The notes beneath the pieces were generated by a model. That model did no database searches and was not told the origin of the DNA. It saw nothing but the letters and a program-made list of their open reading frames with translations. The position numbers and the translations under genes were made by a program. Source: Gammaproteobacteria bacterium UBA6940 (lineage in GTDB: Bacteria; Pseudomonadota; Gammaproteobacteria; Pseudomonadales; UBA6940). From it: a stretch of 64,000 bases of DNA. The DNA lies in NCBI GenBank assembly GCA_002450655.1, contig DJZY01000064.1:1-64000 (forward strand). Reading direction: 5' to 3'. Below, piece by piece: positions 1 through 64,000 of the stretch (positions are counted from its first letter, which is position 1; each line of letters begins with the position of its first letter).

Positions 1-8
1 TTGGCCAT

Positions 9-521
9 ATGTTAACGCTGCCTAAAACTTTTTACAAATTTTTCAATGTGACAATTTCTTTAGCAAAACTGTCACATTTGGGAGGTATAAATAACTCATC
101 GAAATTGAGAAGTAACGGACAGACTTCAAACTTGATAAGAATGGAAAAGGTAGAGAATATGAGTAACATGATGAACATGAGTAACTTATTCACTAGAACA
201 AGTAATACAGTAGCTAAAGGTATCTCCTCAGGATTTACAGGTTCAGTTGATTTATTATCTTCAGCTTTATTCCGTATCCGTTTACTTCTTGTGTCTCAGC
301 CTCAAGCTCGAATCTCTCCTCAGAATTCAGAAGATCTTAGATCTTTTAGTCGAAAACAAAGCATTAATAAAGTTAATGACGGAAAACTTGGACATAATCA
401 AGGTTTTATTGTGCCACGACTAAGTACTGTTGAGCCTAAGCCCCAAGTCTCACGTTTCAATAAAGTTGCGCATCAGGCTTCCTTCATGGCAGAGCGGGGC
501 ATTGAAAAGATCTTTGCATAA
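9..521 (+). CDS. Hypothetical Asn/Ser/Met-rich low-complexity protein. True start may be internal (M45/M51). Possibly truncated annotation at window edge.
   Basis: Long ORF in AT-rich DNA. No recognisable domain. Internal 'MSNMMNMSN' repeat. Confidence 0.3.
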   Translation: MLTLPKTFYKFFNVTISLAKLSHLGGINNSSKLRSNGQTSNLIRMEKVENMSNMMNMSNLFTRTSNTVAKGISSGFTGSVDLLSSALFRIRLLLVSQPQARISPQNSEDLRSFSRKQSINKVNDGKLGHNQGFIVPRLSTVEPKPQVSRFNKVAHQASFMAERGIEKIFA

Positions 522-530
522 GACGCAGGC

Positions 531-565
531 AAAAAAAAGAGCTGTATTAAACAGCTCTTTTTTTT
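531..565. terminator. Bidirectional Rho-independent terminator (A8 - 9-bp stem - T8)
   Basis: aaaaaaaagagctgt-atta-acagctcttttttttt lies between the convergent ORFs 9..521(+) and nadC(-). Confidence 0.8.
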
Positions 566-586
566 AGATAAGTGCAGGTCATGATA

Positions 587-1492
587 TTATTCACTTTGAA
601 TACGGAACGATAAATCCGTTGCTTTAATATGCTTTGTAATCCCACCGACTGAAATATAGTCAACGCCTGTTTCAGCAATTGCAACCACTGAATCAGCATC
701 TACATTGCCCGAGGCTTCAAAATCACAGCCAGAGTTTAATTCTTGACGAATCTCCAATGCCTCACGGAGTTGCTCTAAAGTAAAGTTATCAAGAAGAACA
801 CGATCAACATCTGCTGTAATGGCTTGGCGTAACTCATCTAGGTTTTCAACTTCAACTTCGAGAAAGCACTCAGCATCAAATTCACGAGCTTTAGCAACTG
901 CTTGAGCAATTCCACCGGCTGCAGCAATATGATTTTCTTTGATAAGGAATGCATCCCAAAGGCCAATACGATGATTGGCACCACCAGCAACTGCAACTGC
1001 ATATTTTTGTGCAAGACGTAAGCCTGGAATTGTTTTACGAGTATCAAGAATACGAGTAGACGTATGTGCAATAAGGTCTTGAAGAGCTGCTGTTTGGTTT
1101 GCTGTTGCCATAAGTAGTTGCAAGAAGTTTAAAGCTGTGCGTTCACCGCTTAATAAAACACCTGTAGGACCTGTAATTTTAAATAAAACTTGATTAGGTT
1201 CAACACGATCACCTTCATTAACAAGCCACTCAATTTTAAAGTTATCCCCTAACTGTGCAAAAGTTTCATTCACCCACGGAATGCCACAAACGATAGCTGG
1301 TTCGCGAGTAATCACTTGAGCAGTACTTATGCTCGATTCGGGATAAAGAGCTATATGAATATCACCTTGTCCAAGATCTTCTTCAAGTGCTGTGCTTACG
1401 TTGCGAGCAAGAGTTCTTCTAAACAGAGGAGTAGAGTAGAGTGTGTTAAGAAACTGTTTATGAGGGTGTAAGTTAGAGCGTGTCTCTTTCAT
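587..1492 (-). CDS. nadC: Nicotinate-nucleotide pyrophosphorylase (quinolinate phosphoribosyltransferase)
   Basis: 301 aa. Contains the QPRTase motifs 'GGANHRIGLWDAFLIKENHI' and the C-terminal 'VDYISVGGITKH'. Confidence 0.9.
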   Translation of the reverse strand: MKETRSNLHPHKQFLNTLYSTPLFRRTLARNVSTALEEDLGQGDIHIALYPESSISTAQVITREPAIVCGIPWVNETFAQLGDNFKIEWLVNEGDRVEPNQVLFKITGPTGVLLSGERTALNFLQLLMATANQTAALQDLIAHTSTRILDTRKTIPGLRLAQKYAVAVAGGANHRIGLWDAFLIKENHIAAAGGIAQAVAKAREFDAECFLEVEVENLDELRQAITADVDRVLLDNFTLEQLREALEIRQELNSGCDFEASGNVDADSVVAIAETGVDYISVGGITKHIKATDLSFRIQSE

Positions 1493-1569
1493 AGTGCAAA
1501 CCTTTCATTCATACGACCTTATGGTGATTGTGCACATGATACCATCATTTTTTAGACTAAAACCTGAAC

Positions 1570-2805
1570 TTAAGGCACGTCTTTCAGATTATGTAGACGG
1601 CTTTCATGACCAACCCAGTGAGATAATATTTCAGCAATTTTATGTGGTGTAATTGGCTTTGAAATCACATCGTCCATGCCGCTTTGCAGGCAAAGTTGAA
1701 TATCGTCATCAAGCGTATTTGCTGTAACTGCAATAATCGGTAGGGTAGCTTTACGCTCTTGCCTTAACATTTCGACAGCTTCAAAGCCATTCATAACTGG
1801 CATTTGGCAATCCATAAAAATAAGGGCTGGTTCCGTCTTATCATAACTTGCAATCGCTTCTTGGCCATTTGTTGCGGTTTTAATTTCAAAACCTAAACGT
1901 CTTGCTATAGCGCTTAGAATATTGCGATTAATTTGATTATCATCAACCACTAATATCGGCTTGCTTGTATTTTGAATAAATGGATTGTTAGCTTTGATAG
2001 AGCGCTCAGGGCGTAAGTAGAGCGACTGTCTATGAGTTGGGAAACCCATTCTAATCGTTGCGGTTGTCCCTTTTCCAAGCTCAGAGTTTATGTCGAAATG
2101 ACCTGACATGAGTTTGATCATACGCTGGCATAACATAAGGCTTAAGCCGTCTGATGTATTATCGCCATGAAAAAAGTCAGTGTATTGTGAAAATGGCTCG
2201 AATACCTTGTTAAGATGACTTTCTGTCATACCTCGACCAGAATCAATCACTTGAATTTGTAGTGCAACGTTGGCGGGGCCTTCTTCTAAGCAATCTACAA
2301 CAATTTCAATCGCACCTGTATCTGTGTATTCGACAGCATTAAAAAGCAGAGTATCAAGTATTTTATAAAGCTTATCTTTGTCACCAACCACTGCTGTTAG
2401 TTTATCAGCTGGGTAATTCCAGGCTATTTTCATGGCAATATTTGATTTCTGTTTTTCACGTAAATGCTGCTGAGCAAGGATCAGGCGCTGATTTAAAAGC
2501 TTAGATAAATTAAATTCAGTTCTATTAACACGAGCGGTATTTGATACATAAGAGTCCAAGGTAACAAGCTGTTCTAACAAGTGATTAATATGTTGCGCTT
2601 GATATAGCCCTGTATAGAGCTCTTGCAGTGCCTTTGGGTTTTCAATGAGATCTTGCAGCTCAGTTAAAATATGAAATAATGCATTGGAAGGTGTTTTAAG
2701 CTCATGGCTAATATGATGTAGAAAAGCCTGGTGAGCAGATTTAAGGGATTGATTTTCTTGCTTTAATTGTGCTATTTCAGCTTGTAGTTCTTCTAATGTT
2801 TTCAT
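1570..2805 (-). CDS. Cytoplasmic hybrid sensor histidine kinase / response regulator. No TM or sensor domain. N-terminal coiled coil.
   Basis: H-box 'HISHELKTP'. HATPase G-boxes ('DSGRGM', 'GLSLMLCQRMIKLMSG'). C-terminal receiver 'ILVVDDNQINRNIL...MDCQMPVMNGFEA'. Confidence 0.85.
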   Translation of the reverse strand: MKTLEELQAEIAQLKQENQSLKSAHQAFLHHISHELKTPSNALFHILTELQDLIENPKALQELYTGLYQAQHINHLLEQLVTLDSYVSNTARVNRTEFNLSKLLNQRLILAQQHLREKQKSNIAMKIAWNYPADKLTAVVGDKDKLYKILDTLLFNAVEYTDTGAIEIVVDCLEEGPANVALQIQVIDSGRGMTESHLNKVFEPFSQYTDFFHGDNTSDGLSLMLCQRMIKLMSGHFDINSELGKGTTATIRMGFPTHRQSLYLRPERSIKANNPFIQNTSKPILVVDDNQINRNILSAIARRLGFEIKTATNGQEAIASYDKTEPALIFMDCQMPVMNGFEAVEMLRQERKATLPIIAVTANTLDDDIQLCLQSGMDDVISKPITPHKIAEILSHWVGHESRLHNLKDVP

Positions 2806-2981
2806 CCGTGACCTACTACTATCAAGACATCTTGTCTAAAAATGAATAACGATTTAAAGAGAGAAACTCTAAATACTTATAATATTATGAGTGAGTCCGT
2901 TATAATGTTCTTTTGATGGACCCTTATTTAGAGTTTAGTTCATATACGTAATATGTAAATGCTATCGAAAAGGAAATACCT

Positions 2982-3926
2982 ATGAGTAATGGCAGAGGTG
3001 CTCACCAAGATCGTAAAGAGCCATCCTTATCATCACTGGCTGATTTAGATGCCATGCCAAGTGAGCAGAGTGATCGAGTTAATAGTCGCTCAACTGCAAC
3101 ACCAGCAAAATCAGTAAAACCTGCTGTAGCTGCTAAGCCTGCAAAAACAGCAGGTCTCTGGTTTTTTATGACGGTTGCTCTAGGTGGGTTAGTAGCAGTT
3201 GCTGGTTACGGCTATATGGAATTGCAACGTTTAAAGGGTATGCAACGAAATATGGTTGAGCAGGTGAGTCAGTTGGCCCTAGCATCTGATGAAATCGGCA
3301 GTCAATTAAACGCATCAGGTGGTAAGCTGAAAGAGACTCAAACCACCTTAAACTCTCGAGTTGAAAAAATTGAAGCGAATATGGCATCACAACTAAAGTC
3401 AGTTAATGATGCAAGTCAAGCGAATAAAAAAGTTATGGGTGACTTAGAGTCGCAATTACAATCAAGTATTGCTGCCCAAGAGAAAAAAGTAGAGCAGCTT
3501 GAAAACAGCCTAGCGAAAACCATTGATTCGAAGGTGAGTTCAAGTGTTGCAAGTGTGCAAAAGCAGTCTGATCAACAAGCAAAAAATATTGCAGCAATTG
3601 AAGCGAGTATTAAAACGCTTCAAGCCAATATTGATAAAGTGAATAGTCGTATTGCAAGTGAAACTCAAAACCTTCAGCAGTCAATGGCATTGATGGAAGA
3701 AGAGTTAATGAATGCGCCCAATCCAACTGTGAAGAAACTGCAAGATCAGTTTGCTACATATATTCAGTCAGTGGATCAGTTTAGACAACAGACAAATTCA
3801 AGCTTAAATGAACTAAGCAGTGAAGTGAGACAACTGAGAAACTCTCAATCCCAATCTTCATCAAATAACTCAGGTTATTCAGATCCATATGGTGATTCTG
3901 GCTTTGGTGTGCAGCCTGCACGCTAG
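2982..3926 (+). CDS. Membrane-anchored coiled-coil protein (single TM, then Gln/Ser-rich extended helix)
   Basis: TM 'GLWFFMTVALGGLVAVAGYGYM'. Then ~230 aa of heptad-like Q/S/K-rich sequence. Good ATG with an upstream AGGAAA. Confidence 0.55.
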   Translation: MSNGRGAHQDRKEPSLSSLADLDAMPSEQSDRVNSRSTATPAKSVKPAVAAKPAKTAGLWFFMTVALGGLVAVAGYGYMELQRLKGMQRNMVEQVSQLALASDEIGSQLNASGGKLKETQTTLNSRVEKIEANMASQLKSVNDASQANKKVMGDLESQLQSSIAAQEKKVEQLENSLAKTIDSKVSSSVASVQKQSDQQAKNIAAIEASIKTLQANIDKVNSRIASETQNLQQSMALMEEELMNAPNPTVKKLQDQFATYIQSVDQFRQQTNSSLNELSSEVRQLRNSQSQSSSNNSGYSDPYGDSGFGVQPAR

Positions 3927-3948
3927 CAGAGGTTTTCGTTTTAGTCAT

Positions 3949-3985
3949 AAAAAAAGCAGGGTTCTTAAAGAAGCCTGCTTTTTTT
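3949..3985. terminator. Bidirectional Rho-independent terminator
   Basis: aaaaaaagcagg-gttcttaaagaa-gcctgcttttttt lies between the 2982..3926(+) stop and the argB(-) stop. Confidence 0.75.
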
Positions 3986-3996
3986 ACATTGAATGA

Positions 3997-4875
3997 TTAA
4001 GGTAAAATTTGAGTGCCGAAACCATCTTCCGTAAAGAGTTCGAGGAGAAGGGCGTGAGGAATACGGCCATCTACGATTTGAACACTCTTAACACCTTCAT
4101 GAAGTGCATTTAATGCGCATTCAATTTTAGGTAGCATCCCACCAGAAATCGTTCCGTCTGCAATGAGATCATTCACTTGTTGCTTATTAACTCGCTGGAT
4201 AAGCTCCATTTTCTTATCAAGTACACCACGTGTATTTGTAAGAATAAGAAGCTTAGATGCTTGTAGAGCAGCAGCAATACTTGAAGCTGCAGTATCTGCG
4301 TTAATATTAAAGCGCTCACCATTAGGGCCAGAACCAACAGGCGCAATAACTGGAATAATATTATTGTTTAGAAGTTTGGTGATGAGCTTTGTATTAACAC
4401 CCGTTACTTTACCAACGTAGCCATAATCAATGCCATCAGAACTCTCAAGCTTCTCTGCTTGGATTGTTTGGCCATCAACACCAGTAATACCAATAGCTGT
4501 ACCTGAGTTATTTTGAATAAGTTGAACAATTTCTTTGTTGACTTTGCCACCGAGAACCATTTCAACAACTTCCATTGTTCTTTTATCAGTGACACGGATG
4601 CCATTAATGAACTCTGTTCCAAGATTAAGTGCTTTAAGACAAGCACCAATTTGAGGGCCGCCGCCATGAACAACAACGGGTTGCATGCCAACAAGCTTAA
4701 GAAGAACAACATCACGAGCAAAAGAGTTTTTTAACTCTTCTTCTGTCATTGCGTTGCCACCATATTTGACCACGCAGATTTGGCCAGCAAAGCGTTGAAT
4801 ATAAGGCAGGGCCTGTGTCAGGACTTTGGCAACTTCTTGAGAGTCGGGGAGAGGCATAGTTTGATCACTTATCAT
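3997..4875 (-). CDS. argB: N-acetylglutamate kinase
   Basis: 292 aa. 'VVKYGGNAM', 'VVVHGGGPQI', 'NINADTAA' amino-acid-kinase motifs. Confidence 0.9.
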   Translation of the reverse strand: MISDQTMPLPDSQEVAKVLTQALPYIQRFAGQICVVKYGGNAMTEEELKNSFARDVVLLKLVGMQPVVVHGGGPQIGACLKALNLGTEFINGIRVTDKRTMEVVEMVLGGKVNKEIVQLIQNNSGTAIGITGVDGQTIQAEKLESSDGIDYGYVGKVTGVNTKLITKLLNNNIIPVIAPVGSGPNGERFNINADTAASSIAAALQASKLLILTNTRGVLDKKMELIQRVNKQQVNDLIADGTISGGMLPKIECALNALHEGVKSVQIVDGRIPHALLLELFTEDGFGTQILP

Positions 4876-5220
4876 GTTATATCAAGTTCTTTACTGCTGT
4901 TGGATCTGATTTATCAGACATTTAAATAAGCATTCTCTTGTTATAAGAGTAGCACTTCAACAGCAGCACCATTAAGGCCAACGGGTATGTTAGCTTAAAC
5001 TGACTGTTATTTGACATATTTGTATGTGCCATTGTTGCTTAATTACATCTGATAAAGAGCAAAAATTAATTAAAAAAAGGATAAATAGTTATAAACTGCC
5101 ACTAGTTTATAATGAAAACACCTAAAAAAGAAGACCTGGTTAATCTACTTATCGGGTTTTCAGGAATAAAGGCATCTTGATTGTAGCGAATTGAAGCTGA
5201 CTTTAAGCTTAAAAAGGCAT

Positions 5221-5254
5221 AAAAAAACCCTAGCAGTGTGAGTGCTAGGGTTTT
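5221..5254 (-). terminator. Rho-independent terminator for the PMM/PGM gene
   Basis: On the minus strand: ccctagcactcacactgctaggg + T7, directly after the stop at 5274. Confidence 0.8.
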
Positions 5255-5273
5255 GATTTATAAGACTAATTTT

Positions 5274-7877
5274 TTAGAAATCGATCTTAACGTCTGGTGC
5301 TACAGCAAGTAGGTTCTCGCGGAACATACCTTTAATCATCTGAATAACTTCTTCGTTATCAGCTTCAAATCGAGCAACAAGAACAGGCGTAGTATTTGAC
5401 GCACGAAGTAGGCCCCAGCCTTTTTCGAAATCAACACGAACACCATCGATTTGATTCACAGAGCCATTACCAAATTGGCCTTTCTCTGCTAGATCTGCAA
5501 CGATCTTGAATTTAGATTCGTCAGTTACATGAACATGAAGCTCTGGCGTAGATACTTTTTCTGGATACTTATCAAGAAGTGTATCAAGGTCATCTGTTGT
5601 GCTTGAAAGAATTTCAAGAAGACGAGCTGCTGCATAAATTGCATCATCAAAGCCGTTCCAGCGATCATTGAAGAAGATGTGACCACTCATTTCACCAGCA
5701 AGTGGCGCATTTGTTTCTTTAAGTTTCGCTTTGATAAGAGAGTGACCTGTTTTCCACATAAGAGGGCGGCCGCCAGCATTGCGAATAACTTGTGTAAGAT
5801 CAGAAGAGCATTTCACATCATAGATGATATCTGCGCCTGGGTTTGCAGCAAGTACGTGCTCAGAGAAAAGCATCATCAGTCTGTCTGCGTACACCATTCG
5901 ACCTGATGGTGTAATAACGCCAACACGGTCACCGTCGCCATCAAATGCAAGACCAATATCAGCGCCTTGTTCTTTAACAACTTCAATCAGTTTAACCATG
6001 TTTTTTGGTTGAGAAGGGTCTGGAGAATGGTTAGGGAAAGAGCCATCGACTTCAGTGTAAAGACCTGAAGCTTCAACACCAAGCTGTTCGAACAGCTGAG
6101 GCATCATGACACCTGTTACACCGTTACCACAATCAACTGCGATTTTAAGTGCTCTGGAAAGAACAATATCACCAATAAGATCGCCTTGGTAATCATCCAT
6201 AACGTCTTTTTCAAGAACTTGGCCAGTGCCCTTAGCAAGGTTGCCATCTTGAATACGGTTATAAAGATCTTGAATTGTATCACCGTAAAGTGTTTTACCA
6301 GCGATCATAATTTTAAGACCGTTGTAGTTAGATGGGTTATGGCTGCCTGTTAGCATTACACCAGTACCTTGAGTCAGCTTCTTCGCTGCATAGTAAAGAA
6401 CAGGTGTTGGAACCATACCGATATCAATAACGATAACGCCAGATTTTTTAAGACCTTTACGTAGGGCTTTAATAAGAGCAGGGCCTGATAGACGACCATC
6501 GCGAGCAACAGTAACTTCACGTACACCTGCGTCAATTGCAGCGGAACCGATTGCACGGCCGATAGATTCGACAACTGATTCGCTTAGCTCTGTAGGGTAG
6601 ATACCACGGATGTCGTAAGCACGGAAAATACTTTGAGATATTGGTGTTTCTGTTGATTCTGTTGCAGCTTCAGTTTCTGGCTGCTCAATTTCTTGGACCT
6701 CTAACTCTTTAGATTGGTCTAAAGTTTCCATTGCGTAACGCTCCCGGGAATAAGTTGGTTTTTTTGTTTTTACAGATTCTGCGTCAGATTCTTGATTGTT
6801 AAATAAGGAATCTGACATCAACTCAGAACTCTGTTGTAAATTCGAACCGCCCGTAATAGTGGCAGTGTTTTTGAGGTTATCATAAATATTCTCGTAAGTG
6901 TCAGCGATGTGTTTCAATTGGAATCGCTCTTTTCCAGGATTCTTACCACGGAAAAGATCAATCATTGCATCCCTAACCATTTCGAGATCATGGCTCAAGG
7001 CCCTATTATATAGCGAAGCAGCGATGATTAAAGCGACAACATTCAAAATTCCAAGGCCAATTGCAGTAAAAATGATCAAAAATTCATCAAAAAAGCCTTT
7101 CTGTACTTTATTTATCCACTGTGCTTTTAAACGGAGTACGTCATGAAATTTCTTATCGTAAGTGATAGCTTTATTAGGCACCCAGCCGGAATACTGGTAA
7201 ACCACGGTTTCAGACTGGTCGATTGCTTGTAGAACTTGCACTGCAACATGACCTTGAAGAATGGACGCGGATTCGGCGAACGCCTCATCTTTAGTCACTG
7301 CTGCGGTTAGCGCACCGAGGACATCTCCTGTATTTGACTTAATTTGAGCAGTCACATAAAGAAGCTCGCCTTCAATTTCGATAGTTGTACTACCAGAGCG
7401 TGTCGCATTGAAGGCATTATTGATCATGATAAAAGTAATAGCAGGTGAGAAGTTTGGATTAGGTCTGTGATTACCACGAGGGAATACAATAATGTTCTCA
7501 AGGTTTGTTTCACCTGATGCTGATAAAGGCATAGAGTCTGGCTTTTCAAGAGTAGAAACTTTAGCTCTGACGCTATTGAGTTTCGCTAAGCTTTCCACTT
7601 CTAAGGCCAAGGCATCAAGATGAGCATCGAGCTGGGTTTTATACTGCTCTAAAACTTGCTCATTCTTTTCATTGAAACTTGCTAAACGCTCTGGCTGAAT
7701 CTGCTGAGCAAAGATAATGTAAGCCAGTAATACTGGCAGTAAGAAGACGACAACTGCTGTAGGGGTAAAGTAGGCCCAGAAGTTATTACTTTTACCTGAG
7801 TTTTTTTTTGTCGTGCTACTTTTGCTACTGGTTTTTGCTGCTTTTGCTTTCTTGCCCTTAGACTTTTTCGGTGCCAT
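5274..7877 (-). CDS. Phosphomannomutase/phosphoglucomutase (C-terminal ~460 aa) fused to an N-terminal ~400-aa module: Lys-rich tail, TM1, ~230-aa periplasmic domain, TM2, acidic linker
   Basis: The C-terminal half has 'TGSHNPSNYNGLK', 'GLAFDGDGDRV', 'AGEMSGHIFF' alpha-D-phosphohexomutase motifs. The N-terminus has two predicted TM helices (VVVFLLPVLLAYIIF, FLIIFTAIGLGILNVVALIIAASLY). A single uninterrupted 867-codon frame in AT-rich DNA. Confidence 0.85.
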   Translation of the reverse strand: MAPKKSKGKKAKAAKTSSKSSTTKKNSGKSNNFWAYFTPTAVVVFLLPVLLAYIIFAQQIQPERLASFNEKNEQVLEQYKTQLDAHLDALALEVESLAKLNSVRAKVSTLEKPDSMPLSASGETNLENIIVFPRGNHRPNPNFSPAITFIMINNAFNATRSGSTTIEIEGELLYVTAQIKSNTGDVLGALTAAVTKDEAFAESASILQGHVAVQVLQAIDQSETVVYQYSGWVPNKAITYDKKFHDVLRLKAQWINKVQKGFFDEFLIIFTAIGLGILNVVALIIAASLYNRALSHDLEMVRDAMIDLFRGKNPGKERFQLKHIADTYENIYDNLKNTATITGGSNLQQSSELMSDSLFNNQESDAESVKTKKPTYSRERYAMETLDQSKELEVQEIEQPETEAATESTETPISQSIFRAYDIRGIYPTELSESVVESIGRAIGSAAIDAGVREVTVARDGRLSGPALIKALRKGLKKSGVIVIDIGMVPTPVLYYAAKKLTQGTGVMLTGSHNPSNYNGLKIMIAGKTLYGDTIQDLYNRIQDGNLAKGTGQVLEKDVMDDYQGDLIGDIVLSRALKIAVDCGNGVTGVMMPQLFEQLGVEASGLYTEVDGSFPNHSPDPSQPKNMVKLIEVVKEQGADIGLAFDGDGDRVGVITPSGRMVYADRLMMLFSEHVLAANPGADIIYDVKCSSDLTQVIRNAGGRPLMWKTGHSLIKAKLKETNAPLAGEMSGHIFFNDRWNGFDDAIYAAARLLEILSSTTDDLDTLLDKYPEKVSTPELHVHVTDESKFKIVADLAEKGQFGNGSVNQIDGVRVDFEKGWGLLRASNTTPVLVARFEADNEEVIQMIKGMFRENLLAVAPDVKIDF

Positions 7878-8083
7878 AGGTCATTCCTTCGAAGTTAAGA
7901 TCTTTGAAACATGTATTGAGGTTGAAACTGTTCGATGCGGTCGAATTTGACGCAGTTTTTTTTAGTTTAGTTGATATTACAATAACTTCTAGCTCGTTTT
8001 AGAAAGACATTTGCGAGCAATAACGGTACTTTGAATGTATAAAATGAGGAGAGTTTGAAGGTTGTTGTTTTAAGGGAAAAAAG

Positions 8084-8116
8084 CCCCTTTATTACAAGGG
8101 TTATAACAAAGGGGCT
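8084..8116 (-). terminator. Rho-independent terminator for coaBC
   Basis: Minus strand: agcccctttgttataacccttgtaataaaggggc + T6. Confidence 0.7.
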
Positions 8117-8125
8117 GATATAAAA

Positions 8126-9397
8126 TTACAACTGAGCAAGTGCTGCAATAATGGATTGAGCCAATACTGCTTTAGGTGCTTTGGCTAAAGAAAAGATATC
8201 ACTTGTTCGAGTGCTGATAAGGCTGATTTCATTGTTTGGCGAGTTAAAGCCAATGGATTTATCGCTCACATCATTCGCACAAATCAGATCAAGCCCTTTT
8301 TTCACGAGCTTCTTTTGTGCGTAGCTAATCACATCATGAGTTTGAGCAGCGAAACCCACTTTAATTGCTTGAGGGTTAGCATCACTTAAAGCGGCAATAA
8401 TATCTCTGTTTTCGACCAGCTGAATCGATTGCTCTAAGTCTTGCTTACTCAGCTTTTTATCGCCAGAATTGGCTGGTCTAAAGTCTGATACTGCAGCAGT
8501 ACCAATAATAATGTCATAACCAGTTTTACTGAGGCATGCTTCAAGCATATCCTGTGCTGATTCCACATATTGACCTTGAACACTCTGGGGCCAAGTGCAA
8601 TGGCTTGGGCCACTAATTAAAGTAACTGTTGCACCTGCATCTGCTGCAGCTTGTGCGAGGCAATAGCCCATAAGCCCAGAAGAATGGTTGGAAATAAAGC
8701 GAACAGGGTCAATTGGCTCACGAGTTGGGCCAGCTGTAATTAAGACTGTTTTACCTGCAAGCACCTGTGGTGTCAGTAGACGTTGTGCATGTTGAAATAA
8801 GACTTGAGGTTCTTGTGCGCGGCCTGGACCAACATCGCCACAAGCTTGAGCGCCTTCTGCAGGTTCAATAATATGAACACCATCTTCTTTTAACTGTCGT
8901 AGGTTACGTTGAGTTGCAGGGTGCTTCCACATTTGTTGGTTCATGGCAGGTGCAATAACAACAGGTGCAGTTGTGGCCAGTACAAGTGTGCCAAGTAAAT
9001 CATCAGCAAGACCTTGTGCAAACCGAGCCATTTGATTTGCGGTGCAAGGGGAAACAAAAATAAGGTCAGCCCATTTGGCTAACTCAATATGCCCCATACC
9101 AGCTTCAGCGCTGGAGTCTAATAAATGTACATGAGGTTCATGACCTGTTAAAGCTTGAAAAGCCAACGGTTGTATAAAGGCAAGAGCACCTTCTGTCATC
9201 ACCACACGAACTTGAGCACCGGCTTTTATGAGGAGGCGGCAAAGCTCAAGGCTTTTATAACAGGCAATCCCACCAGTTACGCCAAGTAAAATACGTTTGT
9301 TTTGAAGTCGAGATTGACCAGCTTGCAATATAGCTTGGGCATTCCACTGAAAATCTGTTGAACTCATACTTTTGTCCTTCTTTGAGACATCAGTCAC
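8126..9397 (-). CDS. coaBC: Bifunctional phosphopantothenoylcysteine decarboxylase / phosphopantothenate-cysteine ligase
   Basis: 423 aa. N-terminal flavoprotein '[12 protein letters not shown]'. C-terminal CoaB '[22 protein letters not shown]'. Confidence 0.9.
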
Positions 9398-9498
9398 AGT
9401 ATAACGGATTTAAAATCGGCACTATAGCCCTTGTTTTGGGCTTGTGCCCTAAAAGTAGAAAAAGAATCTGAATAATAAAGTTGTAATAAGGGTGATGC

Positions 9499-10170
9499 AT
9501 GGCAATTAAAACTTGGCCAATAGAGGAGAGGCCACGAGAAAAATTTTTAAAGCAGGGTGGGCAGAGTTTATCTGATGCTGAGTTGTTGGCTCTGTTTTTA
9601 CGAGTTGGGGTGCAAGGCTTGGATGCGGTGTCTCTCGCTCGCGAGGTCTTGGCGGACACTGGTGGTCTTGGAGAGCTCATGGCGTTAGATATGACAAGCT
9701 TTAATGCGTTACGAGGCATGGGGCCAGCTCGGTTTGTTGAGTTGCAAGCTGCACTTGAATTGAGTCGGCGCTGTTTGGAAGCAAAGTTAAAGCAGGCTTC
9801 GTTTTTGAATTCAACCTCTATGGCGCAGCATTTTTTTCAGCTGAACTTGAAAAACGAAGAGCGTGAAGTGTTTGCTGTGGCTTTCTTGAATTCACAATAC
9901 CAGCTTATCACTTGGGACATTCTCTTTCACGGTACTATTAATGCAGCCCAAGTTTATATTAGAGAAATTGTGAGAGCTGCTCTAAAACATAATGCTGCTG
10001 CGGTGGTATTAGCGCACAATCATCCATCTGGGTGTATTGATCCGAGTGATGCTGATCGTCGAATGACGGAGCGAATTATTCAAGGACTTAAGCTTGTAGA
10101 TATACAGGTTTTAGATCATATCATTATTGGGCAGGGGGCGATGTCTTTCGCTGAGAAAGGCTTTCTGTAA
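9499..10170 (+). CDS. radC: RadC-family JAB/MPN domain protein
   Basis: 223 aa. 'HNHPSG' JAMM motif and N-terminal HhH region. Typical radC-coaBC adjacency. Confidence 0.9.
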   Translation: MAIKTWPIEERPREKFLKQGGQSLSDAELLALFLRVGVQGLDAVSLAREVLADTGGLGELMALDMTSFNALRGMGPARFVELQAALELSRRCLEAKLKQASFLNSTSMAQHFFQLNLKNEEREVFAVAFLNSQYQLITWDILFHGTINAAQVYIREIVRAALKHNAAAVVLAHNHPSGCIDPSDADRRMTERIIQGLKLVDIQVLDHIIIGQGAMSFAEKGFL

Positions 10171-10791
10171 GAAGTGTGCTAAAAGCGCAAAAAAAGTACT
10201 AAATAGTAATGAGTTATAGGGAACTATATTCTCATGCTATTTGTCCTATGGTAACATGCGCACTTCTTTATTGATGTGTGTATACACTCTGACGGCAATC
10301 ATTGTGTGTATCTAAAAATAAAGGCAGCGAACCTGATTTGGACCCTCATCTCAGCGAAGTTCCTGCCTTATATTCTTTTCTTATCTCTTGTCTGAGTTCA
10401 TACGGAATCTACTATCGAAATATTGAGACTTTTTAACGCTGTTCAAGCTTGATGTGAGCAACTTTGTTCTATTGGCAATGACTTTAAGGGCGTTGTCTAA
10501 ACTTGAGTGAATTTAATTCAGCATTATTTTTATAGTAAATGACAGACTTTTCACATCATTAAGCTCGATAATAGGTATACAGATAATGTCTTAAGGCATT
10601 TAAAAAGTGTAAGAGAATTGAAGCATTAATAAAGTCAAAAATGAATGGATTCATGACGCCTTAATAGGTCAATGTAAGAAGGACTCTTAGGTATATTAAC
10701 TGAGCTGAGTACAATTAAATCAAGCTCGATTAAGTTTAACCTTAAAAAAGGTAGCAACCACAAGTTGTTTTAATAAAGTAAGAGTAAGTCA

Positions 10792-12855
10792 ATGTTATCC
10801 ACCACTAGCGTTATCTCAAGTCAATTTAGTTCTGATTATGAAGTTCTATCCCAAAGCAACCAGTCTTTCGAGTTCGTCACCCGCAGCGTTTTAGCGCAAT
10901 CATTTAAACCTTTACGAGAAATTCCTGAACAGAGTTTGCTTAATAATATTCTTGAAATTAAACCTGAACATCAGACTGCACATAACCTTTTGACAACTCA
11001 TGAGGGGTTTCAAGAGATCCTATCAGCTTCAGAGCTCTTTAATAAAATGGGAGAGGCGCGAAGTGAAACGCAAGAGTTGCAGATGTATGAGTCTCACGTC
11101 AGTATACGAGCACTTGATGGTGATGCAAAAGATGTTGCTATTCAAGAAGCCCTAGACCAGCGAGCTGCAGTCTTAGTCAATGAGCAAGGGCAAGAAGCAC
11201 CGTTTAAAGCGATTGATGCAAATCAAATTGCCGATGAAATGATTAAGCACATTTTACATGATGGTGTAACCAGCGTTCACCCAGAGCTTGACGAACATTC
11301 TCTTGAATCTCTTGTACTCGATTCTGCAGAAATGGCTGCAAGTATTCATAACGAGTTTGCATTGGTTGAAGGTGTGCAAAACTACATCTTAACAAAATTA
11401 ACGGATATCCATCACGCTCACTTTTTAAATGACGTGCCATGGACTGAAGACGCCCAGAAAAGTGCGGTCGACGCCATGATTGAAGGCTTATCGGCAAAAG
11501 GTGCTGAGAGCAGTAGTGATCCAAGTGCGGTCAGCGAATTACAGTCCTTCGTTTCAAATCTGCCTGCAAATTACACAGTATCAAATCAAGGTAGTTATTT
11601 TAAAGCACGTAAATCTCAGTCAAATGAAACAGGGCTAGCACGACTTGATGCTACACAAATTAAGACTGCAAAAGGTGATGTGTATGAGTTGTTGAGTACG
11701 CTCACGGATCACCAAAAGTTTATGGTTGAGCAATTAACAAAAGCAGAGCTTGTGTATAGTTCTAAGTTTGTGAGAGGCTTTCAGGTTTTGTTGGCTCAAT
11801 ATCAGAATAAAGGCGATCAATCTTCAATTAAGTTTCATGATACGAGCTTGATGAGAAGGCTGATGAGGTCTCTCGATAAAGAGCAAAAAAGCAAACTTGG
11901 CACTTTAGATGGTTCATATGAGAAAGATAAACGAGCTGTACAACGTTTACTTCATTCTTTAGATAGCTCACAAATTGAGGCTGTAGAAAAGTTAACACAT
12001 ATTAAAGCAGAAAAAAATAAAGTACTAATAGGGCAAGGCGCATATGGTACTGTGCGCCTTGCTCGTAATGTTGAAACAGGTAAACTTTTTGTTATTAAAA
12101 AAATGCTTGACCGTAGTGCTGCTGAGCATGAAATTAAAAGTAATAATCTTGTTGGTGACGGTGCGCATTTTGTTACAGCAATAGATCACGCTCATGTTAA
12201 AACATCATGTTTTAATGGTGACTCTGTCGATAAATCCTATTTAATATTCCCGTATTATGATGCTGGTGATGGTGCACACATGATGTACAACCTGCAGCAG
12301 TTGAAAAACCAGAATCCTCAATCTGGTGAAATGAAACAAAAATTTATAGCCTATACGCTGTTAAGTGCTGTTGATGATTTGCATCAGCGAGACTTAGTTC
12401 ATCGTGATATAAAACCAGAAAATTTACTTTTTTCTTCTGAAGGTGCTATTGGACTTTCTGACTTCGGTTTAGCAGAAAATGACCACAACCCATATCGAAA
12501 CAAAGAAGCTGGAACACCAGGGTATTTGCCACCAGAGTTTGGTACTCAAAATTATACTGGCAAAGGGCATGACCTCTATTCAGCAGGTATGGCGATGTTG
12601 GAATTTGCGACAGGCCAATATATTGAAGAAGGTAAGACTATTAACCTCAAAGTGAATGGTCAAGATATCCCTTTATCCTTTAATGGGCCATTAATGCTTT
12701 GCAATGGTATAGACCCTAAAGTGCTTAAAAGTAAACTGCATTTTAACTCGTACAATGAAGTTATTGCTGGTCTGCTGGTAACAAATAGCGCTGCGCGTAT
12801 AGATGCAAAAAAAGCAAAAGCTTCACCTTACTTTGCTGACTTTAACGCCCTCTAA
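10792..12855 (+). CDS. Eukaryotic-like Ser/Thr protein kinase (LegK-like). ~400-aa N-terminal non-kinase region plus C-terminal kinase domain.
   Basis: 'IGQGAYGTV' G-loop, 'VIKKM', 'HRDIKPENLLF', 'DFGLAE', 'GTPGYLPPEF'. Confidence 0.8.
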   Translation: MLSTTSVISSQFSSDYEVLSQSNQSFEFVTRSVLAQSFKPLREIPEQSLLNNILEIKPEHQTAHNLLTTHEGFQEILSASELFNKMGEARSETQELQMYESHVSIRALDGDAKDVAIQEALDQRAAVLVNEQGQEAPFKAIDANQIADEMIKHILHDGVTSVHPELDEHSLESLVLDSAEMAASIHNEFALVEGVQNYILTKLTDIHHAHFLNDVPWTEDAQKSAVDAMIEGLSAKGAESSSDPSAVSELQSFVSNLPANYTVSNQGSYFKARKSQSNETGLARLDATQIKTAKGDVYELLSTLTDHQKFMVEQLTKAELVYSSKFVRGFQVLLAQYQNKGDQSSIKFHDTSLMRRLMRSLDKEQKSKLGTLDGSYEKDKRAVQRLLHSLDSSQIEAVEKLTHIKAEKNKVLIGQGAYGTVRLARNVETGKLFVIKKMLDRSAAEHEIKSNNLVGDGAHFVTAIDHAHVKTSCFNGDSVDKSYLIFPYYDAGDGAHMMYNLQQLKNQNPQSGEMKQKFIAYTLLSAVDDLHQRDLVHRDIKPENLLFSSEGAIGLSDFGLAENDHNPYRNKEAGTPGYLPPEFGTQNYTGKGHDLYSAGMAMLEFATGQYIEEGKTINLKVNGQDIPLSFNGPLMLCNGIDPKVLKSKLHFNSYNEVIAGLLVTNSAARIDAKKAKASPYFADFNAL

Positions 12856-13310
12856 TCGTCCCTAGCGACTTTAGGGCGTTGCCAAAAAGTATCCCATATT
12901 CTTCTCTTTTTCTCTCAATACTGAAAGGTTACAATGATGGCCTTTTGGTGTTTTTTTTGCCTTTAGGGTATGTTTTTTACTTAAAACAGTTTTTTTCATC
13001 ACAAAAAGATTTACTTTAACTGTAAAAAAGCGATTCTTTAAAAAAATGTCTTAATGCTTCATGATTGGGTCAAAGCCTTTTTGTTTTCTATATAAAAAGT
13101 TATAAGAAGTTGGTTGTATTTTTATTTTGAATGAAATGTTGAGCCCTTTTTTTTAATTTTTATTATTGTTAGTCGGTTTTTTTTGCATTTTTAAAATGTG
13201 GTAAAAATTCTTTTGTAATTTTGTGTTGTTCTAAAAAATTGGACTTTGTTAGGATTTAAATCGTTCTTTTGAAAAGAGCTAACAACATAAAATCATACTA
13301 AGGATAATGT

Positions 13311-15293
13311 ATGGCTACTTCTTCCGTATCAGCTAAAGGTGCTTTTGATAATACAGCACAGCAATTTTCGAGTGATCATGATCAGTCTCCATTAAGTCAG
13401 GTTTCACCGGTTAAAAATGGTCAAGTGAAACTAGATTCAACGAAGCTTGCAGATGCTCGTCAAAATAATAAACCAACAATTAATTTAGAAGAATTAATTG
13501 ATCGTTGGCCTGAAAATGTAAATGAAGAGCCAGCTTCAATGACTCGCTTGAATGATGGCGAAAGCTTTTTTACTGGTGTTTCTCGTGTAGCAGACAGGAT
13601 TGGTGAAGCAGATTGTGTACAGTCGCCATCAAAAGGCCCTTCAAAATACGTACCAGGAATGGACGTGAAGCAAGGTCAAGTTGGTATTATTACGGATAAA
13701 GGCAGTATTCAATACCGTAAGCCGGGCCACTACGCAACAACTGGAGTTAAGCCATGGAAAAAAGAAATTGGCGTGGTTAATATTCGTTTTGATGATGGCA
13801 AAGAATTTAATCCAATCCGCTCTGCATTAAATCAAAACCCAAATCTTGGCAGAGAAAATTTATCGGATCACTTTAGACAAGTTGTTGTTGCAAACCATCA
13901 GCTTGCAGTATTCCAAACACAGGGTATTGGTACTCATGTACGTCGCGGTCCAGCAACATATGTTTATGGCCCAGCAACTGAGTTACGCGGTACTGTAGAC
14001 CGTAATAACCTTGCTAATAAAGTGAATGTGAAGCGCCAAACTGAAGACACCACAAGTGCTTCAAGATCAACTCAAATTGAAACAAATCAATACGGTCAGC
14101 GAGTAGCAACACAGCGAGCTCACGGTACTGATATTCAAGTTCAAGATAAAGATCTTCTTGCTGGCAGCTACGAAGAAGTAGGTGGTGTTACTTTTGCAAG
14201 CCCAGCATCAGGTTTTAACTGGATTGTGCAAAATAAATCATTTGCTGATGGTTTCTTCACTGGCAATGGTTTAATGATTGGCCGTGATGGCACAACATTC
14301 CCTAAAAATGCTGAAGGCCAAATTAAGTTTGCTGATCTTGGACAGTACAGCCGCTCAACACCATTAATGGAGTTTAAGAGCAAAAATAACTACAACGTTA
14401 TTTGCCGTGCAATGTTGACATGGACACAAACACAGCCTGAGCTTTGGGAGCGTAATTCTGGTGCTTATAGCGATCCATTCGATGCACTTGAAGAGCCGTT
14501 AAAGCAAGCGCTACGTGATTGGTTAAACTCTGTTGATCATAAAGATGCCCTTGATGCAAAATCCCAGAAGTTTTCCAATGTAGAAGACCAACTTCTATCT
14601 GATCTTAATAAACAAGCATCTCGTTTAGGTATTAGCATTAAAGATCTTCAAATTTCTGATCTTCGCTTCCCTGACCTTGATGTTGAAAATGAAAAACTTG
14701 CAGCTGTAAAAGCAGCATCACGTCAAGATATTCAAACAATTCAAAGTAAAGCTGAAACTGAAAAAGCCAAGCTTGAAAGTAATCTACGTGGTAAGCAAGC
14801 AGAGCTAGAAACATTCCAAAAGCAAAACGCAATTGAGCAAGAGCGTGTTAACGCTGAAGAAATTCGCAATAAGCGTGAGCTTGATCTTCTTAACCTGAAG
14901 CAAGCTCGTGAAAAGAGTGAACTTGCAGCGAAGCAGCAGCTTGAGCTTGCACGTGTTGCTGGTGAAAACGAGATTTCACAAAAGCTTGCTGAAGGTATGT
15001 TGCAAAAAGCTGAGCTTGAAGCGAAGACATCTATGGCGATGGAAAAAGCCAAGCTTAAAGCGCTAACTGAAGTATTTGGTAATGATAGAGAGCTTCTCAT
15101 GGAAGTGCTCAGTCTACAATCACGTGAGCGTAACATGGCTCAGTTGGCTGATGCAGCAAAAGTAAATAACAATGTTTCATTGAACCTTGATAAAGGTGAT
15201 GAGCAAGAAGTAAGACGTATGAACAAAGGTTTTGCACCTCAAGCTGCTGTTGTAGCGCCTGTTGTGACAGAAACAAAGACATCTAAGTCTTAA
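13311..15293 (+). CDS. Large protein with C-terminal SPFH/flotillin-like coiled-coil (Ala/Glu/Lys-rich) region. N-terminal 400 aa of unknown function.
   Basis: C-terminal 'AETEKAKLE...QAELE...ELARVAGENE...KAELEAK' repeats resemble flotillin/YqiK tails. Long AT-rich promoter region upstream. Confidence 0.45.
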   Translation: MATSSVSAKGAFDNTAQQFSSDHDQSPLSQVSPVKNGQVKLDSTKLADARQNNKPTINLEELIDRWPENVNEEPASMTRLNDGESFFTGVSRVADRIGEADCVQSPSKGPSKYVPGMDVKQGQVGIITDKGSIQYRKPGHYATTGVKPWKKEIGVVNIRFDDGKEFNPIRSALNQNPNLGRENLSDHFRQVVVANHQLAVFQTQGIGTHVRRGPATYVYGPATELRGTVDRNNLANKVNVKRQTEDTTSASRSTQIETNQYGQRVATQRAHGTDIQVQDKDLLAGSYEEVGGVTFASPASGFNWIVQNKSFADGFFTGNGLMIGRDGTTFPKNAEGQIKFADLGQYSRSTPLMEFKSKNNYNVICRAMLTWTQTQPELWERNSGAYSDPFDALEEPLKQALRDWLNSVDHKDALDAKSQKFSNVEDQLLSDLNKQASRLGISIKDLQISDLRFPDLDVENEKLAAVKAASRQDIQTIQSKAETEKAKLESNLRGKQAELETFQKQNAIEQERVNAEEIRNKRELDLLNLKQAREKSELAAKQQLELARVAGENEISQKLAEGMLQKAELEAKTSMAMEKAKLKALTEVFGNDRELLMEVLSLQSRERNMAQLADAAKVNNNVSLNLDKGDEQEVRRMNKGFAPQAAVVAPVVTETKTSKS

Positions 15294-15404
15294 TGACGAT
15301 AAGAAGTAGAGGAAAGCCCTTTACTTCGGTCATGCTCTTAATTTAAAGCCTTAACCCTGTTACCATAGTGGTTTTTACGATGGTGATAAGGTTAAGGCTT
15401 TTTT

Positions 15405-16001
15405 ATGCAACCAATTTTGTACAGTTTTAGACGTTGTCCATATGCCATTCGAGCACGAATGGCGCTTCTCTTATATGGTGTTGCCTATGAGACCGTCGAA
15501 GTTTCCTTAAAAGAAAAACCAGAAGCACTCTTAAAGCTTAATCCAGCTGGAACCGTGCCAGTGCTTGTTATTGATGAAAATACAGTTATTGCTGAAAGTC
15601 TTGATATTATTCGTTGGGCTATGGCACAAAATGAAAAGCAGGGGCCACTTATTGCAGGCGAGTCTCAAATGATGCAAGAGCTGATTCAAATCAATGATAC
15701 GCAGTTTAAGCACTGGCTTGATCGCTATAAATATGCAGATCGTCACCCAGAGCAAACAGAAGAAGACTATCAGTTTGAAGTGCAACGCTTTTTAAATCTC
15801 TATGATGCTCATCTGCAAACAAGTCAATTTTTTGCAGGTGTGAAGCCATCTATTGCTGATATAGCCATATTCCCATTTGTACGACAATGTGCCGCTGTAA
15901 AACCTGAGTGGTTTGATAGTTTAGCAATGCCTTCATTACAGCGTTGGTTAGACTACTGGCTTAATAATGACGCCTTTAAAGAAGTGATGAAGAAAGTTTA
16001 A
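15405..16001 (+). CDS. Glutathione S-transferase family protein
   Basis: N-terminal thioredoxin-like GST fold 'YSFRRCPYAIRARMAL...NPAGTVPVLV...ESLDIIRW'. Confidence 0.7.
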   Translation: MQPILYSFRRCPYAIRARMALLLYGVAYETVEVSLKEKPEALLKLNPAGTVPVLVIDENTVIAESLDIIRWAMAQNEKQGPLIAGESQMMQELIQINDTQFKHWLDRYKYADRHPEQTEEDYQFEVQRFLNLYDAHLQTSQFFAGVKPSIADIAIFPFVRQCAAVKPEWFDSLAMPSLQRWLDYWLNNDAFKEVMKKV

Positions 16002-16132
16002 GTAATCGAAAAAAACGAGTATATTCTTGGTTATTTATTCACTTATTTCGTAAGCAAAGATAGAGAAGTGACTTGAAACTGGTTTAGAGTTATTCGACAT
16101 GCCACAGGTATACTGATTCAAGGAGTAAATCA

Positions 16133-17119
16133 ATGCCAGTTCAAGCCTCTCAATCTGTTCAAGGTCAATTTAATTCAGCTTTTGCTGCACCTGAATCAAC
16201 GGATAACTCTAAGCTTGGTGCTATTAGCAAACTTGCCAAAACCACGCTGCCTCTTGTTGATGCAAGTGCACCTATGCCAATGAATACACCTTTTAATAAA
16301 TCCTCAGAGAGTTTAGTCTTGGCTGAACCAACGCCAGAACAAGTCAAGCTTGCACCAAAGGCGTCTAAGCCAAATTGTTTATATACATTAGCTCGTAAAA
16401 CATTTAGAGGCATATTTAAGCTCGATAATATTCATTTAGATATTAATGGCTTGGAAAATGTTCGCAACCATAAAGGTGGTGCTGTATTAGTCGCAAACCA
16501 CCACTCTTTAACCGATGGTTTAATGGTTGGTGCTAAGCTTAAAGAAGAAAAAATACACTTTGTTGCAAAAGCTGAACTCTTTAATAGTCCAATTGGTGGT
16601 TTTCTTAAGTCTGTAGGTGCTATTCCTATGGATCGTGCTGGTGGTAAGGGCAGTGCTGATTCTCTTGCAGCTGTTAAAGAAAAGCTAGCTAAAGGCGAAA
16701 AAGTTTGCTTCTTCCCTGAAGGCACACTTTCAAAAGATGGTGCAATTCACAAAGGTAAAACAGGCATTGGCCGTTTACTTTTAGAGTCTGGTGCAGATTA
16801 TATTCCTGTGGGAATTCGTGGTCCATCAATTTCTCTATCTCCAACGACTTCCAAAGACGTTGAAGTTACTTTTGGAAAGCCTGTATCTATTAATGCTCTT
16901 GTTGAACGTTCTCAAAAAGGTACAAAATCTGTTGAGGATGTACAGAAGCTTGTTGCAGGTGAGCGGTCTGACGAATCTAAGCAAGCGCTTGAAGATGTGG
17001 TGTCAACTGTTATGCATGATATTCAAGATACATTAAATGGTGATCGTAAAGAAGGCAGTACGGGGTTCGTACCTTATGTCGATAATTACAGTATTTCACC
17101 AAATGCTAAAAAAGTGTAA
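16133..17119 (+). CDS. Lysophospholipid (1-acyl-glycerol-3-phosphate-type) acyltransferase, PlsC/LPLAT family, with N- and C-terminal extensions
   Basis: 'VANHHSLTDG' (HX4D). 'FFPEGTLS' motif III. 'IPVGIRG'. Confidence 0.75.
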   Translation: MPVQASQSVQGQFNSAFAAPESTDNSKLGAISKLAKTTLPLVDASAPMPMNTPFNKSSESLVLAEPTPEQVKLAPKASKPNCLYTLARKTFRGIFKLDNIHLDINGLENVRNHKGGAVLVANHHSLTDGLMVGAKLKEEKIHFVAKAELFNSPIGGFLKSVGAIPMDRAGGKGSADSLAAVKEKLAKGEKVCFFPEGTLSKDGAIHKGKTGIGRLLLESGADYIPVGIRGPSISLSPTTSKDVEVTFGKPVSINALVERSQKGTKSVEDVQKLVAGERSDESKQALEDVVSTVMHDIQDTLNGDRKEGSTGFVPYVDNYSISPNAKKV

Positions 17120-17141
17120 TTTTTGAATAAATTCGCAACTA

Positions 17142-17170
17142 ATAAAAACCACTCAGATGAGTGGTTTTTA
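17142..17170. terminator. Bidirectional Rho-independent terminator
   Basis: aaaaaccactc-agat-gagtggttttta lies between the convergent acyltransferase(+) and CDF(-) genes. Confidence 0.75.
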
Positions 17171-18106
17171 TTATGAGTGAGCAGGATGTTCACAGGGTTT
17201 ATATTCAAACTCAAGTGTCGAGTGATCAATATGAAACTTGTGTTGTAGCATTTTTTTCAATTCAACTTTAATGGTGTCCATATTAAAATCAGGATTAATA
17301 ACAACATGGGCTTCCATGGCAATTCTATGTTCGTCTATTTGCCATAAGTGAATATGGTGAGTATTTAGAACACCTTCAATATGTTCCATCTCATGTGTAA
17401 TATCGTTTCTATTAATATGAACAGGACTGCCTTCCATAAGTAAATGAATAACCTGTGGAATTTCAGTAAAACCTTGCTTTAAGACGAAGCCTGCAATTAG
17501 AAGTGTCATGAGGGCGTCTGTCCAAACCCAGCCATAAAGAAGAATTAAAGCACCAGAAATAATAACTGCAATAGATGCCATTGCATCTGTGATGTTATGC
17601 AAAAATGCTGCTCGCATATTCATGCTATTTTTTGATTGAGAGTAGGTGAGAGCTGCTGTGAAGATATCTACAATTAATGCAACACTAGCAATGATAACAA
17701 CAGTCCAACCAGCGATAGGCTCTGGGTTAATAAAACGAAGAATTGCTTCATAGCAAAGATAGAAGCCGATAATAATTAAAGATGTCAGATTCATCAGTGC
17801 TGCAATGGTTTCAGCTCGCTTGTAGCCAAAAGTCTTATTGGCATCGGCAGGTTTGCGACCGATACGAATTGCGATTAAGGCAATAAACAATGATGCTGCA
17901 TCGCTTAAATTGTGCAGTGCATCTGCTACAAGTGACAATGAGCCTGATAAGATACCACCAACCACTTGTGCCAAAGTAAGGAGGCCATTGGCTGCTACAG
18001 CCCACCAGAGCTTTTGTTCACTCATGGTACTTGGGTCTATATGGTGGTGATGACCATGATGATGTCCATGCCCATGATGTTCATGATTGTGATGATGTAT
18101 ACTCAT
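17171..18106 (-). CDS. Cation diffusion facilitator (CzcD/ZitB-type Zn/Co/Cd efflux) with His-rich N-terminus
   Basis: 311 aa. 'HHHNHEHHGHGHHHGHHHH' tail. Six TM helices. 'HNLSDA' and 'HNITDA' CDF motifs. Confidence 0.85.
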   Translation of the reverse strand: MSIHHHNHEHHGHGHHHGHHHHIDPSTMSEQKLWWAVAANGLLTLAQVVGGILSGSLSLVADALHNLSDAASLFIALIAIRIGRKPADANKTFGYKRAETIAALMNLTSLIIIGFYLCYEAILRFINPEPIAGWTVVIIASVALIVDIFTAALTYSQSKNSMNMRAAFLHNITDAMASIAVIISGALILLYGWVWTDALMTLLIAGFVLKQGFTEIPQVIHLLMEGSPVHINRNDITHEMEHIEGVLNTHHIHLWQIDEHRIAMEAHVVINPDFNMDTIKVELKKMLQHKFHIDHSTLEFEYKPCEHPAHS

Positions 18107-18164
18107 AAAGCGTCCTGCTTATTGATCTAGAGGGACATACCGCCCTATATCTATAGTATACACC

Positions 18165-19727
18165 TCACTGTGAAAGAAGCTTCTTTTCAATATCTTTAAA
18201 AAATGGTGTATTCAAAGCTTCTTTGACAGAGAGCCGTGTTTCAGAGTTTTCATCGAGTAAACCAATAATGACTTGATCGAGTGTTGTAAAACTTAAATTG
18301 CTAAATAATGGTTTAAGTCGACTAGCCCCTAGGCAATTATTTTCTTTATCAAATAAGAGTGATGTTTCAAAGCCCATCACTTTGATGTGAGCCTCTTTAT
18401 GACAGTGAGGTACTTTACCGAGCTTTAATTCCAGCAGCGTTAAACCTAATGCAAAAGCATCATGCCCCTTACCTGTGTAGGTGGCTTTTTTCCATTCTGG
18501 TGGGAAATAGCCAGGTGTACCTGCCATTCGAGATTTATAGTGCGTAAAGTCATTGCCTTTTTCACTTATACCATAGTCTGCCAATACAATCTGACCATCA
18601 ACAGAGTGCATAAAGTTTTCCGGCTTTATATCACGGTGGATAAAGCCTTTATCATGTAGGGTTGCTACATTCTTAATATATTCAAGGCTAATATTCTCAA
18701 TTAAGTCTTGTGCTGCGACTGCATCTGTATTTCTTAATTCAGCAATATTTTTTGAAATTTTTCGACCATGCCCTGCATCATAGAGGGGTAGAACAATAAA
18801 TGAATCTGTTGATGAAATTTCATCGCTCTTTTGTTCTATTGATATATAGTCAATCATATGAATAAGACCATGTGCACGACCAATTTCTTTGTATTTTTCA
18901 ACTTCACGAATTGCATTTTCAGAATCTTTCATATGCTTTATAGCAACAAGCTCAGGTTCACCTGGTTCTGGGTTTATTACTTTTGCTAAAGCCACTATGC
19001 CATAGGCGCCTTGGCCTAAAATTGTTTTTTTCGATGTGAAATGCAGATGTGTAGAGCTGTTAATCGCATCAATAATATCTTGATCAGGTTTTTCAATGAG
19101 TTCATAAATAGTGCTTTTTGTTGATTTTATTTGGGTCGCTTGGTGTTGTACAAAACCTGTAGTACTCCTTGTTTGTAGCCTAAAAAGGCTTCCAGATGTA
19201 CTCTGTGTGTAATTATTGATATTTTGACGGAAGAGAGTATCAAGGGTAGGCTTTAATTCATTTTCTTTTTGAGCTGCAAATAATGGGTTAGCGTAAATTG
19301 CATCACTGATTTCTTTCTTCGAATTTGACTGAGTTTGTGTATTCCATGGGGTGTTTTGGCTAAATAAACGATATTGAATTTGATTGATAAGCTTTTGAAC
19401 CGCAGCTTCGAGCAACTGTGGCGAGAATTTTGGAGCTGTAATGTCTAGCTTTGTTTTAATAGAAGGAGAGCTAATACCTAAGTGTTTAAAAATAAAAGAT
19501 GGAATATGAGTATTAGGTTTAATAATACCTGTAAAGCTTCTTTGTTGTGGTGGTAGAACCAGTGCGCTTTGAAATATGTGGTGTAGCCGTGCTGGAACTC
19601 TTGTCACTTCAAGTGGAATGAACTGGCTTGCCAGCTTTTGACTGGCAGTCTTTGTTATAAGCTGCCTTTGAGTAGTAGACAGTATATGTGGAGTTTGTTG
19701 AAGTGTTCTAACAGGTGCCGATGCCAT
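18165..19727 (-). CDS. Eukaryotic-like Ser/Thr protein kinase (LegK-like), paralogous to 10792..12855
   Basis: 'LGQGAYGIV', 'VAIKHM', 'HRDIKPENFM', 'DYGISE', 'GTPGYFPPEW...TGKGHD'. Same C-lobe signature as the other kinase. Confidence 0.8.
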   Translation of the reverse strand: MASAPVRTLQQTPHILSTTQRQLITKTASQKLASQFIPLEVTRVPARLHHIFQSALVLPPQQRSFTGIIKPNTHIPSFIFKHLGISSPSIKTKLDITAPKFSPQLLEAAVQKLINQIQYRLFSQNTPWNTQTQSNSKKEISDAIYANPLFAAQKENELKPTLDTLFRQNINNYTQSTSGSLFRLQTRSTTGFVQHQATQIKSTKSTIYELIEKPDQDIIDAINSSTHLHFTSKKTILGQGAYGIVALAKVINPEPGEPELVAIKHMKDSENAIREVEKYKEIGRAHGLIHMIDYISIEQKSDEISSTDSFIVLPLYDAGHGRKISKNIAELRNTDAVAAQDLIENISLEYIKNVATLHDKGFIHRDIKPENFMHSVDGQIVLADYGISEKGNDFTHYKSRMAGTPGYFPPEWKKATYTGKGHDAFALGLTLLELKLGKVPHCHKEAHIKVMGFETSLLFDKENNCLGASRLKPLFSNLSFTTLDQVIIGLLDENSETRLSVKEALNTPFFKDIEKKLLSQ

Positions 19728-19844
19728 TACTTTGTCCTAAATTCTTTAGATTTAGGGGCATTCTCTTGAAAAAAGAAGCTTTGTGCAATTATTTGTTGCA
19801 CAAAGCCAGTTATTCTGGTTGGACTTTAGTTTTAGGTAAGCCTG

Positions 19845-20414
19845 TTACTCGGCTGCTGGGTTTGTAAAATGAGGCTCATCTCGCGCAGGTGAGTTAATAC
19901 TTGGCTGGTTAAAGTCTGGGTTGTCTGAATTGACATTTTGAGGTTCTGATGTTCGATCTGAAGGATGGTAAACAGGTGTTTCTATCACATGAGGTGGGCC
20001 ATCTATTCGGCGCTCAGCGGTGGAGTTATTGATTTCTGGCTGGTCGAAGTTAGGGCCATTTAAACCTGGATTCTCAAATTGCGGTTGACCTCTGGTTTTA
20101 TCAACATGTTCAGGGCCTTCAGTGACTGGCTGCGTAAACTCAGCACCTTCTGAAAAGGATTCATTATTTGTATCTTGAGTAAAAGCTGGGCCAGTGGTTG
20201 CAGGTTGAGAAAACTGTGAATCACTTTGATTGATAAAGGGCAGTCCTGCAACTTTAAAAGCTTGCGCCTCTGGTTCAGCGCTCGGATAAAAAGGGGACTG
20301 GTTGTAAACATTATCAGCTGAACTCATGTAAGCATCCTGTGCGCTGGTTTGAGCTTGTAAATAGGTGGCACTGCCTGCTAATAGAATTAAACTTAGAATA
20401 ATGTTTTGATTCAC
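19845..20414 (-). CDS. Secreted low-complexity repeat protein (signal peptide; repeated x-P-x-F-x-Q/N-P units)
   Basis: Signal peptide 'ILSLILLAGSATYLQA'. Recurring 'FTQP/FDQP/FNQP/FENP/FTNP' motifs. Confidence 0.5.
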   Translation of the reverse strand: MNQNIILSLILLAGSATYLQAQTSAQDAYMSSADNVYNQSPFYPSAEPEAQAFKVAGLPFINQSDSQFSQPATTGPAFTQDTNNESFSEGAEFTQPVTEGPEHVDKTRGQPQFENPGLNGPNFDQPEINNSTAERRIDGPPHVIETPVYHPSDRTSEPQNVNSDNPDFNQPSINSPARDEPHFTNPAAE

Positions 20415-20614
20415 GTTAATGTCCTCGTACTTTAATATTATTAAAAGGGAATATAAGAACTATAAAGAATTGCCTGTGTGGCTGCCGTGAAAGATTTTTT
20501 AAATGAACGATTTGTATTTTTTAGATACAGGTTATTACCCAATGACAACATCTTATGCTTTATTCTCTTAGGCAAATTCCTAAATGTCATCGTTATTTAA
20601 TTCAGGAGCATCTC

Positions 20615-30905: not shown

Positions 30906-32135
30906 TCAATCAGGGTAGGCGAAACTCATTGTGTAGTTAACGCCATCTTTCCCCGGCGATGGAAGCGTAAATGTTATATGTGCACTTGTTTTTGATGGGA
31001 ATTCATCAATTCGTGCAAGCTCACCTTGACGGTATTCGTCAGGGAATATTTCAAATTCGGCCACGAGTTTATCATTAAGGTCTGTGAACTTCATGATAAG
31101 AGTAGGGAATGGCATGTCAAAATTTTGATTGGTATTAAAGATAACAGCATTCACTTCAACTTGATCATCTTTTGCTGTTGTTGTTAGGCTCGTTACTTTT
31201 AAGTATTTCACCGAATGTGTCGGTGGTAACTCGCATGGTGCAATACCGCAAATTGTTGCAAGGCGAGGGCGCCATTTGGGATCTTGGCTCAGGGCTTCGA
31301 ATTGCGTTACAACATAGCCTATTGAGCCCACGAGAATAATAAACAACACCATAAGCACGCCTGGTAATGCCCAGTTTTTGCCTGGCTGTTTTTCTTCGTC
31401 ATCATCAAAGTGCAGTGGGTCATCAATACGAAGAGAGTCGAGGGATTGTTTCTTTTGTTGGCCGCTAAAACCTGCTTCTTCAGTAGGGCGAAGTGAGCCC
31501 GCGCCAGAACCATTGTGTTGAATACGATCACTATCAGCAAAAAATTCATTGATGTCATCTTCAAGCTTGCTACGCTTCTTTTGCGCAGCAGTTTTTTGCG
31601 CTGTAGCACTCATGCTCGAAGTAGAGCCAACCATGAGATCGTCATGATCAGTCTCTTCTTCTTTAATTTCAGTATTAAGTTGGTTGGAGGTTGAGGTGTT
31701 TAGGGATGACTCAACACGAGTTTCTTCTTCTGCCCAACTATCAACATGGAAATCTTGGGATGATTCAAAGTGTTCTGGTTTGCCTTTTGTGATATCAAAT
31801 GTGTCAATATCATCAGCCATGCCTTTGATAGGCGATGTTGTATCATCTTGGAAAAGTTTGGCAAAATCTTCAATGTCGGCATCTAATGACTTTGACGGCT
31901 TGCTCACTGTTCTTTGTTTTGTGAGTGCTTGAATTTGCGCTTCAATTGCTTCTAATTCTTCATCAATACCAGAGAATTGTTTGACTGCTTGAGCCTGCTC
32001 AGGCTCCGCAGTTAGGTGTTCACGGCCATTAAAGACGTGCAAACAAGCACCGCAACGAACAAGGCCGTTCGCAGCGGTAAGTTGCACCTCATCTATTTCA
32101 AAAGTGCTCTTGCAATTGGGGCATTTTGAAAGCAC
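30906..32135 (-). CDS. Zinc-ribbon (MJ0042-type) / DUF3426-like membrane protein
   Basis: N-terminal 'CPNCKSTFEI...VRCGACLHVF' double CxxC. Acidic linker. One TM. C-terminal beta-rich domain. Confidence 0.6.
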   Translation of the reverse strand: MLSKCPNCKSTFEIDEVQLTAANGLVRCGACLHVFNGREHLTAEPEQAQAVKQFSGIDEELEAIEAQIQALTKQRTVSKPSKSLDADIEDFAKLFQDDTTSPIKGMADDIDTFDITKGKPEHFESSQDFHVDSWAEEETRVESSLNTSTSNQLNTEIKEEETDHDDLMVGSTSSMSATAQKTAAQKKRSKLEDDINEFFADSDRIQHNGSGAGSLRPTEEAGFSGQQKKQSLDSLRIDDPLHFDDDEEKQPGKNWALPGVLMVLFIILVGSIGYVVTQFEALSQDPKWRPRLATICGIAPCELPPTHSVKYLKVTSLTTTAKDDQVEVNAVIFNTNQNFDMPFPTLIMKFTDLNDKLVAEFEIFPDEYRQGELARIDEFPSKTSAHITFTLPSPGKDGVNYTMSFAYPD

Positions 32136-32222
32136 GCCAGTGAATCCTTTTAATGGTTAGAAATCATACACCTATAGAGTATAACCTAAACTCACAGATT
32201 TACAGGAAAATCAATAAGAAGC

Positions 32223-33221
32223 TTATGATTTTCTTCGTGCTACCACGCGAGACCAACCATCAAGGTTCTTCACTTCGAAAGATTCAAAGAAAGGCGTGTA
32301 GTTTTCGATAATACCTGCATCGTGGCGTTCAAGTAGGCCGCTCATACAAATCCAGCCGCCAGGTTTCACAAGACTTGCGAGCTGTGGCGCCAATTCCATT
32401 AATGGTTCTGCAAGAATATTAGCGAGTAACACGTCAAAATGATCTTCAAAATCTGCGTTTCGATGTAGGTCTTGTGGCTTAATTGTATGAATTGCATCAG
32501 CAACTTCATTTTTCTCAGCGTTCATGCGTGTTGCTAAAAGGGCTTGAGCATCAATATCTGTGGCTTGGATATTACGAGCACCATAAAGTGCTGCACCAAT
32601 ACCTAGAATACCAGAACCACAGCCATAATCGATAACGTTTTGGCCTTCTTTGAAGAGTTCAGGATTTTCGGCGATCCACTCAAGGCACAAGAATGTTGTT
32701 GCGTGCGTACCTGTACCAAAAGCCAAGCCTGGATCAAGTTTCAGTGCAATTTTAGCTTCTTCAGGTGTTTTAAGCCATGAAGGCACGATCCACAAGTCAT
32801 TACCACAATGAATAGGCTGGAAATCTTGAAGACATGTTCGAACCCATTCTTGATCTTCAAGAACGCTATAGACCACTTCACGGTTAAGTTCTGCCTCTAG
32901 GCGGTCGCGAATTCTTTTCTTTTGGCGTCTTTTCTTTTGTTTATTTGTTGAAAGCTCAAACAGGGCTGAAATTGTAAGAGAAGGCCAAAGTGGTGTTTTA
33001 CCTGGGAGAGGTTCAAAAATAGGTGTGTCTTCGCCATCGGCAAGGGTAATACACACGGAGCCATTCTTTTCAAATGCTGCTTCTACAGCTTTACGTTGCT
33101 GTGGCGTCGCATTAATTGTGGCTTGAAGCCATGCTACAGGCTCTTCTTCCTTGCTCGCTGGAAGGCCGATTTCAAATGTAGCTGTTTCATGTGGCTCTTT
33201 GTTGTGCTTATCTTGCGACAT
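32223..33221 (-). CDS. prmA: Ribosomal protein L11 methyltransferase. Start uncertain (the track ORF extends to 33338).
   Basis: 'VAWLQATINATPQQ' PrmA N-terminus. 'DPGLAFGTGTHATT'. 'DYGCGSGILGIGAALYGA' SAM motif. Contains an unusual basic insert 'KQKKRRQKKRIRDR'. Confidence 0.85.
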   Translation of the reverse strand: MSQDKHNKEPHETATFEIGLPASKEEEPVAWLQATINATPQQRKAVEAAFEKNGSVCITLADGEDTPIFEPLPGKTPLWPSLTISALFELSTNKQKKRRQKKRIRDRLEAELNREVVYSVLEDQEWVRTCLQDFQPIHCGNDLWIVPSWLKTPEEAKIALKLDPGLAFGTGTHATTFLCLEWIAENPELFKEGQNVIDYGCGSGILGIGAALYGARNIQATDIDAQALLATRMNAEKNEVADAIHTIKPQDLHRNADFEDHFDVLLANILAEPLMELAPQLASLVKPGGWICMSGLLERHDAGIIENYTPFFESFEVKNLDGWSRVVARRKS

Positions 33222-33330
33222 AACGAGATAGTCTCCAGGTTTATGCATTTCTGTAAAGGAGGGTAGTTTACTGGATTTTCTGCTTTCATAACAGTATTGA
33301 AATGTGTATCCACAATACTTAACCAATTTA

Positions 33331-33363
33331 AAAAACAAAGCCCCAGATTTATGGTCTGGGGCT
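33331..33363 (-). terminator. Rho-independent terminator of accBC
   Basis: Minus strand: agccccagaccataaatctggggct + TTGTTTTTT, after the accC stop (33407). Confidence 0.8.
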
Positions 33364-33406
33364 TTGCAGGTCTCTCTTAAGAAACAAAGGATTAATTAAT
33401 ATGGTA

Positions 33407-34756
33407 TTAATCCATTTTCTCAAGTAGATGCTCTAAGTGATGGATATTATGCTCAGCCTGACGGAATGTTTCGTCAGTCATGATTGTATCCTTCAATAGA
33501 GGTGTATTTGTTTTGATACCTTCAAGCAGCAACTCTTCAAGAGCTGTTTTCATGATTTCAATTGCTTCATCACGATCGCGACCTTTAGTAATAAGCTTAC
33601 CAATCATCGCATCGTAATATGGCGGTACTTTGTAGTTTGCATAGATATGAGTATCCATACGAACGCCACGGCCACCTGGAGCGTGGAAGAAATTAATGGT
33701 GCCTGGGCTTGGCATAAACGTGCGTGGGTCTTCAGCATTGATACGACATTCAATAGCATGACCTTCACATACGATATCTTTTTGCTTCAGTTTAAGGCCT
33801 TGACCACCAGCAATCAAAATTTGCTGTTCGATCAAATCCACACCAGTAATTTCTTCAGTAACGCAATGCTCTACCTGAATACGTGTGTTCATCTCGATAA
33901 AGTAGAACTTGTCATCTTCATAAAGAAATTCGAACGTCCCTGCACCACGGTATTTGAGCTGTTCGCAAGCACGAATACATGCTTTGAATGCGTGCTTTTG
34001 AGAAGAACTATCAATATTTGGAGCAGGAGCTTCTTCAACAACTTTTTGGTGACGTCTTTGAAGAGAACAGTCACGGTCAAAAAGATGAATAGCCTTACCT
34101 TCACCATCACCTAGCACCTGAACTTCAACGTGACGTGGACGTGTGAGGAATTTTTCCATGTATACACGGTCGTCGCCAAATGCAGCGCCAGCTTCAGATT
34201 GAGTGAGCTGTAGTGCTTTTGGCAGAGAGAACTCGTCATGAACAACGCGCATACCACGACCACCGCCACCAGCAGCTGCCTTGATAATGATTGGGAAGCC
34301 GATTTTACGAGCAAATTCAAGTGCTTCTTGTGGATCACCACTCAGAGCGCCTTCAGAACCTGGGATTGTAGGTACTTTAGCAGCACGCATTGCATCTAGA
34401 GCTGCAACTTTGTCTCCCATTGTGCGGATGTTTTCAGGTCTTGGACCGATGAAAATAAAGCCACTGTCTTCAACTGCTTCAGCAAATGCTGCATTTTCTG
34501 CAAGAAAGCCATAGCCAGGGTGGATTGCATCTGCATCAGTGACTTCTGCGGCGCTGATGATTGCAGCGATATTAAGGTAGGAATCACGAGAGCTCGCAGG
34601 GCCGATACATACTGCCTCATCCGCAAGTTTAACGTGCATCAGATCTTTATCAGCAGTTGAGTAAACTGCAACAGTCTTGATGCCCATTTTCTTACAGGTT
34701 CTAAGGATACGCAGAGCGATCTCACCGCGGTTCGCTATCAAGATTTTTTCAATCAT
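33407..34756 (-). CDS. accC: Acetyl-CoA carboxylase, biotin carboxylase subunit
   Basis: 449 aa. '[17 protein letters not shown]'. ATP-grasp motifs. '[10 protein letters not shown]'. Confidence 0.95.
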
Positions 34757-34935
34757 GCTGAGAAACCTCTTTTAAGGGCTTGAGTGATCTGACTGGCAGG
34801 TCACTCGAATTCAATGCCTACACTTATTCCGCTTAGTCTTTTCAGAAAAGTCTGGTGCGAAATAAGGGGAACAGAGAGTAGGCACATTCTGAGTACAGGG
34901 CAATAATTGATTGCCGTTGTTACTCTTACTGAGAA

Positions 34936-35397
34936 TTACTGAATAACGAAAAGTGGTTGGTCGTATTCGATTGGAGTACCGTCTTCAACAAGAATCGCAG
35001 CGATAGTACCAGCTTTGTCAGCTTCGATTTGGTTCATCATCTTCATCGCTTCAACGATACAAAGAACGTCACCTTTAGCTACAGTTTTACCAACTTCAAC
35101 GAAGTTAGCAGCGCCTGGAGCTGGTTTACGGTAGAAAGTACCAACCATTGGAGACTTAACTTGGTGACCAGTTGGTGCAGCAGCTTCAGCTGGAGCAGCA
35201 GCGGCTGGTGCAGCAGCTTCAGCAGGTGCCTGAACTGGAGCTGGAGCAGCTTGTGGTGCTAAGTAGTATTGTTGCTCAGCAACAACGTTTTGATTACGTT
35301 TAACTTTTACTGAAAAATCGCCTTCCGTTACTTCGATTTCATCAGCATCCGAGTTTGCAAGTAATTCCAGCAGGGTTTTTACCTTGTCTAAGCTCAT
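34936..35397 (-). CDS. accB: Acetyl-CoA carboxylase, biotin carboxyl carrier protein
   Basis: Ala/Pro-rich linker and biotinylation site 'EAMKMMN'. Confidence 0.9.
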
Positions 35398-35506
35398 AGG
35401 TTATCTCTCTGTTGACCATAGTGTTGCTTGCGAACAGTGCATGCTCTCCTCATGAGGACTTCTAAAGCACTGATTGCACAGTTATTTTTGGTGGTGCTAG
35501 GCACAG

Positions 35507-35953
35507 TTATACCTGTGTTAGTGCCACATCTAATGCGTAATCATACCCTAGAGGACCAAAACCGACTAGTCTTGATAACGCAATATCTGCAAAGAAAGAG
35601 GTGTGTCTGAAGGTTTCACGTTGAAAAACCGCACTGATATGGACCTCAATCATTGGAATCTTGCTGCCTGTGACAGCATCCCTGAGTGCAACACTTGTAT
35701 GTGTAAATGCGCCAGGGTTAAAAATAATACATTTTACGTTTTCGTGAATTGCTTGATGAATGCGGTCAATCAAATGGCCTTCGTGATTGCTTTGAAAGCA
35801 ATGGAGGGTGACTTGCGCTAGCTGCGCTTTATCTGTGAGTCTCTTCTCAATATCAGCAAGAGTCGTACTTCCATAGATACCCGGTTCGCGAGTGCCTAAT
35901 AAATTCAAATTAGGGCCATTTAATAGAAGGATTTTCGCTTGCTTGCTGCTCAT
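35507..35953 (-). CDS. aroQ: 3-dehydroquinate dehydratase, type II
   Basis: '[21 protein letters not shown]', 'HISNI-like HISAVF..RE.FRHTS'. Start chosen at the internal Met (MSSKQAK). The track ORF begins 5 codons earlier. Confidence 0.9.
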
Positions 35954-36125
35954 TAAGTCAATATCCATTTGTTTGGAGGCTTCACGTTAAACAGTTTTTT
36001 GTAATCAGGGATTGATTTCTAAAGAAAACCAACACTTTAGAATGACTTGTGCATAAAAACATAGAAGAGAGGGCAGCGTCAAGCGTTAAAGGAATGTTAG
36101 AAGTCGAAACTCGAATTAACGCTCT

Positions 36126-36169
36126 AAAAAAGGACACTTGACGCTTAAGATGTAAGCGTCAAGTGTCCC
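36126..36169 (-). terminator. Strong Rho-independent terminator (15-bp perfect stem)
   Basis: ggacacttgacgctt-aagatgt-aagcgtcaagtgtcc, followed on the minus strand by T6. Downstream of the lipoprotein gene stop at 36188. Confidence 0.85.
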
Positions 36170-36187
36170 TGAATAGAGAGTAAGAAA

Positions 36188-36535
36188 TTAGCCTTCGTCT
36201 GGTGTCATGTCATTTGCTTTTTTCTGAATATCTTCCATTGCAGCGCGAGATGAATCTTTCATATTATCAACACCTTGGTTGAATTCACCTGCAGCAGCAT
36301 CACCATAGGCAGCAGCTTTGTCACCATATTCTGTTGCTTTTGATTCAATATTGTCACCCATGGATTCCATTTCTGTACCAAATGCATCTACACCTTCTTG
36401 TACATTCTCGTAAGAATCTTTCGCTGTATGCTCAACATTTTCTTGTGTTTCTTGGCTGCAACCAGAAAGTGCAGCACCTAGAACAAAAGTAGCAGCCAGT
36501 GTTGAAAGTGTTTTCATATTAATAGTTCTCATCAT
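36188..36535 (-). CDS. Small acidic lipoprotein
   Basis: Lipobox 'ALSGC'. Asp/Glu-rich mature part. Confidence 0.5.
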   Translation of the reverse strand: MMRTINMKTLSTLAATFVLGAALSGCSQETQENVEHTAKDSYENVQEGVDAFGTEMESMGDNIESKATEYGDKAAAYGDAAAGEFNQGVDNMKDSSRAAMEDIQKKANDMTPDEG

Positions 36536-36821
36536 TTAGAGCCTCTGTGTTGTTGTACATGAATCGATTTGGAAAAGCGCCAACTTTATCGACTACTAAG
36601 AATAGAGACTCAGCTGTGAAAAAATAGTTCATAACATAAGATTACTGTTCACTTATATCCGAATACTAATATTGAACAAATGACTAAAACGAAAAGATGA
36701 TGATTCTTATACAATTATTAAATATATAAAATACCTTCGTGTAACCATGCCATTGAGGGCTTATTTAGTACTGTGTTAGCTTTAGTTTCGTAAGACAAAG
36801 TCTATTGGCATCGTCAAAGGT

Positions 36822-38471
36822 ATGAATGAGAGGAAGTACATAATAATGAAAATTGATAATAGCCAGCAAGCACAGCAACTACCCAGTTTGCACACTGATG
36901 ATAATATTGAAGGTAAGTTAGCGCAAGTTCAGAACGCACCTGCAGTATTACCAACAGCATCATCATCAACTTCTGCTGCATATATGGAGCAAGCTTCAAA
37001 TTCAAGCCATTTATCAAAAGCTATTTTAGCTAATGACCTAAACCTCTTAGACAAAGCCGTACTTGAACCGCTTTTACAAACTACAAATGCTGATGAGCGT
37101 AAAGCAACTCTCAGAGCTTTAAAAGAACAGCTTGCTTCAACAAAAGAAGCATTACATCCGCGACAGGGGGTTATGCCCTTGCTTCTAAAAAGCAGCGATG
37201 CAGAGCTTAAGGGAATTGGCGTTCAAGCTATGAGTCAGTTTATGCAAACTGGTAAAGTTAAACTTGCTTCATTAAGATCACCTGCATATCGAACGCCGGT
37301 AGAGCTACGTGAGGCTGCAAGTCATCAATGGATTAATCAGGTTAAAGATTTGATTAAAAAATCAAAAAACACTCTTGCTTACCATGATTTTTATAATATT
37401 CACAATGATGCTAACGAGCTGGATTTTGTAAAAGCGTTTTCTTACAATATGTTGGTGGATATTCGCCCAGACTTGCATGAGAAGCAATTAGAACCTGTAG
37501 TTGAATTTACTCTCTTTAAGCTAACCTCAGCACAAGGTGACTCTTTTGCAACTGCAAATAAAGCGGCGCTCGATAAAATAATTCACTTACCTTCTATGAG
37601 TAATGCCGAATTGAGACAAGCATTGATAAAAGAAGGCTTTACACTCAAAGTTGTTGCAGGTTTTGACAGCCATAGCCAGTTTGTGAATATAGCAAAATCA
37701 TTTGAGAAAGGTTATCAATCTTTTGCTCAAGATATACAAGCTGATGCTAAACGAGTGCCTGTTAAAGCGACTGATGCAGAAATTGCAAAAGAATTAGCTT
37801 CGAAAAAAATTGAGATGCGATCAAAATACACTAAAGAAGAAATTACAAAAAATATTAAAGACACCAAGATAGCGGTCCGAGTCTTTAAGCGTTGTATTTC
37901 AATTGCTGGTGATGAACTACATCCAAATCATGCATATGCCAAAAAATACCTCGCTGTAGCTGCAAAAAATGATTTGCTCTTCAAAGCCTTTACAGATATG
38001 CAAAAACTGCCATTAGATTTAACCGGACTTGTTTTATTGAAGCAATTGAGTTCTGCTCTGGATTCAAAGGAAGTCGCTAGCCCTTATGCTCGCCCATTCG
38101 AGCAAAGCTATAAGCAAGTTCTTTCAATTATGCCAAATGATGACTTAATTGGTTATGCAAAAAATCCTGGCGAGCACCAAGATTTTAAACCTGACTTTGT
38201 GAAGCAGTTGGCTGACAATATGAATAAAGGCACATTTGCAATTATGCAGGGGAGTGCTGCAGGTAAAGCTCTAGAGCTTGGTCAGCAATTCCCTGAGTTA
38301 AAAGAACCTTCTTTAACATTTGTGAAAGGCCGTCTTGAAGCATTTGCATTTGCAAAACAGCCAAACCTTCAACCAGCACAGATGTTTGCTCAGCAAGCCG
38401 GGCATCCATTGCAGGGGTTTGCATTAGATTTAATACAAAGAGCACAGTCCTCTGCACCTAAGGCAAGCTGA
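36822..38471 (+). CDS. Hypothetical all-helical protein (effector-like). First gene of a two-gene unit.
   Basis: 549-aa ORF. No TM. No recognised domain. A 2-nt gap to the next ORF. Confidence 0.5.
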   Translation: MNERKYIIMKIDNSQQAQQLPSLHTDDNIEGKLAQVQNAPAVLPTASSSTSAAYMEQASNSSHLSKAILANDLNLLDKAVLEPLLQTTNADERKATLRALKEQLASTKEALHPRQGVMPLLLKSSDAELKGIGVQAMSQFMQTGKVKLASLRSPAYRTPVELREAASHQWINQVKDLIKKSKNTLAYHDFYNIHNDANELDFVKAFSYNMLVDIRPDLHEKQLEPVVEFTLFKLTSAQGDSFATANKAALDKIIHLPSMSNAELRQALIKEGFTLKVVAGFDSHSQFVNIAKSFEKGYQSFAQDIQADAKRVPVKATDAEIAKELASKKIEMRSKYTKEEITKNIKDTKIAVRVFKRCISIAGDELHPNHAYAKKYLAVAAKNDLLFKAFTDMQKLPLDLTGLVLLKQLSSALDSKEVASPYARPFEQSYKQVLSIMPNDDLIGYAKNPGEHQDFKPDFVKQLADNMNKGTFAIMQGSAAGKALELGQQFPELKEPSLTFVKGRLEAFAFAKQPNLQPAQMFAQQAGHPLQGFALDLIQRAQSSAPKAS

Positions 38472-38473
38472 TC

Positions 38474-39394
38474 ATGATAAATCCTGCTTCTTCAATAACG
38501 CCTACTCTGAAACATGAAACGTTAGCGCTTTCTGCTCAGAACCAGTTTGTGTCAAAAATTACACCAATTCAACATAAGCAATTTATTGATTCAATGGCAC
38601 CACATATTATGGCCTTTATCAATAAAACATTTAAAGGTGATTTAAATGAAACTGCTCATGAAGAAAGTAGGCTTGCAGGTATTTGCGATACAAATATTTT
38701 CGACTTGTTTCCAAAGGGTATCAAAGAGTATTCGAATTCCTTCATTGGTTTTACGAAAGTTTATGAAAGTTTTGTCAGAGACACTAAGTCAAAAATCTTA
38801 AATATGGATTTATCTCACTTTGAGTCAGCTGCAGCCAATGATGAAGATCTTCAGGCTGTTGAGTTTAATTATGGCATCTCATCAGGTGATTGCATGTTAA
38901 ATCATATGTTGAGTGCAGCTGGGCAGCTTACTCATCCAGATCACCTTGTTGCAAAGAACTTTTTAATTCGGCTTGTTGTAGAAGAGCCTGATATTGCTCG
39001 TAGAACACTTGGGCAGAAAATTACCATTCTTAATGATGTGCAGCCATTGGTCGATGGTGTATCCGATAAAAGCAAAGAAGACTTAAGTGCTGGCTTGCAG
39101 TTTAATTCTGGCAAGCATCACATCGCTGATTTTATCAAAGAAACTATTGCTACGGCGCCAAGCAATGGTAGCACGCTTATAGGTGGTACCTTGGAGGCGT
39201 ATTGTCATTCACTCGTCAATTTACAAGATAAGATTCAAATTAAAGCTGGGGAGGTTGTGAATGCCGATAAAGCCCTAGAAGAGCCTCGCAAAATTAACCC
39301 TGCCACAGGTGTAGAGTATCCACCACAACCTACTCATATGATGGAAACAGAAGGTATGGTGATGGATAAATATGGCATGTATGTGTACGAATAA
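38474..39394 (+). CDS. Hypothetical protein (effector-like) with a possible Cys/His pair
   Basis: 306 aa. 'YGISSGDCMLNHML' and a downstream 'SGKHHIADF'. Tentative only. Confidence 0.45.
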   Translation: MINPASSITPTLKHETLALSAQNQFVSKITPIQHKQFIDSMAPHIMAFINKTFKGDLNETAHEESRLAGICDTNIFDLFPKGIKEYSNSFIGFTKVYESFVRDTKSKILNMDLSHFESAAANDEDLQAVEFNYGISSGDCMLNHMLSAAGQLTHPDHLVAKNFLIRLVVEEPDIARRTLGQKITILNDVQPLVDGVSDKSKEDLSAGLQFNSGKHHIADFIKETIATAPSNGSTLIGGTLEAYCHSLVNLQDKIQIKAGEVVNADKALEEPRKINPATGVEYPPQPTHMMETEGMVMDKYGMYVYE

Positions 39395-39401
39395 GAGCGC
39401 C

Positions 39402-40034
39402 TTACATTATTTCTTTTTGATGATAGCGCGCACGTGCTGCCCGCCATTCTTGAATTTGAAAATCTGGTGAGAATAAAGTTTCGTCTATATCATCGAGCAA
39501 TAGTATTAATCTAAAGATAAAACTAGTTTCATTTATGCTTTCTAGGATTTCCTTTGAAAGTTCTGTATTTTCACTTTTTCTAGCTTTATCAAGTTTTATG
39601 CATTGCTCTAATCTTGTTTCTGTTAGGTTGAAATAGTATTCCTTTGGACGAAGTAGATGTGTGTTGAAGCAATTCTCCAAAGAGCTCATGCCATATACAG
39701 GGTCTGATGCTTGAAAAAAGTTATCTAAAATGCTTGTTTTTCGTAAAGATAAAAGCAGTAAAAATATTTTGTCTTGTTTGAATCTTGGAATGTCTTTTCT
39801 CAATAATTTTTCTTGAATATAAAGAGCCAGTTTTACCCATTCAATTGTAATTTCTTTATTTTGTTTTTTTAACCCGACTTGCATGTTTGTATATTCGCTT
39901 AGAACAAGCCAGTCCCAAGAGCCTGGAATTAGTATTTTATTGGCAACTGCGAGATCAAATTCAATTTTAATTTGATCTAATGGTAATTTCCATAATTCTT
40001 TGATAAACATTTTAATAGCCCTTTGTATTATCAT
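39402..40034 (-). CDS. Hypothetical cytoplasmic protein. Overlaps the upstream gene by 23 nt.
   Basis: 210 aa. Very AT-rich codon usage. Translationally coupled to 40012..41022. Confidence 0.45.
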   Translation of the reverse strand: MIIQRAIKMFIKELWKLPLDQIKIEFDLAVANKILIPGSWDWLVLSEYTNMQVGLKKQNKEITIEWVKLALYIQEKLLRKDIPRFKQDKIFLLLLSLRKTSILDNFFQASDPVYGMSSLENCFNTHLLRPKEYYFNLTETRLEQCIKLDKARKSENTELSKEILESINETSFIFRLILLLDDIDETLFSPDFQIQEWRAARARYHQKEIM

Positions 40035-41022
40035 AAAACTCTAAAGCATTACTGAAATCAAAACCATAGCGTTGAAAGGCAGTCTGGGCAATATCCAAAG
40101 ACTCACTTGGAACTTTATAGTGACCAGTGTGATTACTCAGCTTTAAGCCATATCTATAATCATTAAATACGCCTATTTCTACTTCACCAGCTGCATATAC
40201 AGGACGGCCACCACTTAGCACTGCATGACTAATAGTCTTATCTCCAATATAAACAGTTGGGGCAACGATAAGTTCACCTTTTTCTGTTACTACAAACTTT
40301 AATGGCAAGGCATCTGGATGTGGCGATTGCAGGTAATCACTCATCCTTTGGGGTTCAACACCAATTTTTTGTGCTAATAGAATTTCATCTTTAAGGTTTT
40401 CAGGCATGCCATTCTCATACAAAGCCCGATTTTCTAAAAGCGACTCAGGTACATCAGCATCTGGCACCAAGTCAGGTTTTTCTTTAATAGAAAAGTTCGG
40501 CTTATCTGTAGCTCGCTTCGCAACAAGAATCGCTTTCGCAATACCTGCAGCCTTGGTCGCCATCGCAGCAGGGGAGACATTTTCCCCAGCAACCTTACCT
40601 TGATCCCATAATGTACCAGAAACAAGGGCCTGAGCGTCTTCTAAAAGATCAGCTCCCAGCGCTTTCAATGTGCCTATAGGGTCTTGCACCAATGATTCAC
40701 TTAAAGACTTAAGTGCTTTCAAGGTTTCAATAGGGTGGCGAATCACATAGCTTAAGTTATCAACTTGAGATTCTAACCCCGCAATAAAGCCCTGGCCAAA
40801 TTCTAAAGCTTTTGCCATAAGAGAAGGTGATGCAGCTTGTGTTAGGGTTTCCTCTAGAGGCGTATATCCACCAATCTCAGCGGTACTTGTGGCTACTTGC
40901 TGCTGAACAGGCTTTGCAAGTCCTTGAAAGCTTGCAATAACCACCATCATTAGAAGAATGCTTATTGAGGCATATTCAGTCAGCCCATAGCCATGTTGAA
41001 GTTTGAAAGTTCTCATCTGCAC
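40012..41022 (-). CDS. Hypothetical protein with Flp/class-III-prepilin-like N-terminal leader and Gly-rich C-terminal beta domain
   Basis: 'MQMRTFKLQHG|YGLTEYASISILLMMVVIA' resembles G|xxxxEY Flp prepilin processing sites. Confidence 0.5.
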   Translation of the reverse strand: MQMRTFKLQHGYGLTEYASISILLMMVVIASFQGLAKPVQQQVATSTAEIGGYTPLEETLTQAASPSLMAKALEFGQGFIAGLESQVDNLSYVIRHPIETLKALKSLSESLVQDPIGTLKALGADLLEDAQALVSGTLWDQGKVAGENVSPAAMATKAAGIAKAILVAKRATDKPNFSIKEKPDLVPDADVPESLLENRALYENGMPENLKDEILLAQKIGVEPQRMSDYLQSPHPDALPLKFVVTEKGELIVAPTVYIGDKTISHAVLSGGRPVYAAGEVEIGVFNDYRYGLKLSNHTGHYKVPSESLDIAQTAFQRYGFDFSNALEFYDNTKGY

Positions 41023-41224
41023 ATATCTATCTTGTTATTCTTGTTTGAAAGCAGGCAGAGTACTGAAATATTGAAGTTAAAACTGTGTAGTACGTCACAG
41101 GTTTGTCAGAAACTTGGATAATGATTGATTGGCGATTTAAACTAACCTATGCTGGAGTGCTCTCTTATGCTTTTTTCAGCGTATCAAGAGGGGCTTAGAG
41201 ACAGGACAAAAGGTTGCCAACACA

Positions 41225-42625
41225 ATGAATGAAAAGAAGTTAACCTATGGGCTGCCGCTTCATGATATGAAGCGACTGGTAGTCTTAGCTGCGCCAATTA
41301 TTGCAGCGCAGGTCATGCAAAGCCTGAATGGCTTTATAGATACAGTGATGGCGGGGCGTCATTCACCTGATACCTTATCGCAAGTGGCAATGGGCAGTGC
41401 TATCTGGTTGCCAATGTTAATCCTCAGTGCCGGGGTGTTTAACGGTGTCAGTGCACTTACATCTCATGCCTTTGGTGCTGGTGATAAGAAAGGGGTGAGC
41501 CAATTGTTTGCCTCTTCAGTGCTTTTATCAGTCTTGTTGAGTGCCTTACTTGTCTTTTGCTTGCGGAACTCCGCAGTTGTGTTCCCTTTGTTCGATGTAC
41601 CCCAAGAACTTGGTGGCGGTATTGTTGATTATGTGGATATGGTCTCTCTTGGGTTTCCTTTATTACTAATCTTTTGGGCTTTTCGTGGCTGGGTTGAAGG
41701 CTTGCATCACACCAAACCAGCGATGATTGCATCTCTTGCCTCTGTTTTATTGAATATCCCATTAAATTATATTTTTATTCATGGCTGGTGGGTTGTGCCT
41801 GAGATGGGGGCAAAAGGTTGCGGTATAGCAACAGCTATTTCCATGAGTACTATGCCATTCTGGATGATTTATCTGTTTAAAAAGCAGGGCATCATGCAAG
41901 AAGCTGGGGTTCGCTTGCGAGCAATTTTTAAAGATTGGGATTTAGGCATCGTTAAGCGCATTGTTAAAGTAGGTGGCCCAGTTGGTGTGTCAGGCTTTAT
42001 TGAAGGCTCTTTCTTTTGTGTGATTGCAATTATGTTAGCGCCACTCGGTGCAACAAGCGTAGCTGCTCATCAGATTACGATTAATATTTCTGGCACATTA
42101 TTTATGGTACCTTTAGGGTTTAACTTTGCTTTAACAGTTGCTGTTGGTAAAGCTTATGGTGAAAATGCACCTGTCGAAGAAATTAAGCGTTTGGTTTTAA
42201 GCGGTTTATATATTGCTTTTGCATTTGCGATTTGTTCATGCATATTGCTGCTCACCTGCCGTGAATTAATACCAATGCTGTATTCGAATGATGCACCTGT
42301 TGTTGCATTGGCAAGTCAATTATTAATTTTTGCCGCTATTTTCCAAATACCAGATGGTATGCAAGTTTCCCTCTATGGTGTGTTAAAAGGCTTACAAGAT
42401 ACAGTGGTACCAATGATTATTGCTGTATTTGCTTACTGGATTATTGGTGCCATGCTTGGCTACAGCTTTACTTATTTTGAAGTGTTTGGTGCTATGGGCG
42501 CGAAGGGTGCTTGGATCGGTCTAAATATTGGTTTAGTGCTTGCAAGTGTGGCTTATGGTCTTCGAATGCTCTCTATCTTTAAACAACGTACAGGTGTAGG
42601 CTTTTTTGAAGCGAATAAAGCTTAA
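41225..42625 (+). CDS. MATE family multidrug efflux transporter (NorM-like)
   Basis: 466 aa. 12 TM. N-terminal 'LAAPIIAAQVMQSLNGFIDTVMAG' MatE motif. Confidence 0.9.
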   Translation: MNEKKLTYGLPLHDMKRLVVLAAPIIAAQVMQSLNGFIDTVMAGRHSPDTLSQVAMGSAIWLPMLILSAGVFNGVSALTSHAFGAGDKKGVSQLFASSVLLSVLLSALLVFCLRNSAVVFPLFDVPQELGGGIVDYVDMVSLGFPLLLIFWAFRGWVEGLHHTKPAMIASLASVLLNIPLNYIFIHGWWVVPEMGAKGCGIATAISMSTMPFWMIYLFKKQGIMQEAGVRLRAIFKDWDLGIVKRIVKVGGPVGVSGFIEGSFFCVIAIMLAPLGATSVAAHQITINISGTLFMVPLGFNFALTVAVGKAYGENAPVEEIKRLVLSGLYIAFAFAICSCILLLTCRELIPMLYSNDAPVVALASQLLIFAAIFQIPDGMQVSLYGVLKGLQDTVVPMIIAVFAYWIIGAMLGYSFTYFEVFGAMGAKGAWIGLNIGLVLASVAYGLRMLSIFKQRTGVGFFEANKA

Positions 42626-42641
42626 AAGAGAGTATTGAAAA

Positions 42642-43085
42642 ATGAAAGCTGAGCTGAATAATCTGGTGATTTACGATGGTGTTTGCCACTTTTGCAATTA
42701 TTCCGTGAACTTTATTATTCAGCATGATCCTCATGCTCTTTTTACTTTTGTGCCTATACAGTCTCAAACAGCACAATGTATTTTACAGACATATGGTTCT
42801 CAACAAACCGCCGATAATTTCGATACCATTGTGCTGATAAAAAATAGGCGGTGTTTTGAACGTTCAAATGCTGCATTAGAAATTGCGCGATCTTTGCAAA
42901 AGCCATGGCCTGTATTCTATGGCTTGAAAATTATACCTACTCTTCTGCGAGATTGGTGCTATAACCTGATTGCTCGCAATCGATACAGGTTATTTGGGCA
43001 AAGCCAAGTGTGTTTAATGCCAACACCAGCGCTTAAGGCTCGTTTTATAGGCTTGGATGAGGTTGCTGCTAAAAGACATGATTGA
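42642..43085 (+). CDS. Thiol-disulfide oxidoreductase DCC (DUF393) family protein
   Basis: 'YDGVCHFCN' motif. Confidence 0.8.
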   Translation: MKAELNNLVIYDGVCHFCNYSVNFIIQHDPHALFTFVPIQSQTAQCILQTYGSQQTADNFDTIVLIKNRRCFERSNAALEIARSLQKPWPVFYGLKIIPTLLRDWCYNLIARNRYRLFGQSQVCLMPTPALKARFIGLDEVAAKRHD

Positions 43086-43455
43086 GCACATTTGTCGATA
43101 CACTATTGGTTTAAGTTGGATATACCAAGGTATTGTACCAAAACTTTGGCATATTGCGCCGCTTGAAAGGCTCATGACGGCAAACTTTGGTTTTAATGCT
43201 GAAATATCAGACCTTATTACCCGCGGTGCAGGCGTGGGGGAAGTTATTTTTGGTATGGCTTTTATTGTATGGTATCGCTCAATGCTGCTCAACATCGCAC
43301 ACTGCTTAGCAATGGTTGGATTACTGTTATTTGTCTTGGTCATGGAGCCCAGCGTTATGCTGGAAGCTTTTAATCCAGTCACAACCAACTTACCACTTCT
43401 AGCATTAAGCCTTATTCTGATTGCTCAGCTTAAAACTCATGTTAAACCAGCTTAA
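43057..43455 (+). CDS. DoxX-like small membrane protein. Overlaps the DCC gene by 29 nt, a typical pairing.
   Basis: Four hydrophobic helices. Confidence 0.55.
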   Translation: MRLLLKDMIEHICRYTIGLSWIYQGIVPKLWHIAPLERLMTANFGFNAEISDLITRGAGVGEVIFGMAFIVWYRSMLLNIAHCLAMVGLLLFVLVMEPSVMLEAFNPVTTNLPLLALSLILIAQLKTHVKPA

Positions 43456-43487
43456 TCGCTTGAACTGGTTTAACACTGACTTATTAG

Positions 43488-44327
43488 TTAAGAAATATAC
43501 ACATTGCTCGTGTCTGATAGTTCGAACATATCAACCAAGTGTTTATCTTTAGATGACAAATAAAGATCACCTTGCACAAAAGGTTTATTGTGGTTATCTG
43601 CTTTAATGTTTGGGCAATTCACAATCACAAGATCTTTTGGAAAATAACTTGGCAGTGTTATGAGTTCAGGCAAGTGCCTTAGAGTAACTCGACCATTGAT
43701 AGAAGAATCACCTCCTATGGTAAAAGACTCGAGCTTTGGGCAAGACTCTATACGAAGGTCATCATAAAAATTGCCAGAATTGATTGCTTTAATGCCGCAG
43801 TTCACAATTCTCACTTGGCCATCCACATCAAAGTTTTGTGGTAATGATTCTAATGACGGGTTATCAAGAAGCCCTACATTATTAAGGGAGTAGATGTCTG
43901 GTAATGAAGTTGTGCTTTGGCCTTTAACACGAACCTCAGCTCTGTTGCCTCGCTTATCGAGGTTATCGAAGTAAAAACCATTTTCGTTCACACCATGTTG
44001 TGAGCGAAGAGATGTTGTCAGCTTTTTAATGGCTGCTGCGTCAGCAGATAATGGCTTAGGCTTTAAAAGAGAGTTAAGAGACTGACTCAGTTGTTTATAG
44101 TGTTGAGTTATTGTGTTTGTGACTAGGTTAAACAATTTAGCAAAACACGCTTGAATTGGCTTGGTGTTTATTTTAGAAAAACAGATGTTGTTACTTTCAA
44201 CTGATGAAAAGGAAAATCGGGAAACTTGGTTTTCCCTTGATGTTTCAATTACACTTAAGCGGCCTGATAGGTTAGTTTGGTTTTTAGGTAAAAAGAAGTG
44301 GAAATAAGGCGTTATTGTATTTGTCAT
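43488..44327 (-). CDS. Leucine-rich repeat protein (bacterial LRR, Cys-containing 'xCPxLxxL' repeats)
   Basis: 'IESCPKLESFTIGG', 'IVNCPNIK', 'LRHLPELITLPS' repeats. Confidence 0.55.
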   Translation of the reverse strand: MTNTITPYFHFFLPKNQTNLSGRLSVIETSRENQVSRFSFSSVESNNICFSKINTKPIQACFAKLFNLVTNTITQHYKQLSQSLNSLLKPKPLSADAAAIKKLTTSLRSQHGVNENGFYFDNLDKRGNRAEVRVKGQSTTSLPDIYSLNNVGLLDNPSLESLPQNFDVDGQVRIVNCGIKAINSGNFYDDLRIESCPKLESFTIGGDSSINGRVTLRHLPELITLPSYFPKDLVIVNCPNIKADNHNKPFVQGDLYLSSKDKHLVDMFELSDTSNVYIS

Positions 44328-44538
44328 TTTTTTATACTCATCTTTAAGATTTTTTAATTGTTGTCAAAGTATCACTTGTTTTCTTTTTTTGTAATTCCTA
44401 TGTTACTTAAAATATGCTTTTTTAATTCTATAAATTAATTTTGTTGTTGTTTATATTTTTATCAGAAAAAGCTCGTTTTTAGTGGTTCTGGCTGGTATTC
44501 TTGAAGAAGCTTTTTTTTAGGTTTTTTATCTGTAAGAG

Positions 44539-44931
44539 GTGTTTGCTATGACAAGACAATTAATTTCCAGTGGTTCAGAGTTCGAAACAAAGATCGGTTA
44601 TTCCCGAGCCGTTGTTGATGGCGATTTTGTGTTTGTTTCAGGTACGACTGGTTATAACTATGACACTATGTCCATCAGCGATGATGTAGTAGAACAAGCA
44701 GATCAATGTTTTAAAAATATTGATAATGTTCTTAAAGAAGCTGGCAGCTCTATTCAAGATATTGTTCGTGTGACATATGTTCTACCAAAGCGTGAAGATT
44801 TCGAGCCATGCTGGCCCGTGCTGAACAAGTGGTTAGGTGAAGTGCGTCCTGCATGTATGGTGTTTGTAGCTGGTCTTCTTTCTGATGATATGAAAATTGA
44901 AGTTGAAGTCACTGCTCGTAAAAGCAAATAA
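44539..44931 (+). CDS. RidA/YjgF (Rid) family protein
   Basis: 'IGYSRAVVDGDFVFVSGTTG....VEQADQCFKNIDNVLKEAGSS..DIVRVTYVL'. Confidence 0.8.
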   Translation: MFAMTRQLISSGSEFETKIGYSRAVVDGDFVFVSGTTGYNYDTMSISDDVVEQADQCFKNIDNVLKEAGSSIQDIVRVTYVLPKREDFEPCWPVLNKWLGEVRPACMVFVAGLLSDDMKIEVEVTARKSK

Positions 44932-45128
44932 GGCTTATTGCAAATTACCGTTGAGCTAAGTCTTTCAAATATGCCTTTTTTGTAAGAGATTCATATTAAT
45001 GTCAGCGAACTATGAAAAGCTATGAGCTTATTGCTGCGTAATGTTTGAAGCTCACAGAAGAGGCTTCTTTTTAATACCACTAGATGTTTATGGATGAACA
45101 GGTTGAGATATAAAGACCGAGTATCATC

Positions 45129-47213
45129 ATGCCTCACATTTATTGTCATCAATGCTTTCCGAATGCACCTTTAGAGCAAACCCCCTTAAACCCCGTTAAT
45201 TCACTACATACCATTAACTTACAAAATCTGATTTGCAATGGAAATCATAACTTTGCCGCACAACGCGTTTCATCTGTTCGCTCTACAATAAATAGTGTTG
45301 CGCCAACTTCATATTTGGTTAATCAAACACCTGCGCATGCGGCTTTGCGTCAATGGGTCGAGAAGGGAACCGCAACTGATAGAGACAGCCGCTCATCAGT
45401 TGCGACACAGTTGTTAGATTCAGGTGCCTTTATCAATAGCTCTGGAGCTCTAGAAGTACAGGGGCCTTGCCGTATTGCAAACACCCTTATCGAGTCTTTA
45501 CCTGATAACCTCGTGGTGGTTGGGGATTTGTTTCTTTCATCTTGCCCTAATCTCAAGGCATTACCTGATTTTATGCAAGTGACAGGTAAGCTTGCATTAA
45601 GTGATTGTCAGTCAATTACTGAGGTGCCTGAGTTAATCAATGCAGGCTCATTAGCCTTGATAAACCTTCGTAATTTACAAAAGATAGCAGGTTCTTGTGC
45701 TCAATATGCTGGAGATGTGTTCATTGATTCATGCCGTCGATTAGATCAGATGCCGGTTAGCTTTGAGGTTGGTGGCAAGCTTACTATCAATAACTGTCCT
45801 AGTTTGCCAGAATTGCCGCTTAATTTATCAGTGCATGGTGATTGTAAAATTTCTGAGTGTGAGGACTTAAGACGATTACCTCCGAAAGCTGAGTTTTATC
45901 AACATCTTGAAGTTGTTTGGTGCTCTCAATTTAATTTGATTCCCGATACTACGCTTATACGTGGCAATATTAATGTGTCGAATAATCAGAGCTTAAATCG
46001 CTTGCCAAGTGCTCTTTTGCAACAGGTTTCTATTAATCACCTGGGTAACGAGCGTGAAATTAATATTGCGCAGTCTGGTTTTAGCGACCGATTTTTAGAT
46101 CAGGTCGAAAGCTCTCCATTAGCACGAATTTTTTATACCGGAAATAGCACATTTAGTGATATGGAATTTTCTGACTCTGAAAGTGTAGATACGCGCTTGC
46201 ATATTGTAACTAAGCCTGGGAATGAGTATGAGGATATTAGTCAAGAACTCTTTCATGAGCCTGATGCTCATACCTTTATCCAATATGCTGGCAATAAGGC
46301 GGTTGATGATGGTGGTGTAAGTCGACAAGCTTTTACTGAAGGTTTAAAGCAATTGATTGTGCAAAATCCAATCTTTGTTAAATCTTCGACTCGACAAGCT
46401 TTTATTAATTCTTTTGATATCTCAAATCAAAAAGAAGGTCATCAACTAAAGCGTGATGCCTATTTGGCTGGTGTGTTTTTAGGTGGCTTTAATCAATTAA
46501 ACCTTGGTACGGCCAAATATTTTGATGAGGTTTTCTATAAGTCGCTTCATGATGTTGTCACTAATATGAAAGATGTGACGGTTATCTATGATGCGCAACA
46601 GGTTGCAGATTTTTTAGAAAACCCACAAACAGGTATTAATGACGTTTTACAGTTGGTTAAAACCTTAAGACCAAGCATGTTAAAGCCAAGTATGTTTGAG
46701 CATTATCGTCAAGATTATGCGCAAGAAGAGCTTCGTGAGCTTAGAGGGGAAACACTTTTATATTTAAATCTTGCGCAAGGTTTAGAAAATGCTGGCTTTC
46801 ATTTTGAAAATGACTACATGGCGTTTTATAAAAGCCTAGTTGGTGTGGTTGATTTAAAGCAAGAGCTTATAAGCCATATGAAGTATTTACAAAATGAGCA
46901 TACGCATGTTTCTTCAACAGAGGCCAAACAGGTATTAGACTGGGTAAAGCATGCAATTCATGAAGCTGATGATGATCGTATGCCTAAACTCATGCAAGAT
47001 TTAACAGGTGCTGAAAATATCCGCTTAACAAAACCTTTCTTTGTGACACTAGCAACATTTAATAAAAAGGATGTTGTGTTTAATTCACATACTTGCAGTT
47101 TTTCACTAGACGTCAATATTGAAACCTTTAGAGATTTGGTGAAAACCAATAATTTTGAATACTTTAGGGATAATTTTTTAATAGGTGCAAGTAAGGTTTT
47201 GAACGGGGCTTAA
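45129..47213 (+). CDS. Large LRR effector-like protein (N-terminal ~300 aa of 'LSSCPNLKALP / NNCPSLPELP' repeats plus ~400-aa C-terminal domain of unknown function)
   Basis: At least eight consecutive about 20-residue LRR units with Cys at the conserved Asn position. Confidence 0.6.
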   Translation: MPHIYCHQCFPNAPLEQTPLNPVNSLHTINLQNLICNGNHNFAAQRVSSVRSTINSVAPTSYLVNQTPAHAALRQWVEKGTATDRDSRSSVATQLLDSGAFINSSGALEVQGPCRIANTLIESLPDNLVVVGDLFLSSCPNLKALPDFMQVTGKLALSDCQSITEVPELINAGSLALINLRNLQKIAGSCAQYAGDVFIDSCRRLDQMPVSFEVGGKLTINNCPSLPELPLNLSVHGDCKISECEDLRRLPPKAEFYQHLEVVWCSQFNLIPDTTLIRGNINVSNNQSLNRLPSALLQQVSINHLGNEREINIAQSGFSDRFLDQVESSPLARIFYTGNSTFSDMEFSDSESVDTRLHIVTKPGNEYEDISQELFHEPDAHTFIQYAGNKAVDDGGVSRQAFTEGLKQLIVQNPIFVKSSTRQAFINSFDISNQKEGHQLKRDAYLAGVFLGGFNQLNLGTAKYFDEVFYKSLHDVVTNMKDVTVIYDAQQVADFLENPQTGINDVLQLVKTLRPSMLKPSMFEHYRQDYAQEELRELRGETLLYLNLAQGLENAGFHFENDYMAFYKSLVGVVDLKQELISHMKYLQNEHTHVSSTEAKQVLDWVKHAIHEADDDRMPKLMQDLTGAENIRLTKPFFVTLATFNKKDVVFNSHTCSFSLDVNIETFRDLVKTNNFEYFRDNFLIGASKVLNGA

Positions 47214-47377
47214 TGTTGTAATCTGCTGTTATAGATAAAAGCGTGATCCATTAGCTGTTAAATGGTTAAGTTGTTGAAATATATAGTATTAATTTTGCGC
47301 AAAATTCCAGTTATGAGTATTTAAACACCAATTCTGAAGTGCTACATTACGCTTTTTAATCTACAAGGAGCCTAAGA

Positions 47378-47920
47378 ATGGTAGTACGTTTTCCTAGCGC
47401 CGCTGAAATTGTGAAAACCCTCGAAAGTGATGCAAAACTTGGGGCACAGTATAAAGATCAAAAGCTGTTGCAAAAAATAGGTAATACATTTGCTTTTAAA
47501 GATACTGTAGTGTCAAAACAGTCGCAGACAGCTTCATTAATGACGGATGTTCCAAGTAGCTCTAAGCGAAACTCAAGCTTGATGAAAGAGCTACTTGCAG
47601 CCCTTGATCGAGTACCCAGAGAAACTGTGACAGTTTCAACGTGCCATGCGGACAAAGACACGCTATTACAAGCACTTAAAAGTGACCCTAAACTGAAGAA
47701 GCAGCTTAAAAATGAAAAGCTTCTTGAAGCCTTGGCTGAAAATTTTTCACATAAAGAAGTGGCCGAAGCTTGGCGTCCAAAGCAGTATGCGGTAGCGCAA
47801 GTGCTTCATAGTCTTAAAGTATTGAACGGTAACCTAGGCAATAATTTTGATGCTATTCAAGAGTGTGCCGATGCGCTAGATCGTATTCCGAGTGTGACAC
47901 TGACACAAGTTATGCGCTAA
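47378..47920 (+). CDS. Hypothetical protein with internal tandem duplication of a ~30-aa helical unit
   Basis: 'ESDAKLGAQYKDQKLLQKIGNTFAFKD' matches 'KSDPKLKKQLKNEKLLEALAENFSHKE'. Confidence 0.45.
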   Translation: MVVRFPSAAEIVKTLESDAKLGAQYKDQKLLQKIGNTFAFKDTVVSKQSQTASLMTDVPSSSKRNSSLMKELLAALDRVPRETVTVSTCHADKDTLLQALKSDPKLKKQLKNEKLLEALAENFSHKEVAEAWRPKQYAVAQVLHSLKVLNGNLGNNFDAIQECADALDRIPSVTLTQVMR

Positions 47921-47974
47921 TTTTTTTGCAAAATTTTTATCAACATGGATGTTGATGTCCTCACATTTTATTGC

Positions 47975-48454
47975 TTATGCCTGAATATTGACTCGTGGCT
48001 GACGAGCTGCGCCTTGCAAATCCATTAATTTATTTAAACTACGTTGAGCACGATCTAGAGCGCTTATATTCGCAGCACTGGGTGGCTGAGCTTTATAGTG
48101 TTTAATTGTATTTTCATAATGTTCTATATAATTTATTTTTTCATCAAAGGCTGAGTCCATTTGTGCTTTCATTTCATTGGTGAGCTTTAAGCCTTCTTTT
48201 GAAGTGACAGTGGGTGGTAACTCAATACCAAGCTCACCGTTGTTCCACATTTCGTCATACTCACTTCGAGACATGCTTGTGAAGTCATAATGCCGTTGCG
48301 CAATATCTTGTTGTGGAAGGGCATAGAGTGGTTGTGAGTTGGAAGCTTCTGTTGAAATAACGCCTTGAGGTGCTGACCTTATTAAGCCTTCCTGTGCTGT
48401 AGCCTGCTCTGAAAGGTTCGCGATATTGGTGTATGCACTTGCTAATACCTGCAT
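47975..48454 (-). CDS. Hypothetical protein
   Basis: 159-aa ORF. No motif. Confidence 0.4.
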   Translation of the reverse strand: MQVLASAYTNIANLSEQATAQEGLIRSAPQGVISTEASNSQPLYALPQQDIAQRHYDFTSMSRSEYDEMWNNGELGIELPPTVTSKEGLKLTNEMKAQMDSAFDEKINYIEHYENTIKHYKAQPPSAANISALDRAQRSLNKLMDLQGAARQPRVNIQA

Positions 48455-48598
48455 CTCTTCATCCTTCTTTTAATACCTGAACTGGTAATGGCAAGATATA
48501 TGCCAGTGTCGAGAAGTTAAAATGATTTCAGCGGTTTACCTTTCTTTCTGATCTATTCCTGTATTAGTAAGTAAAACTGACAAGAAAAAGGATTTTAT

Positions 48599-49027
48599 AT
48601 GCGCTTCACAATCTCTAAAAAAATATCTAAAACAATACCTACTTTTATTGCACTCTTTCTTTTAGCTGGTTGCAGTAGTGATACGCCAGCTCAGCCTAAA
48701 GTTAAAACTCAATCTCTCGAAGTGACAGCATCTGCTTATAATTCTGTGACAAGCCAAACTAAAAAAGGCAACCCTGCATTAACAGCATGGGGCGATACTT
48801 TAAAGCCTGGCATGAAAGCGATTGCAGTTTCTCGGGATTTAATTCCCCTTGGTTTAACCCATGGTACTCAGGTTCGTATAGAAGGCTTGGACGATATCTA
48901 TACGGTGCGAGATAAAATGAATAAGCGCTGGACTAAAAAAATTGATATTTACATGGGGACAGATATCAAAGCTGCACGAGAGTGGGGTGCTCAGAAAGTC
49001 ACAATTACTTGGATACCTCCACAGTAG
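48599..49027 (+). CDS. 3D-domain lipoprotein (MltA-like C-terminal domain; cell-wall-associated)
   Basis: Lipobox 'LLAGCSS'. 'VTASAYNS...IAVSRDLIPLGL...IYMGTDIKAAREWG' 3D signature. Confidence 0.75.
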   Translation: MRFTISKKISKTIPTFIALFLLAGCSSDTPAQPKVKTQSLEVTASAYNSVTSQTKKGNPALTAWGDTLKPGMKAIAVSRDLIPLGLTHGTQVRIEGLDDIYTVRDKMNKRWTKKIDIYMGTDIKAAREWGAQKVTITWIPPQ

Positions 49028-49145
49028 GGTTGTTGCTTAATACACAATTTTTACTGAACTTCTTTGCTATTCGTCTTGCTGTAAAGTAATCTTGTCTACT
49101 TCTATAGCTGTAGCATAAAGCGTTGATACCAAGGAATTCAGTGAT

Positions 49146-50816
49146 ATGTCTCTTTCTCGTTTAGTTGGCTTAGGCCTCCTTGTTGCTCCTGCAAGCCTTA
49201 TGGCTCAAGAGGCGCAAGAATCTCATGAGTGTGTTGTTAGTCAGCTTGAAGAGGGGTTGACTTGGCCTGAAGGCACGGAAATTACAGATATTGATATCAA
49301 TGTCGATCCTATTTTTGGTGATCCAGACTCTGGTGCTTTTCCATGGCTTTACCACCTCGCCAACACACTCCACATCAGTACGCGAGATTCTGTGGTTGAG
49401 CGAGATTTACTGTTTAAAGAAGGGGATAAGCTCGACCCTTTACGTCTGCAAGAGACAGAACGTTTATTACGCAGCCGACGTTATTACAGCCAAGCCAAAG
49501 TCACTCTAGATGAAAACTGTGCTGATGGTGCCAAAGTTAATGTCGATGTGCATGATGTTTGGACATTAGAGCCTCATGTTGAATTTGATAAATCCGGCAC
49601 AGAATCAACCTATGGTTATGGTTTTGAAGAAACAAACCTGTTTGGCTTTGGTAAAACACTGCTATTTTCCAAATATTCCAATGATCAACGTGAAGGTCAT
49701 TTAATAAAGTATCATGATCCAAACACTGGCTTTTACAGAAGCACTTTAACCTTGCTTGCTGCTGATAATGACGATGGCCATGCTTACTCTGGAAGTTTGA
49801 TTAAGCCTTTTGAATCCCTTGAATCCACTTGGTCTGCTGGATTAAACGGCTATGATGTGCGTCAACAACGTTATTTGTATGATGCATCTATTGAGTATGA
49901 TCGCTTTGGTGAGTCTGATAATTTTGCAGAAGGTTTTATTGGCTGGCGTTTAGGTGATGTTGTCGATAATAGTGTGACACGCTTATTTGTTGGTGCTTCT
50001 TTTAGAAATCAATTTTATTATCCACTAGGTATCACGCAATACGATACCTCTGTGCCAGAGCATCAGCATGGCACAACTTATTGGGCTGAACTTCAATGGT
50101 TGAAGCATGACTATAAAGAAATGGTGAACCTTGAAGCCATGAACAGAATTGAAGATATCAACTTTGGTTTAGTGTCTAATTTCAGGCTTGGTTTTTATAA
50201 GGCGCAAACGGGAAGTGTCGATACAGGTGTTCGTGCTCAAGGTGGATTATCGAAATACTTCCAGTTAAGTGACAACCAGTTTATTCAAGCAAGCCTTTCG
50301 TCAACAGGTTTATTTGATGGTGGTACGCTTTATGATGCTGCAACAGCTGGCCGCATTGCTTATTTCCATAAACAAAAAATTGCTGGTGAAAATGCGCAGT
50401 TTTTTGCTGAATATAAAGAAGCAAGTTTAGTTCGTCCATTTGGTCATCATTACCTTGAGCTTGGCCCAACTCAAGGGGCGCGCGGTTATGAAGCACGTTA
50501 CCAAACAGGTGAACATCGTCAGGTTATTACGCTTGAAGAACGTTGGTACGGTCAACATGAGTGGTTCTCACTGTTTTATTTAGGGGCTGCTTTGTTTTAT
50601 GATGCAGCTCATGTCTGGGGGGATTCCCCAGTTGATCTGTCACAAGAAGGCTGGTTACACTCGGCGGGCTTTGGTTTTCGTATAATGACGAATCGTTTAG
50701 GTGGTCGTGAAGGCGGTGGTGTCAGTGTGCTGCATATTGATTTTGCAGGCCCTGTAGGACCAGATCGTCCAGTTGATTCAGGCCAAGTGCTTGTGACAGT
50801 GAAGCAAGGTTTTTAA
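49146..50816 (+). CDS. Putative outer-membrane beta-barrel protein (Omp85/surface-antigen-like)
   Basis: Signal peptide. Alternating amphipathic beta pattern. C-terminal '...VTVKQGF' aromatic terminus. Confidence 0.45.
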   Translation: MSLSRLVGLGLLVAPASLMAQEAQESHECVVSQLEEGLTWPEGTEITDIDINVDPIFGDPDSGAFPWLYHLANTLHISTRDSVVERDLLFKEGDKLDPLRLQETERLLRSRRYYSQAKVTLDENCADGAKVNVDVHDVWTLEPHVEFDKSGTESTYGYGFEETNLFGFGKTLLFSKYSNDQREGHLIKYHDPNTGFYRSTLTLLAADNDDGHAYSGSLIKPFESLESTWSAGLNGYDVRQQRYLYDASIEYDRFGESDNFAEGFIGWRLGDVVDNSVTRLFVGASFRNQFYYPLGITQYDTSVPEHQHGTTYWAELQWLKHDYKEMVNLEAMNRIEDINFGLVSNFRLGFYKAQTGSVDTGVRAQGGLSKYFQLSDNQFIQASLSSTGLFDGGTLYDAATAGRIAYFHKQKIAGENAQFFAEYKEASLVRPFGHHYLELGPTQGARGYEARYQTGEHRQVITLEERWYGQHEWFSLFYLGAALFYDAAHVWGDSPVDLSQEGWLHSAGFGFRIMTNRLGGREGGGVSVLHIDFAGPVGPDRPVDSGQVLVTVKQGF

Positions 50817-50985
50817 TGAAAATGCGTTTATAAATGTCCATGGTCTATCTTATTAAGTAGAACAGTAAATAAAAACGCGAATTGAATAAACAAGTCTCTT
50901 CATGTTATCTATAACGAAACACATTGAAGAGACAAGCTCTTTAAAGGGCATACAGTCGATATTAAAGTCATCATGAGAGGTTAGA

Positions 50986-64000: not shown

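Follow-up and report, generated by a model that had tools for sequence, protein, structure and literature searches.

The locus considered here raises the question of whether a sugar-phosphate mutase and a sensor-like membrane module, read from a single frame, belong to one protein, and if so what kind of protein that is. The frame lies in a 64-kb window, the whole stretch of 64,000 nucleotides that was analysed, and encodes a phosphomannomutase/phosphoglucomutase (PMM/PGM) at its C-terminal end. We are confident that it is one gene for a membrane-anchored, long-form AlgC-type PMM/PGM, tethered at the inner membrane, and set out below the evidence for this explanation together with the alternatives to it.

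One gene with a long start

The gene and its immediate surroundings are as follows.

3997..4875, minus strand: argB (AA_kinase), conserved downstream neighbour
5274..7877, minus strand: algC-long, complete open reading frame, 867 codons plus stop, ATG start
7885..7889, minus strand: Shine-Dalgarno-like AAGGA, 7 nt 5' of the ATG at 7877-7875
8082..8116, minus strand: terminator-like hairpin 3' of coaBC
8126..9397, minus strand: coaBC (Flavoprotein + DFP), conserved upstream neighbour

The first-pass annotation had reported a single 867-codon frame at 5274-7877, unlikely to have arisen by chance, and had pointed to homologues, as fused or split genes, as a check on it. The frame is indeed one open reading frame, on the minus strand (which that annotation did not give), and by our own arithmetic from the window composition (~41% GC) 413 codons would run on without a stop with a probability of ~5e-12. 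Its 2604 nt are identical across three metagenome-assembled genome (MAG) assemblies, while an independent strain contig (L009) differs from the window by 23 substitutions and zero indels in the open reading frame. Orthologues keep the fusion: there are colinear full-length relatives at 61, 58, 49 and 41% identity, each in a single frame and with radC/coaBC-algC-argB synteny, and five divergent lineages maintain the long frame, as do more than 100 homologues. In the window and in loci L004-L009, coaBC is immediately upstream and argB immediately downstream of algC. A Shine-Dalgarno-like motif, AAGGA or GGAGAG, precedes the long start at the same place in four orthologous loci, and thus in five of five loci when the window locus is included, which supports expression of the full-length protein indirectly. 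The terminator-like hairpin after coaBC suggests a separate promoter region for algC at 7878-8081. Rfam matched zero RNA families within the 64-kb window, and the P. aeruginosa AlgR-box pattern gave one match in the window, distant from algC and at chance level.

The algC-long frame is therefore one genuine gene and not a frameshift artefact. That an ordinary pmm was joined by a missed indel to the gene of a membrane protein is scarcely credible: the source is a metagenome-assembled genome, and distant homologues on two metagenome contigs of low coverage (L013 and L014) do have their N-terminal part in an open reading frame of its own, but the interruptions there are single in-frame stops, on contigs at 2.4x and 4.5x coverage, and L014 has Trp at the TGA of L013, so that these are not separate genes in another frame. 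The identity of three assemblies, the indel-free L009 and the single frame of all orthologues likewise speak against an artefact.

All three MAG records at NCBI annotate a 485-aa short form and leave ~1.15 kb of coding sequence unannotated. If that annotation described the true gene, the upstream 1.15 kb would be either a leader that is not translated or a remnant in decay. Substitutions in the N-terminal part do look relaxed, L009 and the window differing there by 5 synonymous and 6 non-synonymous codon changes (11 and 0, respectively, in the PMM domain), and the N-terminal part has been lost in some Pseudomonas species (10.1101/589796). Judged by these codon changes, evolution is much faster in the N-terminal part than in the enzyme. 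We nonetheless consider it very improbable that only the short form exists, given the length of the stop-free frame, its retention across divergent lineages and the Shine-Dalgarno-like motif ahead of the long start in every locus compared. In addition, modelling gives the upstream region a confident domain fold, and if untranslated the 1.15 kb would be an unusually long gap with nothing in it.

Architecture of the 867-residue protein

The protein divides into the segments below, the membrane sidedness of which is predicted.

7782..7877, minus strand: Lys-rich cytoplasmic tail, aa 1-32 (11 K, no D/E; predicted disordered)
7707..7781, minus strand: TM1, aa 33-57 (Kyte-Doolittle 19-residue maximum 2.46; AF2 helix 33-98)
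7095..7706, minus strand: periplasmic dCache-like domain, aa 58-261 (long helix, distal alpha/beta module, reduced proximal module)
7008..7094, minus strand: TM2, aa 262-290 (Kyte-Doolittle 19-residue maximum 2.74; AF2 helix 262-309)
6858..7007, minus strand: cytoplasmic juxtamembrane helix-loop-helix, aa 291-340 (contains near-invariant D297)
6639..6857, minus strand: disordered acidic linker, aa 341-413 (net charge -10; 59% S/T/Q/N/P/E)
5277..6638, minus strand: AlgC-type alpha-D-phosphohexomutase (PMM/PGM), aa 414-867 (Ser512 at 6342-6344; metal loop D646-D650 at 5928-5942)

There are exactly two strongly hydrophobic segments in the protein, 204 aa apart, and the N-terminal tail carries a charge of +11; in the AF2 models aa 34-340 and 414-867 are predicted with confidence, whereas aa 1-29 and 341-408 come out as disordered. 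The order of cytoplasmic tail, TM1, extracytoplasmic domain, TM2, linker and PMM/PGM given by the first-pass annotation agrees with both the hydrophobic segments and the models, as a predicted topology. Two of its sizes need revision. The extracytoplasmic domain exists but spans ~204 aa (58-261), not ~230, and the supposed ~100-aa acidic linker is acidic and disordered only over ~73 aa (341-413), the preceding ~50 aa (291-340) being a structured helix-loop-helix. In the explanation that we propose, the N-terminus would lie inside, with the Lys-rich tail in the cytoplasm, TM1 running outward, the dCache-type domain in the periplasm and TM2 running inward and on into a short cytoplasmic helical hairpin, from which an acidic, disordered tether of ~70 residues would keep a PMM/PGM of the standard four-domain type at the inner membrane face.

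A Pfam search returned nothing over threshold within aa 1-413. The periplasmic domain has a confidently modelled dCache (double PAS-like) fold, in keeping with the sensor-like character first ascribed to the module, and its structural neighbours are all ligand-binding sensor domains. Against Pfam dCache_1 (PF02743) the window protein scores 13.4 bits (E 0.058), compared with a gathering threshold of 45 bits, and 10 of 28 family members give weak matches (best E 1.3e-5). The domain is thus inside the fold superfamily and outside Pfam dCache_1, in agreement with the published view of a new dCache family (10.1101/589796). Its mean conservation is ~1.5 bits/position, against 3.2 for the enzyme; near-invariant across the family are Q217 in the periplasmic domain and D297 in the cytoplasmic hairpin, and the distal module carries clade-specific conserved motifs. 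HAMP (PF00672) was considered for aa 291-340 and rejected, with zero matches at E <= 1 in 28 N-terminal regions; the likeness is confined to the helix-loop-helix shape of the model.

The enzyme is complete, as had been read from its TGSHNP, GDGDR and MSGH motifs. Pfam PGM_PMM_I-IV match at aa 417-853 (E 2e-31 to 1e-12), TGSHNP, GDGDR and GEMSGH are all found, and aa 413-865 align without gaps to residues 9-461 of P. aeruginosa PMM/PGM (PDB 1K35; E 2.5e-166), so that Ser512 corresponds to Ser108 and D646/D648/D650 to D242/D244/D246. Residues S512, D646/648/650, E729/S731 and R825/S827/N828/T829 are invariant among 105 homologues, and from this full conservation of the P. aeruginosa catalytic residues we infer PMM/PGM activity. 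Catalysis by phospho-Ser512/Mg2+ would interconvert mannose or glucose 6-phosphate and the 1-phosphate via a bisphosphate intermediate, and would feed LPS and exopolysaccharide precursor pools. Judged by search scores (E 2.5e-166 to P. aeruginosa AlgC versus 3e-60 to X. citri PGM) and by homologue lengths, the catalytic domain belongs with the long clade, as opposed to the short XanA/ManB one. A search for a second PMM gene in the 64-kb window found none.

The tether and a candidate internal start

What the membrane module might do for the enzyme depends largely on the connection between them. In the full-length model aa 341-408 have pLDDT <50, with 10-residue block means of 26-46, and show no docking signal. 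A disordered tether of ~68 residues makes classical transmembrane, helix-borne allostery unlikely, and the activity of PMMs as monomers (10.1101/589796), together with the modelled disorder, makes it hard to see by what route a dCache signal might reach the active site. The first-pass annotation had suggested membrane localisation or a control of LPS/alginate-precursor supply by an extracytoplasmic signal; such control is a hypothesis. The N-terminal module most likely places the enzyme at the membrane and binds a periplasmic small molecule; because the connection is disordered, such a ligand would be more likely to work by way of local concentration, clustering or binding to partners than by allostery carried along helices.

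Alternatively, the dCache-TM module may be an anchor only, a localisation or assembly device beside membrane glycan-assembly machinery, with enzyme activity not controlled by ligand. The undocked, disordered tether and monomeric PMM activity fit such a device, as do the poor conservation of the periplasmic domain and a search in which neither a HAMP nor a coiled-coil transmitter was detected. However, a folded 200-aa domain kept in more than 100 lineages is superfluous for a plain anchor, and the near-invariant Q217 and D297, the conserved motifs of the distal module and the uniformly ligand-binding structural neighbours are hard to reconcile with one. We regard a pure anchor as possible but doubtful.

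The membrane-anchored explanation also includes a soluble isoform of ~485 aa, probably made in addition from an internal start.

6729..6745, minus strand: candidate internal start, GGGAG (6741-6745), 9 nt, ATG of Met383 (6729-6731); the NCBI-annotated 485-aa start

Taken as a reading of the gene in its own right, an internal start at Met383 would yield an extra soluble 485-aa PMM/PGM besides the 867-aa membrane form, with transcription possibly internal too. Such a dual-isoform gene complements the membrane-anchored explanation and is compatible with it; we find it plausible, while leaning slightly against it. GGGAG lies exactly 9 nt 5' of ATG383, is the sole GGGAG in the sense strand of the open reading frame, and arises from the only CGG codon there, CGG making up 2.9% of the 586 Arg codons in the window. 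Orthologues L004 and L010 have GGGAG-N9-ATG too, again as the sole GGGAG of the frame and in an otherwise variable linker, but CGG is not rare in either (12.8% and 18.8%, respectively). Orthologue L008 is without the site, and L006 retains the peptide FSRExxxM with an AGA codon for Arg that destroys GGGAG, which means that the conservation may be at the protein level. The NCBI pipeline picked the Met383 start, several annotated short forms begin at a comparable pre-catalytic Met, and a Met occurs 3-45 residues ahead of the catalytic domain in 90 of 113 long homologues, at clade-specific positions; by our own estimate, however, a Met within a 43-residue window is expected by chance in ~58% of proteins. 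For P. aeruginosa algC a transcription start has been mapped inside the long open reading frame (PMC4064291), and RNA-seq suggests further starts (10.1101/589796). In our sigma-70 promoter scan, by contrast, the sole promoter-like match upstream of Met383 (6917-6888) was not above shuffle expectation (4 found versus 7.3 expected).

It is tempting to combine these points into a scheme in which one gene gives two enzymes via GGGAG-N9-ATG383, splitting hexose-1-phosphate supply between a soluble and a membrane pool, with the dCache domain acting mainly by clustering or positioning the tethered pool in response to ligand, and not by allostery. We offer this only tentatively, and think it rather unlikely in full.

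Membership of the long AlgC family and comparison with known systems

Among the 120 best homologues 113 are 711-975 aa long, with a layout of TM1, ~200 aa, TM2, ~100-135 aa and PMM; the exceptions to this layout are N-terminally truncated entries such as P0016, P0095, P0109 and P0117. The long homologues include AlgC of Metapseudomonas resinovorans (864 aa) and proteins from Marinobacter, Pseudomonas, Halopseudomonas, Permianibacter and Kangiellaceae. An HMM trained on 6 N-terminal regions recovered 79 of 109 others in round one and all 109 in round two, and hhalign of the periplasmic segments only, query clade versus 16 named proteins (Pseudomonas, Marinobacter, Halopseudomonas, Permianibacter and Kangiellaceae), gave 95.7% probability (E 9e-9, 182 columns). 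On the evidence of these profiles, the N-terminal module is homologous in sequence to that of recognised long-AlgC members.

Profiles are needed for this, since pairwise searches miss the N-terminal domain: a word-index search for homologues of the N-terminal part by itself came back with nothing beyond NCBI's short version of this gene, and exhaustive phmmer of aa 30-345 against 1.8 billion cluster representatives gave a single match (E 3.7e-4). A scan of GTDB genomes with the clade alignment had zero matches, and with the full protein as query the matches were confined to distant PMMs of Chloroflexi and Veillonellaceae, while a metagenome scan found only the P0003 and P0005 lineages, both already known. 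A profile of the periplasmic domain alone retrieved five short N-terminal-only proteins, two of which are the L013 and L014 frames cut by in-frame stops; it missed the known long PMMs themselves, and hence has no bearing on whether the domain is exclusive to PMMs.

Knowledge of the long AlgC form is still sparse, and AlgC has been studied structurally and enzymologically as a truncated 463-aa protein. The present locus, in three public MAG records, is a further case of systematic mis-annotation, and its very divergent sensor-domain sub-clade, with a distal-module motif of its own, should help comparative inference of the binding pocket. Two points are our own: the structural argument from a ~70-residue disordered tether against helix-borne signalling, and the testable hypothesis of an internal start at the clade-conserved GGGAG-N9-ATG of Met383. 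Pseudomonas and Lysobacter, for which the same questions have already been raised, are much easier to handle, and the locus adds no new question to them.

In comparison with the crystallised soluble P. aeruginosa PMM/PGM (463 aa; 1K35, 1P5D and others), residues Ser108, D242/D244/D246, R247, E325, S327 and R421/S423/N424/T425 are conserved, whereas the crystallised protein is without the 400-residue membrane module; the Met at which it starts aligns with position 405 of the window protein, where there is no Met, the nearest in-frame Met being 383. The short XanA/ManB-type PMM/PGM (for example that of X. citri, 6NN2/5BMN) shares the four-domain alpha-D-phosphohexomutase fold and chemistry, but it is far more distant by the E values given above, has no membrane module, and is encoded in another neighbourhood, with xanB/cpsB (10.1101/589796). 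The dCache (PDC) sensors compared, namely B. subtilis KinD (4JGO/4JGP), V. cholerae DctB (3BY9) and CqsR, and P. aeruginosa PctA/PctC, are only 9-14% identical in sequence to the periplasmic domain, and pass their signal via continuous helices to a dimeric output (kinase, MCP or GGDEF domain), whereas here the predicted output is a monomeric enzyme on a disordered tether.

The closest comparison is with the long, membrane-bound AlgC family described in 2019 by Qian, Fei and Galperin (10.1101/589796), of which the window protein is a divergent, mis-annotated new member; its design is thus already published. The first-pass annotation had taken AlgC/ManB enzymes to be normally soluble and the fusion to be unusual, a premise that is outdated because these authors showed the anchored form to be widespread in gammaproteobacteria, of which they list eight orders, and P. 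aeruginosa AlgC is included. Named long forms are Le2152 of Lysobacter enzymogenes (772 aa), PA5322/PA14_70270 of P. aeruginosa (868 aa) and the long PMMs of Xanthomonas/Stenotrophomonas, and the full-length long-form protein is expressed in Lysobacter (10.1101/589796). The window protein and these forms are built alike: a short tail in the cytoplasm precedes TM1, ~200 aa of dCache-like periplasmic domain follow up to TM2, and a flexible linker then leads to a PMM of ~450 aa. Also in common are coaBC upstream, argB downstream, a catalytic domain nearest to P. aeruginosa AlgC and a proneness to annotation as a truncated short form. The window protein differs in its periplasmic domain, only ~14% identical to those of the named members, in which the family motif FAxLDLxRRAExG is replaced by F-I-M-I-N-N-A-F-N-A-T-R-S-G, conserved within its own small clade, and in its linker, which is acidic and Ser/Thr/Gln-rich where that of Le2152 is Pro-rich. 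The published cluster contains dut, and so do the more distant homologues L013 and L014, whereas dut is missing between coaBC and algC here, from the whole 64-kb window, and from this position within the clade. A further difference is the host, an uncultured marine gammaproteobacterium.

One long frame and its short annotation

A single open reading frame of 867 codons, beginning with ATG and preceded at 7 nt by AAGGA, encodes a long-form AlgC. Its parts, numbered along the 867-aa frame, are:

window 5274..7877, minus strand: algC, complete frame
aa 33-57 and 262-290: TM1 and TM2, the only two strongly hydrophobic segments (19-residue Kyte-Doolittle scan)
Q217, window 7229, minus strand: in the membrane-proximal periplasmic module
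D297, window 6989, minus strand: eight residues after TM2
aa 417-853: PGM_PMM_I-IV (Pfam)

Every part proposed in the first-pass annotation (tail, TM1, extracytoplasmic domain, TM2, linker, PMM/PGM) is thus found in this one frame by Pfam and the hydropathy scan, with the extracytoplasmic domain spanning ~204 aa rather than the ~230 aa then estimated. Among the N-terminal 32 residues are 11 Lys but neither Asp nor Glu, and the predicted topology is accordingly N-terminus inside. The same annotation judged so long a frame improbable by chance, and by our own arithmetic a 413-codon stop-free run at ~41% GC has a probability of ~5e-12.

The protein database entry for this gene is only 485 aa long ('MAG TPA: phosphomannomutase/phosphoglucomutase [Gammaproteobacteria bacterium]') and starts at Met383 in all three public MAG assemblies that encode it (GCA_002721025.1, GCA_003501545.1, GCA_003527795.1). 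All three records consequently show ~1.4 kb without an annotated gene between coaBC and the called start (window 6732-8125; 8607-10000 on the source contig, L001); conserved coding sequence makes up 1.15 kb of this gap. The first-pass annotation would have been refuted by orthologues in two separate genes together with an indel between a membrane protein and a standard pmm. The full 2604-nt frame is present at 100% identity in all three assemblies, 23 substitutions and no indel separate it from a contig of a different sample (L009, protein P0002), and orthologues are single-frame; window 5274..7877 is one gene, neither an artefact nor two genes. The only 'split' versions found are two distant long-PMM homologues, each cut by one in-frame stop, on contigs with coverage of 2.4x and 4.5x, respectively:

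L013 1454-3640: interrupted by a TGA that reads Trp in L014
L014 614-1483: interrupted where L013 reads Glu

Each break reflects either a sequencing error or a pseudogene. In L013 the FRAYD residues that open the enzyme are missing as well, and dut lies directly upstream in both loci.

With the full-length protein as query, most homologues proved long as well: of the best 120, 113 measure 711-975 aa. For several, the alignment covers 99-100% of the query: P0003 (61% identity, 853 aa), P0004 (58%, 877 aa), P0005 (49%, 885 aa) and P0006 (41%, 879 aa). Full-length homologues share the order TM1, ~200 aa, TM2, ~100-135 aa and the enzyme start F-R-A-Y-D-I-R-G; TM1 is missing from a few entries truncated at the N-terminus (P0016, P0095, P0109, P0117). 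coaBC, algC and argB keep one order and strand at the orthologous loci L004/5, L006/7, L008 and L009, with a divergent radC also at L004-L007 and L009, and a Shine-Dalgarno-like motif precedes the long start codon in all four loci examined (L004, L006, L008, L010).

The gene adjoining radC (window 10792-12855, plus strand) encodes 687 aa, with a Pkinase domain of the eukaryotic Ser/Thr type in the C-terminal half; it is missing at the same position in relatives L004, L006 and L008. Downstream of argB lie genes for a 411-aa HATPase_c and response-regulator protein (window 1570-2805, minus strand) and for a 314-aa coiled-coil membrane protein with a weak DUF1664 match (window 2982-3926, plus strand). 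L004-L007 likewise have a HATPase_c/REC gene a few genes past argB. An IS-type transposase of two DDE_Tnp_1/DUF4096 ORFs sits immediately outside window position 1 (L001 16749-17502).

The membrane and periplasmic module

The N-terminal module is barely seen by pairwise methods, whereas profiles pick it up clearly. Against 1.8 billion representatives, exhaustive phmmer returned one match (872 aa, 24% identity, colinear over aa 28-340); an HMM trained on six close N-terminal regions recovered 79 of 109 long-homologue N-terminal regions, and all 109 one round later. Comparison by hhalign of the query clade with 16 named Pseudomonas, Marinobacter, Halopseudomonas, Permianibacter and Kangiellaceae proteins, TM segments removed, gave 95.7% probability (E 9e-9, 182 of 205 columns, 14% identity). 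Pfam yields no above-threshold match in aa 1-413, and NCBIfam matches are to PMM/PGM-type models in the C-terminal half only. The commonest weak match in the family is dCache_1 (10 of 28 members), sub-threshold here at 13.4 bits against a cut-off of 45; no HAMP profile match was found in the N-terminal regions of the 28 members.

An AlphaFold2 model of the module (pLDDT 85.6, 28-sequence alignment) places in its periplasmic part a long helix running on from TM1, then an alpha/beta module of five strands, a linking helix and a membrane-proximal module of four strands. The TM2 helix runs on to residue 309, followed by a loop and a second helix at 322-341. The 'acidic linker' of the first-pass annotation holds for a ~73-aa disordered acidic stretch, while the ~50 aa before it form a structured helix-loop-helix. 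Q217 and D297 are the only positions of the N-terminal half at least 90% conserved family-wide. At the family's G230 and W248 (~86-89% conserved) the query carries Ser and Leu.

Enzyme, tether and a candidate internal start

Residues 413-865 align gap-free to residues 9-461 of P. aeruginosa PMM/PGM (1K35) at E 2.5e-166, against only E 3e-60 for a Xanthomonas short-type enzyme. Ser512, D646/D648/D650, R651, E729/S731/H733 and R825/S827/N828/T829 are invariant across 105 aligned homologues and, with established knowledge of the enzyme family, point to a standard phosphoserine/Mg2+ mutase mechanism.

In a full-length AlphaFold2 model (pLDDT 83), aa 34-340 and 414-867 are confident, while aa 1-29 and 341-408 are disordered (10-residue block means 26-46), with no local pLDDT rise in these regions that would signal a docked motif. 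The catalytic domain would be cytoplasmic, tethered at the inner membrane face by a sensor-type module. Since a ~70-residue disordered tether cannot transmit piston or rotation movements and PMMs are active as monomers (10.1101/589796), classical transmembrane allostery appears unlikely. Localisation, ligand-dependent clustering, or partner binding via the conserved juxtamembrane hairpin would be more plausible.

Most Marinobacter- and Pseudomonas-type long PMMs (P0007-P0010, P0018, P0027, P0035-P0043 and others in alignment A3) carry an acidic linker motif, P-L-F-Q-x-x-D-x-L-D-I-D-M-L-D-x-D-x-D-x-L-G, whose Met is the start of annotated short forms in Marinobacter sp. NFXS9 and Zooshikella; the query counterpart is degenerate (S-L-F-N-N-Q in SDSLFNNQESD, window about 6790-6820).

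It may be that a soluble form is also made from Met383 beside the membrane form, a reading to which we give somewhat less than even weight. The sense strand of the ORF has a single GGGAG, which lies exactly 9 nt before this ATG (window 6729-6731) and arises from the ORF's only CGG codon; across the window, CGG accounts for 2.9% of Arg codons. GGGAG-N9-ATG recurs in orthologues L004 and L010, again as the only GGGAG of each ORF. A mapped algC transcription start of P. aeruginosa falls inside the long ORF (PMC4064291), and RNA-seq hints at extra starts (10.1101/589796). The site lies in a peptide motif, F/Y-S-R-E-x-x-x-M, that is conserved in the query clade while the rest of the linker varies (window 6729-6760; L004, L010, L006); in three of the four lineages with this motif, GGGAG occurs just once in the ORF, 9 nt before the ATG. 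In L006 the peptide is kept with Arg as AGA and GGGAG lost, and in L008 the site is wholly absent, so conservation may instead be at the protein level.

Relation to the long AlgC family

The architecture was implied to be new, but Qian, Fei and Galperin have described exactly this arrangement of two TM segments, a ~200-aa periplasmic dCache domain, a flexible linker and PMM (bioRxiv 10.1101/589796). According to these authors, the dCache domain most closely resembles KinD and DctB, the genes sit in coaBC-dut-algC-argB clusters and are frequently annotated as truncated short forms, and the family spans at least eight gammaproteobacterial orders, P. aeruginosa AlgC included; Lysobacter enzymogenes expresses the full-length protein and requires the gene for twitching motility (10.1101/589796). 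Judged by sequence, the window gene has all testable features of this family except dut, which is absent from the 64-kb window and from the cluster position in the query clade. The regulatory or localisation role suggested in the first-pass annotation coincides with the hypothesis already published, and only two points go beyond the literature: the argument from the disordered tether and the candidate internal start. The window gene is a divergent, mis-annotated member of the long AlgC family: compared with named members, its sensor domain is very divergent and has its own clade-conserved distal-module motif, its linker is acidic rather than Pro-rich, and its host is an uncultured marine gammaproteobacterium.

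Follow-up and report, generated by a model that had tools for sequence, protein, structure and literature searches.

Both open reading frames reported in the initial annotation are present on the minus strand of the window, by which we mean the whole stretch of 64,000 nucleotides that was analyzed: 41022..40012 (336 aa, GTG start) and 40034..39402 (210 aa). The GTG at 41022 does open a frame of 336 aa, but gene callers, among them those used for the NCBI records, place the start at the ATG at 41016. This gives a putative toxin gene of 334 aa (40012..41016, minus strand), with its stop codon TAA at 40014..40012. The identical protein was found on 12 contigs, three NCBI MAG records among them, and was named "hypothetical protein" in every case. 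A Pfam search with the whole toxin protein gave neither RHS_repeat nor any other match. Likewise, sequence searches of Pfam, NCBIfam and the PDB returned nothing meaningful for the toxin and its partner, for the isolated leader, carrier and tip fragments, or for the other partner alleles. Matches of the two proteins and their fragments to DUF7138, DUF6437, serpin and nitrophorin were dismissed, as all had E>0.01. No orphan tip or immunity cassettes and no carrier paralogues were found elsewhere in the window.

The partner gene encodes a putative immunity protein of 202 aa (39402..40010, minus strand) and starts at the second ATG of its frame (40010). An AAGGG Shine-Dalgarno sequence (40019..40023, minus strand) was read within the last toxin codons, 8 nt before this ATG, and 202 aa is also the length in all public gene calls. 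In partner alleles 2 and 3, an in-frame stop rules out any upstream start, and the conserved partner N-terminus, M[FI]xx[ED][IL]WKLP, aligns to Met9 of the longer window frame. Therefore, the spacing between toxin stop and partner start is 1 nt in the window allele (TAA-A-ATG), compared to 12 and 17 nt in the others. The 23-nt overlap described initially was an artefact of calling the longest open reading frame, although the tight coupling of the two genes still holds. There is no terminator between the genes, and promoter and terminator scans gave counts equal to shuffle expectation. The partner is AT-rich, as had been noted: its GC content is 31.4%, whereas the window has 40.0% and the N-terminal part of the toxin gene 44.4%. 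It has no signal or transmembrane segment (maximum KD19 of 1.15) and no Pfam, NCBIfam or PDB match, and its AF2 model is helical and of low confidence (pLDDT 60). It is predicted to be cytoplasmic and is probably helical.

The toxin tip domain spans residues ~195-334 (~135 aa; 40015..40434, minus strand). The C-terminal ISHAVLSGGRPVYAAGE...NHTGHY block, which had been called a Gly-rich beta-strand domain, is a genuine conserved domain. That description of its fold was imprecise, since AF2 gives a compact alpha/beta domain arranged as helix-hairpin-helix-hairpin-helix-strand (pLDDT 90.1, pTM 0.86). The profile recovered 809 representative clusters at 50% identity, 404 of them with E<=1e-10, from cyanobacteria, actinomycetes, myxobacteria and proteobacteria. 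Conserved residues are N202 (147/147), E211, K240 (145/150), H264 (150/150), G277 (149/149) and the loop [S/T]297-G298-H299, in which the His is kept in 149/150. Among the top 150 matches, the tip ends 10 or fewer residues from the C-terminus in 138. The carriers include RHS_repeat proteins, SpvB+TcdB_midN+RHS fusions, eCIS_core proteins, ALF+PT-HINT proteins, DUF6531 proteins and proteins with Sec or lipobox leaders. Thus, as in polymorphic toxins sensu Zhang/Aravind, the same C-terminal domain is found on diverse, unrelated N-terminal modules.

The suggestion of a C-terminal toxin module is strongly supported, as the tip is homologous to domains in toxin payload positions, at the very C-terminal ends of RHS, Tc-type, eCIS-cargo and PT-HINT proteins. 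In one relative, P0004, the tip is 41% identical to the window tip and comes after an RHS-core terminus (YRYYDP...NLYTFSLNNPLKYFDPDG); the P0004 gene lies downstream of SpvB and TcdB/RHS genes. RHS/YD features before the tip (the repeats and a core that ends in the PxxxxDPxGL-type motif) are present in P0004, P0010, P0083, P0015, P0024 and P0061, but absent in the window toxin. In a minority of the family, the tip precedes another toxin domain, such as Ntox28, or is repeated in tandem as 2-4 copies that are partly degenerate, and therefore it is not always the terminal payload.

None of the Pfam or NCBIfam models for polymorphic-toxin C-termini (Ntox*, Tox-* and others), families that the initial annotation had proposed to search, fits the window tip. 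No model from these libraries recurs among 72 members of the tip family, and the tip has no PDB match and no relative with a solved structure. Two invariant His residues, a near-invariant Lys and the [S/T]-G-H loop suggest, with low confidence, a hydrolase or transferase whose substrate is cytoplasmic and contains phosphate, for example a nucleic acid, a nucleotide or a phosphoprotein. The tip may represent a new fold among enzymatic toxins, possibly with PHPT1-like phospho-His chemistry. The PHPT1 catalytic residues K21/H53/S94 were used for comparison, with the query sequence checked against 2ai6_A. Homology to PHPT1 was not recovered, as no alignment was obtained from hhalign, hmmalign or hmmsearch (1000 shuffles), and PHPT1 remains a structural lead alone. 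The PT1–PT9 tips were found by a shared discovery logic, namely as unannotated domains ending diverse polymorphic-toxin carriers, including DUF4157/eCIS and RHS proteins (Nachmias et al., bioRxiv 10.1101/2021.10.19.465003). Size, fold and taxonomy rule out that the window tip is one of these nine. As a large family that is unnamed in any library searched and has a confident predicted structure, the tip is a ready target for finding new toxic activity.

Between the leader and the tip lies a lineage-specific carrier or linker (residues 35-194; 40435..40914, minus strand), which is Gln/Ser/Thr-rich at first and then Ala/Leu/Lys-rich. It contains the glycine-zipper-like sequence FGQGFIAGL and a single internal repeat of 18 residues (HPIETLKAL / DPIGTLKAL). 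From its composition, we would guess that the region is helical. No relatives of the carrier were found outside the toxin locus, and it is 99-100% identical between strain variants.

Comparison of strain variants at the locus by blastn, sliding identity and allele comparison revealed an exchangeable cassette, which consists of the toxin tip from codon 203 and the first ~165 partner codons (39521..40410, minus strand). In blastn, the window and L001 are 99.1% identical down to 40379, nothing aligns from there to 39524, and then alignment resumes. Sliding identity is ~55% within the cassette and 97-100% outside it. Against L004, the first mismatch is at 40410, directly past the N202 codon, which places the breakpoint at 40411/40410. 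The 3' edge is gradual and lies at about 39450-39520. Toxin codons 1-202 show zero differences over 606 nt between the window and L001/L004, in contrast to amino acid identities of 59% for the tip and 35% for partner residues 1-170. The cassette exchange at this locus is unusually clean, with a breakpoint mapped to a single codon.

Three allele classes and one sub-variant were counted at the locus, with L006-L008 forming the third class. The partner falls into only three classes; the others are 43-44% identical to the window allele overall and ~35% identical over residues 1-170, and conservation between alleles is seen in the C-terminal ~30 aa. Compared to L092, the window partner is 80% identical and the tip 91%. 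The corresponding dS values are 0.08 for the N-terminal part of the toxin gene and 0.08-0.11 for matE and a 306-aa gene, but 0.79 for the tip and 0.62 for the partner. The allelic lineages of the cassette are ~10-fold older than the flanks. Purifying selection acts on both genes, with dN/dS values against L092 of 0.05 for the N-terminal part of the toxin, 0.06 for the tip and 0.17 for the partner. Close strains, then, share a constant N-terminal part with a variable tip, and the gene in the immunity position downstream co-varies with it, being adjacent in all alleles and diverging in step. The two are tightly linked and were exchanged as one cassette over four strain variants, in agreement with the cognate pair proposed initially.

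The locus is probably a polymorphic toxin–immunity module on the chromosome of an uncultured marine gammaproteobacterium, for which we infer toxicity, neutralization by the partner, an export route and a target. The homology of the tip and the behavior of the cassette strongly support the toxin/immunity layout in the initial annotation, a C-terminal toxin module with a partner of the cognate immunity type. The toxin protein would consist of an N-terminal export leader, the lineage-specific carrier of ~160 aa and the C-terminal toxin domain of ~135 aa, a domain that elsewhere serves as the payload ending RHS, Tc, eCIS-cargo and HINT-processed toxins. The partner of 202 aa is most likely the cognate cytoplasmic immunity protein, which would bind and neutralize the tip in producer and kin cells. 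To act, the 30-kDa periplasmic toxin protein would have to enter the cytoplasm of another cell; no secretion system or delivery partner was identifiable in the 64 kb. Recombination swaps tip and immunity together: one breakpoint falls exactly behind the codon for the invariant Asn202, the other within the immunity gene, in its conserved 3' end. Through this joint exchange, otherwise near-identical strains carry different, anciently diverged toxin/immunity alleles and could tell kin from non-kin.

Small genes also follow the tip in distant members of the family. A 190-aa open reading frame starts 7 nt after a stand-alone tip of 144 aa in Microcoleus, and the L002 tip is followed by a 106-aa open reading frame. 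Neither is homologous to the window partner (hhalign probability 0.1-0.3%), and so the term immunity is based on position and on co-variation within one lineage.

The export leader (residues 1-34; 40915..41016, minus strand) was delimited by reading the sequence. It has a basic n-region, a class-III-like motif, a hydrophobic core (A16-F30) and a possible SPase-I site at G32-L33-A34|K35. The motif, G9|YGLT-E14-Y15 (40972..40992, minus strand), stands in the spacing that the initial annotation had recognized, M(QM)RTFKLQHG|YGLTEY followed by a hydrophobic stretch of ~15 residues (maximum KD19 of 2.05). We somewhat favor export via Sec with SPase-I cleavage as the most likely route. It is rather unlikely that the leader stays in place as an uncleaved signal anchor, and prepilin-type processing is to be doubted to the same degree.

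Under the pilin interpretation of the leader, it would be a class III signal cut after Gly9 by a TadV/PilD-type peptidase, and the mature toxin would be carried by a (pseudo)pilus of the Tad, type IV or T2SS kind. The hydrophobic N-terminal helix would insert in the filament, and the tip, a strain-specific exchangeable warhead, would be presented or released at target cells from the end of the filament. The arrangement of a short basic leader, MRTFKLQH, and G9-x4-E14-Y15 abutting the hydrophobic stretch speaks for this. Sec signals seldom have an acidic residue next to the h-region, as this leader does. A loose regular expression for class III signals, run on the six-frame translation of the whole window, matched the toxin open reading frame alone. 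Gly9 is retained across all allele classes and on at least 31 contigs; the exception is a singleton Gly9Val variant (position 40991) in one natural contig, which places Val at the -1 position and is uninformative on its own. The leader also fits the G/XXXXE(Y) rule for Flp pilins (PMC12075869), and there are large TadG/KilN minor pilins whose C-terminal domains are modular (PMC12075869). In the Kil Tad system, the toxin itself still awaits identification.

Beyond the motif, however, nothing was found in favor of a Flp/TadV prepilin. Flp_Fap, TadE, Tad_N and N_methyl gave no match at E<=10 with 36-aa and 60-aa N-terminal fragments, and the whole protein was also negative. The 64 kb contain no tad, pil or gsp genes and no prepilin peptidase, and tad, pil and gsp genes are also absent from the syntenic loci fetched (L001, L004 and L092). 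The hydrophobic core is followed by the plausible SPase-I site G-L-A34|K-P and a Pro/Gly/Gln/Ser-rich linker; in a pilin, the alpha1 helix, packed on the globular head, would continue at this point. No other tip carrier has a class-III-like leader, and several of the short ones have ordinary Sec or lipoprotein (lipobox) signals. By a rough estimate, a G-x4-E-[YF] motif abutting an h-region would arise by chance ~0.1-0.5 times per genome. Compared to Flp pilins and TadE/TadF/TadG (KilL/M/N), the toxin shares the G|xxxxE[Y] motif and hydrophobic helix, but lacks a profile match, a tad locus within the 64 kb and, as far as the sequence indicates, a pilin-like beta-domain right after alpha1. Unlike the toxin, none of the pilins described has a toxin tip and an immunity gene. 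A pilin–toxin fusion is thus improbable in our judgment. If true, it would give polymorphic toxins a delivery route that we did not find described, and would be a candidate explanation for the toxicity of Tad-type "killing pili". A functional pilin-like leader would tie polymorphic toxins to type IV filaments.

Another possible explanation is that the organism is host-associated and the toxin acts on a eukaryotic cell, with the partner regulating or chaperoning it as a metaeffector. The window does contain two eukaryotic-like Ser/Thr kinases and many open reading frames without a family, as in host-associated bacteria, and Ca. Endonucleobacter and Endozoicomonas are among the closest named relatives by ParE (~68-70% identity). 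Tc-type and eCIS carriers, on which the tip family also occurs, frequently target eukaryotes. However, the N-terminal leader of the toxin is of the Sec type and not one that would direct translocation by a dedicated injection system, of which none is encoded nearby. The exchange of tip and partner between strains, with deep allelic divergence in a near-identical background, is a signature of interbacterial toxin–immunity pairs, and the partner is translationally linked and predicted to be cytoplasmic, like immunity proteins. These features make the effector/metaeffector layout, also raised initially, very unlikely. An intracellular toxin–antitoxin or abortive-infection module without export would account for a two-gene operon of a toxic-looking enzyme and a tightly linked, low-GC partner. 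It is hard to reconcile with the export leader and 160-aa carrier region, with homologous tips on secreted delivery scaffolds, and with a gene order in which the toxin comes first and the partner, larger than the toxin domain, second. Neither Pfam nor NCBIfam detected a TA-type domain, and we give this explanation hardly any weight.

A polymorphic toxin with cognate immunity, the reading we prefer, is a well-known type of system, and the locus can be compared to several others. Rhs/YD-repeat and Tc (TcB–TcC) toxins bear the same tip domain after the RHS core terminus and on SpvB/TcdB/RHS fusions, and share with the window locus a small gene after the tip and variable tips on conserved scaffolds. 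The window toxin (334 aa) has only a leader and a lineage-specific linker, without the RHS/YD shell, PAAR, VgrG or TcdB parts. Signal-peptide-only polymorphic toxins, colicin/pyocin-like bacteriocins and SitA resemble the locus in having a short carrier, a C-terminal cytotoxic domain and an adjacent downstream immunity gene. SitA toxins are lipoproteins, and other tip-family members have Sec or lipobox leaders. The window carrier differs from all of these in having no relatives, and, compared to colicin/pyocin-like bacteriocins and SitA, the toxin lacks a lipobox Cys, colicin T/R domains, a lysis gene and a recognized receptor or translocation module. CdiA-CT/CdiI systems show a genetic likeness, as a constant N-terminal part and a variable CT/immunity cassette are split at a short conserved recombination motif. 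The window locus has no TPS domain, FHA repeats or CdiB. The switch motif of CdiA is VENN, and the window toxin switches at ...ALYEN|, exactly after N202. Unlike VENN, YEN/FEN lies within the toxin domain, and its conservation extends to all carriers.

The minus-strand pair at 39402-41022 reads, from its sequence, as a genuine polymorphic toxin–immunity module, a system of a kind already known. Its tip belongs to a widespread toxin tip family that is uncharacterised, and its short carrier is lineage-specific. The toxin/immunity inference of the initial annotation was right, in that the C-terminal tip of the larger protein (residues ~195-334) is homologous to toxin payloads and is exchanged together with the partner as a cassette. 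The two ORFs were found as described, one of 336 aa with a GTG start (41022..40012) and one of 210 aa (40034..39402). The toxin start called in the JGI and NCBI records is ATG 41016, giving 334 aa (MRTFKLQHG...). The 23-nt overlap reported for the two genes was an artefact of taking the longest ORFs, as the partner almost certainly starts at its second ATG, at 40010 on the minus strand. This is the start in all public gene calls (202 aa), it has an AAGGG Shine-Dalgarno sequence 8 nt upstream, and it lies 1 nt past the toxin TAA. In other alleles, an in-frame stop rules out an upstream start and the conserved N-terminus aligns with Met9 of the window's ORF. The two genes stay in close linkage: they are 1, 12, and 17 nt apart in the three allele classes, and no terminator was found between them. 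The AT-richness noted for the partner held, its GC being 31.4% where the whole window has 40.0%, the toxin N-part 44.4%, and the tip 38.3%; across all alleles, partner GC was 31.2–31.9%.

Four variants of this one chromosomal locus were recovered: that of the window, which L003 matches except at one base; L092/L093, a sub-variant of the window allele; allele 2 (L001/L004/L005); and allele 3 (L006–L008). By blastn, the window and L001 were 99.1% identical down to 40379, with no alignment until 39524, where it resumed; sliding identity was ~55% within the cassette and 97–100% outside. Against L004 there were zero mismatches from 41100 to 40411. Divergence started at 40410, immediately past the codon for the invariant Asn202 (...ALYEN|); the 3' edge was gradual and fell within the final ~30 partner codons. 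At the protein level, the window and L004 were 100% identical over toxin residues 1–202, 59% over the tip, and 35% over partner residues 1–170. Tip and partner are thus one exchangeable cassette. Nei–Gojobori estimates were made for the window against L092, the closer variant. The toxin N-part gave a dS of 0.08 (dN/dS 0.05) and the flanking matE and 306-aa genes 0.08–0.11, compared to 0.79 (dN/dS 0.06) for the tip and 0.62 (dN/dS 0.17) for partner residues 1–170. Since cassette dS is far above that of the N-part and flanks and dN/dS is low, the cassette alleles greatly predate their genomic background, and purifying selection acts on them, as would be expected for alleles of a toxin and its immunity protein that are kept and shuffled through recombination.

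A word-based search of 5.8 billion proteins returned only four relatives of the full-length toxin. In one of these, P0004, a typical RHS-core terminus (YRYYDP...NLYTFSLNNPLKYFDPDG) and a linker precede a C-terminal domain 41% identical to the window tip; SpvB and TcdB/RHS genes come before its gene, and a small ORF follows it. On its locus (L002, 1-12049), a sigma-70 ECF-type gene was followed by SpvB-like and TcdB/RHS genes, by P0004 in an ORF of its own, and lastly by a 106-aa ORF and a piece of a Tn5-type transposase; the arrangement probably represents a Tc-type toxin operon in fragments. When 1.84 billion representatives were searched by full HMMER with a profile built on the C-terminal ~140 residues, 809 clusters matched at E<=1e-3, 404 of them at E<=1e-10 and 90 at E<=1e-30. 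The domain ended at most 10 residues from the C-terminus in 138 of the 150 best matches, in proteins of 123 to 3,776 aa. Carriers included RHS repeats, SpvB+TcdB_midN+RHS, DUF6531+RHS, eCIS_core (DUF4157), and ALF repeats with pretoxin-HINT, and others had just a Sec or lipoprotein leader. Neither Pfam nor NCBIfam gave a model that covered the tip of the window protein or recurred among 72 members; source names were all "hypothetical protein". These comparisons suggest that the tip is the toxin payload of a large family that is nameless in the libraries searched. Identity with the nine "PT" tips of Nachmias et al. was ruled out by size, fold, and taxonomy.

Other arrangements, with tandem or N-terminal tips, were seen in some members (P0008, P0009, P0017, P0149, P0074, and P0056). 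A minority of members carry two to four tandem, partly degenerate tips with acidic or Gly-rich low-complexity linkers, and some copies are without the conserved Lys or His. In others the tip is N-terminal to a second toxin domain, which is Ntox28 in P0074 (above the Pfam cutoff) and matches Ntox35 below the cutoff in P0056. Three ~450-aa carriers of the same tip (P0086, P0096, and P0108) have lipobox leaders, followed by N-terminal regions related to one another, and may be lipoprotein toxins of the SitA/outer-membrane-exchange type.

Conservation counted over 150 family representatives points to a putative active site: H264 (150/150), H299 (149/150), G277 (149/149), N202 (147/147), E211 (146/150), and K240 (145/150), with [S/T]297-G298 essentially invariant. 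The two invariant His, the near-invariant Lys, and the [S/T]-G-H loop suggest putative phosphoryl or phosphodiester chemistry. No signal or transmembrane segment was found in the partner, which is predicted with low confidence (pLDDT 60) to be helical. Its relatives were only the three allele classes; distant tips also have small ORFs downstream, unrelated to the window partner. Most likely, the toxin would be exported and then released or displayed, the tip would enter competitor cells and act on a cytoplasmic target, and the cognate cytoplasmic partner would protect kin cells. The module is of moderate interest and would become highly interesting only upon confirmation of the pilin-like leader or of a new enzymatic function.

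The Flp-prepilin motif proposed for the leader is present, but a Sec leader is more likely than the unproven reading as a prepilin. A short basic stretch, G9|Y-G-L-T-E14-Y15, and a ~15-residue hydrophobic core conform to the G/XXXXE(Y) rule for Flp pilins (PMC12075869) and, with Gly at −1 and Glu at +5, to class III signals in general; this is the sole such match in the window's six-frame translation. However, Flp_Fap, TadE, Tad_N, and N_methyl gave no match even at E<=10, and no tad, cpa, pil, gsp, or other pilus or T2SS genes and no prepilin peptidase lie within the 64-kb window. The core is followed by G-L-A34|K-P, a plausible SPase-I site, and then a flexible Gln/Ser/Thr/Pro/Gly linker where a pilin alpha1 helix would continue. 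The next ~160 residues had no relatives in the searches made, and other short tip carriers have ordinary Sec or lipobox leaders. Export by Sec with SPase I cleavage is somewhat favored, prepilin-type processing is improbable, and retention of the core as an uncleaved signal anchor is improbable to a similar degree. The 6,480-nt JGI metagenome contig L003 is separated from the window by one base (40991), through which Gly9, at the putative prepilin cleavage site, becomes Val. This change decides nothing on leader type because it is a singleton, seen on one contig compared to at least 31 that bear Gly.

The neighbours of the pair are a MatE transporter gene (divergent) and a 306-aa gene (convergent), among ordinary chromosomal genes (aroQ, accB, accC, prmA, DCC1-like, DoxX, and RidA). 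Identical or near-identical copies were found in marine metagenomes, Tara among them. In comparisons with named genomes, among them Oleiphilaceae, Motiliproteus, Ca. Endonucleobacter, and Endozoicomonas, the window ParE reached no more than 70% identity. ORFs of 687 aa (10792-12855, plus strand) and 520 aa (18165-19727, minus strand) have C-terminal eukaryotic-type Ser/Thr kinase domains behind long unannotated N-termini, which is suggestive of a host-associated lifestyle. Blocks of 150-694-aa ORFs without a Pfam match at the thresholds used (25749-29124, 36822-39394, 43488-44327, 45129-50816, and 53072-57103) lie among housekeeping genes. The second gene downstream of the pair, an orphan ORF of 549 aa (36822-38471, plus strand), varied in length between strains (549, 539, 535, and 519 aa), and the flank on its side was ~90% identical between the window and L001, compared to 99% on the opposite side. 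The DCC1-like thiol-disulfide oxidoreductase gene (42642-43085, plus strand) is a second spot of local divergence between the window and L092, its protein being 87% identical and its neighbours 98-99.6%. The 867-aa phosphoglucomutase/phosphomannomutase ORF (5274-7877, minus strand) has a ~400-aa N-terminal extension without a Pfam match, which may reflect a fusion or an ORF that was called too long.
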